The notes under the pieces: generated by a model
The model's input: only the letters and a program-made list of their open reading frames with translations
Told to the model about the DNA's origin: nothing
Databases searched by the model: none
Shown: positions 1-54,684 of the stretch, one piece after another
How the letters are laid out: every line of letters starts with the position of its first letter
How positions within the stretch are numbered: position 1 is the first letter of the stretch
From: a virus
Taxonomy: Duplodnaviria; Caudoviricetes
Virus record (IMG/VR): IMGVR_UViG_3300012971_000005
Span: 1-54,684 of that record
Length of the DNA: 54,684 nucleotides
Reading direction: 5' to 3' (one strand)
Made by a program: the position numbers and the translations under genes

Positions 1-123
1 GGCCATCAGGAGATGAAACGGACCTGCCTGTGGCTGAAGAATCTCCCCTATTTACAGCCGACCTGCCTGGTCTGGCCACGGGAGCAAAAGGTATGGCACA
101 ACACGAAGGGGGAACGACGCCGA
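1..123. repeat. Terminal direct repeat, identical to 54562-54684 (circular assembly overlap)
   Basis: The first 123 nt match the last 123 nt, and an ORF reads in frame across the join. Confidence 0.97.
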
Positions 124-186
124 GGGCAGGACCGCAGTCGGAGCTATCCAGGAATCGCCCTGGCCATGAGTACCCAATGGGGGTAA
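1..186 (+). CDS. C-terminal part of the DNA cytosine methyltransferase that starts at 54196
   Basis: Frame 1 reads GHQEMKRTCLWLKNLPYL...RSRSYPGIALAMSTQWG*, with TAA at 184-186, in frame with the ATG at 54196. Confidence 0.85.
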   Translation, partial: GHQEMKRTCLWLKNLPYLQPTCLVWPREQKVWHNTKGERRRGQDRSRSYPGIALAMSTQWG

Positions 187-232
187 CGACCATACACCCG
201 GGCGGGGCTTGTCTCCCCGCTCAGGGAAGGAG
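184..232 (+). promoter_or_regulatory. Intergenic stop-hairpin-RBS element, copy 2 (copy 1 at 53968-54013)
   Basis: TAACGA..GGGCGGGG-loop-CCCCGCTC-AGGGAAGGAG, closely similar to 53968-54013. Confidence 0.65.
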
Positions 233-239
233 TGAGACG

Positions 240-407
240 GTGGCACCCTATGTCCCTTACGGCGATGACCTGCTGGCCCTGCTCTGGGAGGCAGACCAGT
301 TGTGCGCGATCTGTGAAGAAAGGTTATGGACCCAGTGTGGGCGCTGGCACCGGGCGCTGCTGTGTCCTGACTGTGCCGATGATGAACCTGAACCGGAGGA
401 GGCATAA
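240..407 (+). CDS. Small zinc-finger-like hypothetical protein
   Basis: GTG start after GGAAGGAG; two CxxC pairs (CAIC, CPDC); acidic tail. Confidence 0.6.
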   Translation: MAPYVPYGDDLLALLWEADQLCAICEERLWTQCGRWHRALLCPDCADDEPEPEEA

Positions 408-410
408 ACC

Positions 411-803
411 ATGACCACCCGTCGTGCTTTTTTAGCCGCCACGCTGGCGTCCCCGATACTGACGCTCACGCTGCCCGCAGGGGCAGTCTCGCGGCCGCCT
501 CTAGGCGGCGGAGAGGCCGAGATGCTCGGCTCCGTAGCGGCGGAGCTAGGAGCCCTAGACGGCGTGGTTGCCGTGCTGGAGCTGTCCGAAGAGAGCCGCG
601 CGGCGCTGTCCCCGGACCAGGCAGAGGCCCTCAGTGAGGCGCTCTTGTATGCCCTCAAATATGATCAGACCATTAGTTGGCAGGCAGCAGCCTGTGTGGC
701 TGCCGTGCCGTTTTCTGCCGCACTCGTAGGCGCCCGGCTGGCGGGATTACTCGACCTCTTGCACGCGCGCCTTGAGAGCCGGGCGCGCACGCTCCATATC
801 TAG
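411..803 (+). CDS. Hypothetical protein with twin-arginine (Tat)-like N-terminus
   Basis: GGAGG RBS; MTTRRAFL followed by a hydrophobic stretch. Confidence 0.65.
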   Translation: MTTRRAFLAATLASPILTLTLPAGAVSRPPLGGGEAEMLGSVAAELGALDGVVAVLELSEESRAALSPDQAEALSEALLYALKYDQTISWQAAACVAAVPFSAALVGARLAGLLDLLHARLESRARTLHI

Positions 804-819
804 CCAGAAAGGAGACGCT

Positions 820-1080
820 GTGGACACACCAGGAGCTCCGAGTTTACTCTTGGCACTGCTCGGGCACTCGCCCGAAGCGTTTGCGGCTGTAGACGGTGAG
901 GCCCAGCAGTTGCTGCTTGCCCTCCTCTATGATCTGTGGAATCGCGATGAGGAGGTAGAGGCGTTGTGGCTGGACGTGCTCCAAAGTACGCAGCCCCAAG
1001 ACGCCCTGCAGCAGATTTGGGCGCGCTTGCAGACTCAGATCCGGGCCGCCGCGGCGCGTTTGGAGGGGAAAAGGCCATGA
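820..1080 (+). CDS. Hypothetical protein
   Basis: GTG after AGAAAGGAG; ATGA-coupled to the next gene. Confidence 0.6.
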   Translation: MDTPGAPSLLLALLGHSPEAFAAVDGEAQQLLLALLYDLWNRDEEVEALWLDVLQSTQPQDALQQIWARLQTQIRAAAARLEGKRP

Positions 1081-1232
1081 TCGAACAGCACTTTTATTGG
1101 CAGTTGTTCTCCATATACCTCGCCTTACTCGGGGTGCCAGTGCTGCTGGTGCTGCCGGTGGTGGGCCTCGCGTTGCTGGGTCGCGGGGCCTGCGGGGCCT
1201 GCGGGGCCTGGGCTAGGAGGCAGAAGCCATGA
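1077..1232 (+). CDS. Small single-pass membrane protein
   Basis: ATGA overlaps on both sides; long hydrophobic segment followed by a basic C-terminus. Confidence 0.55.
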   Translation: MIEQHFYWQLFSIYLALLGVPVLLVLPVVGLALLGRGACGACGAWARRQKP

Positions 1233-1630
1233 CGTGGGAAGAGCGCTTAGCCCAGGAAGGCTATGTGATCCGTGAGCGGTTCGCCAGCCGTGCCCCGAGT
1301 CCGGCCCTCCGCCCAAAGGATGCTGAGGCCGCCGAGACCATGCCCGAAGGCACGCTGCTGGCGGAGGTCCGGGCCCTGGCCAAACGCTACGGCTGGAACG
1401 GTGTGTATCATACGCATGATAGCCGCAAGTCAGAGCCGGGATTCCCGGATATTGTGATTTGCAATGGCCATTCATTGCTACTAAAAGAGCTAAAGACAAA
1501 TACTGGCAAGCTCACGATGGACCAGCAGCGCTGGCTGTCCCTGCTGCAGCACTGTAACACGATTGAGGCAGGCGTGTGGCGTCCCCGCGACCTCGCCCAG
1601 ATCGAGCAACGCCTGCGGAAAGGACGCTAA
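1229..1630 (+). CDS. VRR-NUC domain nuclease (PD-(D/E)xK; possible Holliday junction resolvase)
   Basis: Motifs SEPGFPDIVI, ELKTNTGKLT.DQQRWL and VWRP. Confidence 0.85.
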   Translation: MTWEERLAQEGYVIRERFASRAPSPALRPKDAEAAETMPEGTLLAEVRALAKRYGWNGVYHTHDSRKSEPGFPDIVICNGHSLLLKELKTNTGKLTMDQQRWLSLLQHCNTIEAGVWRPRDLAQIEQRLRKGR

Positions 1631-1842
1631 TGCCCCGCTATCTTGATGAACCCTTCGCCTTAGAGCTGGCGCAATTGGAGCAGGCGAGGAAGCTACTCAG
1701 AGAGTTAGCCGCACGGCCCGGACCGTTGCCGCCGTACTGGCGTAGCCGCTGCGCCCGCCTGGCGCTGACGCTGACGTCCCTGCGCCGGGATCTGGCCCGG
1801 CATGCCCGGCACAGGGAAGGCACTGGGGAGGGCTCCACTTAG
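1630..1842 (+). CDS. Hypothetical protein
   Basis: TAATG coupling with the preceding gene; AAAGGA RBS. Confidence 0.55.
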   Translation: MPRYLDEPFALELAQLEQARKLLRELAARPGPLPPYWRSRCARLALTLTSLRRDLARHARHREGTGEGST

Positions 1843-1844
1843 GG

Positions 1845-2042
1845 CTAAGCGCCATCCAGCGTGACTTTGCGCACGAGTTTGCGTGACGCTGGATGGGCTT
1901 TGAGCTTTTCCAAAAGCCACTCCGGGATCAGTTCCTGTAACTCTTTACGTTCGGCGTGGGTCACTTCACGGAGGGCTTCCCGCATCACCGGCGGGATAGG
2001 AATTTGTAACATATACCCCCATGTTTTACGCTTGGTTGCCAT
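1845..2042 (-). CDS. Small DNA-binding regulator, ribbon-helix-helix-like, divergent from the primase
   Basis: 65 aa, basic; beta-strand then helices (MLQIPIPPVMREALREVT...LQELIPEWLLEKL); GGAAGG RBS. Confidence 0.5.
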   Translation of the reverse strand: MATKRKTWGYMLQIPIPPVMREALREVTHAERKELQELIPEWLLEKLKAHPASRKLVRKVTLDGA

Positions 2043-2226
2043 TCTTGACCTTCCTTCCAATCTGGTTTACAACGCCCGGCATGTCCCGCTGGTTCCTGTG
2101 GGTCTCCAGGATGCCTCACCTGAAGAAGCATACAAAATTAGCTTTATTTTTACAAATATCATATCATTAATATTGGCATTGTCAATAATGCTCTCGTGTC
2201 ATCCTCTCACCTGCGAAGGACACCTC

Positions 2227-4161
2227 ATGAGTGAGCCCCACGAACCAGACGAACCTGTCTCAACCCCTGTTCCGCTCGCCGTCCCTGACGTGAACGCCCC
2301 CATGGTCGACTGGGCGCAGTACTATGCCAGCCTGGGGTGGCCGGTGTTTCCATGCCGTGGCAAAGCGCCGCTCACGGAGCACGGCTTCCGCGACGCCACC
2401 ACAGATCCCTTTCAGATTGCCACGTGGTGGGAACAGCAGTTTCCAGGGGCGAATATCGGCATCCCGTGCGGCCAGGACTTCTGGGCGCTCGATGTCGACC
2501 CCAGGCTGGGCGGTGACAACAGCCTGTTTCAGTTGGAGCGCCAGCATGGCCTGTTGCCACATACGTTGCTGTCACATACGGGAGGAGGAGGGAATCACTA
2601 TCTTTGGAAACTGCCAGACGGGCGAGTAGTCATCAATAAGGCAAAAATAGGCGATGGCCTCGACGTCCAGGGGTCTGGCTCCTATATCATCGTGCCACCC
2701 TCCATCCACCCGGAGACGGGAACGGCCTATTGCTGGGACCTGATGGACGGACCAGACGACATCATGCCGCAGGACGCGCCAGAGTGGTTACTGGCTCTGG
2801 TCACGACGGTACAGACTACGACCCCATCGGCTACCCAGTCCGCTACCTCACCTTCCCCATTACCGCCCGTGAATGCGCCTATCTTGCAGGGCAAGCGCAA
2901 TGACACCCTGTATACCTATGGCACAGGCTTTGCGCGGGCTGGTGCGTCCTATGAGATGATTCTGGCCGCACTCACCGAAGCCAATAAGCGCTGCCACCCA
3001 CCCCTGGACGGCGCCGAAGTGGCACGCACCGCACGCAGCGCCAGCGCATCACGACGTGCGATGTTGCTGGTGTCACCACCAGGAGTGCCAGCAAGCAGTA
3101 ACGGCACAGGACCAAGCCAGGGGGCGTCACAGTGGGGCACGCTGCCCGCCTCCGCCTATACGCCTATGACCTTTACGGATGCTGCAGAGATTTGGGACAA
3201 GCCATATAACCCGCCGCAGTGGTTAGTTGATGGCCTCATTCCTGAAGGGCTTACGTATCTTGTCGGTTCACAAAAATCAGGCAAGACGTATCTCAGTTAC
3301 AGTCTGGCATTAACCCTTGCGACCTCGCTTGTGACGCATCAGCGCTGGCTGGACTTTTATGCCCTCGAGATGGATGGACCGGTCGTCTTTCTTGCCCTTG
3401 AAGACACGGAGCAACAATTCTGGTACCGCATTCATCAGCTCATGCCCTTTCTGCAAACCTTTCCAAAAGATCGCCTCTTTTTCCGCTATGATCCGAGCGC
3501 CCCCAGTCTTGGCGAAGGCTTAGCTGACCATCTCTATCACGATATCGTGAAAGTCTATCAGCCTGCTCTGTTGGTGATTGATCCTATATCCTACGTCTCC
3601 GGTGTGAGCCAGAACAAGAAATACACCCTCGATATGTTTACGGAATTTCGCCGGGCTATGCTGCCAGTTCGGGCCATGGCAGCAGAGGAGCATTTTGCCC
3701 TGCTCGGTTCTGAGCATCGCCGCAAACAGAGTGCCGACGATGTCGATATTTTCGAAACCCAGCAAGGGACCAATGCCAAAGGGGCTATCGCCGATGCCAC
3801 GCTGGTGATTGTGCGAGAACGCGACGATATCACGCTGAGAGCACGGTTGCGTAATGGCGGAGAACAAACCATCACCATCACCTTTAGTTTTGATGAACGT
3901 CAGCGGGCGACTCTGGCCTATAAAGGGGCGCATGACGGCAATCTGGACCCACGCAATCATAGTGAATTAACCATGAAAGCTCGGGAAATCTTGGCGGCGA
4001 TGAAAGTACCTATGTCCGTTGCGGAATTATTGGCTGCTACTGGCATTCCTGATAGTCGGCAAGCACGCCAGGCGATGTTTCAGGTGATGTACCGGGCCTG
4101 CCGGGAAGGCGTGGCGCAAAGAACTAACCGTGGCATGTACGTCTGGACCGGTGGAAATTGA
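2227..4161 (+). CDS. Bifunctional primase-polymerase, PriCT-like domain and AAA_25/RepA-type helicase
   Basis: Prim-pol motifs (YASLGWPVFPC, ANIGIPCG, ALDVD, HTGGGGNHY, YIIVPPSIH); GKRNDTLY; Walker A GSQKSGKT; Walker B LLVIDP; AAGGA RBS before ATG 2227. Confidence 0.9.
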   Translation: MSEPHEPDEPVSTPVPLAVPDVNAPMVDWAQYYASLGWPVFPCRGKAPLTEHGFRDATTDPFQIATWWEQQFPGANIGIPCGQDFWALDVDPRLGGDNSLFQLERQHGLLPHTLLSHTGGGGNHYLWKLPDGRVVINKAKIGDGLDVQGSGSYIIVPPSIHPETGTAYCWDLMDGPDDIMPQDAPEWLLALVTTVQTTTPSATQSATSPSPLPPVNAPILQGKRNDTLYTYGTGFARAGASYEMILAALTEANKRCHPPLDGAEVARTARSASASRRAMLLVSPPGVPASSNGTGPSQGASQWGTLPASAYTPMTFTDAAEIWDKPYNPPQWLVDGLIPEGLTYLVGSQKSGKTYLSYSLALTLATSLVTHQRWLDFYALEMDGPVVFLALEDTEQQFWYRIHQLMPFLQTFPKDRLFFRYDPSAPSLGEGLADHLYHDIVKVYQPALLVIDPISYVSGVSQNKKYTLDMFTEFRRAMLPVRAMAAEEHFALLGSEHRRKQSADDVDIFETQQGTNAKGAIADATLVIVRERDDITLRARLRNGGEQTITITFSFDERQRATLAYKGAHDGNLDPRNHSELTMKAREILAAMKVPMSVAELLAATGIPDSRQARQAMFQVMYRACREGVAQRTNRGMYVWTGGN

Positions 4162-4163
4162 TG

Positions 4164-4380
4164 GAGACGTGTTGACAAAAAAAACAGTGTTGACAAGAAA
4201 AACAGTGTTGACAGTGTTGACATTTTTTAGTACAAAGAGACTAGAAAAAAGTAAAATAGTAATATGCCGGAAATGTCAACACTGTCAACGCTGTATACAC
4301 ATCTATAAAATAGCGTGTTGACAGGGTTTTTATTCATTTTTTCAATTACTTAAGGCCAATGTCAACGCTGTAAACAGGTG
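4164..4380. other. Putative replication origin: AT-rich region with (CAG)TGTTGACA iterons in both orientations
   Basis: Direct copies near 4169, 4185, 4203, 4212 and 4313; inverted TGTCAAC(A/G)CTG copies near 4274, 4283 and 4360; lies directly after the primase-helicase gene. Confidence 0.7.
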
Positions 4381-4714
4381 GTCTTATGCGCGCGTGAAGA
4401 CGTCTTCACATGTGAAGACTTATATATATAAGACGGGAGAAGAGGATGAATCGGCGACACAATGAAAAAATTAAAGTAAAGGATAAATAAATGTACTTAT
4501 CACAGTGGGGAGAACCACCGACTATCAACTGGGATATCGCCAAGGGCACACCGCCCCCAGGGCAACAGTCCTTGCTGTAAGGCACGACAACAAAATCCTT
4601 GCATCCCAGTATTGAGGATATTACAATCATTGTCGATATTGCTGGCCCACCGTGGGCCGCAAGCATCGCCAAACCGACGAACCGACGAACCGCGTTCACC
4701 GAAAGGACATTCCC

Positions 4715-5386
4715 ATGGTACAGTTTGTCTACAACCCGCCTTCTTTCAACGACGTCTCCAGTCTCACGCCGGGCTGGCATCCGGCCTTCCTCCTCGACAT
4801 TGAAGACATCGAAACGCCGCTCCATTTCAAGTCGCACGAGAAGTATCCACGCTCGCGCCGCTGGCGTCTGGCGGTCTGGGAAACCGACCTCTTGATTGAC
4901 CAGCAAGTGACGCCCGAACGCCAGAGCGCCCTGAGTTCAAGTGCGTTTGCACCGGCGTACACCCGCACCGATGGCCAGCACGTCCAGGCCGCCAAGGCCT
5001 ACAAATGGACCGAGGCGTTACTGGGGCGCCAAATCGTGCCTGGAGAAGTGATCGACCTCTCAGCCCTCATGCCGCTGGCGTGTCGCGTCGAGGTCGAGCG
5101 CAAAAACGAATACGCCAATATTACGGCCATCTCCCGCTATCCTGAACTGGCGTCGAAGCTGACACCCGGCCTGCGGCAATACCTGGCCGAGTTCCTCGGA
5201 ACGTTTAGCGACCAGACGAACCAAGCACCGCGCTATCAGAGCCCTCCTGTAGCCCAGGCAGCGACACCGACAGCGCCGCCGCCGGTCCAGCCCGGCCTGC
5301 AAAGCTGGGGCACGCCCGGCCCCCGGACCACGCCTGCCCCGGCATCACCCGCAGCACCTGCTGGGCCGAACACGCCACGCTGGTAG
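4715..5386 (+). CDS. Probable single-stranded DNA-binding protein
   Basis: Located in the replication module; beta-rich N-domain; long Pro/Ala tail ending in W; GAAAGGA RBS. Confidence 0.5.
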   Translation: MVQFVYNPPSFNDVSSLTPGWHPAFLLDIEDIETPLHFKSHEKYPRSRRWRLAVWETDLLIDQQVTPERQSALSSSAFAPAYTRTDGQHVQAAKAYKWTEALLGRQIVPGEVIDLSALMPLACRVEVERKNEYANITAISRYPELASKLTPGLRQYLAEFLGTFSDQTNQAPRYQSPPVAQAATPTAPPPVQPGLQSWGTPGPRTTPAPASPAAPAGPNTPRW

Positions 5387-5399
5387 GAAGGAGACCACG

Positions 5400-5891
5400 A
5401 TGGCCAGAGATATGGAACAAGATTTCTACGTCGTGCAGGTGCCCCGTACTGATCCAGAATGGGCCGCCATGTGGCAAAAAATTCCGCGTTACCTCGATGG
5501 AATGAGCTTCGAGTATCGTGGGACGTTCCAGCGTACCGATGGCTCCTATGCTCATGACTTTGAGACGGCGAGCACACACAGTTGGGGCTCATACGTGGTT
5601 CCAGCTTCAGCGTCCTGGCAGCCAGGGATCAGCCAGCGCTTGACGGAGGAGGTATCTCCTAGCGCAGAGTTAGAGCCAGAGTTGGAGGCAGAGTTTGTGG
5701 AGCTGATGACGGCATCCTGGCCAGATGTGCTAGAGGTTTTGGCGTGTAAGGGGCACAAACCGGCGGAACGCGGACACTATCTATGTGAGACCTGCTTGGA
5801 TGCGATGACTGATGACGTCGTCATGGTGGCAGGGCGGCAGCAGGCGCAGTGCGCGGTGTGTCGGCGTGCGGGGACCGGAGGGCAAATATGA
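5400..5891 (+). CDS. Hypothetical protein with C-terminal Cys/His zinc-finger-like motifs
   Basis: AGGAG RBS; CxxH, CxxC and CxxC. Confidence 0.65.
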   Translation: MARDMEQDFYVVQVPRTDPEWAAMWQKIPRYLDGMSFEYRGTFQRTDGSYAHDFETASTHSWGSYVVPASASWQPGISQRLTEEVSPSAELEPELEAEFVELMTASWPDVLEVLACKGHKPAERGHYLCETCLDAMTDDVVMVAGRQQAQCAVCRRAGTGGQI

Positions 5892-6097
5892 ACGAGATCG
5901 AGTCCAAAAATCCGTGCCCCTTGAAGGTGGGCGACACCTTTACCATGGCAGGCAGCTATCAGCGGCGGAGCTGGTGGCAATGGCTGACCCGCCAGCCGCA
6001 GCGGCTTGTGGTCTATCAGGTGAGGGGGGCAGTGGGGCATGATCCATCGCCGAGTGCTCCGAGCCCCCCCCGCTGTGAGAGACCAGGAGGAGGATGA
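5888..6097 (+). CDS. Hypothetical protein
   Basis: ATGA overlap with the upstream gene; GGAGG RBS. Confidence 0.4.
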   Translation: MNEIESKNPCPLKVGDTFTMAGSYQRRSWWQWLTRQPQRLVVYQVRGAVGHDPSPSAPSPPRCERPGGG

Positions 6098-6560
6098 CTC
6101 ATTGCGCGTCCGCCTGTCTACGGAACCCGATGGCTCGATTTGTCTCGAGTCAGGCTATGACCAGGTCTTTGTGCAGCAACTGAAGCTGGCGCTTCCCCTC
6201 GGGGGGCGTCAGTGGGTCCCAGAGAGGCGGCGCTGGCTGGTTTCGGCGCTGTATGCGCCTGAACTGCTGGCCTTCCTAGCGTCGTGGGGGGCACGGGTGC
6301 AGGACGACCGCGACAGCGGCACCCCCGTGGCGGTGCCGCCGGCCATGCCGGAGGAGCTCAGGCTCGCCTTCGACGCCCTGTTCCTGAGTTACACCGCGCC
6401 CCTGTGTGTGGCGGAGGCGAGTTATAAAGCTCTGGCGAAATACTGGCACCCCGACAAAGGGGGCACCGCAGAGGATTTTCACGGCATAGGTGATGCGATT
6501 GGCGTGATACGCCGTTATCTTGATGGGAGTCACGATGACACAGCCGACCCTCAACCGTAA
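6039..6560 (+). CDS. Protein with HARP-like N-terminal domain and C-terminal J (DnaJ) domain
   Basis: GRQWVPERRRWLV in the N-terminal part; YKALAKYWHPDKGG carries the HPD motif. Confidence 0.8.
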   Translation: MIHRRVLRAPPAVRDQEEDDSLRVRLSTEPDGSICLESGYDQVFVQQLKLALPLGGRQWVPERRRWLVSALYAPELLAFLASWGARVQDDRDSGTPVAVPPAMPEELRLAFDALFLSYTAPLCVAEASYKALAKYWHPDKGGTAEDFHGIGDAIGVIRRYLDGSHDDTADPQP

Positions 6561-7230
6561 AAAGATGCTGTCAGCCTGGGACGATGCCCGGCAAGCCCGC
6601 TACCGGGCGGCGCATCCGGAGGAGACCCTGACCTTGACGTTTCTCCTTGATGCCTCGCCGTCCATGCAGGGCCAGCCTGCCTGCGACCTGCGTCGGAGCT
6701 TTAACCTGTATATGTGCTGGTTGCAGCGGCAGGCGCCCCCCCTATCGATGGCTGCCGTGCGCTGCTTTTCTTCGTACCTGGACCCGTACAGCGCCGTGCC
6801 CCTTGGCCAGCTAACGCCCTTGGATGAACGCACCTACGATCCCTCGAGTGGCGATGGCACAGCGCTCTACCGTGCCATCGGCGAGACCTGTAGCGCCATC
6901 GCCACCGGTCGCAGTCGTGGGCAGCAGGTCCTGGTGGTTTTTACGGATGGTCTCGACAACAGCAGTCCATGCTATGGTTGGAGTCTGGAGAACACCCGTG
7001 ACGTGTTGAGCGGGCTCCTCAGGAGAGAGGGCTGGCTGGCCGTTTTCCTGGGAGCCTTTCCGCAGGCCTTAGAGATGGGGCTCCGTCTGGGATTCCACGA
7101 GGGCAACTGTCTCCTGTTATCCACCGACCAGATTCCCGAGGCGTTTCGCCGCTTAACGGCAGCGACGGAGCGCTATATAGCGGCAGGGCCACATCAGCGC
7201 AAGCTGCTGGCACAGACGGGGGTGTTTTGA
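6535..7230 (+). CDS. von Willebrand factor A (vWA) domain protein
   Basis: MIDAS motif LLDASPSM (DxSxS); GTALYRAIG; VFTDGLDNSS. Confidence 0.85.
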   Translation: MTQPTLNRKKMLSAWDDARQARYRAAHPEETLTLTFLLDASPSMQGQPACDLRRSFNLYMCWLQRQAPPLSMAAVRCFSSYLDPYSAVPLGQLTPLDERTYDPSSGDGTALYRAIGETCSAIATGRSRGQQVLVVFTDGLDNSSPCYGWSLENTRDVLSGLLRREGWLAVFLGAFPQALEMGLRLGFHEGNCLLLSTDQIPEAFRRLTAATERYIAAGPHQRKLLAQTGVF

Positions 7231-7421
7231 TGCGACGCCTTGACACGGAAGCCCGGCAACGTCTGCTCACAGCGTCTGCCACGCTCGAATATTGCGAGAG
7301 CCTGAGTAATCAGGGGCTCGCCGAACTCCTCTATGACAGCATCGTCGTCGAGTTGCCGGTACTCACCGCGGAGTTTGCGCTCCTCTCGACGATTGTGGAT
7401 CGGCTGCGGGAAAGCCCCTGA
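7227..7421 (+). CDS. Hypothetical protein
   Basis: Translationally coupled on both sides. Confidence 0.55.
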   Translation: MMRRLDTEARQRLLTASATLEYCESLSNQGLAELLYDSIVVELPVLTAEFALLSTIVDRLRESP

Positions 7422-7741
7422 TGCTGAGGTGGCTTTTCGCCGCGTGCAGTCTCTGCGTCATCGCGATGGCATGCTGGCGTATACAGGGCCGCACCACGGA
7501 CCACGCCACCGCGCTGCCCCAGTCAGGGGAATACTGGTGTCTCAAGGTCTTGTGGGGGGCAGACGACCCGTTTACCCCGGCGCACCTCTATAGCCCCGTC
7601 CGTATCGTGGAAGTCAAAGAGGGGTGGGTCCGGTCGCGAGATGTGCTCGGGATGGAAGACCGCATGCCCATCACGGATTTAACGGACGTCCGAGCCCGCT
7701 GTCTTGTCCAAAACGCCGTACGGCAACCCCGCGTGCGCTGA
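7421..7741 (+). CDS. Hypothetical membrane-anchored protein
   Basis: TGATG coupling; hydrophobic N-terminus. Confidence 0.55.
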   Translation: MLRWLFAACSLCVIAMACWRIQGRTTDHATALPQSGEYWCLKVLWGADDPFTPAHLYSPVRIVEVKEGWVRSRDVLGMEDRMPITDLTDVRARCLVQNAVRQPRVR

Positions 7742-7768
7742 GAACGGCACGCACCCACGAGGAGAGCC

Positions 7769-8632
7769 ATGCCCATGCACGCGATGGTGTGCGGTGGTGC
7801 CGGCCTGCCCCCGTCACCGGCGGCGCTCGCCTGGCTGCATGGGCACGTACGGGCTTTCGCCCTGCGCCGGCTTATTCTCGGTGGAGCAGTCCGCTGTAAT
7901 AGCACGGTTGAGGCGTGGGCCAACGACGCAGGGATCCCTACGGAGCCTATCCCTACGGACTGGCACCAAGGGCGGGCGCAGGGAGCAATCCGTGCCGCCC
8001 AGTACCTGCGACTGCTGCACCGCTATATGCGTGGTCACCTCTGCCTGCTCGCCCTCCCAGGTGGGGAGGGGACCGCCTACGTGGTGGCTCAGGCCGAGCG
8101 TCTGGGCCTCCCGGTGTATGTCTATACAGAAAGGAATGCTATGTCTCAGATGACAGAGGGCGAAAGCCCGATCCCGATGCTCGAGGATGACATTGCCGAG
8201 GTGCCCGTCCCTGCAACCCTCGCCAAAACGCTCCAGGATGCCCCAGGACAGGCGATCCCGCCGCCGCCCTGGGGGGAACACGAGGCACTCCTGCAGGGCT
8301 TCCTGAGCCATTTACTGGGCAGATTGAATACGGAGGTCCTGAGCAATTCCAGAGATGTGTTAAAAACCCTCGACGCGATCCTGGTGAGCATGCAAGGCTG
8401 GATGACAGCACGGGAGCAGAGTCCGGTGCAGATCGTCGAAGGCGTGGCGAAGGTGCTCAGCACGACCGGGCTCCAGCTCCGTCAGGACCCGTATACCGCG
8501 ACCGTCAAAGCGATGAGCCCGGAAGGATACGCCGTGGAAATCTTTATCGCGAAACAGGACACCGGCGACCTCATTACGTCGCTGACCCTGCTGATGGAGT
8601 GGTTGGTAAAATCAGCCTACAAGCCGCTCTAG
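7769..8632 (+). CDS. SLOG/YspA-like (DUF2493) domain fused to an unknown domain; probable internal start at 8141
   Basis: MVCGG, ILGGA, AWA..AGIP, TDW, ALPGGEGTAYVV..AERLGLPV; GAAAGGA before an in-frame ATG at 8141. Confidence 0.7.
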   Translation: MPMHAMVCGGAGLPPSPAALAWLHGHVRAFALRRLILGGAVRCNSTVEAWANDAGIPTEPIPTDWHQGRAQGAIRAAQYLRLLHRYMRGHLCLLALPGGEGTAYVVAQAERLGLPVYVYTERNAMSQMTEGESPIPMLEDDIAEVPVPATLAKTLQDAPGQAIPPPPWGEHEALLQGFLSHLLGRLNTEVLSNSRDVLKTLDAILVSMQGWMTAREQSPVQIVEGVAKVLSTTGLQLRQDPYTATVKAMSPEGYAVEIFIAKQDTGDLITSLTLLMEWLVKSAYKPL

Positions 8633-8700
8633 GACCCTAGGACCCTAGGACCCTAGGACCCTAGGACCCTAGGACCCTAGGACCCTAGGACCCTAGGACG
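8629..8700. repeat. Tandem array of 9 x CTAGGACC (last copy CTAGGACG)
   Basis: Read directly; the first copy contains the upstream TAG stop. Confidence 0.95.
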
Positions 8701-8784
8701 TGTCGACAGACGCACCCAGGGGGGATCGTGGCTCCTAGACGTTTCTCTCGACGAAAAACGAGGCATTTTTGAGAGGGGTCTTGC

Positions 8785-9075
8785 ATGCAACCGATTGCGC
8801 TAGAATTTTCGGAAGGGCACTATGTCCATCGCCAGATCCGTCGTGAGGGCATGCTGGCCATCTATGAACAGCGTCACAAAGATGCAGATGTCAGGCGGTA
8901 TGAAGTGGTCCGCCTGCATATCCAACGCGCGCGAACGTGGCCCAATGGCCAGACAACGCCCGAGCAAGAGGTGTATCCGTCGCCGTCTGCATGGGGGAGC
9001 GCTGGCTGGACCTGCTTCACGCTGCTCGAAGCCGAGGCCCTGTTCGCCGACCTCCAGAAGGAGACTCCCGCATGA
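8785..9075 (+). CDS. Hypothetical protein
   Basis: GAGGGG RBS; globular composition (EVYPSPSAWGSAGWT). Confidence 0.7.
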   Translation: MQPIALEFSEGHYVHRQIRREGMLAIYEQRHKDADVRRYEVVRLHIQRARTWPNGQTTPEQEVYPSPSAWGSAGWTCFTLLEAEALFADLQKETPA

Positions 9076-9377
9076 CCCGGTCTGCGCCCCACCCGCGCGC
9101 CTCCCCCCGCGCGCGCCACCTCCCCCCGGTCGCCCGTCCGGCGCCGGTCCCGCCAGCGCCCTGGCACCAAGAGCGCCAACCCTGCACCTGCTCCGCCCGC
9201 CAGCGCTCCGCTGCCCCCTGTCGTGCCTGCGTGAGTTGGGATCGTGGGCAGGTGCTCCTGCTGGACGGTGGGAGTATGACCACAACACAGTGGGCGATGC
9301 TCCACGCATGCACCGCGGAGGTGACGCCACCCCCTGACGGCTCTGGCTGCGCTGGCAGCTCAGAGGACTCTACGTGA
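9072..9377 (+). CDS. Hypothetical protein
   Basis: AAGGAG RBS and ATGA overlap; Cys pairs; otherwise weak support. Confidence 0.35.
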   Translation: MTRSAPHPRASPRARHLPPVARPAPVPPAPWHQERQPCTCSARQRSAAPCRACVSWDRGQVLLLDGGSMTTTQWAMLHACTAEVTPPPDGSGCAGSSEDST

Positions 9378-9387
9378 TCCAGGTCCT

Positions 9388-9430
9388 GCTGGCTGGCACG
9401 CTGCTGGCACGCTGGCTGGCACGCTGCTGG
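9388..9430. repeat. Short tandem repeat (GCTGGCTGGCACGCTGCTGGCAC, about 2 copies) at the convergence of the two genome arms
   Basis: Read directly. Confidence 0.7.
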
Positions 9431-9449
9431 TCAGCACCACACCGGGGCG

Positions 9450-11579
9450 TTAATCCCCCCCCTCGCGATGCCGCACCTTGCCGGCGGTGATACGGTACAG
9501 GGCCTGCACGTCGCTGTCCTGGAGATACTGCGTGTAGAGGCGCACGTCATCCACCTTGCCGCTGCCGTTGACCACATGGGCGGGCTTATTCCAGCGGCCC
9601 GCCTCAAAGGGCGTGGTCTGGGTCGCCGTGGGCACGCTAAAGGTACTGGTCGAGGTCTGGAGCTGGCCATTCACCCAGATTTTGGCCTGACCGGGGGTGT
9701 TGCCATCTGCCCCCACCGCGATGTGCATCCAATTCCCGATATACGGAGCCAGATTGAAGTAGATCGAGCCGCCGCCCGTGTGCGTGCTATCATCCCACGC
9801 GCCATACTGCCAGTAGAGGTAGCCATCACTGCAGGGGGCACAGACGCCGAACAGATTGGGCGTCGGGCTCGCGGTACCCAGGCTCATGGCGCCCCCCGTC
9901 TGCACCAGGCTCCAGAACACGAGGGTCACTGGTTGGTTGGCGGGCCAGGCAAAGGGCGTCGCCGCGCTCGTTTCGACATGCTCACCGCTCCCGCTGAGCG
10001 CCAGCCCTTGGGGACCGACACGTGCCCCGACATGGCCAGGGAGTGGGGAACCCGTGAGTGTGCCCGGATGACCATTCGCGGTACTATCCGCCGCCACCGT
10101 GCCACTGGCTTCATCCAGTTTCCAGTACAGATAGAGCCCTACTGGGAGGATGTTGATGGGCTGGCCGCCCATCTCCCAGGCGCCCAGGTCAGGACTGGTC
10201 CCGGCGGGTTGGGGCCGTGTCTGCCCACTAAAATCGGTCCCTACGACCGACGTCAAATCCACCCCCTTGCCCAGGGCGGGAGAGGTATTTTGCAATTGGA
10301 ACGAGGCGGCGGTAATGCCCGCCGCCGCTAAATCACTATCTGGAATCGTGGTGCCTGGACCCGTGGCAACAAACTGTGGGTCACTATAGACGATACAGCC
10401 CCCGGCACTGCACAGGTTCGTGTCGATGGTATCCCCACTTTGTCCCGTCCCCATCGTGATCACATCCGACACGGAGCCATTGGAGAGATTATTCCAGCAG
10501 AGATTGTTGCGGATGGTATTGCCACTGCCGCCAGAGAGGAGCGCAATACACTGCTCGTTATTGCCACGGGTCCGCACGATGGTATTGTGATAAATAAAAT
10601 TATTGGACACCGCGGCGCCGCTACAGGAAATCGCCACGACGCCCCCTTTATGTTGGTCCATGGCCAGCCCGGTCCGGGCGACGATATTGTTGTAAAAAGA
10701 GTTGTTGCTCCCCCCGCAGGAGAACAGGACGGCGCCTTGTGTATCATGTAAGTAGTTATTGCGGATGGTGTTGCTGTTGAAGGCGCCATGGTCGGAGTAC
10801 ATGTGCATCGCAAAGCCCGGCACCCGCGCCACTTCGTTATTCTCGATGACGGAATAGCCGCCGGAGAGATACATGCCATAGGTTGCCGTGGCGCCGGACG
10901 TCCAATCGGCTCCGAGATCATGGATATAGTTATTGCGAATCGTCGTGTTCTGCTGGTTATAGCCCTGGCCGAGTCCCAGGGTGAACGTCGTAATATCGGC
11001 CCCCTGGCCCTTGCCGCCCGAAATATCCAGATCGAGATAGCTGATACCATTCGGGCCATCATATTGCAGCGCATGCCCCACACTCCATTCACTCCCGCCC
11101 ACGACGCCAAAGGCCTGCCCATATTGATTGCTCGGCAGCAGGAGGGTCAGGCCCTGGAAGGTCAGATAGTTGGCTGGACGCCCGGTGTCCCCCGTGTTTT
11201 GGGTCGCGGGGCGCGTCCCGGCATGAATGAGGTTGCCCCCACAGCCACTCCAGGTCGCATTATCGACACTGCTCCAGCCCACCACCGCGGCGCCTTTGGT
11301 GGCCGCCTTGATCACGGTTGGATGCGTGGCATCGAGGCCATCCGGGATACTATCCCCCGGAAGACATTCGTTATACGAGCCATTCAGGAGCACGAGCGTA
11401 TCCCCCTGACCGAGGCACCCCACCCCTTTCACGAGACCGCTCACCGGCGTGCCGCTACTGGTCGCGCCGTTGCAGGGATTGGCGCTGGGAGCATTCGGGG
11501 AGGCGTAATAGATCTGCCCTCCCCACCCGGGTGTCTGGAGCAGGACAAGCAGCCCAACTACGAGCAGGAGGCGTCGCAT
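9450..11579 (-). CDS. Signal-peptide-bearing right-handed beta-helix protein with C-terminal LamG-like domain (receptor-binding/depolymerase-like)
   Basis: MRRLLLVVGLLVLLQTPGWG; TIRNNYIHD/IENNEV/FYNNIV repeats; PDLGAWE; YWKLDEASGTVAADS...KVDDVRLY. Confidence 0.8.
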   Translation of the reverse strand: MRRLLLVVGLLVLLQTPGWGGQIYYASPNAPSANPCNGATSSGTPVSGLVKGVGCLGQGDTLVLLNGSYNECLPGDSIPDGLDATHPTVIKAATKGAAVVGWSSVDNATWSGCGGNLIHAGTRPATQNTGDTGRPANYLTFQGLTLLLPSNQYGQAFGVVGGSEWSVGHALQYDGPNGISYLDLDISGGKGQGADITTFTLGLGQGYNQQNTTIRNNYIHDLGADWTSGATATYGMYLSGGYSVIENNEVARVPGFAMHMYSDHGAFNSNTIRNNYLHDTQGAVLFSCGGSNNSFYNNIVARTGLAMDQHKGGVVAISCSGAAVSNNFIYHNTIVRTRGNNEQCIALLSGGSGNTIRNNLCWNNLSNGSVSDVITMGTGQSGDTIDTNLCSAGGCIVYSDPQFVATGPGTTIPDSDLAAAGITAASFQLQNTSPALGKGVDLTSVVGTDFSGQTRPQPAGTSPDLGAWEMGGQPINILPVGLYLYWKLDEASGTVAADSTANGHPGTLTGSPLPGHVGARVGPQGLALSGSGEHVETSAATPFAWPANQPVTLVFWSLVQTGGAMSLGTASPTPNLFGVCAPCSDGYLYWQYGAWDDSTHTGGGSIYFNLAPYIGNWMHIAVGADGNTPGQAKIWVNGQLQTSTSTFSVPTATQTTPFEAGRWNKPAHVVNGSGKVDDVRLYTQYLQDSDVQALYRITAGKVRHREGGD

Positions 11580-11601
11580 ACATGTGCCCTTTCGTGTTTC
11601 G

Positions 11602-13137
11602 TTACTGGAGGATGGCCTCGAAATTCCCAATCACTACCTTGGCCGTGCCGCCCGCCGTGGCAATATTAAAGTCCAGCGAGCAGGGCGCCGTCGGACAGTT
11701 CGCGCCGGCGCTGCCGGGCGTCACCGGTTGCAGGATCGGTTGCCCAGTCAGGGTACAGGTCGCAAAGCTCCCATTGCCGCAGGTGCACGGCCCCGTCACC
11801 ACTGACGTGGCGCTCTGGCCAGTGAGGATGGGCTGAATGGTCAGCGGCGTCGCGCCCTGCACGTCGACTTTACAGGCCAGGGCGAGGATTTTGAGCGGCC
11901 GGCGATACATATTGGTCCAGACGGTCGGCGAATCGTTGCCATCCAGGAGGGGCGGCGACGACGACTCGGGATCGCCCACGAACAGCGAGAAGGGGCGCAG
12001 CTTCAAGTAGTCTTCGGGCGTCCCGTCCCACAACTTCCATTTGGTCGCAGTGGCGTCATACCACACCGTCTTACAGAGCTTCGGCGCAATGGTCACATCA
12101 TCCGTGAGATCGAATTGATTGGCTGCCGCCGAGCCGCTATCCAGTGTCCCCAGGACGACGGGAGAGGTAGGACCCACGTTGCACATATTTTTGATCGTGC
12201 CATCCGAGAGCCCGCCGGAGGCCAACCCGGTAATGCGGCAACTGGTGACCCCACAGGTAATCCCCAGAATCGTGACCGCCCCAAAGGCGGGGGGACCCGT
12301 CGGGTTCCAGTCGTTCGTGGTCGCGCTGGAGAGGGTGACGGCGAGACGACCGGGGAAGGCGAACTGGCCGCTCGCCTTGACGACGGTCGGGTTGGGATAG
12401 GAGCTCCCGAGATCCCCTCCCGCCGCGCCGCTCGGCGGCCCCCCCGAGCCCGTGGGAATGTCGGCCAATTGGAGGTTCCGACAGGTCCAGGCCGCCGGAC
12501 CGCCCGACACCGGGCCAGCCATGACACAGTTGGCATTCACGTTGGCTTTGCTCACGGCAAACACGCCGCTGGTCGTAATCGCCGTCGTCGGTGATACGGT
12601 GAACTCATTGATGGGCATGGTCACCTGGAGGCTGGTCACGGTGCCGGAGCCGGCGCCGGGCGGAGCGGAGTACTGCGTATTCCAGAAGTCCACCATCGAG
12701 GTCTGGCCATTGGTGGTGCTGTCGTCGGTGAGCGTGCCGACGACAAAGCCCGGTGACGGCACGGTGTCGGTCTGATGGCAGCGCCCCCCGATCCCGACCA
12801 CGACCGCACTGCCGCCTTTGCCGGTCGTCGTCGAGTCAAACACGCACGGCGCCTCGCCACTCAGGACATAGACGGCGCTCAAGGCCGTGCCAGCATTGGC
12901 ATTGACGACGAACAGGGGGATGTTGGTATCGCTGGACGTGGCCACCACCAGCTTGGCGCGGCCCCCAGCGCCACCAGGCTGCTTTTTTGCCAGGAAATTC
13001 AACGCGGTCCCTGTGGTCGTGTCATTGGGCAACGAGCTAAAGGACGTATTACTTTTCTGGGCCGAGCAGACGGGTGCCAGACCCAGCATGGCCAGAAGCA
13101 GCGACAAGCATACCCATCGTGGGATAGACATACGCAT
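11602..13137 (-). CDS. Signal-peptide-bearing Cys/Thr/Gly-rich fibre-like protein
   Basis: MSIPRWVCLSLLLAMLGLAPVCSA; fibre-shaft-type motifs GSGTVTSL and GAAGGDLGSSYPNPTV. Confidence 0.7.
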   Translation of the reverse strand: MRMSIPRWVCLSLLLAMLGLAPVCSAQKSNTSFSSLPNDTTTGTALNFLAKKQPGGAGGRAKLVVATSSDTNIPLFVVNANAGTALSAVYVLSGEAPCVFDSTTTGKGGSAVVVGIGGRCHQTDTVPSPGFVVGTLTDDSTTNGQTSMVDFWNTQYSAPPGAGSGTVTSLQVTMPINEFTVSPTTAITTSGVFAVSKANVNANCVMAGPVSGGPAAWTCRNLQLADIPTGSGGPPSGAAGGDLGSSYPNPTVVKASGQFAFPGRLAVTLSSATTNDWNPTGPPAFGAVTILGITCGVTSCRITGLASGGLSDGTIKNMCNVGPTSPVVLGTLDSGSAAANQFDLTDDVTIAPKLCKTVWYDATATKWKLWDGTPEDYLKLRPFSLFVGDPESSSPPLLDGNDSPTVWTNMYRRPLKILALACKVDVQGATPLTIQPILTGQSATSVVTGPCTCGNGSFATCTLTGQPILQPVTPGSAGANCPTAPCSLDFNIATAGGTAKVVIGNFEAILQ

Positions 13138-13140
13138 CTC

Positions 13141-14031
13141 CTAATGGAAGAAAGGAAAGAATTGCCCATGGGCTGACAGCGCCACGGGCGCTGCCCCCAG
13201 CGCCGGCACGGGCGGGAGCAGGTCGGGGACCCCGCGTATCTCTTGCGCGTAGAGGCCTGCCACATCGGCGTCGGTGAGCAAGCGGCCAAACACCATGTAG
13301 CTATCGCCGCTGCCAATCTGGATATTGCCCCCATCGCTGCGGGCGCCCAGACTCCAGGCTTGATTGGGCATGGTCCCGAGCGTGTCATTTTGGATCGGCG
13401 TCAACGCGGCCGGCACGCCATTCAACCAGATATGCATATCCGCCAGATTTTGTGTGCCGCCGTACGTGACGCAGAGGTGATACCACGTCTGCAAGGCCAG
13501 CGTGGCACTGGTGCGCGTCGTGATCGCCAGATTGGCGCTATCGCGCACGTCAAATTCAAGCACCTGACTGGTAATCATGTGCACGGTCACCCCCTTATCG
13601 ACGCTGCCCCCATCCGTGATCACGGTATCCCAGCCGGATTGGCCCGTCGCAAACAGCGTCCACAGGCACAGGCCCACGGGCAGGGTGCCGGTGGTATACC
13701 CCGAATTCACGGGGGTGACGACATAGTCATCGCTGCCATCAAAATTGATCTGGGCATAGCCCCCCAGGTGCGTGCTCGGCCCCCAGCCACTGGTGCTGCT
13801 ATAGCCCATGTTCGTGAGCGTGCCATGATCCAGCGTGCCGGGTACCAGGTCATAGAGCCGTGTGCCGCCGACACTCAAGGGCACCGCACGCCACCAGTGT
13901 TGGAGGCCCCGCAGCAGGGGATGACTCATGTTCGGCTGGAGCGGTGCCCACCCGCCCCCCGGCCATTGCGGCAACGCCGGGAGCGGCAGGAGCAGCCAGA
14001 AGAGCAGGGTGAGGATGAGATAGCGTTGCAT
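13141..14031 (-). CDS. Signal-peptide-bearing LamG/concanavalin A-like protein
   Basis: MQRYLILTLLFWLLLPLPALP; INFDGSDDYV, WYHLCVTY, IWLNG, RLLTDADVAGLY. Confidence 0.8.
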   Translation of the reverse strand: MQRYLILTLLFWLLLPLPALPQWPGGGWAPLQPNMSHPLLRGLQHWWRAVPLSVGGTRLYDLVPGTLDHGTLTNMGYSSTSGWGPSTHLGGYAQINFDGSDDYVVTPVNSGYTTGTLPVGLCLWTLFATGQSGWDTVITDGGSVDKGVTVHMITSQVLEFDVRDSANLAITTRTSATLALQTWYHLCVTYGGTQNLADMHIWLNGVPAALTPIQNDTLGTMPNQAWSLGARSDGGNIQIGSGDSYMVFGRLLTDADVAGLYAQEIRGVPDLLPPVPALGAAPVALSAHGQFFPFFH

Positions 14032-14032
14032 A

Positions 14033-14578
14033 CTATTGTTGCTCTGGAGGTACGGGTGTGAAGGCGCAGCTTGACGTATTGGCGACGTTCTGCGTCGGCA
14101 GCGTTGTCGCGTTCCAGACCGCAGGAATGAAGTAGCGCGTGGGAATCCAGGCCATCCCGGACGCGGTCATCGTCGTATTGGTCGCCGTCTGATCAACCAC
14201 CGTGGTCCCGACCAGCTTCAAGTCACGGCGCTTATCGGCACTGGCCAGAGCGGCATTGGTGGTGCCCAGCGCGCCGTCGGTGTACGTGCCATCGCTCCAC
14301 GCGACATACACTTCCACCTGCGCGCCCGCGACATTGGTCCCCGTGAGGGTGAAGGAGCAGGCCCACATCCATTGGGCAGGGGTACTCCCAGTCCCCATAT
14401 CATGCCTATCGCCCGACTTGCCAGCCAGGGTGCCCACATTCTGCAGCGCCATCACGTGGGTACAGCCGCTGTCGCACCAGGTCACGGGCGTGCCTCTGGA
14501 CGCATACTGTTTGGACGGAGCCGCGATGAGCGTGGCAGGCAGGAGCAGACACAGAAGCAGCGCCAGACATTTTTTCAT
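14033..14578 (-). CDS. Signal-peptide-bearing beta-rich protein
   Basis: MKKCLALLLCLLLPATLIA followed by a Thr-rich beta-sandwich-like body. Confidence 0.75.
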   Translation of the reverse strand: MKKCLALLLCLLLPATLIAAPSKQYASRGTPVTWCDSGCTHVMALQNVGTLAGKSGDRHDMGTGSTPAQWMWACSFTLTGTNVAGAQVEVYVAWSDGTYTDGALGTTNAALASADKRRDLKLVGTTVVDQTATNTTMTASGMAWIPTRYFIPAVWNATTLPTQNVANTSSCAFTPVPPEQQ

Positions 14579-14633
14579 GGTCTTTTCCCCGTCAGCGCAT
14601 AATACACGTAAGTAAGCCTAGGAGAGTGCATCA

Positions 14634-16763
14634 TTAATTCGTGCTCGCTATGAGCTGAAGGCTGCTGGTGTCAGCACTGTAAAGTAAGCCAATGATTACT
14701 TCGTGGGCCGTATCAAGCGGGCACGTCGTTGGCCCCGTGACCGCTGCGCTGTTGACGATATTGGCCGCATAGGCGATGGTCTGCGCCGCCACCGTGCAGC
14801 GCAGCCGCAGCAGGAAGCGATCACCGTCCACCAGCGTGCCCGAGGTGCCCAGCGTCACGGTGCCAGCGGCACCCGACATACTCATCTTGCACTGATTCAT
14901 CGAGCCATTACGCGCACAGTTATAGGTCGTACTGGAGGCGATGGTCTGCACGCCGGTGTCGACGAGATAGGCATTGGTGTCGACCCCCAGCGTCCCTGTC
15001 CCTCCACTCGTTTTCACAAAACCGTTGGTCGTCAGGTTGGCCAGGGCCGCAATCGTCGGCGTCGTGAGAGCAGGACTGGTAGCCTTCACATAGTTACCCG
15101 TTCCCGTTACGGCGATCCCCTGGATGACCGTTGCACTGGCCCACTCTGCCGCCTGTCCTGCGCTCGGCGTTCCCGTATTGGAGACATTGCCTCCCCCCAC
15201 CGTGGCCCAGGTGCCATCGCCGCGCCAAAAGGTGGTAGAAGAGGCGCCCGTCCCCCCGGCCAGATTGGCCGGGGGCAAATTCCCCGTGACGCCGGTAGAC
15301 AGCGGCAACCCCGTTGCATTGGTCAGCACCGCCGCGCTCGGTGTCCCCAGATTCGGCGTCGTGAGGGTGGGACTGGCGCTTTTGACGTAGCTGCCCGTGC
15401 CGGTCACCGTCACGCCTTGAATCGTCGTCACGGTCACCCATTCCGCCGCCTGCCCGGCACTGGGGGTGCCGCTACTCGACACATTGCCCCCCCCTGCGGT
15501 AAAACAACTCCCGCCCTTGACGCATAACTCCCCAGGCTCTGCCGGCAGAAAGTGCGCCCAGTTGTTGGGCATACTCGTGGGGGGAAGGAGATAGCCCTTG
15601 TGCCCCAGCCGGTCCTGCCACGACAGGTAGTTCCCCAGAGAGGCCGCCTGGAGGTTCGTGGCGATGAGTGTATGGCCGGTGGGATTGATGAGCACATTGC
15701 CACTATCCGCGGCCAGCACGCCGCCCTGGTTGTATTGCACATCCCCCGTGACCCCGGCCGGGGTCACGCCCGCGCCCCCGCCCCCGCCCCCACCGGTCCC
15801 CGTACCGCAGGCCGCGCCCGTATCGACCAGATTGAGGTTGCTATCGAGCTGCACACAGTGGCCCGGAGTGAACGGCCCGAGGCCGGTCATGAGCGCATGC
15901 GACGTGCCCACCAGGGTGGTGTCTGGGGGCAGGAGCACCGGCGACGTGGTTTGTGAGTTGTACGTCAGGACCGCCTGTCCTATCCGGGAGGAATACTCGA
16001 AGATCCAGACATCTTCGGTCGTCCCCCCGGTCGTCGCGGTGGGCAGTGCGATCCCGGTATGGGCCGTCCAGAAGCTCCCCCAACTCACGGCACGGGCCAC
16101 GGTGGAATGCGCCCGAAAACGCAGGATCTGACTCGGGCGCACGCTGCCATTCGGATTGTCAATGAGCGTGGCTTGCGCCAAGTCGCTGAGCACGAACACA
16201 TCACAGGTATCGACATTCACCACGAGCGGCGTCGTGGTGGTGGGCTGTGAACACTGGCGCGGGGTGACGCGCGTCTGGGTCACCTCCTGCACATCCGTGG
16301 TCCCGAGGAGCTGTCCCACCGGGGCTGGGCGAGTCGAGACGGCCGCGACCGCGCCTGTCACCGTCGAGACGACCAGACCCGTGGGCAAGGCCCCCAGATT
16401 GACCCCCGACGGGAACAGCGGCGAGGGCTGTGCCAGCAGCAGCGCCGGCCCGACGATGGGCGTCGACAGCACGGGTGGTCGGCACAGCGTTGCCCCCGTA
16501 CTCGATTGCCCATACGCGAGGTCCGTGCTCTGCGTACACTGCGAGCCGATAAACCCGGCAAAGCCCCCGACCCCGTTGGCGGCTTGCAATGTCCCGGCCG
16601 GTCCAATCGCGCCGCCTGCCCCTGTCCCGCCACCGCCCGTGGCCGTGGCCGTCGTGACCACGCCACGGGTACCGGTAGGCGGCACACTCCCGTACACGAC
16701 GGCGGCGTGCGTCTGTGCCGCCATGAGCAGGCAGCAGAGGAGGAGCAGCAGGAAGCGCACCAT
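14634..16763 (-). CDS. Signal-peptide-bearing long tail-fibre-like protein with internal repeat
   Basis: [20 protein letters not shown]; two copies of [17 protein letters not shown]...TGTG.YVK..SP.LTTP; GDVQYN and [10 protein letters not shown] shaft-type motifs. Confidence 0.75.
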
Positions 16764-17233
16764 CAGGGAATTCCCTCAATCGTGACCACCGTGGTATCAG
16801 CGGCCGTACTTCTGATACACCACCACGCTTCTCGACCCTCAGTCCCCAGGAGCACTTGCTCGCCAGCGTTGAGCAGGAGCCCGACAGTCGCCGTCGGCGT
16901 CCCCTGCGGCTTTGACAGGCACCGCATGGGTGCTAGGCCTTTGTTCCACAGCAGTCGAGTACAAGCAGCCGCATTGACGGTCATCACATCTACAGGGGTT
17001 GCACTCACGGGGATGTCACTGCCAGCGCCAACGGTAGAAATCAGGGTCTTGGTCGGAGTACACACTTGAACCGTCTGGGCACTCGCCACCATGGGCACAC
17101 TGCCACCCCCACGACTGATCCCCCGGAAGTACGGCAGGATCCACCAGGACAGCAGCAGCGGCAGGACCACGAACAGGACAAGGACGGCAACGCCCAGGCG
17201 GGCACTGACAGGGTGGAGACGGTGATTGCTCAT
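16763..17233 (-). CDS. Membrane-anchored or secreted small beta protein, paralogue of 44144-44530
   Basis: Hydrophobic N-terminal segment; RC...TPTATVG...AWWCIR...DTTV.TIE.IP. Confidence 0.7.
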
Positions 17234-17315
17234 GATTGTGCTTGCATTCCTCTATTAACGATAATATAATTATTGACGATATTACTCACTCACATGACCT
17301 GAGAGGAGGTCGCAT

Positions 17316-17711
17316 ATGCATGTAGCCTGGTTTCTGCTGATCTGCATCCTCTGCCTCGTCTTCATGGACGGGCGACAGATACGAAAACTCGTGACCGTCG
17401 TGGCCTGCTTGGCCTTTGTAGCGGCCCTGGTCTTGTACGCCGGCCTCCACTTTCTGCCCACGCAGCCGAGTCCAGTGGCCTCCTGGGAAATGCCGCCTCC
17501 CACGCAGGGGCATGATTATTCTCAGGAACTCTATGGCGCGCCGCCTGCACAACAACCAGCGACGCCAGCGTTTGATCCCGAGGCTGTGCTCAATGAGCTC
17601 TATGGACCAGCGCCAGATAGGCAAAAAGTCCAAAAAGACATCTTTGATACCAAGCCAGAGCCCTCTCCCATAGCACAGCACACCCAGCACAGCCAGCACC
17701 GTCGCCGCTAA
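17316..17711 (+). CDS. Membrane protein, putative superinfection exclusion (SieA position)
   Basis: AGGAGG RBS; two hydrophobic segments; opposite strand, directly after the last ejection gene; AT-rich upstream region. Confidence 0.6.
   Translation: MHVAWFLLICILCLVFMDGRQIRKLVTVVACLAFVAALVLYAGLHFLPTQPSPVASWEMPPPTQGHDYSQELYGAPPAQQPATPAFDPEAVLNELYGPAPDRQKVQKDIFDTKPEPSPIAQHTQHSQHRRR
17567..17611. repeat. 45-nt inverted repeat with 19866-19910 (40/45 identical)
   Basis: AGCGTTTGATCCCGAGGCTGTG is identical, followed by 4 mismatches and ATGAGCTCT(A/T)TGGACCAGC. Confidence 0.9.
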
Positions 17712-20356
17712 CGCGCTGAGGCCGGCAGTTCCCACGGCGCTACCGGGCTGGGCTGTGTCGTCAGCGGGCGGTAGGCGGCCGCCTCTGGAAACTCCTGGCG
17801 AAATTCCGCCGCCGCCCCGCCCAAGGCACCGTAGAGACCGGGGGACATCGGCCCCCCGGCCTGCATCCACTGAAGCAACTGGGGCCTCCAGGTCGGTGAC
17901 ACGAGCATGCGCGCCAGGGCATAACTCCCGGCCTCATGCGCTAACCCCAACCCCATAGCGATGCCTCCCGCATGCGGATGCCCGGCCGCCGCCGCCCCTA
18001 CGGCCCCTAGGTACGGCAACAGGCGCAGCCCCGTACGCAGCAACCCCTGTTGCCCGCCCTCCGCGTACTGTTGCATAGCCGGCGTCGGCATGGTCACGGG
18101 TTCCATACGTCTGGGAACTTTGGCATACTCGGCGATGTCGGCCTGAAGCCGGGCATACTCGTCAGGGGGCAGCCATTTTTCCAGGTTCTTCGACTTCGCC
18201 ACCACATTGGCCAGCGCATCGGGATTGAACTCCCACTCACCACCTCTTTGCCGGATAATCGGACCACCCCGGCGCAGCATGTCCCCAAGCGCGCGCGCAC
18301 TTTCCCGTTGTTTCCAGGCTGACAAGGCCGCATCCAGCAAGGGCTTTTCGCCCGGCAACGACTGCGCCAGCGTGTCATGCAGCACGCCATACAGTTCCTT
18401 GGCCGCTTCACGGGTTCTCGCATCGCCACTGCGCGTCAGTTTGCCCACATCTTTCATGACATTGTTATACACGTCGCCCGCCTGGGGCTGTGGTCCCAAC
18501 GCATTGAAGCGCTGCACGAGCTGATCAAGTTGCGGCATATCCCGCAACCTGCTGCCCCACTGCGCCACGGTCTCCTGCACGGGCGTGGGCGAGACGGGTT
18601 TGCCGCCAGCAATATCGCTAAAGCGGTTGTAGAGCCGCTCCACCACATTCGCGCCTGGATCATCCCCAATAAAACGCCCCACGCCTTGTACCGGCGGCGC
18701 CCCGGTCGGATAGACCGGGCGCTCACGATAGATGCTTTCCACAAAGCCCTGGCGCAAAGCGTCGGTCGTGGGCTCCGAAATATACCCCGCTTTATGAGCA
18801 GCATCCGCCAATTCTGGCAACGTTTTGCCAGTCTGGTCATTGATCAACCGGGTAAAGACGCCCTGTTTCCCGACCTCTTTGGGCGCCATGACCTGATACC
18901 ACGGCGCATCAAGGGATTCCCCCGTCAAGCGCACACCGCCCTGTTGTTCAATGAATTGCTGGAGTTCGGGTGCCGTTCCAGGTGCCGGACCCGGCGGCCG
19001 CACGGGCTTCGACGCCCCCGGCCACTGCTGCCCGCCCTGCAAATACGTTGCGCCCTCATCCATCAACCTGGACGAGGCTTCGGCTTCCGTCGTGACTCCC
19101 AGCCGCTCCATGACCTGCTGTGCCGGACTGCCCCCTTGCTGGAGCATATCCAGGTCACGACGTACATCAAAGACGTTACGCGGAGGCATCGTCGGCTGAT
19201 ACGTGCCCGGAAGCGCCTCAGCACGGGCCAGAGCTTGCTCGTTGGCGATATTGGCGGCGCCCCGTGCTGCCGCCTCCCGTTCAGCCGCTAGGAGCAGACG
19301 GCCGGCCTTGGTCAGGGAGAGCACCCCGGCCCGCCCTAAACGAAAAGCATCCGGGACCACCGGGGCAAGCCCCGCGACAACATCGCCCAGGTCCTTCGGC
19401 AGCAGGGTAGGCTCACCAGGCATGAGGCCAAGCGCTTTATTGAGTTGATGGGCGCCGTACGAGCCCAGACCCGCCAGTACTGGTGAGGCTACAGGCGCAA
19501 AGGGGCCGGTAGCCATCCCGGCGGCAGCTCCGCCTACGGTTGCCGCAGTTTCCAGGCCGGTGGCCAGCAGGTGTCGTCCACTCATCGCCGTTGGCGCTAA
19601 AAACTCCTCAACAGCCCTGTTGATCTCTGCACTCCCCGGTCGGCCCGGCGGTCCCGCTGGAGCTGGCTGCGCTCCCGGCATCGAGTACTGGAGCCCAATC
19701 ATCGGGGCTGCTTCATACTTCCCTGGTGGGGTCCCTGGCGCGGCAGGCACCTCAGACGGCTGGGCTGGCGGAGGCGTGGGCGTGGGCACCGGAGGTGGCG
19801 CTGGCGCTGTTGGAGGCATGCCTGGTTGGGCTGGTTGGGCTGGTTGGGCTGGTTGGGCTGGTTGGGCTGGTCCAAAGAGCTCATCATACACAGCCTCGGG
19901 ATCAAACGCTTTCGCGACTTGTGCTCCTCCTCCCAGGCTGGCCGCCTGCATGCGGTAACGCCCCAGCACGTTCCCGGCAAAGTTGGGATCACTCCCCCCG
20001 TTATAGCGTTGCAGGGCTTGCGGCACATTGCCTTTGGTCTGCGCCAGTAAATCCTTAAAATAGGCAATGCCGGCCGGTGTACTCAGCGTGGGATCAGCCC
20101 GCGAGACATCATCTGGAGGTTGCCCATAATCCTGCCCCGTGGGCTTTGTCACCTGAAACAAGCCCACCACGCCTGTCGGGCTCTTCGCCGTTGGCACAAA
20201 CCGGGATTCCTGATGGGCCAGAGACAGCATCAGCGCCGGATCCATGCCCTGTTTGCGCGATTCATCGATAATCAGTTGGCGTACCTTCCCCGTGGTCCAG
20301 CCTGGGGCGTCAGGGTTAAACAGATCGTCAAAGACGGCATTCGCATCGAAGGGCAT
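17708..20356 (-). CDS. DNA ejection protein (gp16-like position) with N-terminal lytic transglycosylase (SLT) domain
   Basis: LAHQESRF, GVVGLFQV, AGIAYF, ALQRYNGG; PAQ repeats at 19822-19866; hydrophobic Gly/Ala segments. Confidence 0.8.
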   Translation of the reverse strand: MPFDANAVFDDLFNPDAPGWTTGKVRQLIIDESRKQGMDPALMLSLAHQESRFVPTAKSPTGVVGLFQVTKPTGQDYGQPPDDVSRADPTLSTPAGIAYFKDLLAQTKGNVPQALQRYNGGSDPNFAGNVLGRYRMQAASLGGGAQVAKAFDPEAVYDELFGPAQPAQPAQPAQPAQPGMPPTAPAPPPVPTPTPPPAQPSEVPAAPGTPPGKYEAAPMIGLQYSMPGAQPAPAGPPGRPGSAEINRAVEEFLAPTAMSGRHLLATGLETAATVGGAAAGMATGPFAPVASPVLAGLGSYGAHQLNKALGLMPGEPTLLPKDLGDVVAGLAPVVPDAFRLGRAGVLSLTKAGRLLLAAEREAAARGAANIANEQALARAEALPGTYQPTMPPRNVFDVRRDLDMLQQGGSPAQQVMERLGVTTEAEASSRLMDEGATYLQGGQQWPGASKPVRPPGPAPGTAPELQQFIEQQGGVRLTGESLDAPWYQVMAPKEVGKQGVFTRLINDQTGKTLPELADAAHKAGYISEPTTDALRQGFVESIYRERPVYPTGAPPVQGVGRFIGDDPGANVVERLYNRFSDIAGGKPVSPTPVQETVAQWGSRLRDMPQLDQLVQRFNALGPQPQAGDVYNNVMKDVGKLTRSGDARTREAAKELYGVLHDTLAQSLPGEKPLLDAALSAWKQRESARALGDMLRRGGPIIRQRGGEWEFNPDALANVVAKSKNLEKWLPPDEYARLQADIAEYAKVPRRMEPVTMPTPAMQQYAEGGQQGLLRTGLRLLPYLGAVGAAAAGHPHAGGIAMGLGLAHEAGSYALARMLVSPTWRPQLLQWMQAGGPMSPGLYGALGGAAAEFRQEFPEAAAYRPLTTQPSPVAPWELPASAR

Positions 20357-20357
20357 G

Positions 20358-22253
20358 TTATTGGATTCCTCTGATGTCGTACCCGCCATTGAACAAGTAT
20401 TGTTTGAGTTGCTCGCGCGTCAACGGTGGTTGTCCAAGCTGCGCCCGACGTGTCTGCGTCACATTCCACAAGTCATTAAAATTGCTCTGGCTCATGGGGC
20501 CTTTGGACGGTGCCGGCCGCTGGTAAGCCCCCGCCTCTACTGGTGTCCGCACGTCAGGCGCGACGGCTTCCCCCCGGACCAGGGGATTGTTCCGATATTG
20601 GTCCAAAAATGCCCCACGCCGCTTCTCATAGGTTTCTTCCGCCGCCTTATAGAGTTCCGCACTCTGCGACGCCAGTTGCCGCCGTTGCTCGTCCCCCAGA
20701 GTCCCACCACGCGAGAGCGTTTCCCAAAATTTGCCAAAGCGCTGCTCAAGAGAGCCAATTTGCTCGACGGTCGGTTCCCCCGTGAGGCGTGTACTGAGCG
20801 GATTGCTCAAATGCACAAAGGCCCGCACCAGGCTCTTATCCGCCGCGTTCCGATTGGTGGCTGCCACCGGACCAACGGACGCCTGCACTTGCCGCATGGC
20901 GTCCACCATGGTCGGAAACGGGCCAATATCTTTGACATACTGCTCATGCGCCGCCCTCTCTTCCTCATTGCGGAATTTGATGGCCGCAATATCCCGGATG
21001 GGTTCACCGCCCGGCCCTAGCAACGGTTGTGCCGTGCTGGGGACAGTCGGAGCCCCGGCTCCGCCGCCAGAGGGAGGCACATTGGCCCCAGGATACACAG
21101 GCTCCCGTTGACGGTATCCGTATATATCCGTCCCATAGCCCGTTTTGCGTAACTCTTCCCGCCGCACCAGCGCCTCTTCCGCCGGCGGCGTCAACCCGCC
21201 CCCCACGCTCCCCGGCGCATAGGGCGACGGCGCGCCCGGCGGCAGATACTTATACGTAAACTGAGGCCCGGCCGTGGTGTCGGTCCTGACCAGTTCCCCG
21301 GCCTCACGGCGTTCCTTGAAGCGCTCCGTCCAATTCTTAAACTCGTCATTGGCCCGGCCCCAGGCGGCGATCTGTTGCTCCCCCCGCGTCTTGGCGTCCA
21401 GGGCTTGCGCCGCCAGCGCCCCGACCATCTGCGGGTTGTACTGGTCCGGCCACTGCTGCGCTCCTGGAATACCCCGTGCGACCGCCACGGCACGGGCTTG
21501 CTGCCACGCTGCCGGACGTTCGGCTTCCGGGCGCGACATGACGGAATCCGCGATCTGCGCCATCGCATTGTTGGACGCAATCGCAAAGTCTAACTGGCCC
21601 CTTTGCTGCTCCATCAGATGTTTATCCATGGTCATGAAGCGGTCGATAATCGGCCCGACCACCTCCGGATGCCCCTGCATATACATGCGGTCATAGAGCT
21701 GCCGCTGGCGCTGCACGTCAGCCATGATGTCACGCTGCGGTGCCGGTTGAGCCTGGGCTTGCGGCTGCGGTGTCGGTTGTCCCTGGGGCTGTGGTGGAGC
21801 TTGCGGCTGTGGTGCTGTCTGTGGTGGCGTTGTTGCACGTGGAACACTGGGAGGGGCGGGAGACAGCCCAAGGTCTGCCTGGTAGGGATTGAGCTGTTCA
21901 GGAGCTAAACTGGGCTGTGGCCCCGGCTGTGCGCCCGGCACCTGCACCCCGGCCACTGGTTGCTGCGCAGCAGGGGTGGCCGGCATCACGGTACCGCCTG
22001 ACGCCCCCATGGGAGCATTAGACGGTCCCTGCCCACTGCGATAGGCAAGGAGCTGCTGAAAGGCGCCCTGGGGATCTTGCAGATTACGGTAAGTCTGCAT
22101 TTTAAGCCCCAGGTCCTGTAACTGGAGATTGCGCAACGCCGCCTGACTTTGGAGGTTCTGCAATTGTGCCACAGTAAGCAGGACCTGGCTGGGATCAGAC
22201 CCCTGGAATTGAGGAGGGCGGACCTGCAAGCTTATGTCTGGTTGGAGTGGGAT
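20358..22253 (-). CDS. DNA ejection protein (gp20-like position); start possibly a non-canonical ATC
   Basis: Gln/Pro/Ala-rich and helical; lies between the other two ejection genes; AGGAGG 6 nt before an in-frame ATC at 22253. Confidence 0.7.
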   Translation of the reverse strand: MPLQPDISLQVRPPQFQGSDPSQVLLTVAQLQNLQSQAALRNLQLQDLGLKMQTYRNLQDPQGAFQQLLAYRSGQGPSNAPMGASGGTVMPATPAAQQPVAGVQVPGAQPGPQPSLAPEQLNPYQADLGLSPAPPSVPRATTPPQTAPQPQAPPQPQGQPTPQPQAQAQPAPQRDIMADVQRQRQLYDRMYMQGHPEVVGPIIDRFMTMDKHLMEQQRGQLDFAIASNNAMAQIADSVMSRPEAERPAAWQQARAVAVARGIPGAQQWPDQYNPQMVGALAAQALDAKTRGEQQIAAWGRANDEFKNWTERFKERREAGELVRTDTTAGPQFTYKYLPPGAPSPYAPGSVGGGLTPPAEEALVRREELRKTGYGTDIYGYRQREPVYPGANVPPSGGGAGAPTVPSTAQPLLGPGGEPIRDIAAIKFRNEEERAAHEQYVKDIGPFPTMVDAMRQVQASVGPVAATNRNAADKSLVRAFVHLSNPLSTRLTGEPTVEQIGSLEQRFGKFWETLSRGGTLGDEQRRQLASQSAELYKAAEETYEKRRGAFLDQYRNNPLVRGEAVAPDVRTPVEAGAYQRPAPSKGPMSQSNFNDLWNVTQTRRAQLGQPPLTREQLKQYLFNGGYDIRGIQ

Positions 22254-22272
22254 AACCCACCTCCTTTCTGCG

Positions 22273-23082
22273 CTACTTCTCCACCCGCGGCATGAGCGTC
22301 AGCGCCGCTTGCCCACTCTGGCGCATCAGCCAGTCTGGCAACCGTTCGTGGATGATTCCCACATGGTACGAATGTTCTGAGTCATACCGCTTGCCGCCTA
22401 CTCCCTGGTTGCGCACCGGGTACCCATTTTGCAAACAGTAAGAAGTCAGATACCGGCCAAACCGCGCCCACATCGGCTCAGGAAAGACCGACCTCAGGTC
22501 GGGATGCAAATACACATACTCGTGGATGGTCAACCACTGTTGCTGCGCTAGGGCCAGCGTGGATTTGGCTTCGGCCTGGGCAGCCCTGGCTTCGGCCTGC
22601 ACGGCCTGCTGCTGCGCCGCTGCTGCCAGCAAACGGGTATCTTCAATGGCATCAGCCAACTGATGGATCGCTTGCAAATCAGGAAACTGCCCACGCCCCC
22701 GCAACGGCAACCGTGGATTCTGTGCCAATCCCGCCATCCAATAGTCCCGCAAGGCCCCTGCACACTCTTCTTGATAGGCCAGTAATTTGTCCCGCACCCC
22801 CTCCTGCACTTTTTCCGCAGAAATGCCAGCTAACCAGGCAGGCAGATAATCAATATCGAGCAACACCGTTTTACGCACTCCCCCCTCCGTTTCGATATCG
22901 AAACGGAGCGTATGCCGTTGATATAACAAGGAATGCAAGATTTTTTGTGACTGACTTCCCCAGGAAAGACCCAGGCGTACACAGATTTCACGCGGCAGAC
23001 AATACACCTTCCCCGTGTGTTCATGACGGCAGGTACTAATCTCGTCACCGTGAAAGTCTATCCGTTGCATCGTCATCATCAT
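22273..23082 (-). CDS. ant: Antirepressor with P22 Ant N-terminal domain
   Basis: IDFHGDEI, VYCLPREICVRLGLSWGSQSQKI, LPAWLAGISAEKV, KLLAYQEECAGALRDYW. Confidence 0.8.
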   Translation of the reverse strand: MMMTMQRIDFHGDEISTCRHEHTGKVYCLPREICVRLGLSWGSQSQKILHSLLYQRHTLRFDIETEGGVRKTVLLDIDYLPAWLAGISAEKVQEGVRDKLLAYQEECAGALRDYWMAGLAQNPRLPLRGRGQFPDLQAIHQLADAIEDTRLLAAAAQQQAVQAEARAAQAEAKSTLALAQQQWLTIHEYVYLHPDLRSVFPEPMWARFGRYLTSYCLQNGYPVRNQGVGGKRYDSEHSYHVGIIHERLPDWLMRQSGQAALTLMPRVEK

Positions 23083-23528
23083 GACTTCTCCCCTGCCGCT
23101 TGCCGCGCGGCCTCATCACGATGCTGTCGTGCACGGGCTGTTCTCTCTAGCATATCCAAGAGTGCGCACAAGTCAGGATACTTATCAGCGACGTTGGGAC
23201 TCCGTCCCTCACAAGAATGACCAAAGAGGGCAGGGAAAACATGCTGCCACGCCCAAGCCCGAAACCGAACCGCCTCTGGCGTCGTAGACACAAACGCCAG
23301 ACCATAAAGCCCCGCATCATTTATCATCGCAAAGCACGGGCACCCCCGCACCTCTACAGCCGTCCATACGCCTCGTTCGTCATCGGCAAGTTGAGCCAAA
23401 GCCGCCGGCACGTCGCCAAGTCCGAGCACAGTACAGACATCGGCGGCCAACAACCACAAAATGCCATCTGATGTGACTTGCCCTCGGATTGCCTGTTCAT
23501 TAAACTCAAATGCTATCAGGTCGCTCAT
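23079..23528 (-). CDS. Bro-N domain protein
   Basis: FEFNEQAIR, WLLAADVCTVLGL, LADDER, INDAGLYGL, PEAVRFRAW. Confidence 0.85.
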   Translation of the reverse strand: MSDLIAFEFNEQAIRGQVTSDGILWLLAADVCTVLGLGDVPAALAQLADDERGVWTAVEVRGCPCFAMINDAGLYGLAFVSTTPEAVRFRAWAWQHVFPALFGHSCEGRSPNVADKYPDLCALLDMLERTARARQHRDEAARQAAGEKS

Positions 23529-23598
23529 TGTGTTTCCCTCTGCGAAACATGGTTAGTCACCTGAGGAGGGCTGGCCCCTGTGGCCGGCCCTTTTATTT
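23514..23598. promoter_or_regulatory. Duplicated antirepressor leader, copy 1, containing a + strand intrinsic terminator (23567-23598)
   Basis: Near-identical to 36447-36531; AGGGCTGGCC-loop-GGCCGGCCCT followed by TTTATTT. Confidence 0.75.
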
Positions 23599-23659
23599 CT
23601 TACCGTCCCCCAAGGGTGTCGGTTAAGACGACACCATTTTCCTTTATAGCACAGTCCTT

Positions 23660-25612
23660 TTAAAATCCATACCCCCCACCATACAGGCTCCCATAGCCAC
23701 CATAACCACCATAGCCATAGGGATTTCTGCCCATGCCTTGAGCATATTGAGATAAAAGATTATAATTTAAATAGCCCTGAAAAGCATTACCAATCCCCTG
23801 CAAACCGCCCATCCAGGCATTGGCCGCACCGACGCGCCCCGCGGCCTGGGCTGCCCCGGCTGAGGTCAAATTCGCCGCTTGCTGCCCCGCTATCTGGCCG
23901 CCTAATTGACCGGTCGCCCCTAGCGACGTCTGCCCGACACCCGCCAGACCCGCCAACTCGTTAAACTGCATATTCCTGAGCCCACTCTGGGTGGCGAGAT
24001 TGGTATTATATTGACTCAGGCGCCGCTGTTGATCCGTCTCATTGGCCGTCTGCGCGAGTTCATACTGCCGCTGCGTTTCCCCCAAGGCCCGCTGATAGAG
24101 ATCGGCATTGGCTTGATAGGCCCGCTGGTAATTCATCTGGTTGCGGTCCAGCGCCCGCGCGTAAGCCGCGCCGTATTCCTGGGACGCCATCTGTTGTCCA
24201 AAGTCCTGGGCCGCTTTGAGTTGTCCCCCCGAGACCAGCGTGCCCTGGGCTGCGGCACTACGCTCCAGGGCCTTCTGACCTTGCTGCACGCGGAAGGCAT
24301 AGCCAGGATCGTCCGAGAGCACTTGCTGCCCGGTCGTCGGCGTAAAGGCATACTGCCCAGGCTGTAACGGTTGAAACTGCGCCGCCTGGCTCCCCGTCAT
24401 GCCTCCGGCACCGCCACCAGCAGCGCCAGCAGCGCCAGCAGCGCCAGCAGCGCCTCCAGGACCTCCAACTCCCTGACTCAGCCAGGGCGCATTCGGGGTA
24501 AAGCTATACGCGGTGGGATCAAGCGTCGGCGTCGCCTGAAAATTCGGATACGTGAGCGGATTCATGGTCAGCGGGATGAGCTGACCCAGGCCGTAGTATC
24601 CGGCTTCACGGTACGGTCCCTGATCGGCCCGCTGTTGCTGGTACATCTGCCACAGCGTCTGATTGGCTTGATTGGCCGCCTGGGCTTGAATATTGGCCGC
24701 ATCCCGTGCCGCAGACGCCGACATGCCGGCGCCAATGAGGCCGCCGATGGCTTGAATGCCCGTCGCAGCCAGCGGGCCGTAGCCGCCCAGCAGGCCGCCT
24801 CCACCGCCCAGCAGGCCGCCTCCACCGCCCAGCAGGCCGCCCAAAAATCCCCCACCGCCCGTGGCTGGTGTCAAGGCCCCCATCGTCGCCGCAGTCACGT
24901 CTGGTGCCAACGTGCTGATCGGAATGCCCGCCGCCAGTGCCCCGGCCCCGGCCCCGGCCCCGGCCCCGGCTGCCCCGAGGCTGCCCGCCGCGGCTGGAAA
25001 GGTCGTCTCTAACCCCAGTTCACCAGCCGCCAGCGCTCCGGCCGCTGGAGCCGCTGGGGCACCCCCCAAGGCCGCATACGCCGCCGGAATGCCATACCCC
25101 GCCAGCAACCCCCCGACTCCCACCAGCCCAATCCCGGCCAGCGAGCCCCAGATCGGACCAAGCCCGAACAGCCCGCCCTGGTCGACGGGATACGACACGG
25201 ACGTCGGACCGCCGGTGCCTGGATCGGTTTGGTAGAGGTTCCAGCCTCTGCCACCCGCATCCGCACTGGCCTGGGTGGGGTGGTAGTAGCTGCCCACCAC
25301 ATTGCCCTGGGCGTCAATCCGCTCCAGGCCGCCGCCGCCACCCTGCGTCTGGCGCACATCGGTACCTGGGGTATACTGCATATCGCGGTACCAATACACT
25401 CCAGGGTTCAGCGGGTCAGGCGTGGTGAATTGCCCGCCCGGACCATAGGGATCCGTATTGCTGACCGTCGGCGGCCCCGGCAGGCGCATATAGCCACCCG
25501 GCGCCCGGTCATCAACGTAATAATAAAAGCCGCCCAGGTTCGGCGTATACTCCACCGGGCGCACCTGGCCACGGTCGTCTATCCAGTTCCCGCTAGGATC
25601 GTAACCGGCCAT
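23660..25612 (-). CDS. DNA ejection protein (gp7-like position)
   Basis: Gly/Ala-rich hydrophobic segments; YQQQRADQGPYREAG; DPGYAFRVQQGQKALERSAAAQGTLVSGG; AGAAQAAGRVGAANA. Confidence 0.75.
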   Translation of the reverse strand: MAGYDPSGNWIDDRGQVRPVEYTPNLGGFYYYVDDRAPGGYMRLPGPPTVSNTDPYGPGGQFTTPDPLNPGVYWYRDMQYTPGTDVRQTQGGGGGLERIDAQGNVVGSYYHPTQASADAGGRGWNLYQTDPGTGGPTSVSYPVDQGGLFGLGPIWGSLAGIGLVGVGGLLAGYGIPAAYAALGGAPAAPAAGALAAGELGLETTFPAAAGSLGAAGAGAGAGAGALAAGIPISTLAPDVTAATMGALTPATGGGGFLGGLLGGGGGLLGGGGGLLGGYGPLAATGIQAIGGLIGAGMSASAARDAANIQAQAANQANQTLWQMYQQQRADQGPYREAGYYGLGQLIPLTMNPLTYPNFQATPTLDPTAYSFTPNAPWLSQGVGGPGGAAGAAGAAGAAGGGAGGMTGSQAAQFQPLQPGQYAFTPTTGQQVLSDDPGYAFRVQQGQKALERSAAAQGTLVSGGQLKAAQDFGQQMASQEYGAAYARALDRNQMNYQRAYQANADLYQRALGETQRQYELAQTANETDQQRRLSQYNTNLATQSGLRNMQFNELAGLAGVGQTSLGATGQLGGQIAGQQAANLTSAGAAQAAGRVGAANAWMGGLQGIGNAFQGYLNYNLLSQYAQGMGRNPYGYGGYGGYGSLYGGGYGF

Positions 25613-25628
25613 TATTCACTACCTTATG

Positions 25629-25880
25629 TCAATCCTTGACGTACTCCACCGTAAGGACGTGGGGGACTGGACGCGCTTCAAGCGCCGTGACTCTGGTTTC
25701 CAGATCCCGGATGGCCCGCACCAGGCCCTCGAAAAACTGGGTCGTGCTCACGCTCACCTGCCCCCGGCTAAAGTCCAGCGCCATCATTTGCACGGTCGCT
25801 GCCGTGTAGGGAATGGTCTGCGCCACAAACGTCTCCTCAGGGTCAGGGTCGCTGCTCCCACCCCTGCAAAATGCGCTCAA
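25629..25880 (-). CDS. Hypothetical protein (possible small virion protein; true start uncertain)
   Basis: Short coiled coil IRDLETRVTALE; fills a gap in the late operon. Confidence 0.5.
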   Translation of the reverse strand: MSAFCRGGSSDPDPEETFVAQTIPYTAATVQMMALDFSRGQVSVSTTQFFEGLVRAIRDLETRVTALEARPVPHVLTVEYVKD

Positions 25881-26070
25881 TCGTCGCCAGGCACTCGCTC
25901 ATCGGCATGTCCTGAAGGCGCTTCGGTGCCAGCGCCCACGGCAATACCCCCGGTGCCCGGACCAACGTGCAGCGTGCCTGGTGCGTAACATCTACTTGGA
26001 GGTAGAGCGAGCCAGCGCAACCACTACAACTCGCTCCAAGCAGAGACATCAGCACCAGGACACGCCTCAT
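25843..26070 (-). CDS. Putative small lipoprotein
   Basis: MRRVLVLMSLLGASCSGC lipobox-like signal. Confidence 0.5.
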   Translation of the reverse strand: MRRVLVLMSLLGASCSGCAGSLYLQVDVTHQARCTLVRAPGVLPWALAPKRLQDMPMSECLATIERILQGWEQRP

Positions 26071-26077
26071 TGAAGCC

Positions 26078-26560
26078 CTAGAGCCGGTCAGTCGTCGCTA
26101 GCACGGCCCACGACACCGCCAACGCCTCTGCCACGGCTCCCGCCCCCGAGGTCTGCCTCGCCTCGATCATGTCTCGTGTATGCATCGTTCTGGGCTCCTG
26201 CCCTGGCCACACCTGCTGCGACAACTCTTCCACAGCATGCATCAACGCATCTGCTTCGGTAATCGTCAGATAGCGCTCCGGCCGACAGCCTTGAAAACAC
26301 GGCATATTCTCAACACAAGCCCAGAGACGACAAATGAGGGGACGTACAACATACACGGTGCATTTACCCTTTTTGAGCAAAGGACAAGCGGTTTGTTTCG
26401 CTTCCGCTAACCGTAACGGGCTAGCCCGCTTAATCCGTATCCATTCTAAATAGGACATTCCTAAAGGTCCGCAGCAATCTTGGCATAGTCCTTTACAGGT
26501 AATAGATGGCACCTGAGCATAGATCTTTTCAAGGGCTACGCAAGCGTCTGTAAACGTCAT
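26078..26560 (-). CDS. YkgJ/CxxCxxCC cysteine-cluster protein
   Basis: CKGLCQDCCGP and CPLLKKGKCTVYVVRPLICRLW. Confidence 0.8.
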   Translation of the reverse strand: MTFTDACVALEKIYAQVPSITCKGLCQDCCGPLGMSYLEWIRIKRASPLRLAEAKQTACPLLKKGKCTVYVVRPLICRLWACVENMPCFQGCRPERYLTITEADALMHAVEELSQQVWPGQEPRTMHTRDMIEARQTSGAGAVAEALAVSWAVLATTDRL

Positions 26561-27744
26561 CGTGAGGCAATCCCTATATATTCGAACCAGCCACCCAGAA
26601 ACGCCACCGCCCCCGTATTGGTATCGGCCGGGTCCGTGCCCTCGCGCCGCACCTGAAACACGATGGCATCGTTACCACTAAAAATGTTTGGGCCAAAGGG
26701 AAAAAACCGCAAATAGGAGGTATTGGCCGCCGCCGGCGTCCAGGGGGCCTCCGTAAAGGCAAGCCCAAACTGCGGCTGCGTATCCTTAATCAGCACCGCG
26801 GTATAGGAGAGTTGCACATTCCCAGCCGCCACAGAGTCCGTCAGAAACAACTTGACCGTCGAGTTCTGGCTAAAGTCCATGCCCAGGGGTGCCGGTACCA
26901 GCCAGGAATAGATCGTCGTGGAGCCGTGAGGCCAGCCCGCAATGGCATACGAACTATAGCCAAGGTAGGCAATGCGGGTCGTCTTGGTCGTGTACCATTG
27001 CGGCGTGCCCTTCATTTCCTCAATGACAAAGCGCAGTTGTTGCAGTTGCTGGAGGCCAAAGAGCGGTAAGACCTCCGTCCCCACTTCCCCCGGATCAATC
27101 CCCAACTGCATGGACGCGAGGAGTTCCCGCTTTTGATACCAGGGCACAACATCCGTTGCCCCGCCTTTCAAGGCCCGCAGCACAAAATGCAGTTGCTGGA
27201 GTTCTTGTTCGCCAAAGAGCGGTAAAACCTCCGTCCCCGCATCTCCCGTATCCAGATTAAATTGAAACTGCGCCAGCGTTTCCCGGCTTTGGCGCCAGTT
27301 CGACAAATTCTTCAGTTCACTCACCATGGTGCGCAGTTGCAGAACTTCTTGCGCCACATTCTGCGCCAGAATTTCTGACCCCGGCTCCCCAGGGTCCATG
27401 CCGCTGTTGCCCTCCGCTACGGTATCCGACACCCCAGAGGGAATCGTGGTCCCATCACTCAAGGGCACTGGGACGATGATATTATCAATCGTCGACATCA
27501 CCGTATCATTGGCGGCATGAATGCTGATTTTGTACGCCGTGGAGGCCGTGAGCCAGACATCCATAAAGCCACCCGCATCGGCAATGACCGGATTCGTATT
27601 GACCCCGGTGCCCGCGGCACTATTGTATGTCGCCAGCGGGGTCGTCGTGCCCGCGTGATAGGAATAAAGACGCCCACTGGCGAGCGGATTCCCATTCGCG
27701 TCAAAGAGTTGGAGACGTGGTAAGGCAAGCGCGGCAACAGCCAT
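26557..27744 (-). CDS. Tail protein with tailspike head-binding-like N-terminal domain and three internal repeats
   Basis: LFDANGNPLASGRLYSYHAGTTTPLATY...TNPVIADAGG; three copies of D.G..G.E.L......LQQL.F....KG...WY. Confidence 0.7.
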   Translation of the reverse strand: MAVAALALPRLQLFDANGNPLASGRLYSYHAGTTTPLATYNSAAGTGVNTNPVIADAGGFMDVWLTASTAYKISIHAANDTVMSTIDNIIVPVPLSDGTTIPSGVSDTVAEGNSGMDPGEPGSEILAQNVAQEVLQLRTMVSELKNLSNWRQSRETLAQFQFNLDTGDAGTEVLPLFGEQELQQLHFVLRALKGGATDVVPWYQKRELLASMQLGIDPGEVGTEVLPLFGLQQLQQLRFVIEEMKGTPQWYTTKTTRIAYLGYSSYAIAGWPHGSTTIYSWLVPAPLGMDFSQNSTVKLFLTDSVAAGNVQLSYTAVLIKDTQPQFGLAFTEAPWTPAAANTSYLRFFPFGPNIFSGNDAIVFQVRREGTDPADTNTGAVAFLGGWFEYIGIASR

Positions 27745-27898
27745 CTTAAACTAATCCTTTACGATACATAGAAGTTATTTTCTGCGTCTATCGTGCTATA
27801 CTTCCTTGTGCAGCTAGGGTCTGCAGCCCGACAAGCCAGCACCTGTACTGGTTGCTGCACTCATCCTCTACAGGTTCTAACCAAACAGGAGGTTAGTC

Positions 27899-28657
27899 AT
27901 GCCTCAAGTCTCATCTGTCTGCCAATATCTTCCCTGTAGCACACCGTTTCTCGTGACTGCCTATAAACGCCGCATTGGTGTTGGCTTATATTGTTCAGAC
28001 TACTGCCGTAGTGCTGCACGTCGAGTACCACTGCTGCCTATCCCGTGTGGCTATTGTGGCAGCATCTTTCTGGTTCGTATCACTCTTTTCAAAAACGGTG
28101 AAGGAAAATATTGTTCGAAAGCCTGTCGTGTCAAAGGATTGACGCTGCCATTGCCAGAACGTTTTTGGAACAAAGTTATACGATGTTCTCATGAACAAGA
28201 CTGCATATACTGTTGTTGGACCTGGACTGCTGGCCATGACAAAGCTGGATATCCTACAATCTCGATTACCCATAGCAAACCAGGCCGCGCTTCCCGCGTA
28301 GGCTGGGAACTCTGGCACAACCGACCTCTTCCTGCTCATAAACTTGCCGCCCATTACTGTAACAATCCTCGCTGTATCAATCCCCAGCATATCTATCCAG
28401 CCACAACCCAAGAAAATGCCGCTGATGCTATACGGGCTGGCACACTTGCCCATGGAAGTACACACCACCATAGCACCCTTACTGAAGAAGATATCCTTCG
28501 CATTTTCACTCTTACTGCTCAAGGAGTTTCCCGATATACCATTACTCAGCAAATGCCTGTAAGATATGAAACTGTCTGCCGTATATTACGCCGTGAAGCT
28601 TGGCGCCATGTCCCCATCCCTGACGCCCTCCTCACTGCGATCACCAGGAGGCACTAA
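27899..28657 (+). CDS. Free-standing HNH homing endonuclease (zinc-ribbon repeats, HNH, HTH)
   Basis: YCSDYCR/YCSKACR, ERFWNKV, CWTWT, AHYCNNPRCINPQHI, TTQENAAD; lower GC; AGGAGG RBS; upstream TGCTATACT. Confidence 0.9.
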   Translation: MPQVSSVCQYLPCSTPFLVTAYKRRIGVGLYCSDYCRSAARRVPLLPIPCGYCGSIFLVRITLFKNGEGKYCSKACRVKGLTLPLPERFWNKVIRCSHEQDCIYCCWTWTAGHDKAGYPTISITHSKPGRASRVGWELWHNRPLPAHKLAAHYCNNPRCINPQHIYPATTQENAADAIRAGTLAHGSTHHHSTLTEEDILRIFTLTAQGVSRYTITQQMPVRYETVCRILRREAWRHVPIPDALLTAITRRH

Positions 28658-30150
28658 ACGTTTGCAACCTCCATCTCAAGGTAAGCCCCTAATATAGCTC
28701 TTGGTACTGGATCACTTATACTCACCTCGTAGATTCTCGACCGACTCCGTCCCAGCCGCCGAAAGTAGGCCCGCTTCAGCCGCTGCCCCTCCTGGCCGAG
28801 TGTCGCCCGACGCTCCTCGCTCCAGGTCCCCGTCGCATCATCACTCCAGCGCATCATAAGCTGCGGATCACTCCCCTGCCCCGTGTCGCCCCCGACACCC
28901 ATCTGACAGTCGACTTGCAGCGTATGATGATGCACCCAGGGCAGATTGGCTGCCCCCTTGCCTTGAAACACATACGGCGCCCGGCGCAGAGCGAGCAGGG
29001 GCGCCCCATTATCGTCATACGTCCGCTCATCAAGGATATACACGTTGCCGTTTTCCCAATCACCGACGAGGTGCAGCCCAAAGGCAAACGTATGCGCATT
29101 GGCCCGGTGCCGTTCAAACATGCCCGTCTCCGGGTTCAAATAAGCCCTCTCATGCCACAGTCCCGAGGTCAAGTCAAAGACCCACGTCGCATTGCCGGAG
29201 GGAAACGTCAACCAGTAAAACTCATGGCCGTCGCGCTGCTCGCCCCACGCCAGCGCATCCTGGAGAAACCCGGCGGTGCCTCCAACCGCTTGGCGATAAT
29301 AGTTTTGCCAGGCCGCCTCCGTGGCATGCGTGGACACCCGCGCCAACTGGCCATCACGCATCAGAAACACCATGGCATGGCCCTCCTGATTCGCGGACAG
29401 CCAGAGATGCGCACTGCTCCCCATCGCCGCAACCGAATGAATCGCGACGATGCCCTGCTCACTAAACCCACCCTGAATGCGCTGGAACGGATTGAGGAGA
29501 TCCCCGACGTTCATCCAGCGCTCCGTCGTCGTCGCACCAAACAACCAGATTTCCCGCTGCTGCACCAGTAAAGACACCAGCCGGTCGGGAAAGCCATCCA
29601 CCGAGGCAAAATCTAAGGCATCGAAGTTAATGTTGTTTAAGTCCGTCCAGAAAAACTGATTCGACAGCGGGCGATTAAACAGCAAATAGTGGTCAAGGGT
29701 CTGTACCCGATCAGCGCCGGGAAAGTTGGGGTCAATAATCTGCCGAAAGAGATTGGTCTGCAGATTCAAACTATACCCATAATAGCCATCCACGATGACG
29801 AGGTAGAGGCCATTATCGGCCATACTCACGGGGCCTTGACTCGTCAGGAAAAACCCACGCTGCACAAGCTCGCCATAGGCCGTCACCTCATACAGGTCAT
29901 TGCCTGCCGCAATAAAACACCGGTCGAGGGTGTCCGCATGCGTCGTGTACAGGCCATTGCCGCGAATGCCCTGCCCCGCTGGCAGGCCAATTGCCGCAAA
30001 CAACTTGAGGCCGGGCGTTCCCAGCAACACCACGGGCGTCTTGCCCTGTTTACTTTCCACGGTTTCTACGTAAAAATTGACCGTTTTTTGTGCATCGGCC
30101 GGCAAGGCCCGCAACGTATACGATCCGCCTACGAAATTTACGGGCGGCAT
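28654..30150 (-). CDS. Packaged DNA stabilisation protein (P22 gp10-like tail hub)
   Basis: TPGLKLF, VSMADNG, DALDFASVDGFPD, GHEFYWLTFP, TWVFD...WHER, MRWSDD, RRLGRSRSRIYEV. Confidence 0.9.
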   Translation of the reverse strand: MPPVNFVGGSYTLRALPADAQKTVNFYVETVESKQGKTPVVLLGTPGLKLFAAIGLPAGQGIRGNGLYTTHADTLDRCFIAAGNDLYEVTAYGELVQRGFFLTSQGPVSMADNGLYLVIVDGYYGYSLNLQTNLFRQIIDPNFPGADRVQTLDHYLLFNRPLSNQFFWTDLNNINFDALDFASVDGFPDRLVSLLVQQREIWLFGATTTERWMNVGDLLNPFQRIQGGFSEQGIVAIHSVAAMGSSAHLWLSANQEGHAMVFLMRDGQLARVSTHATEAAWQNYYRQAVGGTAGFLQDALAWGEQRDGHEFYWLTFPSGNATWVFDLTSGLWHERAYLNPETGMFERHRANAHTFAFGLHLVGDWENGNVYILDERTYDDNGAPLLALRRAPYVFQGKGAANLPWVHHHTLQVDCQMGVGGDTGQGSDPQLMMRWSDDATGTWSEERRATLGQEGQRLKRAYFRRLGRSRSRIYEVSISDPVPRAILGAYLEMEVANV

Positions 30151-30162
30151 GGGATAATCCTA

Positions 30163-30897
30163 TTATTCTGGTTGGCTCAGGTGGTCATAGTAACTATACG
30201 TCCCCACTTTGCGCCCAAATAATCCGTGCGGTACCTGCAACACGGGAATGGAGGCATTGATCGATTCGACCAATTGCCGTGCTTCCAGCGCAATTTTGAC
30301 CGTTTGGGGCGTCAATCGCGCCCCCGGTTGCTGCCCCAAATCCACCGCCAGAGCATGCACGAGCAAGCGCTCATAGCCCGGCGGCAAACTCAGCACATCG
30401 TCTAACTGATCCACGCTGGTAACACTCCATGGATGCCACACCCAGAGCACCAGCTTTTTCGACTGCGTCGGTTGTGGATGCAGAAACAAGGTTCCCAGCG
30501 GCCAACCGGGCTCATAATAAAACCGCGTGGGCAGTGCCGAGGTCAGCTCCCGCACCCGTAAGTTATGGTATTGCTGCCGCTGCAACCGGCCCAGCGGCAA
30601 CTCCAGGGCGGGAACTTGCGATTCATCACGCCAGTTCACCGCCTCAATCCGCACCGGTCGCGCAATCGGCACGTCCCCGCCCGGCCCCAGCGTATACTGC
30701 TGCTTCAGCACCGTCATGGTGAACACCTGCCGATCCAGGAAATATACTAGCAATTCTTCCAGAGCCCAGGCGTCCACCATTTGATTCAAAACGGTGAGGC
30801 AATCCTGGGCCAGGGTAGCGTCGAGAACCTCCCCCGCAGCCCGCAAGCCAACAAGCAACGCACTTTGGTGAATCAGGTCACGCACGGTACCCATCAC
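30163..30897 (-). CDS. Head-to-tail connector (P22 gp4-like)
   Basis: TVRDLI, DCLTVLNQMVDAW, RPVRIE, LPPGYERLLVHALAVDL; synteny. Confidence 0.8.
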   Translation of the reverse strand: MMGTVRDLIHQSALLVGLRAAGEVLDATLAQDCLTVLNQMVDAWALEELLVYFLDRQVFTMTVLKQQYTLGPGGDVPIARPVRIEAVNWRDESQVPALELPLGRLQRQQYHNLRVRELTSALPTRFYYEPGWPLGTLFLHPQPTQSKKLVLWVWHPWSVTSVDQLDDVLSLPPGYERLLVHALAVDLGQQPGARLTPQTVKIALEARQLVESINASIPVLQVPHGLFGRKVGTYSYYDHLSQPE

Positions 30898-30919
30898 TTA
30901 CTTCTTTATGATATAGTAC

Positions 30920-31411
30920 TTATGGGTTTACCGAAAATAACGCCATTGACCGCGCTATAGCATCCATCGTGTCATCGTTGACCATCTCAAGGAGCAGGAA
31001 GCCGGTGCCCTCCGTAAACGCCGTGACCGCCGACACGGTAAAAACGAGGGTATCGCCCCGGTTAAACTTGTTGAGGCCCGTAATGGCCGTGGCGGCAACC
31101 TGCGCTCCCTCCGGCGTACAGTTGGCACTCGTGAGGGCTAAGACGCCGCCCGTCATCACCGTTGATACCGCCGCCGCCGTGACAATCTTCGGGGTCAGCG
31201 TTGCCGCCTTGGCCGCCGTCGTCACCTTACTAAACACGCTGAAGCGGTACGAATCCAGACGCCCCTTAAAGGGCACGGTATACTGGATCTGATCCCCGGC
31301 CACGAAACCCGTCAACGCCAGATATATCGACACCGGGATACTCCCTGCTCCCGGCGCGATGTTCTCCAGGGTCATCACCTGACCTTCAACATTCGGTCCC
31401 GGAAAGGCCAT
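30920..31411 (-). CDS. Hypothetical virion (possible decoration) protein
   Basis: AGGAG RBS; TGATG coupling; beta-rich; downstream of the coat gene. Confidence 0.6.
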   Translation of the reverse strand: MAFPGPNVEGQVMTLENIAPGAGSIPVSIYLALTGFVAGDQIQYTVPFKGRLDSYRFSVFSKVTTAAKAATLTPKIVTAAAVSTVMTGGVLALTSANCTPEGAQVAATAITGLNKFNRGDTLVFTVSAVTAFTEGTGFLLLEMVNDDTMDAIARSMALFSVNP

Positions 31412-31833
31412 CAGCTTCTCCTTCCACGCCCATGCGTTTCTGCTTCCGCCTCTTGCGCCGGCACCACCTGGGCTGCCTCTAAGGCGTCCACCCGCGCGGC
31501 CAGGGCGTCCATCTGCGCTTGATGCGAGGTCAGCAACCCTAAGACCTGCTGGTACGTATCCGGCGACACATACGCCGCTGGCTCCGGCGGCGCATTGGCC
31601 ACAGACACCGACGACGCCGGCGCCGTCTCGACGCCAAACGCGGCCAGGCTGTCGCGCCAGCCAGCGGCCCATAGCGCACTGTAGCGCGCAAAACTGTGCA
31701 CTTCATCAAGCAAATGCCGGCCATCGGTATCGACAAAAGCCAGATAGCACGGCTCAAACGTCTCCAGGCTCATCCCCATGCCGGGAGCAATCGTCACATC
31801 GCCCCCAGCCACCACGGTCACGTCATCCGCCAT
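31411..31833 (-). CDS. Hypothetical protein
   Basis: GAAAGGA RBS; coupled to the next gene. Confidence 0.6.
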   Translation of the reverse strand: MADDVTVVAGGDVTIAPGMGMSLETFEPCYLAFVDTDGRHLLDEVHSFARYSALWAAGWRDSLAAFGVETAPASSVSVANAPPEPAAYVSPDTYQQVLGLLTSHQAQMDALAARVDALEAAQVVPAQEAEAETHGRGRRS

Positions 31834-31873
31834 ACATACGTTCCTTTCCATCTTTACACTATGTGTAAAGATG

Positions 31874-32809
31874 TCAATCCTTCTGTTTATCTACATACTG
31901 TGCACGTCCAGTCTTGAGACGATAGCTTACTTGCATAAGACTCAAGCCTGTCGCGCGCACTGCATCCATCATCGAGGGATATTCCACGCCACCAAGCATG
32001 ATCGCTCTAGCCTTCCAGTTCTTTCCTCCTGTCCGTGATGCCGACATCTTGGCTTTGGTATCTTCGCGGTGCGGAATGCCTTTGTTCCAGGCTTTCTGCC
32101 CTTTATGGAGCGCCGATAACTTCTGACGGTGTGCCTCAGATAACGGGCCAAGTTTTTTCCCAAGCGTAGGGCTAGGACGTCCCTGCGCTTTCGCTGCCAT
32201 CTTCGCCCGTGCCTCTGCAGAATGTTTCCGCCCCTGCATCGGATTAGCATGCGTCGCGTAATAATCCTTCAGTCCTGCCGACACTTGAGCCTTTGTCGCC
32301 TCATCCCGTGGTTTGCCCCGCCTAGCAGCGGCAATCTTTTCCCTGGCCTCCTCGGTATGATGCTGTCCACGCCAGGCATCTGACGCCTCGGCCAGTTTCT
32401 GCCGCCTTGCTGCGGACACTGGCACACCTTTGCCACGATGATGCCCCGAATTCACTTCTAACAGCTTGGCTTTGTGCTCAGCACTCATGCCTTTTCCGTA
32501 CAGGCCATTCGCCTCTGCAAGTTGCCCTTCCCCGCCAGACGTCATGTTATAGCCAAGTGGCCCAAACGTCTGATACTGCGCAATGGCAACTCGTTCCATC
32601 GCACATAACGCTTCCCAAGAATCCGCCTGCCCAAGAATCGTCACGACAAATGCCTCTTTCCCGTACTTGCGTATCGCCCGCGCAAAGGCGGTTTCTAACC
32701 CATGCCGCGCTTGGGCCACATGATCACGCCAGCGGGCTGCCACGGATTTCGTGGTAATCCCGATGTAGCGCTTCTCCGTTACCGTATTAATCACGAGATA
32801 CAGATACAT
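31874..32809 (-). CDS. Free-standing GIY-YIG homing endonuclease with NUMOD3 repeats
   Basis: YLYLVINTVTEKRYIGIT, RWRDH, GYNMTSGGEG; repeats HTEEAREKI, HSAEARAKM, HREDTKAKMS. Confidence 0.9.
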   Translation of the reverse strand: MYLYLVINTVTEKRYIGITTKSVAARWRDHVAQARHGLETAFARAIRKYGKEAFVVTILGQADSWEALCAMERVAIAQYQTFGPLGYNMTSGGEGQLAEANGLYGKGMSAEHKAKLLEVNSGHHRGKGVPVSAARRQKLAEASDAWRGQHHTEEAREKIAAARRGKPRDEATKAQVSAGLKDYYATHANPMQGRKHSAEARAKMAAKAQGRPSPTLGKKLGPLSEAHRQKLSALHKGQKAWNKGIPHREDTKAKMSASRTGGKNWKARAIMLGGVEYPSMMDAVRATGLSLMQVSYRLKTGRAQYVDKQKD

Positions 32810-32916
32810 AGTTCCCTCCAGTCAGAAAACAGGTAAGCACTAGAAGAAACTATATACGATGACGATTCTATCTACAATATCAGGATAAATCCATCTCCAC
32901 TATAGTTCTATTACTA

Positions 32917-34155
32917 TTAGGCCGCAATGCGCACGGCCAAATCGGGGTATATGTACTGCCAGCCATAGAGCACATCCAACCGGCCCGCACTGATATCATT
33001 CGCTCCGTCCTGATACATATAGAACCGTATCGAGATGTTACTATCGGGGTCACTCACCCGTTCACACAGTTCCCTGGGTACGCCGGGCGGGTAATCCAGA
33101 TCCACAATCGCCAGGGTCAAGGCGTCCCGGTGAAAGCCCAGATTCTGCGGGCTGACCGTATTCGCCGCACCAATGACCGTGAGCGGCGCATTACCCAGCG
33201 GCGAGGCGTTCACCGTCTGAAACTGCGTGCGTGAGCCATCCGGGTTGGGCGGCGTAATGGCCGGGTAAATCGGAATCGTCGCCACGCCTGAGGCATCGCT
33301 GGAGGTCTGCGCCTGCACCACAAAGTTCTGCAAACGCCCGGTGGATTGCCGATTCTGCGGATTGACCGAGTACACCCCCTGAATGGTGAAGACGTCACCC
33401 CGGTTGAGCCGCACACCGACCGCATTGGTCCAGCCGCCCGTTAACAGGTTCGAGCCCGTTTGGCCACCACCCGTCACCGTCGGCGTCCCACCCAGCGGGC
33501 CAACGGTATGCGCCGGAATGTTGACATCTTCATACCAGTCCCAGCCGCCCGATTGATCCATTAAGCCCGTACGGTAGAGTTCACTGATGCCGGGCTGCGG
33601 GTTAAACAGCGTCGTCTTGGCCTCGCCAATGACCGCCATACTATTGGCGCCCAGCATGAGCGAACGCATGCCTTCGCCCTTCGGCGCGCCTTGTTCGGTG
33701 AGAATCGCTCCGGCCTGCCAGTACGTCGCCAGCGAGTTCGGCACCACGCCCGGCGTGCCCAACATCCAGGGCACCTGGTAGTAGATCCCCAGGCCATCCT
33801 CGTCAATGACGTTGGCAATCCGGGCCACGGCGGGTTCGAGATGGCGCCTCCGAAAGTCATCCATGCTGAGGGTGAAGTCAAACGACGTGAAATTGAGATC
33901 CACGCCAAACATCGAGAGCGTCAGATTCGTATATTGCTCGTTGATCCCTTCAAAGTACGCCGTTGCGCCACGCCGCCCGACATAGCGGGGCGGTTTCCTG
34001 AGACTGATCGTCTGGCCGTGCTTGGCCCCTGTCTGGGCAAACTGGTTTTCATACTGCCGGTTCACCCGGTTGCCCATCTGGAGGCGGTTCTTGAGTATCA
34101 TCGCCGACTCGTAAGAAATGTGAGCCGGCGTGAGAAACGTATTATTGGTAGCCAT
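32917..34155 (-). CDS. Major capsid protein (P22 coat family)
   Basis: NTFLT, VNRQYENQF...GAKHGQTISLRKP, GDVFTIQGVYSVNP, QNLGFHRDALTLA, RLDVLYG. Confidence 0.92.
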   Translation of the reverse strand: MATNNTFLTPAHISYESAMILKNRLQMGNRVNRQYENQFAQTGAKHGQTISLRKPPRYVGRRGATAYFEGINEQYTNLTLSMFGVDLNFTSFDFTLSMDDFRRRHLEPAVARIANVIDEDGLGIYYQVPWMLGTPGVVPNSLATYWQAGAILTEQGAPKGEGMRSLMLGANSMAVIGEAKTTLFNPQPGISELYRTGLMDQSGGWDWYEDVNIPAHTVGPLGGTPTVTGGGQTGSNLLTGGWTNAVGVRLNRGDVFTIQGVYSVNPQNRQSTGRLQNFVVQAQTSSDASGVATIPIYPAITPPNPDGSRTQFQTVNASPLGNAPLTVIGAANTVSPQNLGFHRDALTLAIVDLDYPPGVPRELCERVSDPDSNISIRFYMYQDGANDISAGRLDVLYGWQYIYPDLAVRIAA

Positions 34156-34243
34156 AAGGATCCTTATATGTGAGCCTCACGAGCCCTGATGCCTGCCAGA
34201 GCGATGTACTCGCGAGGTGCTTGCCGTCCCTATGGCCTAGAGC

Positions 34244-35308
34244 TTAAGGACGGCCATTTCTCTCTTTCATCCGCATCTGCTCATAATCACTGAGCGCCAT
34301 CCCCGCATGAAAACCCATCACGGGTTGCGCACTCCCGGTCCCCACCGGCGCCAGGGGCACGGGCGCTGGGGGCGCTGGGGGCGCCGGCGCCACAGACGCA
34401 CCCGCGCGCCCGGCGCGGTCCCGACTGTGCCCCTGCTCCCGCGCCAGACGTGCTTCCAACCCCACCAGATAGCGCGCCGCCGCATCCGGCGTCATGGCGT
34501 TAAAGGCCCGCAATTCCTCGGCATGCGTGCCCAGGTGATACATCAGGGCCGCCCCGTGCTCCGACCCCACGAAAAACGGCGCGAGCACACTGCCCGGCCC
34601 CGTCGCGACCTGCAACTGCGCCATGCGGCGATCATAGTCCGGGTACTTCAGGCGCCCCTCTTCGCTCCGCTGCCGCCACTGCTCCTCGACCTGGTGCGCC
34701 GCCAGTGCCCGCTGCTGTGCCACGGTCTCCGCGGCCTCCAGCTCCCGCCAGTACAGCCGCAAATCATCTTCATACTGCTGATAATCGCCGTAGTGCTGTG
34801 GCTGCGGCCGCGGCCGCATCCCCGGAGGCCCCGGAGGCACGGCCGGCCCCTGCCCTTGCGGCGCCCCCTGTGGCTCCACAGGTGCCCGCTGCAAAGCCGC
34901 TAACTGTCCCTCCAGAAACGCTAAGCGCTGTTCACGTTCCATGTCCCGCGCCAGCAACTCCGTATGCCGGCGCTGATAGTGTTGATTCTCTTCCCACAGC
35001 CGGGCGCGAAAGCGACGGTTCGACTCGCCCGGATGCTGACCCAAATCCTGGGGTGTAGGCGCTGGGGACACTGCGGGCTCCGCAGGTGCCTCAGACGCCG
35101 CGCCCGCGTCGTCTCCCGGCTCTGTGGGCTCCACAGGCACCGGGATGTCATCGTCATCGCCCTCTGCGGGCTCCGCAGGGGGTGGTGGTGCGGTGGGTGC
35201 AGGCGAGGTCGTCTCGACTGTGAACCGTGGATGATTGGCATCCGCGACCGGCGTAATCGTGCCGTCTGCATTCAACACCGCGCCACTGGCAAATACTGGT
35301 CCTGCCAT
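34244..35308 (-). CDS. Scaffolding protein
   Basis: Acidic/Pro N-terminus, coiled coil, KYPDYD, SEHGAALMYHLG; directly upstream of the coat gene. Confidence 0.8.
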   Translation of the reverse strand: MAGPVFASGAVLNADGTITPVADANHPRFTVETTSPAPTAPPPPAEPAEGDDDDIPVPVEPTEPGDDAGAASEAPAEPAVSPAPTPQDLGQHPGESNRRFRARLWEENQHYQRRHTELLARDMEREQRLAFLEGQLAALQRAPVEPQGAPQGQGPAVPPGPPGMRPRPQPQHYGDYQQYEDDLRLYWRELEAAETVAQQRALAAHQVEEQWRQRSEEGRLKYPDYDRRMAQLQVATGPGSVLAPFFVGSEHGAALMYHLGTHAEELRAFNAMTPDAAARYLVGLEARLAREQGHSRDRAGRAGASVAPAPPAPPAPVPLAPVGTGSAQPVMGFHAGMALSDYEQMRMKERNGRP

Positions 35309-35375
35309 CGTACGTACTCCTCAACACAGCCCGGTTTGGGTCGGGCAGCCACCCACGATGATCGGCATCAAGACA

Positions 35376-35418
35376 CAAAAAGAGCGCCAAATCCGCCCGT
35401 TGCAACGGATTGGCGCTC
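35376..35418 (-). terminator. Hairpin with T-tract upstream of scaffold/coat
   Basis: Minus strand GAGCGCCAATCCG-loop-CGGATTTGGCGCTC followed by TTTTTG. Confidence 0.55.
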
Positions 35419-35519
35419 AGCTCTGCACCATGCTCCTAGTGGCCGCTAGGAGTGATGCCGATATGGAAAATTGTCTACGTCTATCGTAAGATATTGTTCA
35501 AGGTTTTTCTAGACCTTGT

Positions 35520-36461
35520 TTAGGCTTTGCTTACTGTTTCATGTTGTCCTAAAGTTAAGACATTCGCTACGGCATCAAACAGCATTTCCGTTTGCCCCAG
35601 ATAAGACGCATGTAACCGCACAGATACCCGTGGAGACACCCGCAAGGTAATGCCGTTGCGCTGGTCATGGCGCGCCATGGCGCCCTTAAACTCCTCCCGC
35701 GCATTGTCGTCACAGACATACAACACATGCTGGACTGCCGCTATACGAGGGAGCAAGACATCTCCATGCCGCTCCTTGAGCAACCGCCGCCAATGCCGCT
35801 CTTTCCGTGTTTTGCCATCCTTCCCATAGGGATTCTCGCAGGTGTCATAGAGGACATCTTGCACGTCTGGGGGCAAAATGCCGTTGATATACAACGCTAC
35901 CACTCCACGACAGCCCGGTGAATGCTGCGATCCACGTGGCGCAGGAAAGCCATACACCCGACTAATCTGGACAAACAACTCCTGCTTATAGAGACAGTCG
36001 GCATCGTGGTCATAGACAGGCAGAAGAAACGCTTTCAGTACCGTCTGTTCGCGCTTGAGTTGCTCAAGTTCTTCGTCTCTGGCAATAAACCATAAGCGCG
36101 TCGCATGCCCACGCGGCGTTTTTTCCAGCATGCAGAGCTGCTTCGCCATGTCTAACGTAATGTCGTAATCTTTGCTCTTAGGTATATGACTAAATATAAC
36201 GTCGTTATTTTTGACGACGTTCCAATCAGTTCCTTCCAAAAAGGCGTATTCTTCAATACGCCTTTCAATCCAATCAACATATTCCGAGTTGACTTCGAGC
36301 CAACGCCAGACTTTTCTGGCATCGATGCAAGGAATCTGCCGACCGTTAAACATCCGCTCTCTAATGGTCAGCACTTGCTCAATCGTCAGCGTCGCGTCTG
36401 CCATGGCATCTTTCACTCGATGCACTTTTTTCGTATACTCCGCCGGTATCAGGTCACTCAT
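35520..36461 (-). CDS. AntA/AntB-type antirepressor with P63C-like C-terminal domain
   Basis: IDARKVWRWLEV...DWIERRIEEYAFLEGTD, DYDITLDMAKQLCMLE, RLWFI. Confidence 0.8.
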   Translation of the reverse strand: MSDLIPAEYTKKVHRVKDAMADATLTIEQVLTIRERMFNGRQIPCIDARKVWRWLEVNSEYVDWIERRIEEYAFLEGTDWNVVKNNDVIFSHIPKSKDYDITLDMAKQLCMLEKTPRGHATRLWFIARDEELEQLKREQTVLKAFLLPVYDHDADCLYKQELFVQISRVYGFPAPRGSQHSPGCRGVVALYINGILPPDVQDVLYDTCENPYGKDGKTRKERHWRRLLKERHGDVLLPRIAAVQHVLYVCDDNAREEFKGAMARHDQRNGITLRVSPRVSVRLHASYLGQTEMLFDAVANVLTLGQHETVSKA

Positions 36462-36531
36462 TGTGTTTCCCCATACGAAACATAGTTAGTACCTGAGGAG
36501 GGCTGGCCCCAGTGGCTGGCCCTTTTATTTT
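36447..36531. promoter_or_regulatory. Duplicated antirepressor leader, copy 2
   Basis: Near-identical to 23514-23598. Confidence 0.75.
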
Positions 36532-36800
36532 GACTTCCCCTTCGGCATCGCCACCAATTCTTTCAAGGTCATATTATCACGTCCATTACGTCCTGCCACC
36601 CCAAATGCGCTGGCGCCGTACGTCGTGTTGCCCTGGCCGTGCCCATAACTGTTACCGTTACTGTTCCCGTTACTGTTACCGTTACGCTCGAGCATCTGGT
36701 GTGCCAAGCGTTCCGCTTCGAGCGCTTTGGCGCCAATCGCGCGCGTCAAATCACCGTTTCTGCCGTTGCGTGCCATGCCTTTTTTCCTTCTTGCTGCCAC
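36525..36800 (-). CDS. Small basic hypothetical protein with NGNS repeats
   Basis: ORF fills an operon gap; NGNS occurs three times. Confidence 0.5.
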   Translation of the reverse strand: MAARRKKGMARNGRNGDLTRAIGAKALEAERLAHQMLERNGNSNGNSNGNSYGHGQGNTTYGASAFGVAGRNGRDNMTLKELVAMPKGKSK

Positions 36801-37083
36801 CCACCTCGATGCCTGGATACTTCGCGTGCACCTTACGCTTCACCGCCGCCTGCTCCGCTGACGTGCCGTGTTGCGCCACCCGCGCCAGGGCATTTCTGGC
36901 ATGCGCCTTGTCTGGAATCGGGTAAGAGCCTTTCTGGCCCCGGCGTTTCTCTTCCGCCGTCGGCGGCAAGGCAAACTGGCCTTTCTGGAGCGCTGTCCGC
37001 CCTGCCGTGGTCAGTTTACCCTCGGATTCTTTGGCGGCTTTGATCTTGCGCCCTGTCGCCGGATTCGTTTTCGTCTTCGCCAT
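36751..37083 (-). CDS. Basic phage hypothetical protein
   Basis: GGAGG RBS; QFALP...YPIPDKAHARNALARVAQ. Confidence 0.7.
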   Translation of the reverse strand: MAKTKTNPATGRKIKAAKESEGKLTTAGRTALQKGQFALPPTAEEKRRGQKGSYPIPDKAHARNALARVAQHGTSAEQAAVKRKVHAKYPGIEVGGSKKEKRHGTQRQKR

Positions 37084-37245
37084 AAAGTTTCCTCCAAGGG
37101 GACTGCCTCCTTTAGGTGGCAGAGGAATTGGAGGTTGAGCCCCACGGGCTCAACAGATGTTCACTGTTTCAAACCGTCCTACTATGCTACACTTTCCTCA
37201 ATACGACCGTGTCAGGCATTCCAGCTTTGATCGCTGTCTGCCGCT

Positions 37246-37536
37246 TCAACACACGGTAACGACGGCGGCAAACACGCGCCCACAGCACCGCATCCGCACA
37301 GGAAAGCCCTCAATCGGGTGCCACCGACCACAGCACGCTATCTCCATCGGGGCATGGCCCTGAGCCCGGCGGGCATAGAGCGTCTGGGCGTACTCCACCG
37401 CAGGCAGGCGTGGCTTCGGGGTATAGCACGCCGAACAGGCACAATACGGGGCCTGGTCATTAGGAGCCCCGCAATAGCCACAGAGGCCAGCAGCCCGGTA
37501 GCGGTGATAGGTCGCAGGCGAGGTCATCGATGTCAA
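37246..37536 (-). CDS. Cys-rich zinc-finger hypothetical protein
   Basis: YRAAGLCGYCG, CSAC, and CCGR twice. Confidence 0.55.
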   Translation of the reverse strand: MTSMTSPATYHRYRAAGLCGYCGAPNDQAPYCACSACYTPKPRLPAVEYAQTLYARRAQGHAPMEIACCGRWHPIEGFPVRMRCCGRVFAAVVTVC

Positions 37537-38174
37537 ACCATCCCATCCTCGCTACACTGGCGACCCAAACGCCGCAGTCGTGCAGCCAAGCGACTAACGT
37601 CGGCTTCAAGTTCCAGTACCGCGGTAGCCAGCGCATTGCGCTGTGTGACTGCCTCATTATAACGCTGCTGCCAATACGGTTCGCTCGTCGCCGCGTCCAC
37701 CGGCTGCCGGGCTTCCCAGGCCGCCAACTGCGCCATGACTTCCGCCTGTGACCGTCTGCCCAGATTGCGAAACCGCCGCAACTCCTGCGGTGGCAAATGC
37801 TGTAAGGCTTCGACCGTACGAATGTCGCCGCAAGCCAAGGCATTGCGTGCCCGCGTCGAGAGCCCCAAGACCACCAGCGGCGTCGGGGCCTTGACCTCCC
37901 ATTGCACTGCTTCGTGGGCCGCAAAAAACCGGGCACGCTGCGCCGCCAGCCCTGGAATCTCCTCGGTCTGACACCACGCATCCAGATCCCGAAACCGCGC
38001 CACTTCCCGACTGCTGCCCTGAGCCTGGCTGGGTCCCTCCAGACGGGCAATCCGGCTATGCTGCCAGACGACATAGTCCCCCCGGATGCCCCCCGGCACG
38101 GCCGGCGCCGGAGGAGGGATACGCAACTCCACTGCTTCACTATACTCGATGGCCTGAAACACCCACGGCATCAC
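37533..38174 (-). CDS. Protein with RNA polymerase alpha-subunit C-terminal (alpha-CTD)-like domain
   Basis: LGLSTRARNAL...IRTVEAL...ELRRFRNLGRRSQAEV fits the alpha-CTD pattern. Confidence 0.8.
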   Translation of the reverse strand: MMPWVFQAIEYSEAVELRIPPPAPAVPGGIRGDYVVWQHSRIARLEGPSQAQGSSREVARFRDLDAWCQTEEIPGLAAQRARFFAAHEAVQWEVKAPTPLVVLGLSTRARNALACGDIRTVEALQHLPPQELRRFRNLGRRSQAEVMAQLAAWEARQPVDAATSEPYWQQRYNEAVTQRNALATAVLELEADVSRLAARLRRLGRQCSEDGMV

Positions 38175-39478
38175 GGCCCTCCCTCACGGGTCACGGCCTG
38201 CGACTGCGGCTGTGGACCATACATCGGCAGACTGCCTTCAACGTTCGCCGCCGGGTAGACCTGCTCTGGTGACCACGACAAGGCGACGGTATGCGGCCCA
38301 CTTGCACCACCCATCCCCGTATGCAGGAGACCATCATACCCCGCCTGTTGGAGCACCTGGGCGAGTTGCGCTTCCGCATCGCGTTCGGTCGTCGCCGTGA
38401 AGACATTGGGGGGCACGCCTTCCGGCACCGGCGGTCGCGTGCCATACTGCAAGAGGGATTCCCGCATGGCCCGGTAGGCATCATGGCCCGTCATGGGGGT
38501 ATCGCGGCCATACGTCGCCAGCAAATACCCCCCGGCCTGTTTCTCGCCACCCTCCACCAGGGCCTGCGCCAGCGTACTGCTGGTCATGCCGGAGCCCTCA
38601 CGCAGATCGATGGGATTGCGGAAATTGGGATACACTGAACGGACATTCGGGGCTGCGGCCCTGGCCCACGACGCCTGCCTTTGCGTCTGTTGCAACACCC
38701 GCTCCATCGCCTGCACATCGGCCTGACGCCGTGGATCATTCCGCATCCAGGCCAACGTGTCCTGCATCTGGGCTATGTCACGCTCCCAGGCAGGCAGGGC
38801 TGCTGGATTGGCATACGGACTGGCATAGCCTAACTGCTCATACGTCGGCATCGCCTGGGATCCGCCAGCGACTTCAGGATTATCCGTCATGTAAATCCCC
38901 GGCCCATAAAGATTCCCGCCTGCACCTGTACCAGACCGCCCCATCTCAAAATCAGGATACACCCGCTCCGTCCCATGGTAAAACCGCTTAAGCTTCCCCT
39001 GCTCATCCCGCATCACACTTTGCGGTAACGGCTCCCCTCGTACTCCCCGCGGCACCGGACCCAGATTGCCCCGCTCCGATGCCAGCCCACCGAACCGCGG
39101 CCCCGGACTACCGGCCGTCTCCAGCACCGCCTTGCCGCCCCTGAGCAGACCCGGTGCCAGCAGAAAGGCAGCCTGACTCACTGGATCGGCCAGGGAGCCA
39201 AACGCGATGGGCTCGACCTCGCCCAGCTCAGACGCCCGACGCTGCCCGTACAGCTGCTGCCAGGATGCCTCCGCCTCGGGATGCACCGGCAATCGCGACA
39301 CCAGAGAAGGCTGCGCTAATTGCTCTTGCACCGCCGGCCAGTCGACCTGGTCAAAGTTCGGATACGCCTCCCGGTAGCGCTGGATCATATCCTCCGTCTG
39401 CCGGATACCCGCCCCGAGCTGCTCCCGCAATTGTTGCCGCAGAGCTTTGGTTTGCATCGTACTGGTGCCGTTCGCCAT
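38171..39478 (-). CDS. Protein with ADP-ribosyltransferase-like (polyvalent-protein ART) domain
   Basis: RDEQGKLKRFYHGT, YGPGIYMTDNPEVA, NVRSVY..FRNPIDL, AGYDGLLH. Confidence 0.65.
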   Translation of the reverse strand: MANGTSTMQTKALRQQLREQLGAGIRQTEDMIQRYREAYPNFDQVDWPAVQEQLAQPSLVSRLPVHPEAEASWQQLYGQRRASELGEVEPIAFGSLADPVSQAAFLLAPGLLRGGKAVLETAGSPGPRFGGLASERGNLGPVPRGVRGEPLPQSVMRDEQGKLKRFYHGTERVYPDFEMGRSGTGAGGNLYGPGIYMTDNPEVAGGSQAMPTYEQLGYASPYANPAALPAWERDIAQMQDTLAWMRNDPRRQADVQAMERVLQQTQRQASWARAAAPNVRSVYPNFRNPIDLREGSGMTSSTLAQALVEGGEKQAGGYLLATYGRDTPMTGHDAYRAMRESLLQYGTRPPVPEGVPPNVFTATTERDAEAQLAQVLQQAGYDGLLHTGMGGASGPHTVALSWSPEQVYPAANVEGSLPMYGPQPQSQAVTREGGP

Positions 39479-40044
39479 CACCGCATCCCCCATGGCTGTC
39501 GGTACAATTGCCCCAGATTCGGCGCAAACTGGCCCGGCACATACCCTTGCGACACCTGCGGCACCTGCGGCATGACCGACGACCCCGGCATGAGTTGCGG
39601 CGTCAGACGCTGCATCAGCGCCCAGTCGTCTGGCGACATCCCCTGCGGCCCCAGCCCGGCCCGCTGCCGCGCTACTTCCCGCTCCAAGGCCGGTGGTGCC
39701 GGAAGGACCGTACCCGTCGTCGGCATCGCCTGCAACTGCTGCCACAACTGCTGCACCGCGGGATCAGACCCCCGCGCCGGAAGGACCGTACCCGTCGTCG
39801 GCATCGCCTGCAACTGCTGCCACAACTGCTGCACCGCCGAGTCAGACCCCTGCGCCCCCACGGCCGGCCTCGGACTCCAGCCCTGGTAGATGGCCCGTAA
39901 GGCATCTGCCGTCGTACCCGTCTCCCCCATGCCACCAACGTTTTGCTGCACCCACGACGGCCCCGACGGCCCCGCATCCAGCCACGATGGACTCAGTTGC
40001 GGGCCAAGCATCGCCCCGTACCAGTCTGCTGCATTCCACGCCAC
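39478..40044 (-). CDS. Gln/Pro-rich hypothetical protein with a 78-bp tandem duplication
   Basis: 39698-39775 is repeated at about 39776-39853 (GSD.AVQQLWQQLQAMPTTGTVLPA). Confidence 0.6.
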   Translation of the reverse strand: MAWNAADWYGAMLGPQLSPSWLDAGPSGPSWVQQNVGGMGETGTTADALRAIYQGWSPRPAVGAQGSDSAVQQLWQQLQAMPTTGTVLPARGSDPAVQQLWQQLQAMPTTGTVLPAPPALEREVARQRAGLGPQGMSPDDWALMQRLTPQLMPGSSVMPQVPQVSQGYVPGQFAPNLGQLYRQPWGMR

Positions 40045-40056
40045 GACGCGCCCCCC

Positions 40057-40572
40057 TTAGCGACCAGGATAATCCCGCTCCCCCGTCAACCACTGCCGCA
40101 GCACGTAATGCTCCACCGGCGTCAGGGCCTCCGGCTGATAATTCTGGTACACCGACGGATGCACCTCGCGCGCCGCCCCTAACATTTTGTCCATGATCGC
40201 GTGCTGCGCCCCCTCTGATAACCCCGCCGTCTGCTGATTCAGGAAGTGCAGAAGCTCATGGCCGAGCGTATTCCACGTACTGGCGGGCGCTTTCCCCGTC
40301 TGATACCGAATCACATTGGCCTCCGGGTCAAACGACCCGACCGCTTGCTCCCGCGCCGCGAGTTGCGGGTCCGGCAACACGCTCACCGTCTGCGGCACCG
40401 CCTGCGCCCGATCCAGGATACGCTTATACATATCCAGCAGATAGTCGCCCGACGGCTGCGCCTGTAACCCTTGCAGCATCTGCTGCCCGGATGGCGTCGT
40501 CATCACCTCCGCTTCCGCCTCCCGCGGTCCCAACAGCGACGAGAGCCAATCCTTGACATCCCACGCCATCAC
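40057..40572 (-). CDS. Zincin-like metallopeptidase-motif protein
   Basis: VGSFDPEANVIRY followed by TLGHELLH (HExxH). Confidence 0.65.
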   Translation of the reverse strand: MMAWDVKDWLSSLLGPREAEAEVMTTPSGQQMLQGLQAQPSGDYLLDMYKRILDRAQAVPQTVSVLPDPQLAAREQAVGSFDPEANVIRYQTGKAPASTWNTLGHELLHFLNQQTAGLSEGAQHAIMDKMLGAAREVHPSVYQNYQPEALTPVEHYVLRQWLTGERDYPGR

Positions 40573-40793
40573 GGCCCCTCCGCCGCGGTCTCGTAGCGGT
40601 CTAACACCTGCACCGTCACGCCAATGGCCGCCGCGATCAGAAAATCTACCCGCCTCCGAGCGTCCTCTGGTTCGGCCGCCAACAGCGCCAGGCAGCGGGC
40701 AAAGGCCTCTGGGGCAATCGGCACTTCTAACCGGGGCTCGTCCTGGTCTGCAGCCAGCACCAACCGCCGGGCATACTGATACACCACCGACAC
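40569..40793 (-). CDS. Hypothetical protein
   Basis: GGAGG RBS; fills the gap after portal. Confidence 0.5.
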   Translation of the reverse strand: MSVVYQYARRLVLAADQDEPRLEVPIAPEAFARCLALLAAEPEDARRRVDFLIAAAIGVTVQVLDRYETAAEGP

Positions 40794-40796
40794 GGC

Positions 40797-43160
40797 TTAG
40801 CCCTCCGCGTTCCCCTCGCCCTCTTCCCGTTCCTCCGCCTCGAGTGCCGCTAACTGCTCCCGCATCTGCTGGAGATGCCGCATCAGCCCCGCCACATTCC
40901 CCACCGCTGTATGGGCGTCCTGGCGCCGGCTCATCAGCATCTTGTCACGCTCCATCTCCAGCATGGCCATATCCTGCCGCGCCTTCATCGCCGATTCGGT
41001 CGCTTGTAACTCGACTTCGCGCTCCTTCAGTTGGATCTCCCGCAACTCCATCATGCGGTCCTGCTTCAGTTGCTGATTCTCCTGGGTGGCTTGACTCGCC
41101 ACCTGCTCCACTTGACTCGCATGGGCATTGAGGGCCTGGGCCTCCTGTGTCTTCTGCTGGAGCCGCTGCATCACCACAGGTAACAGGTCTTCGGGCTTCT
41201 GCCCCTCATCGTCTTGCAACATGCCAGGCGGCAGCGTCAACTTCGCCCGCCTCGCCGCCTCTTTGGCATCGTCAAAGTCCATATTGCCCACGATCAGGTC
41301 AGGGATCACCGCCCCGAGCGCCGGAATCGTCTCGGCCACCTTGATCAAGTTCTCCACCGCGTCCTGCCGCTGGGTCTTATAATTGGCACCCACATCCGCC
41401 ACCACATCATACGTCCCCACGCTCAGGTTATAGATGCCCTCCACCCCGGCTTGCAGCTCTTGCAGGCCGGCTTGCCGCGCTTGCGGGTCAGGATGGAGCA
41501 TAATCTGCCGCACGCTGTCATCCTTGCCCAGAATCCGCAACACCCGATCCGGCTCCCGGTACACCCGCGGAATGGCATCAACTAAAATCCGCATGACATG
41601 CCGCACCGCCCAGCGTAAATGCTCGGCATAGTGCGAGCTCCCCATTTCACTCTCGTTGCGCCGGATTTCCGCATGCCGCCCACTCGTATCATTCGACGGC
41701 TCCCCCAAATCGGCTGGCGTTAACCCCGTCGTATTGTACAGGTCTTGCTGGGCCTGCTGTCTGGCCAGCGCAATCGCCTGAATGGCGGGCTCCGCCGTCT
41801 GCCGCTGCGGCGGGGGCATGAGCTGGCCATTGGGCGCAAAATCGGGATTGTAGGCCAGATAACTGTAGGCAACCGTGTTCGCGTTGGCCCATTCCGGGCG
41901 ATTCTGAAACTGCTTGACCGTCCCAATATAGGAGGACTTCGGCGCCAGGGCGACCGTTTCCGCCGAGGTCGTGGTCCAATAATTGTACGCGCGCTGCGCA
42001 TCAATCATGTCCCACACCACGCCGCGATATTCGACTTCGCCGTTGAGGTCAATCTCGTCGCCAATGACGGGCACAATCGGCAGATAGCGACTTGGCCAAA
42101 TGGAGCGCTCAACAATCGTATCGCCCACCAGTTTGCAGGCCCGGATAATCGGCAGTTCGCTCCGACGCTGTTGCTGGACCGCGCCCGCTTCCGTGTCAAG
42201 GAGCGGCGTCACGCCGTACCGCAGCATTTCCCAGGCCACACTGGAAAGCAGCGCCGCCTCCTGTGCCTGTTCATCCTCCGTAAGTTCGTCCTGCGCCTGC
42301 ATAATAGGCACGTAGCGCGTTTCGCCACTGGAGAGCTGCACCAACTGGACCTGCAACGCTTCCCGGTAGTAGTAATCCACCAGCAATGCCTCGTCGCGGC
42401 TGACCCAGCCATCCCCCGTACTCGCCCAGGCGCTTGAGACCCCCCGCGGGATCTCGTAGCGTTCGCACACCTGCGCACGATTCATGCGCTCAACCACTAA
42501 CCCCCACTCCGCCGTGTGATAATCGGGGGTCCGGCGCCCAGCGGGATCAAGGTACACCGCAAAGGGATTGAGAATCCGCTCCAGGCGCAGCACCTGCTGA
42601 AAGCTCCACGGGCTCTCATAGTCCGTCAGCACACGGATATAGCCTTTGCCGTGCGTCACGGCCCCATCAAACGCCGTATCAACCACCGTATCCCAGTCAC
42701 TCTGCTGCAAAATGGCGCGGATAAGTCCGTCAAACACTGACGCCGTCTCGACGTCAGCGCCCGACCCCACCGGGCGCGTTTTCCCCGCCGGCCGGTTCTG
42801 CTGCTCGGCATTGGTGATTTGCCGGATGAATTTCCCCGTCTGGTTGATCGTGAGACACGGACGCGGGTTGGGACCCGACGTGCGGACATAGATTTCGGCG
42901 GCTTCCCACTGTTCCCCTGCCCGAAATTTGAGGCATTTCAGGGCCTTGGTGCGCCAGACCCCTTCAAAGCGTTCGACAGCCTGAAAGCGCTGATGCGCCA
43001 GGTCACAGATGTAGCGGTCTTGCTGCACACGGCGCTCATACTGCGCCCGCGCGTCGGCGTCAGAGCGGGTCTGGATAATGGGCTGACCGCGCTGAGACAC
43101 ACGGGGATCAGGCCGAAACGGCACCGCCGTGGGAGAGAGACCGGGAGGCAGCGTCGCCAC
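40797..43160 (-). CDS. Portal protein (P22 gp1 family)
   Basis: FRAGEQW, RPCLTIN, DAQRAYNY, NDTSG, SVGTYDVVAD.GANYKTQRQ, C-terminal coiled-coil barrel. Confidence 0.92.
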   Translation of the reverse strand: MATLPPGLSPTAVPFRPDPRVSQRGQPIIQTRSDADARAQYERRVQQDRYICDLAHQRFQAVERFEGVWRTKALKCLKFRAGEQWEAAEIYVRTSGPNPRPCLTINQTGKFIRQITNAEQQNRPAGKTRPVGSGADVETASVFDGLIRAILQQSDWDTVVDTAFDGAVTHGKGYIRVLTDYESPWSFQQVLRLERILNPFAVYLDPAGRRTPDYHTAEWGLVVERMNRAQVCERYEIPRGVSSAWASTGDGWVSRDEALLVDYYYREALQVQLVQLSSGETRYVPIMQAQDELTEDEQAQEAALLSSVAWEMLRYGVTPLLDTEAGAVQQQRRSELPIIRACKLVGDTIVERSIWPSRYLPIVPVIGDEIDLNGEVEYRGVVWDMIDAQRAYNYWTTTSAETVALAPKSSYIGTVKQFQNRPEWANANTVAYSYLAYNPDFAPNGQLMPPPQRQTAEPAIQAIALARQQAQQDLYNTTGLTPADLGEPSNDTSGRHAEIRRNESEMGSSHYAEHLRWAVRHVMRILVDAIPRVYREPDRVLRILGKDDSVRQIMLHPDPQARQAGLQELQAGVEGIYNLSVGTYDVVADVGANYKTQRQDAVENLIKVAETIPALGAVIPDLIVGNMDFDDAKEAARRAKLTLPPGMLQDDEGQKPEDLLPVVMQRLQQKTQEAQALNAHASQVEQVASQATQENQQLKQDRMMELREIQLKEREVELQATESAMKARQDMAMLEMERDKMLMSRRQDAHTAVGNVAGLMRHLQQMREQLAALEAEEREEGEGNAEG

Positions 43161-43459
43161 TAGGCGTCCTCCCTCCCTGCCTGCATGGCCTCACGCACCG
43201 CCGGCAAATTCACCAGCACCGTCTGAAGCAATTCCTCATGTATCGCGCTGCTATCCCCCAACATCTCGCCACACCGATCAAGCACGATAGCCAGAAACAA
43301 CACACAGCCCTGCACCACGGTGTGCACGGACACCAACCCCTCGGGTGTCCGCACCCACGGGGTCTGGTCGGCGAGCGTCTGATGCAACACCTGCGCCAGC
43401 TCTGCGGCCTTTTCCGCAACCGCCTCCGTGTTATAGTCCCACCGAGAATCTAGGGCCAT
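43160..43459 (-). CDS. Hypothetical protein
   Basis: Coupled to the portal start. Confidence 0.6.
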   Translation of the reverse strand: MALDSRWDYNTEAVAEKAAELAQVLHQTLADQTPWVRTPEGLVSVHTVVQGCVLFLAIVLDRCGEMLGDSSAIHEELLQTVLVNLPAVREAMQAGREDA

Positions 43460-43460
43460 G

Positions 43461-43625
43461 TTATTTTTTCGCCTTCACTTTTTTGGGTAACTTCTTGCCC
43501 TTGGGCTTGCTGGCCATCTCTTCCAGCTTCGCTTCACTCAAACCTGTTTGGGTCTTTTCGCCCGCACGCTGGCGTGCAAGTTCAGCCCCAAAGAAACGTT
43601 GCTGAGCACGTGATTTTGCTGGCAT
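43461..43625 (-). CDS. Small basic protein (DUF3008-like; not in the ORF track)
   Basis: MPAKSRAQQRFFGAELAR...LSEAKLEEMASKPKGKKLPKKV; AGGA RBS. Confidence 0.7.
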   Translation of the reverse strand: MPAKSRAQQRFFGAELARQRAGEKTQTGLSEAKLEEMASKPKGKKLPKKVKAKK

Positions 43626-43628
43626 ATC

Positions 43629-43838
43629 CTACGGCCTCCTTTCTCCAAGTCGGGGCTCCGGTGCTGGCGGCGCTGGAGCTTCTGTGGCGTCCGGCTCTGC
43701 CGGCATCTCCGCCGGAGCCGTATCTGGCACAATAATCAGGCAGGCGTCCGGCTCCAGCCAGCCCTCGACAAATTCAGTCCGCGTCAGCAGCACGGCCTGA
43801 CGCTGCCCACAATGGGGACATAGGGCAATAATCTGCAT
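43629..43838 (-). CDS. Small zinc-ribbon hypothetical protein
   Basis: GAGGA RBS; CPHC. Confidence 0.55.
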   Translation of the reverse strand: MQIIALCPHCGQRQAVLLTRTEFVEGWLEPDACLIIVPDTAPAEMPAEPDATEAPAPPAPEPRLGERRP

Positions 43839-43848
43839 GGTGCAATCC

Positions 43849-44046
43849 TCACGCCGGCGGCGCGGGCTGCCCATCGATCATCACGACATGCAGCGGGCAC
43901 AGCAGCAGCGTCCCATACTCATGCCACCCGGGCGGGGCCGCGACCTCAGGAATGGCCGACCTGGGCACCGCTTCGACATGCTGCGTCTCGGTCGAATCAC
44001 AGCCAGCAATCGAGCAATGGTACGTGTATGTGCAGTCAAGTGTCAT
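43849..44046 (-). CDS. Small Cys/His hypothetical protein
   Basis: CSIAGC, PPGW, LCPLH; ATG directly abuts the CRISPR-like repeat. Confidence 0.55.
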   Translation of the reverse strand: MTLDCTYTYHCSIAGCDSTETQHVEAVPRSAIPEVAAPPGWHEYGTLLLCPLHVVMIDGQPAPPA

Positions 44047-44140
44047 ATTTCAATCCCTTCCAGGGCAGATGTCCTTCGCACTGCGCACCAGGACATATTT
44101 GCCGGTGGTCTCGGCACAGTTGTTTCAATCCCTTACAGGG
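44047..44140 (-). CRISPR. CRISPR mini-array: partial repeat (44140-44122), 40-nt spacer, 35-nt repeat (44081-44047); no cas genes
   Basis: Minus strand CCCTGTAAGGGATTGAAAC, spacer, GTGCGAAGGACATCTGCCCTGGAAGGGATTGAAAT; CCCT/AGGG stem plus ATTGAAA(C/T) end typical of class 1 repeats. Confidence 0.7.
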
Positions 44141-44143
44141 TAA

Positions 44144-44530
44144 TTATGGCAATTGCTCCAGCACACTGACCGTACTATCGGTACCGCCTTGCCGAATACA
44201 GCTCCAAGCTTGTTGCCCGGCCTGCGAGGCAATCGTCAGCGTACCGTTGGGCACCACCAGGTAGCCCACTGTCGTCGACGGCGTCAGAGGATACTTCCCG
44301 CTGCTGGTGCTACAGCGCACCGCATTGGCCGTTTCATTGGTAATACTCAGAGCACACCGCGACGTATTCGCATCGACCACGGGCACCACCGCCGTGCTAA
44401 CAGCAAGCGCGGCTCCAGCGGTCCCCTTCGCATTGATGCGCGTATCATGGCATGGGGGCACCCCGGTCTGCGCCAGAACGAGGGAAACACAGGTCAGGCT
44501 GAGCCACATGCTACCGATGAGTGCTTTCAT
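44144..44530 (-). CDS. Signal-peptide-bearing small beta protein, paralogue of 16763-17233
   Basis: MKALIGSMWLSLTCVSLVLAQ; RC...TPSTTVG...AWSCIR...DSTVSVLEQLP. Confidence 0.7.
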   Translation of the reverse strand: MKALIGSMWLSLTCVSLVLAQTGVPPCHDTRINAKGTAGAALAVSTAVVPVVDANTSRCALSITNETANAVRCSTSSGKYPLTPSTTVGYLVVPNGTLTIASQAGQQAWSCIRQGGTDSTVSVLEQLP

Positions 44531-44563
44531 TAGTGTGTTCGTTTTGCACATGTTATGCACACC

Positions 44564-47500
44564 TCAGTGTCCCATCCAGGCCGTCGATTGCATCCCGAAG
44601 CGCCCCAGCAGCATTGGCGGAGGCGTGGGCGGCTCTGGCGTCTCCTGCAACCGAAATTCATCCTCGATCCCCGCCACGACGTCCAGGCTATTGGCCAGCG
44701 TGCGTAGGGCGTCGGCGCCATGCGAAGAGTTATGCACAAGCGCCCCATTCGCCAAGGAAAACTCTTCAAGCCCTGGCACGGTAAGACACCACGTATCTTC
44801 AGGCTTTGACACGCCCTGAACGGCGGCGATAGTGAGCGGCTTTACAACTTTGCGTACAAAATTTCTGACTGTTGCTCTTACGGCGTATAAGGGCGAGAAA
44901 AGGCTTTGTACAAAAGAGACACAAGCGTGTCTCCCGATTTTGTCTATTCCATTGCTGACCGAGCTTGGCATGGCGGCTATGCCAGAGGCGTCCGGCTTCC
45001 GAGCGATGCCATTCCGCGGCTTTTTGTCGCGCCAGGTCAACAAAATGTGGACCAGGATTGACGCCTTTTGTCCGATGCCATTGCTCTGAAAGGTGTTCTG
45101 ATCCATCAAGACACTCAAGATTGGAAAGGGCATTATTTGCGGCGTTGCTATCTCTGTGGTGAATATGGCATCCAACTGGGATAGGCCCAAAAGCCCTTTG
45201 CCATACTGCCCTATGAAGCCTTTTCCCAGCCCTCGCAAGATATCGCTCATTTGGCCACATACGGTAGAGACCACCATCAAAATACTGCGTAAGGGGGTCA
45301 AGGACGATTGGATCACTGTACCCGGCAAGAGGGACCCGGCGGATGTCCACCCGCTGTCCGTCTTGAATAAATGTTCCGGCGTACATCTCACCGTAAACCC
45401 GTCGCTGAACACAACTGCCACAAGTGGGGCATTTCTCCGCGTGATTCTCGGATTCTGGTATGCTTTCCAGCCACATGATGTTAAGACCTCCCCTGTTATA
45501 GGAAGGTCCATTATCTGATACGTTCCGTAACGTGTCAAGACCAAAGTATCACCAGTCAGACACCAGTCGTGCTCGGGATGCGCCGCAAAGGTCTTCTTCA
45601 CCTCATCCCACTCGTGCTTGTAATCCCTGAGCGCGTTAATCCCTAAGGTACAGCCATCCTCGTCAAACAGGAGTCGCGGGAAGAGTGTCCGCACGTTATC
45701 AATCCCAGTAGCCAGGCTGGTCCGTTGCACCGAGCGCACGACCCCTTGCACGAGGCGCTGCAAGACCTCTTCCCGGCGTTCCCCTGTGCCCCACTCCCGG
45801 TTATGGCCATCATGCGGCAACAGATGCGCCCGGTAGTTGCCCTGGTACGGCAGAGCACTGAGATACTGGCCGTAATGCATCGCCCCGTAGCCGTGATTTT
45901 CGTAGTAGTGGATACAACACACCTGGCGCCCAATGAACTGCACACACCAGATGGACGTGTAATCGTCAATCCCTAAGTCCCAGAACGTATACACGGGATA
46001 GGTGGGGTCGTAGGGACAGCGCGTAATACGCCGCTCCTGGTCCACCTGGCGAAACTCATGGGCGTAGTAGGCCCCAGGGATGGCCGCTTCCCAGCTCAGG
46101 TAATACTCCTGGTCAATCAGCTCCTGGCTCATGCCCTCACGGCGATCCGCCTCGATATCGGCCTTACTAATCACGGGCTTGCCATCCTCGCCCTGACCAT
46201 CACGCTGCGTCTGCTCGACGCTGAGCACCTCGACGTACCAGTCAGGATTGTTCACGTTGGTCCGGTACAGTTCATACCCGTGGTTTTTGCCCCTAGGCGT
46301 ATAGGCAAAAGCGGCCCATCCGCCATTCTCCCGCAGAATAGGCCGGGCAATGTTCCAGCCAGCCGGATTCTGGAGGGCGTACTCCGAGAAGATCATGCCG
46401 ACGCCGTTGCCGCCCACGAGCACATCGAGGTTGCGGTCCGTGCCGAGAATCTGATACGTACTGCCGGGCTTCCGGGCGTCAGCAGGGTCTACCAGGACAA
46501 TCTGCATATCGGCTTTATTGGGCTCCTGATAGAGCAAGTCGGGCGGAAAATGATCGAGGTAGCGCTTCCCTTCACGGTCTATGCCGTCCCAAATGACGCG
46601 CCGGCCCTGATTTAATTTGGGGAAAATGTGGTAATAGTTGCCGACACGATCAAGCATTTGCTCAATGAGGAAATTGAGGATGGTTTTGTCTTTGCCGCTA
46701 TTATGGACTACATAACCATTTGCTAAAAAACTCTGATACCGTTGCGTTTCAAGGTCCCACGTTTCATGCAACCCTGCATCTTTCAACGTTACCCCAGCCG
46801 CATAAATGCCGTAATCTAAGACACGTGGAACAGCCTGGGGCATAGCTAAAATAGCTTCAACCCGCTCCATTTTCTCAGGATGCACCAACGACAACCCATG
46901 ACACAAGCGCTGCACTGCGTCCATGGCCCAGATACGCAACGTCCAGCAACTTTCACGTTCATACTTGATCGAGCCAACCCGAATACCCCATTTACGCAAA
47001 AGCCAATAATAATCCCACGCTAAGCCCTCACTTTCCCCAGCATGGATCTTAATTTCCGCATGCGCCTTAAGGGGTTTTATCCCCCACATGGTAGCCGGGA
47101 AAAGATAAAAACTCCCATCACAATCAAGCACACCGCTTAAAAATGCCCAGACCGCTGCAGCATTACTCTCCCATAAAAAACGCGGCATGCGCCGCGTCTC
47201 ATGTACGCCTAACGCCTCTTGCTGCGCAAAAAACGCTTTGATGGGATTAGGAGTATTTCCACCCCCCCGCGTGCCATTGGGCAAGCCAAGATCATAGCCA
47301 TTACCCTTAGGACGCCATTGGACCTGTACAGCAAAAACTTCTTGGGCTAAACGTTCTACACGCTTCAACAAGGCAAGCTCAGTATTGGTAAACTTCGGGC
47401 TTTGCACAGGAGATACCGAACCGTCAGCCATTAAGTAACCACACAACATAGCCAAACAAACATCGTCGCGCCAGCCAGACGCATGCCCACCATACACCGT

Positions 47501-47935
47501 AACGGTATCTAGAGAACCAGTAGGGCCTTTAGGGACAATAGCGCCAATAGGAAGAAAAAGACGACGTGAAGAGCCATTCCCATGCCGAATAAGAAAACGA
47601 TGGTCAGGAGTGCATATCACGGCAGGAAAACCAGCAGCCACCACATGGGAGCAGGGTTTGAGGCCCGCCATCCAGACATCACGCACGGTATCTTCGACAT
47701 AACCGCCCTGATGCCACGTCAAGAGACGATCCCCTGGTATCACCGTTTCAATAGGTTTCCAGGACCCATCTGCCATAGTGACATGGGTACCACGAGCTAA
47801 ACAGCGCCGATGCCACACGAGGATAAAGCGGCGAATCCCGCTGTCCCAGGCATCCCACAGGCGCCACTGATAGGAACGCGGCTCAAACAGATAGGGCAGG
47901 TCCAGGAGAATTTCGGTGGGTGTCTCAGTGCGCAC
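44564..47935 (-). CDS. terL: Terminase large subunit containing two inteins
   Basis: PRSYQ, VWHRR|SGKD (Walker A), IFSEYA, YTPRGKNH, FWDLG..D.T, HPEHDW|SSHGADALR. Confidence 0.95.
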   Translation of the reverse strand: MRTETPTEILLDLPYLFEPRSYQWRLWDAWDSGIRRFILVWHRRCLARGTHVTMADGSWKPIETVIPGDRLLTWHQGGYVEDTVRDVWMAGLKPCSHVVAAGFPAVICTPDHRFLIRHGNGSSRRLFLPIGAIVPKGPTGSLDTVTVYGGHASGWRDDVCLAMLCGYLMADGSVSPVQSPKFTNTELALLKRVERLAQEVFAVQVQWRPKGNGYDLGLPNGTRGGGNTPNPIKAFFAQQEALGVHETRRMPRFLWESNAAAVWAFLSGVLDCDGSFYLFPATMWGIKPLKAHAEIKIHAGESEGLAWDYYWLLRKWGIRVGSIKYERESCWTLRIWAMDAVQRLCHGLSLVHPEKMERVEAILAMPQAVPRVLDYGIYAAGVTLKDAGLHETWDLETQRYQSFLANGYVVHNSGKDKTILNFLIEQMLDRVGNYYHIFPKLNQGRRVIWDGIDREGKRYLDHFPPDLLYQEPNKADMQIVLVDPADARKPGSTYQILGTDRNLDVLVGGNGVGMIFSEYALQNPAGWNIARPILRENGGWAAFAYTPRGKNHGYELYRTNVNNPDWYVEVLSVEQTQRDGQGEDGKPVISKADIEADRREGMSQELIDQEYYLSWEAAIPGAYYAHEFRQVDQERRITRCPYDPTYPVYTFWDLGIDDYTSIWCVQFIGRQVCCIHYYENHGYGAMHYGQYLSALPYQGNYRAHLLPHDGHNREWGTGERREEVLQRLVQGVVRSVQRTSLATGIDNVRTLFPRLLFDEDGCTLGINALRDYKHEWDEVKKTFAAHPEHDWCLTGDTLVLTRYGTYQIMDLPITGEVLTSCGWKAYQNPRITRRNAPLVAVVFSDGFTVRCTPEHLFKTDSGWTSAGSLLPGTVIQSSLTPLRSILMVVSTVCGQMSDILRGLGKGFIGQYGKGLLGLSQLDAIFTTEIATPQIMPFPILSVLMDQNTFQSNGIGQKASILVHILLTWRDKKPRNGIARKPDASGIAAMPSSVSNGIDKIGRHACVSFVQSLFSPLYAVRATVRNFVRKVVKPLTIAAVQGVSKPEDTWCLTVPGLEEFSLANGALVHNSSHGADALRTLANSLDVVAGIEDEFRLQETPEPPTPPPMLLGRFGMQSTAWMGH
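44799..45476 (-). CDS. HNH homing endonuclease nested out of frame inside intein 2
   Basis: LHRAVWQRAFGPIPVGCHIHHRDSNAANNALSNLECL; C-terminal CLFCTKPF...KFCTQSCK; GGAGG at 45491-45487. Confidence 0.88.
   Translation of the reverse strand: MWLESIPESENHAEKCPTCGSCVQRRVYGEMYAGTFIQDGQRVDIRRVPLAGYSDPIVLDPLTQYFDGGLYRMWPNERYLARAGKRLHRAVWQRAFGPIPVGCHIHHRDSNAANNALSNLECLDGSEHLSEQWHRTKGVNPGPHFVDLARQKAAEWHRSEAGRLWHSRHAKLGQQWNRQNRETRLCLFCTKPFLALIRRKSNSQKFCTQSCKAAHYRRRSGRVKA
45487..45538 (-). promoter_or_regulatory. sigma70-type promoter and RBS for the nested HNH, embedded in intein coding sequence
   Basis: TTGACA (45538-45533), 17-nt spacer, GATAAT (45515-45510); AGGGGAGG ending 10 nt before ATG 45476. 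Confidence 0.7.
46700..47803 (-). mobile_element. Intein 1 (368 aa) in the TerL Walker A motif, with in-frame LAGLIDADG endonuclease
   Basis: CLARGTHV...CTPDHRF...LCGYLMADGS...FLSGVLDCDGS...ANGYVVHN|S; lower GC. Confidence 0.93.
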
Positions 47936-48194
47936 GACGCAGCCTTACCACGAGAGGTTTATCGGGGTCACCGGAGTGTTCGATGCGCTCCTTAGGCTTG
48001 CCCCAGGCATAATAGAGCAACGTTTGCAGAATAACGGAGGGGAGGTCGCCGCGTTTAGCCTGATCGAGCCACAGGGCGCGGACGTCGGGGTTATCGACGA
48101 TGACCCGCGCGGCGGCTTCGCTTTCAAGGGTGCGCTTGTTTTTCCCGCCGGGCTTGCGGCCGGCTCCAGGGCGTTTGCCACCGTTTTTGCCCAT
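47925..48194 (-). CDS. terS: Terminase small subunit (putative)
   Basis: GGKRPGAGRKPG.KNK and YAWGKPKERIEHSG; overlaps the terL start. Confidence 0.7.
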   Translation of the reverse strand: MGKNGGKRPGAGRKPGGKNKRTLESEAAARVIVDNPDVRALWLDQAKRGDLPSVILQTLLYYAWGKPKERIEHSGDPDKPLVVRLRRAH

Positions 48195-48199
48195 AACTG

Positions 48200-48520
48200 A
48201 AAAAGTCTGAAAAAAACTGATTGACAATCACGGGTGGCGCAGAGAGGCCTGAGGTGGAGGGGAGAGGCGCCTCGCGCAGCCCTCAGTATACGTAAGACTA
48301 TAGACATACTATCGCATAGGTGTGAGCGCAGTGCAAAGGGTATTTTTATGCAGATTTTCTTTACAGTATCTACGCGGGTGATTATCGATAAACTACATAT
48401 TATCAATAACTTAGGTATTATATGAATGTGGGCATACTTCTACCGATGATATAATAATATATACTATACTATACTTCTTCTGAAGAGCATAGCACAGGAG
48501 GCGAAGAAGACGCAAGGTTT
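48200..48520. promoter_or_regulatory. AT-rich intergenic region upstream of terS (probable late control region)
   Basis: Marked GC drop; no credible ORF; precedes the packaging operon. Confidence 0.5.
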
Positions 48521-48522
48521 TT

Positions 48523-48828
48523 TCACGTAGGGATGGGGCCAATGTGGCCATCGCTGTAGCCATCGGCGGCGTCGTCATCCTCCTCATCGGTCTCGTAGGC
48601 TTCTATGGCGAGCCCTTGCCACACCATACTCTCTAAGGCCATGAACGCCTGCTCCAGATACTGCTGTACCTCCTGTGGAGTGGCGTCCGTGTCGTCAAGG
48701 AGCGCGCCGATGAGGTGCGCCAGTACCACACCAACGGCGCGCACCAGCGTATTAAGGTCCGCCTCGGCATCGTCGAGATAGGCCCGCACCACGTCATCCA
48801 GCGCCGCGTAGAGATCGTTCTCGGTCAT
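48523..48828 (-). CDS. Acidic hypothetical protein
   Basis: MTENDLYAALDDVVRAYL...; AAAGGA upstream. Confidence 0.55.
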   Translation of the reverse strand: MTENDLYAALDDVVRAYLDDAEADLNTLVRAVGVVLAHLIGALLDDTDATPQEVQQYLEQAFMALESMVWQGLAIEAYETDEEDDDAADGYSDGHIGPIPT

Positions 48829-49261
48829 CGCTAGACAAATCCTTTGAGGGGCATGCCTGTTCTGCCGCCAACTGGGCGCAGCACTCAGCCCAGGTGGCAT
48901 AGTATTCAACCGGAGGCAGCCAGTAGAAGATGTTTTCCCGGTACTGGATGACAAGGCAGCGCTTTCCCAGAGCCAGCGCGATGCCAAATTCAGTGTGCCT
49001 GCCTCCGCGTGCCCGCCCTAGCACTTCGCCAGGGCCTTCGGTGAAGGCGATACAGATCTGGGCGTGAGTAAGGTCATCCCAGTCTTCCTCAGCCCAGACG
49101 GCGTGCCAGGCGTCGGTTTCTGCTTGGCCGTCGGCACGCATGTCATGATCGCCGAGTATCCAGCGACTGGTCACGGTGTAGCCGAGCGCTTCGAGGTCCT
49201 TGGCATAGTACTGGAGTTCGGGGTAGCGACCATAACGGGCGATGAGGTAGACGGTGGGCAA
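48794..49261 (-). CDS. Nucleoside 2-deoxyribosyltransferase-like protein
   Basis: VYL.ARY, VTSRWI, AEEDWDDL, GGRHTEFGIALALGK; AAGGAGG before TTG 49261. Confidence 0.75.
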   Translation of the reverse strand: MPTVYLIARYGRYPELQYYAKDLEALGYTVTSRWILGDHDMRADGQAETDAWHAVWAEEDWDDLTHAQICIAFTEGPGEVLGRARGGRHTEFGIALALGKRCLVIQYRENIFYWLPPVEYYATWAECCAQLAAEQACPSKDLSSDDRERSLRGAG

Positions 49262-49335
49262 TGATATCACCTCCTTGAAGAGAGTAACTTTTAGGCCTAT
49301 ACTACTGCCCATATGTTCTGGGGTGATTCCGTATG

Positions 49336-49378
49336 AACCCCCCCCCTAATTTTGTCGTTTAAATTAGGGGGGGGGGTT
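49336..49378. repeat. Inverted repeat with C9/G10 homopolymer arms
   Basis: AA-C9-TAATTT, loop, AAATTA-G10-TT. Confidence 0.8.
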
Positions 49379-49424
49379 GTGACACAACCCCCCTCATCCA
49401 CCCCGTAGTTTATGTAGAATATAT

Positions 49425-50426
49425 CTACAATAATTTTGGGAATTTCTGCCCTACTTTCCCGTGCCAGGCAATAGATGCAGAGGTTTTGATTTTGACCCAG
49501 CCGCGCTTGCGTATGACATTCCATGCCAGAGCAATCATGGGTGCCTTCTGTTCGTCGCGCAGGACCAGACGGGTTCTTTTGTTGGTCCCGCTTAAGCTTT
49601 TGAGCATGCGATTGCGGAGTACCAGGATGACATCGCCTTCTTCAAGGTGCTCTCCTGTCCCAAATTTCCAGAAAAAATCATTGGCTGTGGCTCGATCAAG
49701 CTTGGTACAGAGGTAATGAAACGCAGTCACCATGCCAGGCGCCGCCAGCCCCTGCGCTCGTGTCCCAAATGCAAACGACTCAGCCAACGCCGCATGCGCC
49801 GGAAACGTGTCTGCCAACTCATCATCAGTGATGTTCGGATGGGGATTGCTCATGAGGTCATGTTCATAGCGATACACCCAGCGCAGCGCTGCAGCGATAT
49901 GCCGGCTGTTTTTGACGCCACGAATGCCCAGGATATCCCCTACACTCCGCTTGGATCCTAATCCCATGGAGGAAAACCGTTCCCAATCGATCCCATGGAC
50001 GACGAGGGTTATGATGGAAACGTCGGTATCAATGACCGCTTTGATGCGATGTTGCCCTTCGACAAGACGGCCATCTGCATCAAAGATGAGAGGTTCGCCA
50101 TTGAGTTGCCAGCGTTGTTGCGTTAAGGCCCGTTCGAGGCGTCGGATTTGGCTGAGATGCAAGCCACGATTGATATTTTTATGCTGCCAGATGACTCTGG
50201 CAATTTCAGGCGTAATCAATGCCACGAAGACCTTGATCCCAAGCGTGGTTAGCGGCAAAACGTCTACAGGAACGTGAACAAGTGAGGCGTCTATGGTGAC
50301 AATATCCCCGGTTTCCTGGATACTTAAAGGCGTACCACCGAGCGCACTCATCGAGTGTTCCCAAAACTCTGGCATAGGGTTTTCCACTGCAGGCCCTTTC
50401 CATGGGCATATTGTTTGCGCCAACAA
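49425..50426 (-). CDS. ParB/Srx-like N-terminal domain protein
   Basis: ITPEIA, INRGL, WQLNGEPLIFDADGRLVEGQHRIKAVI, MGLGSKRSVGDIL. Confidence 0.65.
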   Translation of the reverse strand: MLAQTICPWKGPAVENPMPEFWEHSMSALGGTPLSIQETGDIVTIDASLVHVPVDVLPLTTLGIKVFVALITPEIARVIWQHKNINRGLHLSQIRRLERALTQQRWQLNGEPLIFDADGRLVEGQHRIKAVIDTDVSIITLVVHGIDWERFSSMGLGSKRSVGDILGIRGVKNSRHIAAALRWVYRYEHDLMSNPHPNITDDELADTFPAHAALAESFAFGTRAQGLAAPGMVTAFHYLCTKLDRATANDFFWKFGTGEHLEEGDVILVLRNRMLKSLSGTNKRTRLVLRDEQKAPMIALAWNVIRKRGWVKIKTSASIAWHGKVGQKFPKLL

Positions 50427-50444
50427 ACAATAGCCAGTTACTCG

Positions 50445-50759
50445 TTATGGCGTCTTCTCGGGATCGATGCTTCGGTCAAATACCGGACATCCGATCCCAA
50501 AATACACCGTATCATACCCAAATTGCTCAATGGCTTCTAGTAAATCCAAGCGCATCGTCGTAATGCGCCGCTCTTGATCTTGGGTCAGGGTCGCCATGCT
50601 CACTTCGGGCCGGAACACGGCGCCACCATCAGGGGAGAGGGCGTCAGCGAAGACCTGACACGCCACTCCCAAATAGACGGCGGGATAGCCCAGATCCTCA
50701 ATCGCATTTTCGAGCGCCCGCCTGATACTGCTCAGGATGAACGCTTGTCGTGTGCGCAT
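50445..50759 (-). CDS. Hypothetical protein with internal duplication
   Basis: LENAIEDLGYPAVYLGVAC versus LLEAIEQFGYDTVYFGIGC; AGGAGG RBS. Confidence 0.65.
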   Translation of the reverse strand: MRTRQAFILSSIRRALENAIEDLGYPAVYLGVACQVFADALSPDGGAVFRPEVSMATLTQDQERRITTMRLDLLEAIEQFGYDTVYFGIGCPVFDRSIDPEKTP

Positions 50760-50771
50760 CGCCGTCTCCTC

Positions 50772-52994
50772 CTAAAACAGCCGTTGCTGGTTCTGGCTTT
50801 CTAGCGCCCGTACCAGATTCTTGATCCCGGTAGCCGCATACGTCGGCTTGAGTTCGCACCCCACAAATTGACGCCTATGCGAGAGCGCCACAACCCCCGT
50901 CGAGCAGATCCCCGCGAACGGGTCCAGTATCGTCTCATTGGGATTGCTCCAGAGGCGAATGCAGCGCTCGATGACGCCAAGCTGTAAAGGACAGATATGG
51001 CGGTCATCTGCGGCTTCCCGTGCCTCAGCCGCATTCAGGGTGTCGCTTTCGTGGATGCCCCAGCCGGGCTCGTCATGGTTCCCGTACCACACGCCGTTGG
51101 CCCAACGGATCCAGGTCTCGTTGTCGATATCAGGTTGAATCGGTACGGGATTGTCGCCAGGCTTGCGCAAGAGCAGGATATAGTCACACAGGGCTGGTCT
51201 GAGCCAGGAGCTATCGCGCTTAAGCTGCCCAAACGCCAGCCCTTTGCTGTGAATGCGAATGGCCTGGGCTTGCGGGTTTTTGGAAATGACGACCTCTCCA
51301 TGATACAGCCAGCCCCACTGACTCATATAGCGCACGGTCTCCCCACGAAAATCCTTGAGCCCGATCCAGCCATCGCGCACCAGCATCGCCGGCACCTGCG
51401 AGACATGGATGGCGGCGTGGCGCCCCGGCATGGTGACCCGCATGAGCTGGTCACTGACATAGCGGAAGTGGGCAAAGAAGGTCTCCGTGGAGGCGCTGTT
51501 GCCCAGGTCACGTTCGGTCGGAGAATATTGGTACAACGCCAGGAACGGGGGACTTGTCACCGTGAGTCCAATACTCGCAGCGGCGACATGCTGCAACCCA
51601 TCAACACAATCGCCCTGGTACAGGTCCCATGAGGGACCGGTAAAATGCTGCACGTTGCCCATGGCCACAGGAGTCTGGGCGTGGTGTAACTCTGCCTGTT
51701 CGTAGTGCTGCATATGCTCGATCATGTGAGTGACCATTCCTTCTGCTTGACGTTCCTTGCGCCTAATATTGTCGAGAATGGGTTGTTCGTGGTCTGAGAG
51801 CACCAGATGCACAGTGACTTCATGCGTCTGGCCATAGCGCCAGAGGCGCCGGATCGTCTGGAACCACGTTTCCCATGAGTCATTGAGCCCGACGAAGATC
51901 GTGTGGTGGCAATGTTGCCAATTCATCCCAAAACCAAAAACCGATGGTTTGCTTATCAGGACGCGCTTGTCTCCAGACATCCAGCGATCATGAAGCCGCT
52001 CTTTGTCATCCATGGCTGTTGTCCCCTGAATCGAGACGCAGTCCTCGCCAATCGTCTTGGCGAGGAGGTCTTGTTCAGCGTTGAGGCCACACCAGATGAC
52101 CCACTGGTCGTGCCTACTTGCTTGCACAAGTTGCGCAGCAATCGCCACCCGCGCACTGATGGTCCCACGCCGGACCGCACTGCGATCTGTAATGCCCTTG
52201 AGCCCCATGGTCGGGAACAACTCCCCATCGCGGTGAAAATCTGCCTTGGCATAGTGCACTTTCAGGGTGAGGGGGGGAAGTTGAAAGGTCACGTCATCGA
52301 AGCCCAGGTCTGCAGGCGACTGTAACGCCATCGCCCATGAAGCCAGCCACTGATAAAACGCCTCTGCCGCATGGCCGCGCAAGCGCCAGCCCTGATCGTC
52401 GTGCACAAAAAATGTACTGAGCATATCCGTACGCTTCATGACGCCAAGAAATTCAGCGTGGTTGCCGATTTCCGCGATGTCATTGGGCGCTGGCGTGGCG
52501 GTGCAGCACAGGCGATAGGGGATATGGGTAAAGTGCGTCAGCAGCTCTTCACGGGTTTTGCTGGTAATGTGCTTGATGCGAGAGGATTCGTCGCAGACGA
52601 TGCCGGTAAAGGGATAGTCATAGAAGTGGCGCATCATGTCGTAATTGGTGACACAGACACGCTGGGTGATCTGGTCAGGATGACGCACATATTCTAGGGG
52701 CCGGTTGAACTTGTTGACGGATTCCCGGACGAGTTGATGAGTGACCGCGAGCGGCGCCAGGATGAGCACCGGGCCAGGGATGTGGTGCGCCCACTCAACC
52801 AGCATAAGGCCTTTTCCCAGCCCGGTATGGGCAAAGAGCCCAGCCCGTCCGCGCCGCAGCGCCCAGCGGGTCAGCGCTGCTTGAAAGGGGTAGAGGACAG
52901 GCGACAGGGCCTCCAGGGGCACCTCGATGCCGGTGGGGGCATCGGTCAGGCGTTTGGTGCGCAGAAAGTCGAGATAGTTCGTCTTATGCATCAT
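50772..52994 (-). CDS. SNF2-like helicase fused to a beta-class (N4-C/N6-A) DNA methyltransferase
   Basis: TGLGK, CDESS, TATPAPND, GFGMNWQ, QTIRRLWRYGQ; then VTSPPF, HICPLQ and LDPFAG. Confidence 0.88.
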   Translation of the reverse strand: MMHKTNYLDFLRTKRLTDAPTGIEVPLEALSPVLYPFQAALTRWALRRGRAGLFAHTGLGKGLMLVEWAHHIPGPVLILAPLAVTHQLVRESVNKFNRPLEYVRHPDQITQRVCVTNYDMMRHFYDYPFTGIVCDESSRIKHITSKTREELLTHFTHIPYRLCCTATPAPNDIAEIGNHAEFLGVMKRTDMLSTFFVHDDQGWRLRGHAAEAFYQWLASWAMALQSPADLGFDDVTFQLPPLTLKVHYAKADFHRDGELFPTMGLKGITDRSAVRRGTISARVAIAAQLVQASRHDQWVIWCGLNAEQDLLAKTIGEDCVSIQGTTAMDDKERLHDRWMSGDKRVLISKPSVFGFGMNWQHCHHTIFVGLNDSWETWFQTIRRLWRYGQTHEVTVHLVLSDHEQPILDNIRRKERQAEGMVTHMIEHMQHYEQAELHHAQTPVAMGNVQHFTGPSWDLYQGDCVDGLQHVAAASIGLTVTSPPFLALYQYSPTERDLGNSASTETFFAHFRYVSDQLMRVTMPGRHAAIHVSQVPAMLVRDGWIGLKDFRGETVRYMSQWGWLYHGEVVISKNPQAQAIRIHSKGLAFGQLKRDSSWLRPALCDYILLLRKPGDNPVPIQPDIDNETWIRWANGVWYGNHDEPGWGIHESDTLNAAEAREAADDRHICPLQLGVIERCIRLWSNPNETILDPFAGICSTGVVALSHRRQFVGCELKPTYAATGIKNLVRALESQNQQRLF

Positions 52995-53190
52995 TCATCC
53001 CTAAGAGATAATCAGTCGTCACACCGAGCACACGCGCCAGCGGTACGAGACGCTCAGCCCGAATACCACCTTCATTCTTCTCGAGTTTGCGAATAGTGGT
53101 AGCACTCACATTGAGTGCCACAGCCAGCACTTCTGGACGTAAACCCTTTTCTTTCCGTAACGTGCGTACTCGATCTCCGAGTGTGGTCAT
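52984..53190 (-). CDS. XRE-family HTH regulator (Cro-like)
   Basis: LGDRVRTLRKEKGL..EVLA..LNVSATTIRKLEKN...LARVLGVTTDYLL; GGAGG RBS. Confidence 0.88.
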   Translation of the reverse strand: MTTLGDRVRTLRKEKGLRPEVLAVALNVSATTIRKLEKNEGGIRAERLVPLARVLGVTTDYLLGMNDA

Positions 53191-53199
53191 ACGTATCAC

Positions 53200-53330
53200 C
53201 TCCTCCCCAAGAAATATACCAAACTTTTCTTAAAGATTGTACATTTTTTATCAAGTTTTCTTGCAAAGTTTTATGAGAAGGTATAAGATTATATCCAGAT
53301 GCAGCGAGTGAGACCCACACACCAAAAGGA
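53200..53330. promoter_or_regulatory. Divergent AT-rich promoter/operator region
   Basis: TTGCAA-17-TAAGAT on + (53261-53289); repeated AAGTTTT/AAACTTT half-sites. Confidence 0.55.
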
Positions 53331-53337
53331 GTCGATC

Positions 53338-53970
53338 ATGTGTGATGCTTGTAACGAACAGTTTGCGGTCGACACGTGGGGGGATGGCAGTGAGAGGGAC
53401 GACCAACCCGGCGGGAAATCCGGGCTGGCTGCCATGGACGGAAACGAGTCAAGAGCAGGACACTATACCATGATGGCGAAGACGATACAAAACTTTCAGA
53501 CGACGGTGGAGTTTGACGCCTTGCTCACCGCCTGCACGGCACGGGCACTGGCGAAGTTTCCTGAAGCCCGCACGCGCATTGAGCGCGGGGCGGCGCTGGT
53601 GCGGGCAGACGCGGTGGTGGACTACGCGCACATCACGCCTGACGCATGGACGGTGCAGAGTGCGAGCGATCCCGAGAGCCGCTACACCGTCGTGAGCAAC
53701 GGCACGACCACGTGCACCTGTGCGGATTACGTGCAGCGCCAGCATCTCTGCAAGCATGGGTATGCCGTGTTGCTCACGCGGGCACTGCGCCGCGAGGTGC
53801 ACAAGCCACGGTGTCGGCAGGCATACCACTGGTACTTGGGCGAGGGCTACGCCATGGAGCGCGGCAGCGGCATGGTCGAGTGGCGGGCCAGCGGCACGGC
53901 GCACGGGATCATCTGTACGCACGCTGATGTGACGCTGGGAGCCGTCGAGGCGCCCGGTGTCTGGCGCTAA
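53338..53970 (+). CDS. SWIM zinc-finger protein
   Basis: WTVQSAS...RYTV...CTCADY....HLCKH; AAGGAG RBS. Confidence 0.8.
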   Translation: MCDACNEQFAVDTWGDGSERDDQPGGKSGLAAMDGNESRAGHYTMMAKTIQNFQTTVEFDALLTACTARALAKFPEARTRIERGAALVRADAVVDYAHITPDAWTVQSASDPESRYTVVSNGTTTCTCADYVQRQHLCKHGYAVLLTRALRREVHKPRCRQAYHWYLGEGYAMERGSGMVEWRASGTAHGIICTHADVTLGAVEAPGVWR

Positions 53971-54013
53971 CGATACGCACGGGCGGGGCTGTGTCCCCCG
54001 CCCAGGAAAGGAG
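53968..54013 (+). promoter_or_regulatory. Intergenic stop-hairpin-RBS element, copy 1
   Basis: TAACGA..GGGCGGGG-loop-CCCCGCCC-AGGAAAGGAG. Confidence 0.65.
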
Positions 54014-54019
54014 ACGACG

Positions 54020-54193
54020 ATGACCGCTGAGGAGATTCGCCATGCCGCCATGGCCCGCCGCACGGCGCTGGGGCTCAAGCTGCGGCTGCTCACGCCCGAC
54101 GGCGAGACGACCCTGTATCCCAAAGATCACGCCACGAAAGCCCGCTGGCTGGCGGCGGCCCGCCGGAAGGGTTCAACCGTGCTGGAGGCGTAA
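54020..54193 (+). CDS. Small basic hypothetical protein
   Basis: AAAGGAG RBS. Confidence 0.6.
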   Translation: MTAEEIRHAAMARRTALGLKLRLLTPDGETTLYPKDHATKARWLAAARRKGSTVLEA

Positions 54194-54195
54194 GC

Positions 54196-54684
54196 ATGGC
54201 CAGAGTGCTGGTAGCCTGTGAATTTACGGGCATTGTGAGACAGGCGTTTGCCGTCCGTGGGCACGATGTCTGGTCCTGTAATCTGCTGCCCAGCGAACAG
54301 CCAGGGCAGCATATCCAGGGCGATGTGCTGGCGGTGCTCGGGGAGGGCTGGGATATCATGCTCGCCTTCCCGCCTTGTACGCATCTGGCGACGTCGGGCG
54401 CCCGCTGGTTTGCAAGGAAGCGACCACAGCAAGAAGCGGCGCTTGACTTTGTCCGACAGTTGCTTGAGGCCCCAATTCCACGCATCTGCCTGGAAAATCC
54501 GCTGGGCGTGATCAGTTCGCGGATTCGGCCCGCCGATCAACTGATTGAACCGTGGGAATATGGCCATCAGGAGATGAAACGGACCTGCCTGTGGCTGAAG
54601 AATCTCCCCTATTTACAGCCGACCTGCCTGGTCTGGCCACGGGAGCAAAAGGTATGGCACAACACGAAGGGGGAACGACGCCGA
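54196..54684 (+). CDS. Phage DNA cytosine methyltransferase-like protein (183 aa; continues across the join to position 186)
   Basis: RVLVACE..G.VR.AF...GHD.WSC, WDIMLAFPPCTHL (catalytic PC), ICLENP; GGAGG RBS. Confidence 0.85.
   Translation, partial: MARVLVACEFTGIVRQAFAVRGHDVWSCNLLPSEQPGQHIQGDVLAVLGEGWDIMLAFPPCTHLATSGARWFARKRPQQEAALDFVRQLLEAPIPRICLENPLGVISSRIRPADQLIEPWEYGHQEMKRTCLWLKNLPYLQPTCLVWPREQKVWHNTKGERRR
54562..54684. repeat. Terminal direct repeat, identical to 1-123
   Basis: Direct comparison. Confidence 0.97.

Follow-up and report, generated by a model that had tools for sequence, protein, structure and literature searches.

Six probably exported, disulfide-bonded fibre- and lectin-type proteins encoded at the end of the virion module of a short-tailed soil phage

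The window, that is, the whole stretch of 54,684 nucleotides analysed here, is a complete short-tailed soil phage genome with a six-gene cassette (genes A to F) at 9450-17233 on the minus strand. Judged from their sequences, the cassette proteins are very probably exported and disulfide-bonded. Export with periplasmic disulfide bonding, as proposed in the first-pass annotation, is well supported by conserved leaders, cleavage motifs, even cysteine counts and the paired gain and loss of cysteines. Because secretion signals are combined with paired cysteines, folding of the six proteins almost certainly takes place outside the cytoplasm, the compartment of particle assembly. We tentatively suggest, at close to but short of an even chance, that they are accessory appendages that mature in the periplasm and join particles at lysis.

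Cassette layout and leaders

The features used below are as follows (a slash marks a predicted cleavage site).

A, 9450-11579, minus strand: 709 aa with 12 mature cysteines; leader MRRLLLVVGLLVLL, beta-helix-type region, C-terminal LamG domain
B, 11602-13137, minus strand: 511 aa with 14 mature cysteines; leader ending in CSA/Q; residues 29-156 of capsid-decoration/head-fibre-base type, 260-376 of tailspike-N-terminal type, 377-511 a jelly-roll tip
C, 13141-14031, minus strand: 296 aa with 2 cysteines; leader MQRYLILTLLFWLLL, then a LamG lectin-type domain
D, 14033-14578, minus strand: 181 aa with 4 mature cysteines; leader MKKCLALLLCLLL; small and beta-rich
E, 14634-16763, minus strand: 709 aa with 12 mature cysteines; leader, Gly-rich stretches and tandem fibre repeats; a modular fibre-type protein
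F, 16763-17233, minus strand: 156 aa; hydrophobic span, then a C-terminal domain of about 100 aa with 4 cysteines
Spacer, 17234-17707: 474 bp from the SLT internal-virion-protein gene to F, AT-rich immediately upstream of F
Internal virion/ejection protein, 17708-20389, minus strand: N-terminal SLT lytic transglycosylase domain (Pfam SLT, E 5.3e-19; PHROG 342)
Tail fibre, 26557-27744, minus strand: 395 aa, no cysteine, no leader; particle (head)-binding domain, three helical repeats, C-terminal knob

The six cassette ORFs were tightly packed on one strand, and F and E overlapped by 1 base at the start of E. A was read from the ATG that starts MRRLLL, and a TTG is found 17 codons upstream of it, at 11630. 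The cysteine-free SLT protein was the last recognisable virion gene ahead of the cassette. Because the 474-bp spacer lies between the cassette and the ejection genes, the cassette may be a separate transcription unit. A consensus scan of the spacer gave no convincing promoter or terminator, and a plus-strand ORF at 17316-17711 had no counterpart in the sister phage G005.

All six ORFs start with signal-peptide-like segments, as the first-pass annotation had observed, and every N-terminus quoted there was recovered; that of F is long enough for a membrane anchor. The leaders of A to E opened with a short basic n-region, continued with 11-20 uncharged residues as the hydrophobic core and had small residues at -3/-1, with predicted cleavage at CSA/Q in B, LIA/A in D and THA/A in E. 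By custom rules, A, B, D and E matched the Sec (signal peptidase I) form, whose hydrophobic region has about 7-15 residues, and the cleavage site of C was poor (LPA/L or ALP/Q). F had a 12-residue basic n-region and a hydrophobic core of about 21-24 residues, with a possible ASA/Q site 20 residues further; its N-terminus is probably a signal anchor rather than a cleaved leader. In superinfection-exclusion lipoproteins of the T5 Llp and Cor type, a lipobox L-[AS]-[GA]-C ends the leader. No lipobox was found by inspection in D, F or their homologues.

Leader calls were made by custom rules and inspection, not by a dedicated predictor, and the first rule flagged 6/6 cassette ORFs compared to 3/54 other ORFs of the window. 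A permissive rule, which tries alternative start codons, was applied to five related sequences (the window, G005, G001, G002 and L020) and flagged 27 of 30 cassette ORFs compared to 25 of 222 others. The three misses comprised two leaders with neither Lys nor Arg and a homing-endonuclease gene, which does not belong to the cassette. Among the 27 flagged ORFs, E of L020 was scored at a wrong internal site, and its true N-terminus is visibly leader-like. This enrichment is not due to chance.

Conservation of the leaders in homologues, which the first-pass annotation had named as a point to check, was confirmed for four families. The A leader was present in 6/6 homologues fetched (12 were found), immediately ahead of a conserved T/I-YYA motif. 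All 27 full-length B homologues had a leader, and in 26 of them a small-x-small/Gln site preceded a variable stretch. Gln follows the predicted site in B, in 26/27 of its homologues and probably in F. D leaders (3/3) had diverged in sequence, with predicted cleavage before a conserved APSKQY. E leaders were kept in 4/4 complete homologues and also in the G001 and G002 homologues, although the basic residue is missing in some. In A, B, D and E, therefore, the form of the leader is kept while its sequence drifts. The C relatives in G005/L021, L018, L019 and L020 had leaders after start correction.

The mature cysteine counts of A to F were 12, 14, 2, 4, 12 and 4, even in all six. The count was also even in 27/27 B homologues (range 8-18) and 4/4 E homologues; in other ORFs the even fractions were 17/31, 20/35 and 40/77. 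The A family showed an even number in just 3/5, with nine invariant or near-invariant cysteines. In the B family, eight pairs of cysteine columns had identical presence patterns, that is, both members were gained or lost together. D of the window has an extra C35 and C39, and both relatives (G001 and G005) have Ser at the two positions. Cysteine content was 0-0.64% in recognised virion proteins compared to 0.75-3.2% in the cassette.

Domains of the cassette proteins and their relatives

The mature modules named in the first-pass annotation were recovered in part. LamG was found above the cut-off in A (Pfam LamG_3, 33.5 bits, E 5.7e-8) and in C (45.1 bits, E 1.5e-11), and the fibre repeat of E (residues 458-520) matched 6 phage records. 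The beta-helix of A was seen only as a sub-threshold NosD match (16.3 bits, cut-off 23.6), and A relatives carry PF13229. The enzyme-like domain of A starts straight after the leader, as in free secreted glycanases. A distant C relative without a leader sits in the structural module of the myovirus G002. Two distant A relatives, P0006 (372 kb contig) and P0013 (78 kb contig), could be cellular.

The predicted model of B had a pLDDT of 80.9 overall and 86-96 in the base domain (29-156). The top nine structural matches of this domain were all decoration or head-fibre-base chains (VIA Z 10.1-12.2), including HFTV1, Sf11, the phi29 gp8.5 base, FCWL1, T1, TW1 and BB1, and the next match of another kind had Z 9.0. 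Tailspike N-terminal domains were among the structural matches of B 260-376. B shares inner modules with long fibre proteins that have no N-terminal hydrophobic segment (such as P0038, P0041 and P0057). The fold of decoration type is that of a small beta domain that forms trimers.

D had homologues of 73-74% identity in G001 and G005, and its nearest ESM Atlas clusters were all viral, which is a lead only. In E, residues 165-272 resembled tailspike N-terminal and capsid-spike domains (Z 7.2-8.0) in a poor model (pLDDT 41.9). The mature N-terminal module of E in podovirus contexts differs from the version in myovirus contexts. F was found at 83-89% identity in two related podovirus contigs, always immediately upstream of E, and was absent from G001 and G002.

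In the window, G005 and L020, the cassette lies directly behind the last of the ejection genes. In the myovirus G002, it lies behind leaderless baseplate and fibre genes, and the G001 cassette is preceded by a homologue (47% identity) of the G002 myovirus fibre. In both morphotypes, the sister podovirus and the myovirus, the virion module ends distally with the cassette. Compared to G005, the cassette proteins showed 79-84% identity, like the leaderless fibre, except for C (32%) and A (41%), which were replaced; capsid, portal and gp10-like proteins showed 93-96%.

GTDB representatives, GenBank phages and PLSDB gave no close match that would point to a host. The SLT protein and, for G001, Trb-type genes are the sole features that suggest a diderm host.

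Accessory appendages or free exported proteins

The proposal, held tentatively at a little under even, is that the particle is built in two compartments and that exported outer appendages, matured by Sec and Dsb functions, attach when lysis merges them. The head, the tail hub and one docking fibre would assemble in the cytoplasm. A to F would be made late and sent over the inner membrane by the host Sec system, where signal peptidase would remove the leaders, often ahead of Gln. Host disulfide machinery would then oxidise the appendages, which would fold with their disulfides in the periplasm, and F may tether exported proteins to the membrane until lysis. The exported proteins would meet the cytoplasm-built particles only once lysis breaches the envelope. 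B would dock on the capsid through its decoration-type base, and the other members through unspecified contacts. E would serve as a modular fibre, B as a head-fibre-like protein, A as a beta-helix and LamG enzyme or lectin, C as a LamG lectin, D as a small beta-rich protein and F as a membrane-anchored partner. Export, cleavage, timing and, above all, particle attachment are what we infer here. If true, this route of assembly would have no described counterpart in Caudoviricetes, and host secretion and Dsb functions would become determinants of phage host range.

Attachment at lysis is possible and draws some support from the modelled decoration-type base of B and the constant position of the cassette. 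B 29-156 was superimposed on known capsid decoration and head-fibre-base proteins (phi29 gp8.5 N base 6qyy; HFTV1 8qsy; Sf11 9ocb; T1 9kzj; TW1 5wk1) with Z 10.4-12.2 and an rmsd of 2.5-3.5 A over 113-123 residues at 8-14% identity. The known jelly-roll domain of such bases has about 115-125 residues, which the modelled B 29-156 fits, and phi29 gp8.5 and B share the order of base, fibre and distal domain. However, the known proteins lack a signal peptide and attach to capsids in the cytoplasm, whereas B carries 14 paired cysteines and a conserved leader of the cleavable type. No tailed-phage precedent for exported fibre-type proteins was found in the literature searched. It counts against the appendage reading that A to F have no recognised tail-docking domain and that, judging from sequence, the docking sites would already be taken by the leaderless fibre.

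A different arrangement was described for the MAT fibres of Bdellovibrio bacteriovorus. The passages cited (Caulton et al. 2024, PMC10769870) present a family of tail-fibre-like proteins in which a signal peptide leads straight into a beta-rich domain of about 130 aa, followed by a fibre and variable tips. They are encoded by chromosomal genes of the predator and displayed on its surface; 13/21 carry an S74 chaperone-protease domain. On that account, their layout of leader, domain, fibre and tip is analogous to that of B, whereas the cassette is phage-borne and closes the virion module, and a Pfam search of the six proteins gave no S74 domain (PF13884). Since MAT fibres also have a beta-rich domain of this size after the leader, the fold of B does not prove capsid binding.

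The cassette could instead encode exported proteins (fibres, lectins and enzymes that act on glycans) that stem from appendage modules but stay free, act on the host envelope or surrounding matrix and never join the particle. We regard this as the main alternative, only slightly less likely than attachment. Possible roles are receptor masking or destruction (blocking superinfection, or keeping progeny from sticking to debris), cutting of exopolysaccharide for spread, and surface adhesion. Leaders and paired cysteines suit any exported protein, and the cassette is extra, since the window has a leaderless fibre and G002 has leaderless baseplate fibres. The spacer that sets the cassette apart from the ejection genes and the likeness of A to a secreted beta-helix and LamG enzyme, with L020 relatives that have a pectate-lyase-type N-terminus, point the same way.

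Precedents for free proteins were the MAT fibres and two further systems. WceF of Pantoea stewartii, in the passages cited (PMC7949094), is an exported trimeric beta-helix glycanase with a tailspike fold that acts on exopolysaccharide. As described there, it has a Tat leader and belongs to a bacterial EPS cluster, whereas A is phage-borne, with a leader of Sec type and LamG at the C-terminus; by analogy, WceF could be a model for A if A stays free. In Porphyromonas gingivalis phages (passages of Matrishin et al. 2023, PMC10367356, and Szczesniak et al. 2023, PMC10653852), five prophage genes of unknown function have Sec leaders that expose an N-terminal Gln, and these Q-rule genes were interpreted as host-surface modifiers. 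Their products share the Gln-exposing Sec leader with B and probably F; those passages mention no link to fibres, a decoration fold or paired cysteines.

Against free action stand the nine best structural matches of the B base, all of them capsid decoration or head-fibre proteins, and the constant position of the cassette, which closes the virion module in two morphotypes. A search of both complete genomes for an integrase or serine recombinase gave none, which counts against a lysogenic-conversion role. PADLOC models matched 0/9 proteins at E <= 0.01, and the lipobox was likewise missing. Furthermore, display on a diderm surface would require an additional step of secretion, for which no gene was seen.

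The leaderless fibre and the tailspike position

The first-pass annotation had assigned the receptor-binding apparatus at the tailspike position to the six genes, and this assignment was not supported. The primary tailspike role belongs, on sequence grounds, to the fibre at 26557-27744, which has the gp10-like gene on one side and the ejection genes on the other, because this leaderless, cysteine-free protein carries a tailspike head-binding domain. In a PDB sequence search, its residues 2-97 matched the tail spike 9vyg (E 2.3e-7), the tailspike head-binding domain 7eeq (1.6e-6) and 9vyh (1.3e-5). This N-terminus of about 95 residues is common to hundreds of proteins with exchanged C-terminal receptor-binding modules, and is 48-58% identical to that of proteins with pectate-lyase, beta-helix or S74 C-termini.

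It is accordingly unlikely that A to F are the main receptor-binding apparatus in place of a conventional tailspike, even though the cassette lies after the ejection genes, in the place of P22 gene 9, and has fibre, beta-helix and lectin modules. With podovirus tailspikes (P22 gp9 type; Pam1 7eeq; 9vyg/9vyh) it shares these modules, their rapid exchange and the proximity to ejection genes. However, those tailspikes carry the head-binding domain themselves, whereas here it is on a separate leaderless fibre, which also has the shaft repeats and the knob and is conserved in the sister phage G005 (79% identity), and the cassette proteins have Sec leaders and disulfides. No head-binding domain was found in the six by Pfam or PHROGs, nor in A, B and E by comparison with PDB sequences; the N-terminus of E was unmodelled.

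It is highly improbable that the hydrophobic N-termini are start-codon artefacts or cytoplasmic assembly helices of proteins that fold in the cytoplasm as ordinary tail fibres do: the custom leader calls, the poor C site, the E homologues without a basic residue and the B modules in fibres that lack a hydrophobic segment would fit such a reading, but the leader form is kept despite drift, with small-x-small/Q in nearly every B homologue, and cysteines in that family are even in number throughout and are gained and lost in pairs, while the phage's own virion proteins of the cytoplasm are nearly cysteine-free.

Leader segments and cysteines of the cassette proteins

The interval 9450-17233 is filled by six closely packed ORFs on the minus strand, named A to F.

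Cassette ORFs of the window
9450-11579, minus: A, beta-helix-type and LamG domains
11602-13137, minus: B, decoration-type base with fibre/tip domains
13141-14031, minus: C, LamG lectin-type
14033-14578, minus: D, small beta-rich protein
14634-16763, minus: E, modular fibre-type
16763-17233, minus: F, probable signal anchor

All six ORFs start with a signal-peptide-like segment (leader), as the first-pass annotation had proposed, and every N-terminus quoted there was found. In A to E, the n-region was basic, the hydrophobic core was uncharged, and small residues occupied positions -3 and -1, with a weak site in C. In F, the hydrophobic span extends over about 21-24 residues and suits a signal anchor better than a cleavable leader. 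Leader calls were made solely by custom rules and inspection. The first rule flagged 6/6 cassette ORFs compared to 3/54 other ORFs. A permissive rule, loose by design in that every in-frame start was tried, flagged 27/30 cassette ORFs compared to 25/222 others across the window and the related IMG/VR sequences G005, G001, G002, and L020. Of the three misses, two were leaders lacking both Lys and Arg, and the third was a homing-endonuclease gene located inside the G001 cassette. Among the 27 positives, one was called at an incorrect internal position, although its true N-terminus is visibly leader-like.

The expected conservation of leaders among homologues held in the A, B, D, and E families. 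In the A family, leaders differed in all six relatives fetched (12 found), each ending just ahead of a conserved T/I-YYA motif. An exhaustive profile search with B found 1785 proteins at E <= 0.001. The B set comprised 27 N-terminally aligned proteins of 489-525 residues, taken from the best 150 of the 1785; a leader was present in 27/27, and small-x-small followed by Gln in 26/27. Fragments and long multi-domain fibre proteins having only inner modules in common with B were excluded, and many of these start without a hydrophobic segment. Leaders were present in 4/4 complete E homologues and in 3/3 members of the D family. The E forms of 2097 aa in G001 and 1378 aa in G002 carried the leader after start correction.

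The mature parts of A to F contain 12, 14, 2, 4, 12, and 4 cysteines, respectively. The cysteine count was even in all 27 B-family members (range 8 to 18) and in 4/4 E-family members, but in only 3/5 of the A family. The even share among other ORFs was 17/31 in the window, 20/35 in G001, and 40/77 in G002. In the B alignment (28 rows), eight pairs of variable cysteine columns had identical presence patterns, and C35 and C39 of D were both Ser in its two relatives. Recognised virion proteins contained 0 to 0.64% cysteine, with none at all in 5/9. Because of this cysteine pattern and the conserved cleavage motif, the predicted export and disulfide bonding are well supported at the sequence level, and they form the best-supported part of the finding.

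Gln directly after the predicted cleavage site, besides the 26/27 B homologues, was also seen by inspection in many other cassette proteins (G001, G005, L019, and L020). It may be a hint of the host or a family feature; one paper describes the Q-rule as exclusive to Bacteroidetes (PMC10653852). A seventh leader protein lies outside the cassette at 44144-44560 (minus), between the terminase and portal regions, with the leader MKALIGSMWLSLTCVSLVLA followed by QTG and 65% identity to its G005 counterpart.

Position of the cassette in the window and in related genomes

The window record is a complete virus genome of 54,684 bp with direct terminal repeats, and its genes were identified with PHROGs and Pfam. 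The closest portals among GenBank phages were only 31-33% identical to that of the window.

Landmark genes of the window (minus-strand genes by PHROGs/Pfam)
1861-8632, plus: replication genes
17708-20389, minus: internal protein, 893 aa, SLT domain
23660-25612, minus: DNA-ejection protein
28654-30150, minus: gp10-like head-closure protein
32917-34155, minus: major capsid protein
34244-35308, minus: scaffold
40797-43160, minus: P22-type portal
44564-47935, minus: large terminase with intein

The cassette sits at the distal end of the virion module and encodes a conserved set of appendage-type proteins with leaders and paired cysteines. G005, a complete sister phage of 54,145 bp with terminal repeats, shares the gene order of the window: ejection genes, F, E, and then six further leader proteins. 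In L020, F and E come after a DNA-transfer protein. Capsid, sheath, and baseplate wedge genes mark G002 as a myovirus, and there leaderless fibre genes precede leader-bearing E-, B-, and A-type genes. The three podovirus contigs share one type of mature N-terminal module in E; a second type, 64% identical, occurs in G001 and G002.

Amino acid identity between the window and G005
Major capsid protein: 96%
Portal: 96%
gp10-like protein: 93%
E: 84%
B: 83%
F: 83%
Leaderless fibre (26557-27744): 79%
D: 79%
A: 41%
C: 32%

The myovirus G002 also encodes, at 11619-12494 (L027), a leaderless LamG protein within its head-tail module, with an xLxRGLQxWW motif as in C. The C family thus occurs in both forms, with and without a leader.

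G001, a 67-kb IMG/VR record (L013-L016), has only A, B, D, and E in common with the window. Its contig also carries the T4SS coupling protein TraG/VirD4, TrbI, TrbL, a MobA relaxase, RecT, a primase, and homing endonucleases, and its TraG shares only about 36% identity with TraGs of alphaproteobacterial plasmids. PHROGs detected no head or tail families in the other 31 ORFs scanned of this linear, possibly cut contig. A conjugative element without virion genes would favour a non-virion cassette; this reading was dropped, since a 1290-aa ORF at the contig end, beside the cassette, is 47% identical to the leaderless post-baseplate fibre of G002. G001 was therefore not counted as a virion-free context. 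The better reading is that it represents the tail end of an element of myovirus type beside T4SS genes; it could also be a hybrid of phage and plasmid, a pair of neighbouring elements, or an assembly chimera.

The docking fibre, predicted folds, and fate of the cassette proteins

The first-pass annotation had placed the tailspike in the cassette, which was not borne out: the head-binding domain sits on the product of 26557-27744 (minus), a 395-aa fibre without leader or cysteine. Residues 2-97 of this fibre matched solved tail spike proteins (9vyg, E 2.3e-7; 9vyh, 1.3e-5) and a "tailspike head-binding domain" (7eeq, E 1.6e-6). Among the best 120 of 250 relatives, most have only this N-terminus in common (48-58% identity over 20-25% of the query), and their C-terminal parts are pectate-lyase, beta-helix, S74, or fibre-tip domains. 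The remainder, three helical repeats of about 35 residues (DPGExGxExL...QLR) and a knob of about 140 aa, is found in few relatives. The gene occupies the tail-needle position, with the gp10-like gene on one side and the ejection genes on the other. The particle is thus equipped with a docking fibre of conventional type, whose gene precedes the ejection genes, and the six cassette proteins are extras.

The B model, built from 28 sequences (pLDDT 80.9), contained three domains. For modelled residues 29-156, the top nine matches were all capsid decoration or head-fibre-base proteins (Z 12.2 to 10.1). Modelled residues 260-376 matched the chaperone-substrate complex entry 6o38, the Solidus tailspike, and the N-terminus of CBA120 TSP4 (Z 7.2-9.0), and residues 377-511 formed a predicted jelly roll resembling fibre tips and cement proteins at Z of about 7-9, near the common-fold level. 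B had 204 viral matches in BFVD (E <= 0.001), many named fibre, collagen-repeat, or pectate-lyase and the remainder mostly uncharacterised. With a pLDDT of 41.9, the E model was poor, which left only two domains fit for comparison; in this model, residues 165-272 matched the same tailspike-N-terminal set as B 260-376 and a capsid spike (Z 7.2-8.0, next Z 4.3). BLASTP found no similarity between E and B. A PDB sequence search gave no match for E, only chance-level matches for B, and only LamG-type matches for A. As leads only, ESM Atlas rows pointed to viral clusters for B and D, and weakly to a cement family for D.

In the proposed route, the cassette proteins would be exported via Sec, the leader would be cleaved, often ahead of Gln, and oxidative folding would take place in the periplasm. 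They would finally either attach to particles at lysis or act freely on the envelope or matrix. We give attachment at lysis nearly an even chance, based on the decoration-type base of B, the constant position of the cassette, its divergence resembling that of receptor-binding proteins, and the lack of lysogeny genes. Tyrosine integrases were found in 0/4 records and serine recombinases in 0/2, with positive controls detected; three Ant/Bro-type genes are nevertheless present (22273-23528 and 35520-36461). The alternative, free action on the envelope or matrix, is a serious possibility, which we place somewhat short of even. Four papers offer precedents of exported fibre-like or leader-bearing proteins in bacteria and P. 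gingivalis phages (PMC10769870, PMC7949094, PMC10367356, PMC10653852). The particle is also already supplied with its own fibre, and A resembles a free enzyme.

In the textbook view, the assembly of tailed phages is entirely cytoplasmic. A preprint notes that the P22 tailspike lacks a signal peptide, presumably since export is not needed (10.64898/2026.09.13.751334), and in the literature accessible to us no tailed phage was found for which Sec-exported virion appendages are reported. Should export and oxidation be routine for fibre- and decoration-type proteins, virion proteomes of soil phages and host-range predictions overlook a step dependent on Sec, signal peptidase, and Dsb, such receptor-binding proteins would fail in cytoplasmic recombinant expression, and particles could be "dressed" once lysis has occurred. 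If they remain free instead, the cassette proteins would represent a large and so far unexplored group of secreted lectins and glycanases that are carried by phages and made from appendage modules.

Searches for relatives and other genes of the window

GTDB representatives scanned with the B and A alignments yielded no close relative, B had no match among GenBank phages or PLSDB plasmids, and an IMG/VR scan with the SLT protein found no relative. PADLOC returned no match, and no tRNA genes were found in the window. The promoter/terminator scan gave 2 sites compared to 2.2 expected and 5 compared to 4.7 expected. Pfam and PHROGs recognised no endolysin, holin, or spanin among the scanned window ORFs; the sole recognised muralytic domain is the SLT domain of the internal virion protein.

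A 131-aa ORF with hydrophobic segments (17316-17711, plus) lies in the spacer that separates F from the SLT gene and has no match in G005. It may not be a real gene, since L020 carries an unrelated small membrane ORF at the equivalent place.

Selfish elements have colonised the window genome heavily. The large terminase (1123 aa) has intein-splicing and LAGLIDADG matches, and the capsid and neck genes are separated by a GIY-YIG homing endonuclease (31874-32809). The tail genes are split by a plus-strand ORF at 27899-28657, which has relatives in G002 and G005. Two genes just downstream of the portal gene may encode ejected effector-type proteins: the product of 38171-39745 (minus; 524 aa) has an ART-PolyVal ADP-ribosyltransferase match, and that of 40057-40572 (minus; 171 aa) a weak Peptidase_M91 match.

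Follow-up and report, generated by a model that had tools for sequence, protein, structure and literature searches.

Can a phage turn peptides of its own DNA ejection machinery against its relatives? The question is raised by a locus of a soil phage, studied here in a window of 54,684 nt (the whole stretch of DNA that was analysed), at which a small gene on the plus strand converges on the gene of a large ejection protein. A preliminary description of this locus proposed that the small product, a membrane protein lying where phage P22 carries sieA, bears a motif copied from the ejection protein and could exclude related phages by mimicry, and that recombination between the two DNA copies could invert the sequence between them. 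In this study, we show that the tail of the small protein carries peptides of the ejection protein, namely a copy of its C-terminal tail and two or three copies of a short motif, and we weigh what they may be for.

Results

The ejection protein and its module

The large gene belongs to a P22-like structural module, in which the portal protein matches PF16510, a gp10-like head-closure protein is encoded and ejection proteins lie upstream. Its features are as follows (window coordinates).

17708 to 20389, minus strand: gene of the 893-aa ejection (internal virion) protein (PF01464, phrog_342)
20312 to 20353, minus strand: N-terminal motif, PFDANAVFDDLFNP, predicted helix 16-24
19991 to 20275, minus strand: SLT lytic transglycosylase domain (PF01464, E 5.3e-19, 68.4 bits, cut-off 21.3)
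19866 to 19910, minus strand: post-SLT motif, AFDPEAVYDELFGPA, right arm of an inverted repeat, predicted helix 164-172 (pLDDT about 65-70)
19813 to 19871, minus strand: PAQ repeats of the linker, encoded by five 9-nt units in tandem (repeat search)
17723 to 17764, minus strand: C-terminal tail segment, residues 876-889, LTTQPSPVAPWELP, copied in the small protein (alignment)

With its SLT domain, the catalytic Glu-Ser pair (E61 and S62, kept in alignments) and its place downstream of portal, coat and head-closure genes, the protein is a member of the SLT-domain ejection proteins. It corresponds to phrog_342, internal virion protein with endolysin domain, with phrog_598 among the neighbours, and has 3965 relatives at E <= 0.001. 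The order of its parts is N-terminal motif, SLT domain, second motif, proline-rich linker, a large C-terminal part bearing hydrophobic stretches and a C-terminal tail that ends in Arg. Both motifs, one of them near the N-terminus, had been read from the convergent ORF in the preliminary description, and both are present. Among the families searched, SLT is the sole peptidoglycan hydrolase family found in the genome; Phage_lysozyme and Amidase_2 were searched for and not found, and no dedicated endolysin, holin or lysis cassette was recognised.

The small gene

17242 to 17270, plus strand: candidate sigma-70-type promoter, TTGCAT, 17 nt, TATAAT (read by eye)
17305 to 17309, plus strand: Shine-Dalgarno sequence GGAGG, 6 nt upstream of the ATG at 17316
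17316 to 17711, plus strand: small accessory gene, 131 aa, ATG start (ORF list)
17454 to 17495, plus strand: tail copy, residues 47-60, LPTQPSPVASWEMP, directly after the second hydrophobic segment
17514 to 17546, plus strand: motif copy 1, DYSQELYGAPP, in the tail of the small protein (sequence; regular expression)
17567 to 17611, plus strand: motif copy 2, AFDPEAVLNELYGPA, left arm of the inverted repeat (repeat search, codon comparison)
17622 to 17663, plus strand: possible motif copy 3, QKVQKDIFDTKPEP (read by eye; missed by the regular expression)

The ORF of 131 aa represents a genuine accessory gene, with a promoter-like and a ribosome site of its own. It tops the six frames on codon log-likelihood with 0.168 per codon (0.071 for the neighbouring 156-aa gene), and its stop codon overlaps that of the ejection gene by 4 nt. 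The candidate promoter sits in the 82-nt gap separating divergent genes and was left unflagged by a consensus scan because its first hexamer fits in only 3 of 6 positions.

By hydropathy (peak 2.53) the product is a membrane protein, as described before, having two hydrophobic segments at about residues 3-17 and 25-46, connected by a basic loop, DGRQIRK, of net charge +2. An acidic, proline-rich tail of 85 residues, probably disordered, follows the second segment and closes with HRRR. By the positive-inside rule, the charge bias alone would place this tail in the periplasm. Searches of 5.8 billion proteins, phage records and viral contigs returned no homologue of the small protein, and Pfam, PHROGs, PADLOC and NCBIfam gave no family match. 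It is an orphan, found in one genome type only.

The gene occupies a variable slot of the P22-like structural module, flanked by the final ejection-protein gene on one side and the tail genes on the other. This is indeed the position of sieA, as had been claimed: in P22 (NC_002371), sieA (13336-13830, minus strand) lies opposite to and after gene 16 (11484-13313, plus strand), converges on it and has its own annotated promoter, and the small gene matches that slot, convergent and with a promoter-like site. Membership of the SieA family, types A to C, was rejected. The alignment to P22 SieA was equalled by 139 of 500 shuffles, and the conserved motif FxRYPxEAxxFNK, which PMC10883804 places on the cytoplasmic side of SieA, is absent from the 131-aa translation. 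Within P22, no peptide sharing or similarity was detected between SieA and gp16, gp20 or gp7.

Peptides shared by the two proteins

Best local alignment of the small with the large protein scores 76, a value reached by none of 1000 shuffles (37.6 +/- 5.6). As controls, alignments of the small protein with the tail fibre and with the proteins of 623, 650 and 156 aa gave nothing remarkable (the score was reached by 83 to 220 of 500 shuffles); for the portal protein the count was 7 of 500. Searched with a permissive regular expression for the core of the motif, the full set of six-frame ORFs of the genome gave six matches, with 1.4 +/- 1.2 expected, and four of the six lie inside the small and the ejection gene.

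The peptides that the preliminary description had assigned to the small ORF, motif copy 2 and DYSQELYGAP, are encoded there, and the inverted repeat that it had noted (17567-17611 and 19866-19910) was recovered by the repeat search as 45 nt with 89% complementarity (40/45). The arms are 2254 nt apart and their longest perfect run is about 22 nt. All five mismatches change a residue; they fall in three codons (L/Y, N/D and Y/F). Eleven of the 12 conserved residues have the identical codon, and the twelfth, the final Ala, differs in its third base just beyond the arm. In the small gene, one instance of the motif is copied at the level of DNA from the ejection gene of the same phage.

A second shared segment, missed in the preliminary description, joins residues 47-60 of the small protein to residues 876-889 of the ejection protein. 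Here 11 of 14 residues agree, the score is reached by 0 of 1000 shuffles and six conserved residues are written with different synonymous codons. Motif copy 1 aligns with the C-terminal motif of a second membrane-protein family (hhalign; see below). The possible third copy is similar to the N-terminal 'DLFDT' variants of relatives.

The motif in the ejection-protein family

At the level of sequence, a short motif, roughly [DE]-[LI]-[FY]-G and predicted to form a helix, flanks the SLT domain family-wide. Relatives of the ejection protein carry it at the N-terminus, in most of them at the extreme N-terminus, and just past the SLT domain, frequently in tandem. Its core matches 48 times in 150 relatives as compared to 14.5 +/- 3.7 in shuffles. 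On these sequence grounds we count the motif as functional in the ejection-protein family.

Close relatives and the exchange unit

17319 to 19694, no strand assigned: exchange cassette comprising the small ORF and about residues 233 to 893 of the ejection protein (blastn, contigs)

In blastn against the close relative L112, homology ends at 19695 and returns at 17318, and the cassette sequence in between is unrelated. A contig of run X1 joins 17312 to 19695, and an L112-type loose end at 17312 is found in run X5. Exchange affects, as one unit, the small gene and, in the ejection protein, the C-terminal two thirds.

The intergenic promoter stretch is identical in this phage and L112 at 74 of 85 positions, including the candidate promoter hexamers with their spacing and the Shine-Dalgarno sequence, whereas the ORFs behind it are unrelated. 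L112 has a different, motif-free 82-aa membrane ORF with two segments and the same 4-nt stop overlap; since this ORF has no motif, L112 is without the inverted repeat. The slot holds no gene in L007 and other genes in the more distant L118 and L119.

At five synonymous sites, the codons of the motif copy in the small gene agree with its own large gene and differ from L112. Where residues have changed, this copy shows the L..Y form, as in L112 and L113; the large gene reads Y..F in the post-SLT motif and F..F in the N-terminal one. Compared with L112, residues 1-26 of the ejection gene differ by 8 nonsynonymous and 4 synonymous codons, against 6 nonsynonymous and 31 synonymous in residues 27-154 (Fisher p 0.0019). 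The changed residues and the nonsynonymous pattern appear compatible with an arms race.

A second lineage

A second lineage of soil phages (L116/L117 and L114/L115) encodes a 228-aa SLT protein with four motif copies, and its gene is met by a convergent gene for a 172-aa membrane protein whose C-terminal end reads TLGEVLYGP, the motif in the form peculiar to this lineage. The last roughly 35 residues of this protein are similar to the last roughly 37 of the SLT protein, and the motif codons of the two genes differ at synonymous sites. Between two contigs, the 172-aa ORF differs 7, 7 and 18 times at the three codon positions, a third-position bias. The motif is kept in all nine of the 11 aligned rows that reach the C-terminus. 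According to hhalign, the 172-aa family and the 131-aa protein have no homology outside the motif. In L114/L115 codon 120 of the second-family gene is TAG, so that there, at least, the protein can do without the end that carries the motif. The two lineages make a small sample of motif-bearing convergent membrane proteins.

Discussion

What could a membrane protein do with peptides of an ejection protein? We favour, with a confidence somewhat short of even, a SieA-like exclusion decoy directed against related phages. The tethered tail would compete with the ejection proteins of an incoming relative for the docking partner of the shared peptides, possibly a factor of the host envelope or a further protein of the conduit, and through this competition the building of the DNA conduit would come to a halt at the inner membrane. 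In outcome this would equal P22 SieA; in means it would differ, with peptides of the target itself serving as the decoy. The ejection motifs may since have changed (Leu to Phe or Tyr, Tyr to Phe) while the decoy kept the form of the relatives, and so the decoy may hit relatives harder than self. Relatives carrying the motif form of the small protein occur in the same soils.

Of the proposals in the preliminary description, the sieA position, the membrane protein and the DNA-level motif copy have stood; recombination as a switch has no support, and neither has membership of the SieA family. The mimicry idea gains from the copied C-terminal tail, from the family-wide motif at the SLT flanks, from the unrelated membrane-protein family of the second lineage and from the joint exchange of the small gene with most of the ejection protein, although these findings do not in themselves demonstrate a function. 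We count against the decoy that the L112 slot protein is motif-free, that the L007 slot is empty, that L118 and L119 have different genes there, that SieA is neither similar to the small protein nor a mimic of the P22 ejection proteins, and that L114/L115 carry the TAG. The usual setting of SieA action is expression from a prophage. In the present genome no integrase match was obtained and no repressor was recognised, so that expression of the small gene from a prophage is at most a possibility. Three antirepressor-like genes are the sole hint of a temperate lifestyle.

A wider form of the decoy reading, which we regard as doubtful, holds that some soil podoviruses build exclusion decoys of at least two origins by putting their own ejection peptides on membrane anchors, with discrimination between self and rival. 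The SLT-flanking motif and the C-terminal tail would be grafted onto unrelated anchors and shown in the periplasm.

Alternatively, the small protein may serve the phage's own cycle, its shared peptides docking to a common partner in assembly or lysis; it could be a membrane tether or timer of the SLT protein, a holin- or antiholin-like regulator, or an additional membrane-inserting virion protein with the same incorporation signal. We judge this rather unlikely. The extreme N-terminal place of the motif in most relatives is like that of an incorporation or targeting signal, the small size, the two hydrophobic segments and the HRRR end are also holin features, and a genome with SLT as its sole muralytic family among those searched, in which no dedicated endolysin or holin was recognised, would suit a lysis role. 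Expression during lytic growth is plausible as well, given that no integrase was found. Against this, the small gene runs counter to the direction of the entire structural operon and has a promoter-like site to itself, no endolysin gene is adjacent, and its being replaceable or absent in close relatives fits an accessory rather than an essential function. The C-termini of two-segment holins are cytoplasmic, whereas the charge bias of the small protein would put its tail outside the cytoplasm.

In another version of exclusion, the tethered motifs would block the incoming SLT domain itself in trans, having normally packed against it in cis. The motifs do stand on both SLT flanks as predicted short helices, and there is a precedent in the periplasmic T4 protein Spackle, which according to PMC7677548 (Commun Biol 2020) inhibits the lysozyme domain of the tail protein gp5. 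We nevertheless hold this to be improbable. Up to four motif copies follow one another in tandem on long linkers rich in proline, an arrangement that suits avid binding of an external, multimeric partner better than occupation of one groove; moreover, the second copied segment, that of the C-terminal tail, is unconnected with the SLT domain.

Equally improbable to us is that the small ORF is a non-functional by-product, an idle frame left when inverted partial duplications, or gene conversion by the ejection gene, reached the spacer. An orphan in one genome type, one shared segment that is a recent DNA copy, and high-GC DNA with its many long spurious ORFs speak for such an origin. The ORF, however, starts with ATG behind a strong ribosome site and scores best on codon use; its promoter region is conserved, with a membrane ORF at the same start in L112; its second shared segment is kept at the level of the protein and not of the DNA; and coding constraint acts on the second family, which parallels it.

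A DNA switch based on the inversion noted in the preliminary description, by which the inverted 2.3 kb would yield a membrane-anchored ejection C-domain and a short SLT protein, is hardly credible: the arms do share one codon phase, so that an exchange between them would be in frame and swap the C-termini, and a short SLT protein of that type is natural in L116/L117, but the complete genome has no match to Resolvase, Phage_integrase or RVT_1 and thus no resolvase/invertase, tyrosine recombinase or reverse transcriptase, the arms are just 40/45 identical with a perfect run of about 22 nt, and contigs of 4 soil runs covering 16500-20600, which drop rare forms, contain no strand-changing joint. 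A diversity-generating retroelement was rejected likewise, as there is no reverse transcriptase and the 5 mismatches are not adenine-specific.

If the decoy reading is true, the target of an exclusion protein and the peptides involved can be read directly from sequence, exclusion genes can be found via similarity to the adjoining ejection protein, and short candidate interaction peptides are named for a large, poorly understood class of ejection proteins. New for this class, even should the small protein have a different function, are the conserved short motif around the SLT domain and its recurrence on two unrelated convergent membrane proteins.

Comparison with known systems

Two-segment holins have two transmembrane segments and a charged C-terminus and come with an endolysin alongside in a lysis cassette. 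The size and the two hydrophobic segments of the small protein would fit this class; no endolysin lies beside its gene. In filamentous phages, a resident phage's periplasmic copy of a segment of the entry protein g3p blocks later phages by occupying the entry factor TolA, the same idea as that of the decoy. There, folded domains of the entry protein meet a known host partner, whereas here short peptides are carried on a separate membrane protein.

The closest solved relative of the ejection protein is T7 gp16 (E 2.5e-07; PDB 7eyb, 6yt5, 7k5c). Likeness to the T7 gp16-type proteins is confined to the SLT domain, and the 893-aa protein is likewise encoded among ejection-protein genes; the remainder of the protein differs, as do the motif repeated at the SLT flanks and the P22-like surroundings of the gene.

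T4 Spackle, as PMC7677548 describes it, is an envelope protein that halts superinfection by way of a virion-borne hydrolase, and the motifs copied here flank such a domain. Spackle complexes with the lysozyme domain, whereas the present protein would offer peptides of its target on a probably disordered tail that is tethered to the membrane. HXS is a repeat-bearing envelope effector that arrests podovirus DNA entry (Nat Commun 2026, PMC13128918). It is described there as belonging to the host, as involving radical-SAM maturation and as a proposed binder of DNA, and has no relation in sequence or gene content to the small gene.

P22 SieA and the small gene have in common the opposite strand, the place just past the last ejection gene and a promoter of their own, a candidate one in the small gene. 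Both products are membrane proteins, the small one by hydropathy, and the analogy is limited to position and membrane location. SieA is mostly membrane-embedded, as compared to two hydrophobic segments and a long, probably disordered tail in the small protein. The P22 study (Leavitt et al., mBio 2024, PMC10883804) names as an open question by what means proteins of the SieA type recognise ejection proteins of great diversity, and also reports that mutations escaping P22 SieA lie in the C-terminal regions of gp16 and gp20. SieA, so described, acts on the C-terminal regions of these two proteins, and it is the C-terminal tail of the protein in the position of gp16 that the small protein copies, its gene being exchanged along with that protein's C-terminal domain.

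Genome and structural module

The virus record is complete (54,684 bp, with direct terminal repeats) and its sequence originates from soil metagenomes. The minus strand of the window carries a P22-like morphogenesis module encoding a P22-type portal (PF16510, E 1.4e-130), a terminase with inteins, scaffold, major head and gp10-like head-closure proteins, and a run of ejection proteins of 650, 623 and 893 aa, after which tail-fibre-like genes come. The 650-aa protein matches phrog_598 'DNA ejection', and no family matched the 623-aa protein. The 893-aa protein (large protein) matches phrog_342 'internal virion protein with endolysin domain' and has an N-terminal SLT transglycosylase domain (PF01464, E 5.3e-19), whose nearest solved relative is T7 gp16. 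The following additional genes were recorded:

44564-47935 (-), 1123-aa ORF at the terminase position with intein-splicing and LAGLIDADG matches
31874-32809 (-), GIY-YIG homing-endonuclease gene
27899-28657 (+), HNH homing-endonuclease gene
35520-36461, 23079-23528 and 22273-23082 (-), three antirepressor-like genes (Ant, Bro-N, P22_AR_N) in the virion cluster
37533-38174 (-), 213-aa ORF matching the alpha-subunit C-terminal domain of RNA polymerase (PF03118, E 3.9e-10)

The domain matches of the 1123-aa ORF suggest at least one intein within the large terminase. Both homing-endonuclease genes lie in the structural module, the GIY-YIG gene behind the major head gene and the HNH gene, on the opposite strand, ahead of the gp10-like gene. 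Two of the three antirepressor-like genes stand between ejection-protein genes, in a genome without integrase; at the matching place, L112, a contig from a close relative, has an Ant gene of different composition.

A small gene convergent with the ejection-protein gene

The features of the region under study are as follows:

16763-17233 (-), flanking gene
17242-17270, promoter-like sequence (TTGCAT, 17 nt, TATAAT)
17316-17711 (+), ORF encoding the 131-aa small membrane protein
17708-20389 (-), gene of the large protein
17567-17611 and 19866-19910, arms of the inverted repeat
19813-19871, PAQ linker of the large protein, five 9-nt tandem units

The stop codons of the small ORF and the large-protein gene overlap, and a ribosome site (GGAGG) is located 6 nt upstream of the small-gene ATG. 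Among the six frames, that of the small gene has the highest codon log-likelihood (0.168 per codon), compared to about 0 for the antisense open frame and 0.071 for the neighbouring 156-aa gene. The promoter-like sequence upstream was read by eye; a consensus scan missed it because the first hexamer has 3/6 matches only. Position and orientation match P22 sieA, in agreement with the preliminary description, and so does the presence of a promoter of its own, here a putative one.

The small protein has two hydrophobic segments (about residues 3-17 and 25-46), connected by the loop DGRQIRK (net +2), and a tail of 85 residues with 16 prolines and a net charge of -3, which would be periplasmic according to the positive-inside rule. 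Like the ejection proteins, it ends in arginines. No relative was found in 5.8 billion proteins, phage records and viral contigs, and a single-protein scan of the viral contigs gave no match either. No family matched the small protein, the protein atlas gave no match above 0.79, and there was no structural match above TM 0.38.

Peptides common to the small and large proteins

That the small protein carries a motif of the large protein had been noticed from the sequence; this observation is confirmed and extended here. The arms of the inverted repeat are complementary at 40/45 positions and encode the same 15-residue motif in equal codon phase in both genes, and the weaker copies are present as described: the small protein has DYSQELYGAP, and the large protein begins its N-terminal region with a copy reading PFDANAVFDDLFNP. 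All five mismatches between the arms alter residues, and 11 of the 12 conserved residues have identical codons. Codons this similar indicate recent shared DNA ancestry rather than convergent resemblance.

A second segment is shared as well. In the small protein, the second hydrophobic segment is followed directly by LPTQPSPVASWEMP, the counterpart of LTTQPSPVAPWELP, with which, plus four residues, the large protein terminates. None of 1000 composition-preserving shuffles of this part reached the observed score. Six conserved residues of this segment have different synonymous codons, and it is therefore either older or preserved by selection acting on the peptide. As shuffle controls, the tail fibre, 623-aa, 650-aa and 156-aa proteins were unremarkable (83 to 220 of 500 shuffles reached the score), and the portal was marginal (7/500). 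The portal segment concerned (41730-41816, -; residues 449-477) ends in QQDLYNT and aligns with residues 75-112 of the small protein, in its tail; it is among 6 regular-expression matches in the genome and is marginal after multiple tests. Two motif copies are clear in the small-protein tail, and QKDIFDT, which resembles N-terminal variants of the relatives, is a possible third. Taken at the sequence level, the small-gene product most likely presents peptides of the ejection protein, held by a membrane anchor.

The motif in the ejection-protein family

HMMER with the 893-aa protein as query retrieved 3965 relatives at E <= 0.001. Alignments show a short acidic-hydrophobic motif at the extreme N-terminus of the best relatives, ending in [LI]-[FY]-G or [LI]-[FY]-[DN]-T, which recurs right behind the SLT domain, often in two to four tandem copies on proline-rich linkers. 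A count in 150 relatives gave 48 occurrences of its core [DEQ][LIV][FY]G, as compared to 14.5 +/- 3.7 in shuffles. The last residue of the best-aligned ejection relatives is recurrently arginine; a final arginine was seen, small offsets apart, in 11/11 aligned ejection proteins. AlphaFold modelled the motifs in the first 215 residues of the large protein as short helices at 16-24 and 164-172, with pLDDT of about 62-77 beside a confident SLT core and with motif-domain contact not readable from the output. A complex prediction for the SLT core (28-156, alignment A5) and the small tail (46-131) scored 0.01, which, being without controls, counts neither way. In the linker region 19492-19928, soil-run contigs skip 154 or 186 nt (joints 19492->19647 and 19741->19928); these may be length variants or relatives.

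Exchange of the cassette in relatives

L112 was obtained from a metagenome scan. It has the same gene order as the window and is 83% identical to the large protein over the first 176 residues. DNA homology spans the SLT domain (20441-19928, 86%), breaks off at 19695 and restarts exactly at the start codon of the small gene (17318), from where it continues through the promoter region and the tail genes. Between these breakpoints L112 is unrelated and encodes another C-terminal two thirds of the ejection protein and another convergent ORF, of 82 aa, with two hydrophobic segments and without the motif. This ORF has the ribosome site and the 4-nt stop overlap found in the window, and the 85 nt upstream of the slot ORF, that is the ORF between the large-protein gene and the tail genes, are identical at 74/85 positions. 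Soil contigs contain the alternative junction, as a joint 17312->19695 in one sequencing run (X1) and as an L112-type loose end at 17312 in another (X5), so that both cassette types co-occur in the soil runs. The more distant relative L007 has a homologue of the 156-aa gene directly behind the ejection gene and no slot gene. The still more distant L118 and L119 have other convergent genes at the slot, and no motif was found in them. Most likely the small gene is a genuine accessory gene that can be exchanged.

A degenerate DNA pattern matched 5 viral contigs. The same pattern gave 98 matching stretches in genome contigs, with three weak matches only, and therefore no prophage or host was identified.

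In the slot protein of L112 (L112:5591-5839, -), loop residues 28-57 weakly resemble residues 280-309 of its own ejection protein (L112:2871-5594, +), which lie inside the swapped cassette. This score was reached by 4/1000 shuffles, as against 190/1000 in a control with the window large protein; the likeness may reflect another case of copying, or may have arisen by chance. Two contigs of a further soil run (X2) match from 17536 onward, and the sequence ahead of this point is unrelated (a loose end). They may stem from a small-gene variant whose N-terminal part is different, or from the ejection-gene motif region of a relative.

A second family of convergent membrane proteins

The SLT domain of the relatives L116/L117 and L114/L115 is 57% identical to that of the window, in an SLT protein of just 225-228 aa that consists of the domain and four motif copies. 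A convergent 172-aa ORF meets this gene stop to stop; its product combines a basic stretch with a single strong hydrophobic segment (KD 1.96) and a long tail, whose last roughly 35 residues, ending in TLGEVLYGP, resemble the last roughly 37 of the SLT protein (4/500 shuffles reach the score). The motifs of the two proteins use different codons at 4/7 identical residues, and the likeness is therefore kept at the protein level and not as a DNA hairpin. For the motif repeats in L116, a hairpin or a terminator was considered and rejected, since the two copies differ at synonymous sites.

The 172-aa ORFs of L116 and L117 differ by 32 nucleotides (7, 7 and 18 at the three codon positions), with 15 synonymous and 15 nonsynonymous codon differences, which is evidence that the ORF is probably under coding constraint. 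This divergence begins within the ORF, at a mosaic boundary. Ten homologues of the second family were found. Among 11 aligned rows the motif is kept in all 9 that reach the C-terminus, one of them at only 50% identity, the remaining two being truncated. An in-frame TAG stands at codon 120 in L114:3566-4105 (-) and L115:8692-9231 (-), where L116 has CAG; the frame beyond it is still conserved in L114/L115. A truncated 119-aa form (P0158) is recorded from 6 contigs.

Comparison of the second family with the small protein by hhalign aligned the motif region only, with a probability of 3%. We treat the two as putatively independent scaffolds, each with the motif flavour of its own lineage. Searching viral and genome contigs with the second-family alignment (A4) gave no locus, and the AlphaFold model from it was poor (pLDDT 62.8, pTM 0.32).

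Direction of motif change

The recent copy in the small protein has five synonymous codon choices in common with its own large gene that are absent from L112; the motif was therefore copied within the window lineage. At the differing residues the small copy reads V-L-N-E-L-Y and the window large gene V-Y-D-E-L-F, with V-L-E-E-L-Y in L112 and I-L-N-D-L-Y in L113, another relative. In the N-terminal copy of the large gene, the two positions that are L and Y in L112 and L113 are both F. These residue forms in the relatives place the changes, including a three-base codon change, most likely in the ejection gene, and the changes in its two motifs were most likely parallel. When the window is compared with L112, the codons of residues 1-26 differ nonsynonymously in 8 cases and synonymously in 4; for residues 27-154 the counts are 6 and 31 (Fisher p 0.0019). 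In this small sample the pattern fits an arms race or a changed partner.

Proposed inversion between the repeats

The preliminary description also considered that recombination between the repeat arms could invert the intervening DNA. No inversion joint was present in the parts covered by the soil-run contigs, an absence that is weak because the runs are kept as contigs only, and the idea has no support. Readings as a DGR or an invertase system were rejected, as no integrase, resolvase or reverse transcriptase was found in the complete genome.

Function and known systems

Concerning function, SieA-like exclusion is the best-supported reading and is advanced tentatively: the membrane-anchored ejection-protein peptides would compete with those of an incoming phage. 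The main rival is that the small protein acts in the phage's own assembly or lysis. Searches of the superinfection-exclusion literature on ejection proteins, the inner membrane and mimicry yielded no account of an exclusion protein that copies ejection-protein peptides, and in excerpts of the SieA paper the sole 'mimic' concerns a phenotype (PMC10883804).

According to the same excerpts, SieA escape mutations map to C-terminal regions of gp16 and gp20, and how recognition by SieA survives the diversity of ejection proteins is not understood (PMC10883804). The small protein is not a homologue of P22 SieA and is without the SieA motif reported there. P22 SieA showed no local similarity to gp7, gp16 or gp20 (its scores were equalled or exceeded in 214 to 351 of 500 shuffles); peptide sharing is therefore special to the window phage and not a general property of SieA. 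For an exclusion route via the hydrolase, the nearest precedent is T4 Spackle, which according to an excerpt inhibits the tail lysozyme (PMC7677548).

Follow-up and report, generated by a model that had tools for sequence, protein, structure and literature searches.

A probable CRISPR-derived mini-array of trimmed type I-D-like repeats, with an insert matching sibling phages, in the late genes of a tailed phage

A short intergenic segment in the late gene string of a tailed soil phage is very probably a CRISPR-derived mini-array, in which two trimmed repeat units (R1 and R2) frame an insert matching a gene of sibling phages and not the carrier. The window, i.e. the whole stretch of 54,684 nt that was analysed, is a complete virus record with terminal repeats. 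The element appears to be a mini-array without cas genes that consists of shortened copies of a type I-D-like 37-nt repeat of soil bacteria, and the host of the phage is presumably found among soil bacteria possessing the CRISPR-Cas system of this repeat. The whole functional chain, in which the mini-array and the type I-D system of the host would act together against sibling phages, is considered fairly probable. The features of the locus are as follows.

40797..43160, minus strand: portal gene, P22-type (Pfam P22_portal, 437 bits).
43849..44046, minus strand: Cys-rich ORF of 65 aa, with its start codon immediately 3' of R2 (ORF list).
44047..44065, minus strand: 19-nt core of R2, CCCTGGAAGGGATTGAAAT (sequence).
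44047..44070, minus strand: repeat-derived part of R2, corresponding to the 3'-terminal 24 of 37 repeat bases (26.1 bits and E 1.9e-4 with the covariance model).
44055..44129, minus strand: predicted crRNA of 75 nt, with an 8-nt handle, the 56-nt insert and an 11-nt hairpin (after the Cas6d precedent).
44066..44121, minus strand: spacer-like insert of 56 nt (BLAST match to a sibling allele).
44122..44140, minus strand: R1, trimmed repeat unit, CCCTGTAAGGGATTGAAAC (covariance model, 22.4 bits, E 0.0014).
44144..44530, minus strand: secreted-looking ORF of 128 aa (ORF list, sequence, allele alignment).
44272..44317, minus strand: segment of the carrier that is orthologous to the protospacer (24/46 match to the spacer).
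44564..47935, minus strand: terL, large terminase (1123 aa), with intein/LAGLIDADG signals (PHROG, E 3.5e-17).

The gene string was bounded by terL at its upstream end and by the portal gene at its downstream end, with five small ORFs between them, and the array was on the strand of all neighbouring genes (minus). Its position between terL and the portal gene agreed with the initial annotation. terL is intein-bearing; its product scored 28.9 bits on Pfam LAGLIDADG_3 and 33.9 bits on Intein_splicing, slightly below the cut-off of 35.8. The secreted-looking ORF upstream of the array, which reaches 138 aa when read from a GTG start at 44560, had its stop codon at 44146..44144, 3 nt ahead of R1. 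Neither this ORF nor the 65-aa ORF belonged to a family in Pfam or PHROG. Neither Cas1 nor Cas6 was encoded in the complete phage genome, and a Pfam scan of 30 ORFs revealed no Cas domain. Neither a sigma-70-like promoter nor a leader was detected upstream of R1 on the minus strand, and an Rfam search of the whole window at gathering thresholds returned int-alpA only. Phages on deposit had no DNA match to 43000..46000, and the portal protein was at most 33% identical to those of deposited phages, which leaves the carrier with no cultured relative and no host hint.

The two 19-nt units described in the initial annotation were confirmed at 44140..44122 (R1) and 44065..44047 (R2), with 17 of 19 bases alike, starts 75 nt apart and 56 nt between the cores. 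Both corresponded to the 3' end of a 37-nt repeat family, i.e. a 4-bp hairpin followed by ATTGAAAN. R1 was, as proposed, trimmed to the stem and the 8-nt handle (hairpin CCCT-GTA-AGGG, 44140..44130; handle ATTGAAAC, 44129..44122), while R2 possessed a hairpin at 44065..44055 and the handle ATTGAAAT at 44054..44047. Canonical CRISPR arrays have full-length repeats, whereas R1 kept 19 and R2 kept 24 of the 37 nt. The downstream unit had been taken for a 35-nt repeat, of which only the last 24 nt (44070..44047) turned out to be repeat-derived; it had also been placed one base before the ATG at 44046, and here the adjacency stood, with the distance corrected to 0 (or 1 if the unit is counted to 44048). 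Cas6 cut sites are predicted between 44130 and 44129 in R1 and between 44055 and 44054 in R2.

With up to 3 mismatches allowed, the unit pattern occurred in two copies only in the 54,684-nt genome, and shuffled genomes gave a mean of 0.09 pattern matches, with two matches reached in 1 of 100. As the unit pattern was derived from the same data, the comparative evidence weighs more than this shuffle test. When 20 host repeats were combined in a covariance model, R2 (aligned to model positions 14-37) and R1 were its only hits in the window, the next best having an E-value of 0.92; the score for the core involves some circularity, since the model sequences were fetched via R2's own 19-mer. The R1 hairpin folded at -3.9 kcal/mol with 4 bp only, and the 4-bp hairpin was not favoured in the minimum-energy fold of the whole gap. 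In that fold, ATGTCCT (44096..44090) paired with AGGACAT (44075..44069), two segments for which pairing had been suggested initially. It is scarcely credible that two short direct repeats came to resemble CRISPR repeat ends by chance. The units are only 19 nt long, the Rfam families CRISPR-DR10, DR54, DR60 and DR9 gave at most 18 bits at both units (below cut-offs of 39-45), and the RNA fold of the whole gap was not special against shuffles (z = -1.56), but in a sibling phage (G003) the same core belongs to a complete 37-nt repeat at this position, the repeat family forms cas-linked arrays and the insert matches the siblings' gene.

Bacterial arrays with the same repeat, whose absence the initial annotation had named as part of its refutation, were retrieved beside cas genes. 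Scanning metagenome contigs with R2's 19-mer and the preceding G returned 95 stretches, 60 of which carried a single copy of the unit. In cellular-looking soil metagenome contigs, the repeat family formed long arrays beside cas6, cas4, cas1 and cas2, in the order cas6-cas4-cas1-cas2-array. Arrays among these stretches included those of L311 (10 repeats), L319 (11 repeats) and L245 (5 repeats), with 37-nt repeats, and host-type arrays had a period of 72-75 nt and spacers of 35-37 nt. Four of the ten flanking ORFs scanned encoded Cas1, and the Cas1 of L230 reached 422.7 bits on TIGR04093, the NCBI model of the type I-D Cas1d (cut-off 385). The flanking Cas4 (3 ORFs) and Cas2 (1 ORF) were also above their cut-offs, and two Cas6-like ORFs, both cut by contig ends, scored 44.9 and 40.7 bits, below the cut-off of 58.65. 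Cas1, the gene order, the repeat shape and the PAM suggest that the system of this repeat is type I-D-like, an assignment made on cas-linked contigs of 1.6-3.1 kb that contained no Cas10d, Cas7d/Csc2 or Cas5d/Csc1. Cas10d and Cas7d were not seen because these contigs are about 3 kb long. Type I-D systems recognise a 5'-GTN/GTH PAM, located upstream on the non-target strand (PMC10212523, PMC9123187), and their Cas6d cuts after the stem-loop, leaving an 8-nt 5' handle on a crRNA of about 72 nt (PMC10212523).

Among genome contigs, the two-unit pattern was found in at least 120 stretches, which included arrays from several phyla with the same 19-mer at their end; R1's 19-mer also terminated true repeats of the genome contigs L210 and L196. 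None of the genome-contig matches listed had the 5' half of the family (best 30 of 37 positions), and the 19-mer had no match in a sample of 401 genomes from the phylum of one genome-contig match. None of the 54 distinct spacers (69 in all) from the fetched arrays matched this phage.

In the insert, bases 1-46 (44121..44076) derived from the adjacent gene in its sibling-type form, and the sibling-derived part probably extends to base 49 (44121..44073), so that the 40-nt spacer of the initial annotation was too short for a part with recognisable source of 46-49 nt; no source was identified for the last 7-10 nt. By BLAST, the insert matched the adjacent gene of G001 (L004) at 40 of 44 positions (E 6e-11) and that of G003 (L006) at 41 of 46 (E 9e-10), with mismatches at insert positions 9, 18, 24, 38 and 45 for G001 and 9, 15, 24, 29 and 38 for G003, while a third sibling (G002) matched over the first 27 nt only. 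No perfect target was found for the insert, the best sibling matches carrying 4-5 mismatches. A degenerate codon-wise pattern of the insert matched only G001, G003 and L101, a second G001-type contig. These matches favour the targeting of a competitor, one of two roles suggested initially, and the impression that there was no self-target also held, as BLAST against the carrier genome gave only the insert itself and chance 10-14-mers. The carrier's own allele mismatched the spacer at positions 1 and 2 and was diverged around the site; its 128-aa protein was 60-66% identical (aa) to those of the three siblings, which were 77-78% identical among themselves. The PAM check called for by the initial annotation showed GTC before the protospacer in three of three siblings, and the insert begins right after this GTC. 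Canonical spacers keep to the host length of 35-37 nt, whereas the homology of the insert covered 46-49 nt, and canonical Cas1-Cas2 acquisition therefore does not explain it. The R1-R2 period of 75 nt was comparable to host-array units of 72-74 nt. A diversity-generating retroelement template was dropped as a candidate, the differences between insert and allele not being adenine-specific, and the Pfam scan of 30 ORFs gave no reverse transcriptase.

The same repeat family also formed a four-repeat array in an unrelated phage, L048. Its spacer 2 matched the start of the downstream gene in L048's siblings, after GTT, and L048's own copy had CTT instead of GTT at that site. Support for the PAM comes from two independent protospacers only, with GTC in the carrier's siblings and GTT in those of L048. 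A 14-mer common to L048 spacer 2 and window positions 36394..36407 is located within a gene and was judged a chance match. The two pattern matches of L024, 289 nt apart, were behind GC-rich hairpins and unrelated to the repeat family.

Sibling phages, with portal proteins 95-97% identical (aa) to that of the carrier, differed at the array locus, where the comparison of spacers in related phages proposed initially revealed turnover. At the same site, G003 possessed a trimmed unit, a different and unrelated 32-nt spacer and, abutting the same ATG, a repeat of the full 37 nt that scored 51.1 bits with the covariance model. G002 had no array and, instead, a 13-nt gap with its own AGAGGA, which was lost in the array-bearing phages. 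G001 and L101 carried one solitary unit elsewhere, ahead of the target gene, and L271 had a solitary unit of the same family before its portal gene. No target of the G003 spacer was found in the window or the fetched loci, nor in viral contigs when every sixth base was left free, and no reciprocal spacer against the carrier was found in the siblings. Overall, the locus was a mosaic hot spot, with an RHH gene present in the siblings and missing in the carrier, and with the 65-aa ORF kept in G002 and G003 and replaced in G001. Contigs of the carrier type, G001 type and G003 type occurred together in run X1, which is not independent evidence for the carrier since it may be the source of the window itself. 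In runs X2 and X5, a 151-nt contig was identical over 44019..44169; these two runs are equal in size and possibly represent one data set filed twice.

Part of this variation could also fit a decayed relic, i.e. a former mini-array now serving only as intergenic spacer and ribosome-binding site (RBS), or an insert that is the recombination scar of an exchanged allele. R2 contains a purine run (GGAAGGGA) 7 nt upstream of the start codon (44046), the sole Shine-Dalgarno-like stretch there, and is thus the putative RBS of the 65-aa ORF, which would be lost on Cas6 cutting. As it is the only RBS-like stretch of the next gene, cutting by Cas6 would separate this gene from its RBS only in hosts with a matching CRISPR system. 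Under the relic explanation, the hairpin and the purine run would merely drive translation of the 65-aa ORF, in keeping with the loss of the original AGAGGA gap, with the trimming of both repeats and the non-canonical insert length, with the mosaic nature of the locus, and with a tiny ORF (GTG 44117 to TGA 44043) that overlaps the ATG at 44046 in an ATGA arrangement. A small conserved ORF in the gap was rejected, however, as its peptide had only the repeat-encoded tail in common with G003. The insert also starts exactly at the 3' end of the repeat and exactly after the GTC of the source gene, and it is an internal 46-49-nt piece of that gene with no gene end, both of which speak against a relic. 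In addition, the Cas6-to-Cas6 length was held at 75 nt, the conserved parts are those needed for cutting and for the handle, and the array was identical in the second data set (X2/X5). Across 68 distinct loci, a start codon within 10 nt of the last repeat was found in 15, compared to 14.7% at random (p = 0.067); this enrichment was not significant, which weakens a general RBS role and leaves the present locus undecided by this comparison. Overall, a relic is judged rather unlikely.

The preferred reading, a working mini-array directed at sibling phages, would proceed as follows. The array would be transcribed together with the late genes, and the host Cas6 would bind both 4-bp hairpins and cut after each, releasing a 75-nt crRNA (44129..44055) with the handle AUUGAAAC. 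Loaded with this crRNA, host Cascade would recognise the segment behind the GTC in the neighbouring gene for the secreted-looking protein, where that gene is of the sibling type, so that a related phage entering the same cell would be degraded, while the diverged allele of the carrier would escape. We infer transcription, Cas6 cutting, Cascade loading, interference and possession of the system by the host.

Alternatively, the hairpin units could act as an RNA anti-CRISPR decoy that titrates host Cas6/Cas7 or displaces host crRNAs, with the insert as a passenger or relic. Such a decoy would shield the phage from I-D spacers belonging to the host, and the solitary units elsewhere in G001/L101 and L271 and the single copies in 60 of the 95 metagenome stretches fit this role. 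Published Racrs are repeat mimics bound and cut by Cas6, and even a non-targeting crRNA reduced interference (PMC10651486); the piece of late mRNA ending at the R1 hairpin would likewise be without a 5' handle, as in Racrs. However, two units placed 75 nt apart would yield between them an RNA with an 8-nt 5' handle, which is absent from the Racrs described there (PMC10651486), the insert is non-random and matches the siblings starting right after the PAM, and neither an acr-like neighbour nor an own promoter was identified. A decoy in place of targeting is thus an unlikely, if reasonable, explanation, and the two roles are compatible and not mutually exclusive. Targeting of a competitor is better supported than the decoy because of four results, which also uphold the cas-less mini-array proposed initially: the array in G003, the array in L048, the lack of Cas1 and Cas6 in the phage, and the match of the spacer to siblings only.

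A further step, on which we place little weight, is that the array and the adjacent resistant allele act jointly as a CRISPR-guided homing cassette. On co-infection of one cell by carrier and sibling, the crRNA-guided type I-D complex of the host would cut the sibling's allele only about 150-200 bp from the array site. The carrier genome would then serve as repair template through the highly similar terL-side and portal-side flanks, and the rival would acquire both the array and the resistant allele. If true, this improbable cassette would amount to a gene drive that encodes no nuclease itself, and would explain why the spacers of viral mini-arrays often match genes beside the array, a closeness described as unexplained by Medvedeva et al. 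(PMC6858448). No proposal of a homing or gene-conversion role for mini-arrays was found in the portions of literature returned by the search.

To our knowledge, virus-borne mini-arrays have been shown to work in two archaeal viruses only, and in bacteriophages they are known from sequence surveys. The present locus offers a compact and testable bacterial case, as the carrier, the target allele and an array-less sibling are known and the PAM fits. Mini-arrays of the same repeat family are also present in one or more unrelated lineages of soil phages (the L048 group). The locus further suggests that type I-D-like systems of soil bacteria are a battleground between phages. Phage arrays can be reduced to a Cas6 hairpin and a handle with the Cas6-to-Cas6 length kept, and detectors requiring near-full repeat coverage may miss such trimmed arrays. 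Only one anti-CRISPR is named for type I-D in a review of the subtype (PMC10212523).

Turning host immunity on a rival is a known viral strategy with mini-arrays (PMC6858448, PMC11656645). As virus-borne mini-arrays are already known, the distinguishing traits here are the trimmed repeats and the position inside an operon, and the published lists of solitary units and mini-arrays (PMC10651486; Faure et al. 2019) may already contain this record or its repeat family. The locus resembles virus-borne mini-arrays in its cas-linked repeats, the lack of viral cas genes, the match to siblings and not to the carrier, and the turnover of spacers. The closest likeness is with the Saccharolobus portogloboviruses SPV1 and SPV2 (Medvedeva et al. 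2019, PMC6858448), which carry 1-2 spacers with cellular-type repeats and no viral cas genes. Siblings of these viruses share the position of the array and differ in spacers, the spacers match close relatives near the array while the orthologous site of the carrier is mutated, and carrier and target belong to one population; this pattern of mini-arrays against close relatives is also described in PMC11656645. In contrast, SPV1 and SPV2 infect archaea and have full-length repeats as well as host-like leaders with promoters (PMC6858448), whereas the carrier is a tailed phage with trimmed repeats, no promoter-bearing leader was found before its array, and the array is inside a late gene string with its last unit abutting a start codon.

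Phage mini-arrays reported by Faure et al. (2019; via PMC6858448, PMC7099407, PMC11656645) are likewise phage-borne and leaderless, being described as lacking host-type leaders (PMC6858448, PMC7099407), and some of their spacers target adjacent genes of close relatives and not of the carrier. The acquisition route given for them, recombination with host arrays, does not obviously account for a 46-49-nt insert joined to a repeat without its first 13 nt. Racrs (Camara-Wilpert et al. 2023, PMC10651486) are also phage mimics of host repeats with a Cas6 hairpin; they are solitary, carry no 5' handle and are usually placed behind a promoter of their own, whereas the two units of the carrier frame a targeting-competent insert with a handle. 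In that work, a unit counts as solitary when no further repeat lies within about 100 bp, and its RNA is without a 5' handle (PMC10651486), a description that suits the units of G001 and L271 and not the carrier, in which R1 supplies the handle. The phage crRNA-like regulatory RNAs reported to silence immune genes of the host (bioRxiv 10.1101/2024.10.29.618823) are mini-array-like and use host Cas proteins as well, but are described as acting on host promoters via partial matches, whereas the insert of the carrier matches a phage gene. Finally, the type I-D arrays of Synechocystis and Microcystis (PMC10212523, PMC9123187) resemble the present locus, for which a 75-nt crRNA is predicted, in their 8-nt handle, their crRNA of about 72 nt and their GTN/GTH PAM. 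The locus differs from them in having no cas genes; its only two units are trimmed, and its insert exceeds the length of a normal spacer.

The two near-identical units that the initial annotation had reported between the terL and portal genes were seen as claimed: R1 and R2 share 17 of 19 bases, start 75 nt apart and flank a 56-nt insert (44121..44066). They occupy a 97-nt minus-strand gap running from the stop codon of the upstream ORF (44146..44144) to the ATG at 44046, between the first and second of five small ORFs dividing terL from the portal gene. As nearly every gene from ~9.4 kb to 53 kb of this complete, 54,684-nt virus with terminal repeats lies on the minus strand, both units share the orientation of the late genes, as had also been claimed. 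The features concerned are as follows, gene content being assigned from Pfam and PHROG matches.

Main features of the array site and structural module
44564..47935, minus strand: large terminase (terL), 1123 aa, with LAGLIDADG and intein-splicing signals (Pfam/PHROG)
From ATG 44530, minus strand, upstream of the array: first small ORF, 128 aa, with a signal-peptide-like start
44140..44122, minus strand: R1, CCCTGTAAGGGATTGAAAC (read from the sequence)
44065..44047, minus strand: R2, CCCTGGAAGGGATTGAAAT (read from the sequence)
Downstream of the array, minus strand: second small ORF, 65 aa (ORF list)
40797..43160, minus strand: P22-type portal (Pfam/PHROG)
32917..34155: P22-type coat protein (Pfam/PHROG)
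31874..32809, minus strand: GIY-YIG plus NUMOD3 homing-type endonuclease, directly downstream of the coat gene

Given the length of terL and its LAGLIDADG and intein-splicing signals, this gene probably contains an intein that includes a homing endonuclease; the GIY-YIG/NUMOD3 endonuclease is a further selfish element in the structural module. Other matches included a primase-polymerase/helicase, an SLT-domain protein, an AntA-type antirepressor and a methylase-helicase. Just downstream of the portal gene, a 524-aa ORF (38171..39745, minus strand) possessed an ART-PolyVal domain (ADP-ribosyltransferase of polyvalent proteins; 36.7 bits) and a nearby 171-aa ORF (40057..40572, minus strand) gave weak metallopeptidase (M91/M78) signals below the cut-off; both may encode ejected or anti-defence proteins. 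An Rfam int-alpA motif (27807..27874, plus strand; 40.1 bits vs a gathering score of 35.8) was located just upstream of a 252-aa ORF (27899..28657, plus strand), the single ORF in common with the unrelated soil phage contig L048 (33% identity).

The R1/R2 motif had no further copies in the window genome at ≤3 mismatches, and shuffled controls gave a mean of 0.09 matches, two being reached in one of 100 shuffles. Rfam CRISPR repeat families matched both units weakly (CRISPR-DR10, 18.2 and 17.8 bits vs a cut-off of 39), and comparative evidence, rather than Rfam, is decisive for their identity: data from siblings and hosts rule out that R1 and R2 resemble CRISPR repeats by chance. A conserved micro-ORF in the gap was rejected. 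The 4-bp hairpin stem is equally weak in phage units and host repeats (-3.9 kcal/mol), and the 7-nt inverted repeat noted initially exists (44096..44090 / 44075..44069) and is paired in the minimum-energy fold. No promoter was found for the window array.

Metagenome contigs were scanned with the core 19-mer of R2 and its preceding G, which yielded 95 stretches with one (60), two (21), three (5), four (6) or at least five copies (3). In the longer stretches a 37-nt repeat (GTCTCAAAGCAGTAGCTGCCCTGGAAGGGATTGAAAC, with variants) recurred regularly at a period of 72-75 nt, L311, for example, having 10 copies, L319 11 and L245 five; R2 lacks the first 13 bases of this repeat. Four of ten scanned ORFs flanking host-type arrays encoded Cas1 (L230, L256, L301, L311) and the remaining six a class IV aminotransferase (4), an acyl-CoA dehydrogenase (1) and an HNH protein (1), which identifies these as cellular CRISPR loci. 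With NCBIfam, the L230 Cas1 scored 422.7 bits on the type I-D model TIGR04093 (cut-off 385), Cas4 was recognized in three ORFs and Cas2 in one, and two Cas6-like ORFs, both ending at contig edges, fell below the cut-off. The gene order was cas6-cas4-cas1-cas2-array. Assignment of the repeat family to a type I-D system is well supported but not proven, as no effector genes were seen in the host-type contigs.

With a covariance model derived from 20 variants of the host repeat, the window gave only two hits, R2 at 26.1 bits (E = 1.9e-4; positions 14-37 of the model) and R1 at 22.4 bits (E = 0.0014), the match ranked after them having E = 0.92; these scores are partly circular, since the core of the model comes from sequences fetched by R2's own 19-mer, its 5' half and the cas context being independent. 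The exact 19-mer of R1, with T in the loop, also forms the end of genuine repeats in genome contigs L210 and L196. The searches identified no host.

In three host-type loci (L311 891..1000, L230 230..320 and L233 ~1212..1266), the first full repeat after cas2 is preceded by a trimmed repeat copy, with a TATAAT-like box before this copy and a conserved ~56-nt segment after it (92% identical between loci), resembling a leader element or a crRNA-like regulatory RNA more than a spacer. Other metagenome contigs (L246, L252, L255, L270/L273/L276, L317) had single or paired units of this repeat family 0-15 nt ahead of long ORFs.

Three IMG/VR contigs, representing the sibling phages G001 (L004), G002 and G003 (L006), encoded portals 95-97% identical to that of the window; L101 duplicates the first. 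G003 possessed an array at the same site, in which a trimmed 22-nt unit, 2 bases past the upstream stop codon, is followed by an unrelated 32-nt spacer and a full 37-nt repeat (51.1 bits) abutting the same ATG. The complete 54,145-nt genome of G002 had zero repeat units, and its gap is 13 nt long with its own AGAGGA. G001 and L101 had one unit ahead of the homologue of the 128-aa gene and lacked the 65-aa ORF. In L271, a more distant sibling, one trimmed unit (1449..1467, plus strand) lies in the gap right before the portal gene, which brings the intergenic positions known for the unit in this phage group to at least three. These differing array states point to an element that is mobile or short-lived within the group, with a different spacer where the site is common. 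Overall, the array is very probably a CRISPR-derived, cas-less mini-array; the mini-array reading of the initial annotation thus gained support from sibling and host data, but its unit and insert boundaries had to be corrected.

The siblings further possessed a conserved sequence resembling a promoter and a small ORF of ribbon-helix-helix-like type, both located between terL and the gene of the secreted-looking protein (L004 2100..2350; L006 1880..2065; L007, minus strand, ~2110..2260); neither is present in the window. The solitary unit of G001 forms the 3' end of this ORF, with an ATGA stop/start overlap.

Possibly, the array has decayed and now serves solely as a ribosome-binding site, as the original gap is lost in array-bearing phages and the GGAAGGGA of R2, 7 nt 5' of the ATG, is the sole Shine-Dalgarno-like run. 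Such a role of the last repeat is not favoured by its wider distribution, a start codon following directly in 15 of 68 distinct loci vs 14.7% at random places, without significant enrichment (p = 0.067).

The insert had no match elsewhere in the genome of the array-carrying phage (hereafter the carrier) by BLAST, in line with the earlier remark that it had no self-target. It matched the interior of the 128-aa gene homologue in G001 (40/44, E = 6e-11) and G003 (41/46, E = 9e-10), and in G002 over its first 27 nt; by eye, homology extended to ~base 49. No perfect target was found for it. In the frame of the gene, the insert codes for a sibling-type peptide, with differences from the siblings mostly at third codon positions. 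The carrier's own allele agreed with it at 24 of 46 bases, mismatches including positions 1 and 2; nowhere else is the mature protein, otherwise well conserved, as diverged in the carrier (overall 60-66% aa identity between carrier and siblings vs 77-78% between siblings). GTC precedes the matching segment in all three siblings, in agreement with the type I-D PAM given in PMC10212523 and PMC9123187 (5'-GTN/GTH), insert positions 1-8 match all three, and the insert starts exactly at the repeat 3' end; its orientation is PAM-proximal, as expected for type I.

According to PMC10212523, Cas6d cuts after the stem-loop, giving an 8-nt 5' handle and a crRNA of ~72 nt that is further trimmed in native hosts. 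In the window, host Cas6 would cut after 44130 and 44055 and release a 75-nt RNA consisting of AUUGAAAC, the 56-nt insert and the R2 hairpin. This predicted RNA fits the host array unit of 72-74 nt despite the trimmed repeat and long insert, and guide bases 1 to 35-37 lie wholly inside the sibling-derived part. Type I Cascades often tolerate mismatches that lie beyond the seed, above all those at each sixth position, or respond to them by priming; insert and siblings differ at, among others, positions 18 and 24, both multiples of six.

The phage would lend the host Cascade a guide against sibling phages, and heterotypic superinfection exclusion is the best-supported candidate function of the array, given the Cas6-to-Cas6 length, the sibling origin of guide bases 1 to 35-37 and the matched positions 1-8. 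A Racr-like function as decoy is plausible as well, most of all for the solitary units in siblings, and need not exclude targeting; the 5' handle and the PAM-anchored sibling match speak against it as the sole role in the window. Superinfection exclusion agrees with contigs from public sequencing runs: X1, which may be the window's own source, contained carrier-type, G001-type and G003-type contigs, X2 and X5 (equal in size and possibly one data set) a 151-nt contig identical across the array, and X6 an array-less G002-type junction. No RNA run was listed among the sequencing runs for this DNA. As judged from sequence, the full chain of processing plus sibling exclusion is moderately probable; the boldest reading, a CRISPR-guided homing cassette made up of the array and the resistant allele beside it, is quite unlikely. 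The insert exceeds host spacers by 10-12 nt and R2 is truncated; neither canonical Cas1-Cas2 acquisition nor simple host-array recombination accounts for this combination.

L048, recovered by a viral contig scan, possessed four 37-nt repeats ending in the same core (11161..11383, minus strand), with spacers of 23, 33 and 36 nt. Its spacer 2 matched the RBS and start of a downstream gene in its siblings L014, L042 and L079 (28 of 31 aligned columns, with an indel), flanked by GTT in these three and by CTT, with internal differences, in L048's own copy. Two trimmed repeats around a 40-nt insert were present in the siblings (L014 655..745 and L042 3700..3785, both minus strand). Spacer 2 would represent a second, independent case of a spacer directed against sibling phages.

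The strategy of virus-borne mini-arrays is already known, the survey by Faure et al. 2019 being described in PMC6858448, in a modelling paper (PMC7099407) and in a 2024 review (PMC11656645), and the window offers a clean, testable bacterial example and no new principle. Distinctive here are the type I-D-like repeat family from soil, the reduction of R1 and R2 to a hairpin with its handle while the distance from one Cas6 site to the next is kept, the position of the array inside the late gene string with its last unit abutting a start codon, and the existence in nature of matching carrier, target and array-less genotypes.

What the first reader, a model, noticed from the sequence alone, without database searches (positions are those of the whole stretch)
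44729..45562. Dual-coding intein: an out-of-frame HNH endonuclease gene with its own promoter and RBS inside a terminase intein
Seen: intein 2 has intact splicing blocks (C1, TPEH, HN|S). Its middle, where a homing endonuclease is normally fused in frame, shows no recognisable domain. The same strand in the -1 frame carries a stop-free 225-aa ORF (45476-44799) with a clear HNH motif and a C-terminal zinc ribbon, wholly inside the intein and overlapping block B. Upstream, within the intein's N-terminal codons, lie TTGACA-17-GATAAT and a GGAGG RBS. Both frames stay open for 678 nt. Established: intein endonucleases are normally in frame and released by splicing. Inference: here the nuclease is expressed separately and the intein frame is filler, which would uncouple homing from late terL expression. 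Standard annotation would miss this gene. I recall hidden out-of-frame HNH genes being reported in other phage insertion elements, so novelty needs a literature check.
Basis: partly seen in the sequence, partly recalled or inferred. Interest (0 to 1): 0.92.

Follow-up and report, generated by a model that had tools for sequence, protein, structure and literature searches.

The report
Terminase intein hiding an out-of-frame nuclease
A self-splicing protein insert (intein) in a soil phage's DNA-packaging gene carries, in a shifted reading frame, a complete HNH homing-nuclease gene with its own start signals; this layout is conserved in many other phages, but the same kind of arrangement was already described in 2025.

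Summary
terL (47935..44564, minus strand) holds a 278-aa class-1 intein (45562..44729). Its -1 frame holds a 225-aa ORF (45476..44799) with Pfam HNH_3 (E=2e-13) and a Cys4 ribbon.

It is not an assembly error:
- 70 of 70 related viral contigs keep both frames open and the third closed.
- Contigs from two other studies match with no indels.
- Four cultured phages (TJE1, Highwayman, LS06-2018-MD07, phiCDHM19) have the same -1 nesting inside annotated terL.

Codon-position diversity shows the intein frame rules the two splicing lobes and the HNH frame rules the middle. About 30 codons around block B are constrained in both frames. AlphaFold2 folds the lobes (pLDDT 93-98) and leaves residues 91-239 unstructured.

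The A of the HNH ATG is an intein wobble base, yet it is A in 51 of 53 and G in 2. GAGG, TTGACN-17-GATAAT and a hairpin pairing with the Shine-Dalgarno sequence are also conserved. A slippery heptamer occurs in only 3 of 53.

The closest terL relatives (95-96% identical) lack the intein. One is a complete genome with no HNH.

Out-of-frame intein nucleases were reported in a 2025 preprint (an endonuclease VII-like type), so this is a new variant of a known kind.

The parts
44564..47935 (-). terL precursor ORF, 1123 aa, with two inteins. The spliced product would be about 478 aa.
   Evidence: Intein-free relatives of 477-486 aa.
44729..45562 (-). Intein 2, 278 aa, class 1: C1, T61-x-x-H64, D256, H277-N278, +1 Ser. 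It is inserted in the terL nuclease motif HDW|SSHGADA.
   Evidence: (invariant C1, T61, H64, D256, N278).
45299..45562 (-). N-terminal splicing lobe (intein residues 1-88), pLDDT 87-98.
44846..45292 (-). Intein-frame filler (residues 91-239). No predicted fold, no amino-acid constraint of its own, kept free of stop codons.
44729..44842 (-). C-terminal splicing lobe (residues 241-278), pLDDT 93-98.
   Evidence: Variation is dominated by the third codon position.
44799..45476 (-). HNH endonuclease ORF in the -1 frame, 225 aa plus stop.
45093..45221 (-). HNH_3 catalytic core (ORF residues 86-128). H104, H106, H107, D109 and N119 are invariant.
44844..44921 (-). C-terminal Cys4 zinc ribbon (C186, C189, C207, C211, all invariant).
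   Evidence: Relatives carry Zn-ribbon Pfam hits or a YacG-like name.
45420..45431 (-). N-terminal CxxC (C16, C19) of the HNH frame, inside the segment constrained in both frames that also encodes the intein residues just before block B.
   Evidence: C16 and C19 in at least 90% of sequences.
45474..45476 (-). HNH start codon ATG. Its A is the wobble base of the preceding intein codon.
   Evidence: A in 51 of 53, G in 2 of 53.
45487..45491 (-). Shine-Dalgarno GGAGG, formed by the intein codons for Gly-Glu-Val.
   Evidence: GAG in 47 of 53 against 62% background.
45510..45538 (-). Promoter-like TTGACA-17-GATAAT, with a conserved spacer that holds the small palindrome CGTT-ACGG-AACG.
45484..45509 (-). 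Predicted hairpin H2: GGACCUUCCU pairs with the SD-containing GGGGAGGUCU. It starts directly after the -10 hexamer.
45517..45536 (-). Predicted hairpin or palindrome H1 in the promoter spacer.
46700..47803 (-). Intein 1, 368 aa, a canonical in-frame LAGLIDADG intein at VWHRR|SGKDKT. Given as context, not part of the finding.

Best explanation
This is a composite selfish element in the phage terminase gene.

The intein frame encodes a working class-1 HINT splicing domain: an N lobe of about 88 aa and a C lobe of about 38 aa. A linker of about 150 aa joins them. The linker has no fold or sequence constraint of its own and only has to stay free of stop codons, so that TerL can be translated through it and spliced.

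The linker DNA, together with about 55 codons of the N lobe including block B, is read in the -1 frame as an HNH_3 plus zinc-ribbon homing endonuclease.

The nuclease is made by independent initiation at a conserved ATG behind a GAGG Shine-Dalgarno sequence. It is not released by splicing and not made by frameshifting.

Inferred and less sure: a sigma-70-type promoter written into the intein's N-terminal codons gives a short transcript. That transcript would start inside the 5' arm of a hairpin that otherwise pairs with the Shine-Dalgarno sequence. The nuclease would then be translated mainly from its own transcript and poorly from the long terL mRNA. The same logic is known for T4 I-TevI and Aeh1 mobE.

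Also inferred: the nuclease cuts intein-free terL alleles near the HDW-x5-DA nuclease motif, and repair copies the element in.
For: Shown by computation:
- Both frames are open in 70 of 70 related loci and the third frame is closed. The same holds in 4 of 4 cultured phage terL genes, with HNH_3 at E 5e-12 to 5e-14 in the -1 frame and Hint/Intein_splicing hits in the terL frame.
- Codon-position diversity switches along the element. terL third-position diversity is 0.60-0.68 in the exteins and the C lobe. In the middle the HNH third position is the most variable (0.52-0.73). All three positions are low (0.12-0.26) over intein residues 45-74.
- The splicing residues and the HNH catalytic residues are invariant.
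- In the AlphaFold2 intein-frame model the lobes have pLDDT 93-98 and residues 91-239 have 31-51. Foldseek matches 33 solved structures at E<=1e-3, led by mini-inteins. The HNH-frame model has mean pLDDT 83.5.
- The start codon is conserved at a site that is synonymous for the intein.
- SD-like motifs precede the first start codon in most of the 9 distant members examined: GGAGG in L066, L067 and L076, and AAAGGAG in phiCDHM19.
- Rare codons are fixed exactly across the -35, spacer and -10 positions. Against extein backgrounds of 10-15%, CGT occurs in 48 of 53, GGA in 46, ATA in 41 and TTG in 41. Neighbouring wobble sites are saturated.
- In the two predicted hairpins 80% of cells pair, against 31-52% in slid controls.

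Evidence for mobility:
- 14 of 14 loci found with the extein lack intein 2. Four of them are 95-96% identical in TerL. A complete 54,145-bp relative has no HNH match.
- An intein-less allele occurs in the same soil run as the intein allele (X4, contig depth 18.4 against 2.4-2.7).
- Median pairwise HNH identity is 0.58 against 0.36 for the N-extein. In 825 of 1128 pairs the HNH exceeds the extein by more than 0.15.

Precedent for the hairpin-plus-promoter logic: passages of PMC2988022 and PMC2677866.
Against: - No RNA run holding this sequence was listed, and nothing here shows a transcript start, the protein, splicing or cleavage.
- The SD-to-ATG spacer is 10 nt, which from memory is longer than the optimum.
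- AlphaFold2 gives low confidence to HNH residues 1-20. A second conserved Met31 sits where the confident fold starts, so the true start could be later.
- Foldseek gives no significant PDB match for the HNH model. The best is I-HmuI at E=0.11, and the profile search of PDB sequences gives I-HmuI only at E=0.74.
- Hairpin covariation is modest. Pair 45-56 is unpaired in 40 of 51 sequences and pair 13-28 in 22 of 51. The structure was derived from the window's own sequence, which favours it in the slid control.
- A conserved promoter spacer is unusual for a plain promoter, so the 29-nt element may have another role.
- The higher HNH than extein identity could partly reflect the dual-coding constraint rather than transfer.
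Confidence: 0.8

Rival explanations
1. Same element, but with no internal promoter. The HNH is translated only from the late terL mRNA by internal initiation at the conserved ATG. The conserved 29-nt element (45510-45538) would then be something else, such as an RNA structure, a binding site for the nuclease or a regulator, or an mRNA processing site.
For: The spacer between the hexamers is as conserved as the hexamers, which a plain promoter does not need. It can form a hairpin or palindrome. The hexamers fall below 9 of 12 matches in a minority of members: 15 of 53 have more than 1 mismatch in the -35 hexamer or more than 2 in the -10 hexamer. I-TevI binds an operator that overlaps its own promoter (PMC2988022 passages).
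Against: The conserved block ends exactly at the outer edges of a TTGACN and a GATAAT hexamer with 17-nt spacing. It is the best sigma-70-like site in the 5 kb scanned. The hairpin that pairs with the SD begins directly after the -10 hexamer, as in known nuclease genes regulated by a hairpin plus a promoter.
Confidence: 0.3
2. Programmed -1 ribosomal frameshifting. Ribosomes translating terL slip into the HNH frame and make a fusion of the TerL N-extein, the intein N lobe and the HNH.
For: The nuclease is in the -1 frame in 70 of 70 metagenomic loci and in 4 of 4 cultured phage terL genes.
Against: A canonical X_XXY_YYZ heptamer in the right frame and place occurs in 3 of 53 members, at three different positions. 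In 24 of 53 the -1 frame is open for only 4-7 codons before the ATG. The ATG is conserved at a synonymous site. Most distant members have SD-like motifs before the start.
Confidence: 0.04
3. Assembly or sequencing artefact. Two compensating indels put an in-frame HNH intein out of frame.
For: In-frame HNH_3 inteins exist, for example in the cyanophage CL131 dCTP deaminase (PMC6293099 passages).
Against: The same frame relation holds in 70 of 70 independent contigs at 34-63% identity and in four cultured phage genomes. Contigs from two other studies show no indels where they cover. The HNH C-terminus overlaps the start of the C splicing lobe by about 15 codons. A search among longer proteins found no in-frame fusion; its single hit was a frameshifted copy, which is weak evidence.
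Confidence: 0.01
4. The HNH is a domesticated packaging helper of terminase, as recalled for HK97 gp74, rather than a homing nuclease.
For: Free-standing relatives (31-42% identity) sit directly after terL in Pseudomonas phage PAE1 (annotated HNH) and Brevundimonas phage Poludnitsa (unannotated). HNH proteins are known to aid terminases; this is mentioned in the PMC11855218 discussion.
Against: A complete genome whose TerL is 96% identical has no HNH match at all. Intein-plus and intein-minus alleles co-occur in one run. The distribution over divergent terL genes is sporadic. The ORF is tied to an intein, which a helper gene would not need.
Confidence: 0.06

Closest known systems
Non-canonical actinophage inteins with a homing endonuclease in another reading frame (Gosselin, Arsenault and Gogarten, bioRxiv 10.1101/2025.01.02.630785). 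I read the abstract, sections 8 and 15, and passages.
   Same: A same-strand nuclease ORF lies in 'frame 3' (that is, -1) inside the nuclease-insertion region of an intein, in host genes that include terL. The intein-frame middle has no recognisable structure. The authors interpret it as invasion of an intein by a free-standing nuclease gene.
   Different: Their out-of-frame nuclease is endonuclease VII-like (IPR004211); here it is HNH_3 plus a Cys4 ribbon. They list HNH only as in-frame. [quoted passage not shown] The words 'promoter' and 'ribosom' do not occur in their text. Their supplements, which list the individual inteins, were not available to me, so overlap with TJE1-like cases cannot be excluded.
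ShiLan hidden HNH in a mycobacteriophage DNA methylase (Arsenault et al. 2025, PMC11855218). I read the abstract and the Discussion.
   Same: An out-of-frame HNH lies inside an insertion that stays open in the host gene's frame. Its distribution is patchy and homing-like.
   Different: ShiLan has no splicing domain, so the insertion stays in the protein. It uses a GTG start and has no detectable RBS; the authors propose leaderless initiation. Here there is a complete intein, and an ATG with an SD.
Fractured genes: split inteins with a free-standing nuclease gene between the halves (Dassa et al. 2009, PMC2677866). I read the abstract and passages.
   Same: A free-standing nuclease gene sits at the nuclease-insertion point of an intein in phage genes, one of them a terminase. 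In 15 of 16 cases there is a hairpin upstream of the nuclease start, often with a promoter element.
   Different: In those loci the host gene and the intein are broken into two ORFs that splice in trans. Here the intein frame is continuous in 70 of 70 loci. This could be the unbroken alternative outcome in their invasion model.
T4 I-TevI, I-TevII, I-TevIII, segB and Aeh1 mobE regulation (Edgell, Gibb and Belfort review, PMC2988022). I read passages.
   Same: A hairpin sequesters the RBS on long transcripts. A promoter placed so that its transcript lacks the 5' arm frees the RBS. An operator may overlap the promoter.
   Different: Those signals lie in introns or intergenic DNA and use T4 late promoters. 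Here they would be written into the codons of a protein-splicing domain and would be sigma-70-like. None of this is tested here.
Canonical in-frame HNH_3 intein, for example the cyanophage CL131 dCTP deaminase intein (PMC6293099). I read passages.
   Same: A HINT domain together with an HNH_3 nuclease in a phage gene. Splicing was shown for that case.
   Different: There the nuclease is in frame and is released as part of the excised intein.

Membership tests
Class-1 intein (HINT protein-splicing domain) | Cys/Ser at position 1, block B TxxH, block F Asp, penultimate His and terminal Asn, and a Cys/Ser/Thr at +1 | tested here: met
   C1, T61, H64, D256 and N278 are invariant in 47 sequences, and H277 is present in at least 90%. 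The +1 residue is C in 38, S in 14 and T in 1 of 53.
Class-1 intein (HINT protein-splicing domain) | HINT fold | tested here: met
   In the AlphaFold2 model the lobes have pLDDT 93-98. Foldseek matches gp41-1, MchDnaB-1, Msm DnaB and Npu DnaE inteins at E from 2.8e-6, with 33 hits at E<=1e-3. The Pfam Intein_splicing score is 33.9 bits, just under the 35.8 cut-off.
Class-1 intein (HINT protein-splicing domain) | Protein splicing activity | not testable with these tools
   Only inferred, from purifying selection on both lobes and from terL being essential.
HNH_3 (PF13392) His-Me finger nuclease | Profile match above the curated cut-off | tested here: met
   50 bits against 24.8, E=2.2e-13. The same family is found in the -1 frame of four cultured phages and in all 120 listed database relatives.
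HNH_3 (PF13392) His-Me finger nuclease | Conserved catalytic His/Asn residues | tested here: met
   H104, H106, H107, D109 and N119 are invariant. N114, N115 and H128 are present in at least 90%. Which residue plays which role is assigned from memory of I-HmuI, not from a call.
HNH_3 (PF13392) His-Me finger nuclease | I-HmuI-like fold | tested here: inconclusive
   I-HmuI (1u3e) is the top Foldseek hit, but at E=0.11 and TM 0.23-0.29. No hit reaches E<=1e-3. The PDB profile search gives I-HmuI at E=0.74.
Homing endonuclease gene (functional class) | Resides in a self-splicing element, with a patchy distribution among close relatives | tested here: met
Homing endonuclease gene (functional class) | Cuts the element-free allele and spares the occupied one | not testable with these tools
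The candidate target is the HDW|ASHGSDA allele of L078 and run X4.
Out-of-frame-nuclease inteins of Gosselin et al. 2025 | Nuclease ORF on the same strand in another frame inside a continuous intein | tested here: met
Out-of-frame-nuclease inteins of Gosselin et al. 2025 | Endonuclease VII-like nuclease, with the secondary ORF outside the splicing domain | tested here: not met
   HNH_3 is the only Pfam hit at E<=0.1. The ORF overlaps intein residues 30-88, including block B.
Fractured gene / split intein (Dassa 2009) | Host gene and intein broken into two ORFs by the nuclease gene | tested here: not met
   The terL frame is continuous across the nuclease in 70 of 70 loci.
Programmed -1 frameshift signal | Conserved slippery heptamer upstream of the shifted frame | tested here: not met
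   Found in 3 of 53 members, at different positions.

The most novel reading that the evidence does not exclude
The intein plus its -1-frame HNH is one old mobile unit. It has spread through the terL nuclease motif of phages of Actinobacteria, Proteobacteria and Firmicutes, always keeping the same frame relation.

In the window's family about 90 nt would be read four ways at once:
- as the intein's N-terminal splicing lobe;
- as a promoter with a possible operator;
- as an RNA hairpin that hides the ribosome-binding site on terL mRNA but not on the nuclease's own transcript;
- as the N-terminus (CxxC) of the nuclease.

It would be the stable, unbroken counterpart of the 'fractured gene' outcome, and a living intermediate between free-standing nuclease genes (such as PAE1 Orf3, just after terL) and in-frame intein nucleases.
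Probability: 0.4. Interest if true: 0.75.

Novelty: new variant of a known kind. Interest (0 to 1): 0.6.

Why it matters
- Annotation. A whole nuclease gene is missed by standard gene calling in many phage genomes, including cultured ones (TJE1, Highwayman, LS06-2018-MD07, phiCDHM19). Inteins that look like ones without a nuclease may in fact be mobile.
- Intein evolution. The element supports the view that inteins acquire nucleases when free-standing genes invade. It also shows that an out-of-frame state can be stable over deep divergence, not only a brief step.
- Overlapping genes. This is a clean natural case. One frame needs only to stay open, a roughly 30-codon segment is constrained in both frames, and expression signals appear to be written into codons. 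The family is large enough (53 distinct members here, 217 database proteins) for quantitative study.
- Experiments. It offers a testable link between homing-nuclease regulation and an essential late gene.

Tried and rejected
- RNA evidence. The look-up of sequencing runs listed no RNA holder, so expression could not be examined.
- Solved structures. Foldseek and the PDB profile search gave no significant match for the HNH model. The top sequence hit, Plasmodium EXP2 at E=0.02, is taken as chance.
- In-frame fused forms. A search among longer proteins found 1 hit among 745 candidates. This hit, P0121, is a copy frameshifted after about residue 165, not an intein fusion. By the tool's own note this is weak evidence of absence.
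- Frameshifting was rejected.
- Assembly error was rejected.
- Papers. PMC5418858 holds nothing relevant. In the 12 papers listed for phiCD119, phiCDHM19 or TJE1, the word 'intein' occurs 0 times; 61 papers matched at least 2 terms and I saw only those 12. Searches found no paper describing an out-of-frame HNH in an intein other than the two Gogarten-lab works. The supplements of the preprint were not opened.
- Rows dropped before counts. Of the 70 loci, L062 and L064 (cut by contig ends) and L066-L071 (35-43% identity) were left out of the alignments. The remaining 62 plus the window gave 53 distinct sequences. Alignments A1 and A2 used the window plus 46 of the 52 other distinct sequences, leaving out L018, L027, L028 and L050 as near-duplicates and L042 and L055 for their non-ATG starts. 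One search used the 48 of 53 with at least 200 aa of N-extein.
One search was returned for a missing confidence field. This report is the same with the field added.
Full report
**Observation**

The window is a complete 54,684-bp virus record with direct terminal repeats. On the minus strand, 47935..44564 is a 1123-aa terL precursor. It holds two inteins.
- Intein 1 is residues 45-412 and carries an in-frame LAGLIDADG_3 match.
- Intein 2 is residues 792-1069, at 45562..44729. It is 278 aa and reads C1...TPEH...VHN|S.

The -1 frame holds a 225-aa ORF at 45476..44799. Pfam HNH_3 matches its residues 86-128 (E=2.2e-13, 50 bits against a cut-off of 24.8).

**It is real and conserved**

A scan of IMG/VR with the ORF found 70 loci at 34-63% identity.
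- In 70 of 70 the HNH frame is open (161-344 aa).
- In 70 of 70 the frame one base further, which is terL, is open right across it (232-933 aa).
- The third frame is closed in all of them (2-128 aa).

Among 53 distinct full-length members the terL frame has no stop inside the HNH ORF, while the third frame averages 14.2 stops. Permuting synonymous HNH codons keeps the terL frame open in a median of 7% of trials, with a range of 0.05-57%.

The large protein collection holds 217 relatives. The best 120 are 54-67% identical, mostly on contigs of about 1 kb, and all carry PF13392.

Logan contigs of two other studies match the window over 44846-45389 and 45423-45900 with no differences and no indels.

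Four cultured phages have an HNH_3 ORF (E 5e-12 to 5e-14) in the -1 frame of an annotated terL that also carries Hint/Intein_splicing matches. They are Tetrasphaera TJE1, Acinetobacter Highwayman, Rhodobacteraceae LS06-2018-MD07 and C. difficile phiCDHM19.

**Which frame is selected where**

I measured diversity at each codon position across the 53 sequences.

| Region | Diversity at terL codon positions |
|---|---|
| Exteins and C-terminal splicing lobe | third position 0.60-0.68 |
| Intein residues 85-244 | second position (the HNH wobble) most variable, 0.55-0.73, against 0.09-0.62 at the other two |
| Intein residues 45-74 (HNH codons about 16-45) | all three positions low, 0.12-0.26 |
| HNH codons 1-15 | ruled mainly by the intein frame |

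The exteins and the C lobe therefore show ordinary coding selection in the terL frame. The middle evolves as an HNH gene, and the intein frame there only has to stay open. The segment over residues 45-74 is constrained in both frames.

Invariant residues fit both proteins being functional.
- Intein: C1, T61, H64, D256, N278.
- HNH: H104, H106, H107, D109, N119.
- Zinc ribbon: C186, C189, C207, C211.

**Structure**

The AlphaFold2 model of the intein frame, built with 47 sequences, has pLDDT 87-98 for residues 1-90 and 93-98 for 241-278. Residues 91-239 score 31-51. Foldseek matches mini-inteins from E=2.8e-6.

The HNH-frame model has mean pLDDT 83.5. Residues 1-20 are low and residues from about 31 onward are high. 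Its best PDB match is I-HmuI, but at E=0.11, which is not significant.

**How the nuclease is made**

Start codon. The A of the ATG is the wobble base of the intein codon before Cys30.
- That codon encodes P, S, L, Q, V, R or I in different members.
- Its last base is nevertheless A in 51 of 53 and G in 2.
- The start is therefore ATG in 50, GTG in 2 and ATA in 1.
- Neighbouring wobble sites are mixed.

Shine-Dalgarno sequence. GAGG lies at -14 to -11. The Glu codon there is GAG in 47 of 53, against 62% in the exteins.

Promoter-like block. Eight consecutive wobble sites from -60 to -36 are conserved, and they use codons that are rare in the exteins of the same loci.

| Codon | Share of 53 members at this site | Background in exteins |
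|---|---|---|
| CGT (Arg) | 48 | 13% |
| GGA (Gly) | 46 | 11% |
| ATA (Ile) | 41 | 10% |
| TTG (Leu) | 41 | 15% |

The conserved block is bounded by TTGACN and GATAAT, 17 nt apart. In 38 of 53 members the -35 hexamer has at most 1 mismatch and the -10 hexamer at most 2.

Hairpins. RNA folding predicts one hairpin in the spacer and a second in which GGACCUUCCU pairs with the SD-containing GGGGAGGUCU. The fold scores z=-2.6. Across 51 sequences 80% of cells pair, against 31-52% in slid controls, but covariation is modest and some pairs are often broken. The second hairpin starts directly after the -10 hexamer. A transcript starting about 7 nt downstream would lack most of its 5' arm and leave the SD free. 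This is the logic described for I-TevI, I-TevII, I-TevIII, segB and mobE (PMC2988022) and for nuclease genes in fractured split-intein loci (PMC2677866). For this element it is inference.

Frameshifting is unlikely. A slippery heptamer is present in 3 of 53, and in 24 of 53 the -1 frame opens only 4-7 codons before the ATG. Most of the 9 distant members examined have SD-like motifs before their first start.

**Mobility**

The middle extein found 14 related loci, and none has intein 2. The 12 that show the P-loop site also lack intein 1. Four of the 14 are 95-96% identical in TerL, and about 82-86% identical in DNA for L078.

The complete 54,145-bp genome that holds L078 has no HNH match.

In run X4 a contig at depth 18.4 joins 44710 to 45563 with 18 replaced letters. 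This is the intein-free allele, and it sits beside intein-containing contigs at depth 2.4-2.7.

HNH identity between members has a median of 0.58, well above N-extein identity at 0.36. In 825 of 1128 pairs the HNH exceeds the extein by more than 0.15. In 10 pairs the reverse holds, with terL up to 84% identical and HNH only 54%. Part of this may be due to the dual-coding constraint.

Free-standing relatives at 31-42% identity, starting near residue 45-55, sit directly after terL in PAE1 and Poludnitsa. This fits an origin from a free-standing gene.

**Comparison with what is known**

A 2025 preprint on actinophage inteins reports nucleases encoded in a frame separate from the intein, with terL among the host genes for its non-canonical inteins. 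It lists antisense LAGLIDADG, antisense VSR-like, and a same-strand 'frame 3' endonuclease VII-like type. It lists HNH only as in-frame.

The ShiLan paper reports a hidden out-of-frame HNH in a methylase insertion that has no splicing domain.

The kind is therefore in print. The following differ here.
- The nuclease family is HNH_3 with a zinc ribbon.
- The ORF overlaps the splicing domain deeply.
- The frame relation is conserved across many uncultured phages and several cultured ones.
- There is comparative evidence for a start codon, a Shine-Dalgarno sequence, a promoter-like block and a hairpin written into intein codons.

**Verdict**

Expression, splicing and cleavage are untested. Confidence in the core reading is about 0.8, and about 0.5 for the promoter and hairpin part. 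The finding is a new variant of a known kind, with interest 0.6.

Noticed in passing
window 46700-47803 (-): The same terL carries a second, canonical intein (368 aa, in-frame LAGLIDADG_3) at the P-loop site VWHRR|SGKDKT. The 12 terL relatives that show this site all lack it as well.
   Followed up: partly
L002-L065 and window 44711-45580: The same intein-HNH family sits at four different points inside one 5-residue spacer of the terL motif H-D-W-x5-D-A. It follows residue 0 in 22 loci, residue 1 in 4, residue 3 in 15 and residue 4 in 10 of 53. Two further loci are irregular. The spacer length is always 5. This looks like sliding of the insertion site.
   Followed up: partly
L072 (Brevundimonas phage Poludnitsa) 2501-3019: An unannotated HNH relative (32% identity) fills the gap between annotated terL and portal. 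In Pseudomonas phage PAE1 the equivalent gene is annotated as HNH endonuclease.
   Followed up: no
P0121 (407 aa, JGI): This copy follows the HNH frame to about residue 165 and then runs into another frame. It looks like a decaying member of the family.
   Followed up: no
L039, L041: The HNH ORF is extended to 302-344 aa by what looks like a second C-terminal CxxC...CxxxC ribbon, and the intein is correspondingly 346 aa.
   Followed up: no
window 44711-44728 against L078 and the X4 allele: The 18 nt just after the intein differ at many positions from the intein-free allele, and the +1 residue changes from Ala to Ser. The 45 nt before the intein differ at one position. This may be a co-conversion tract or a target-site change.
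   Followed up: partly
window 44806-44833 (+) and 44916-44933 (+): On the opposite strand, inside the HNH ORF, the scan found a promoter-like site matching 10 of 12 positions and a terminator-like hairpin. They are probably chance.
   Followed up: no
HNH ORF residue 31 (window about 45384-45386): A second Met, conserved in at least 90% of members, lies exactly where the confident AlphaFold2 fold begins. It could be an alternative start.
   Followed up: partly
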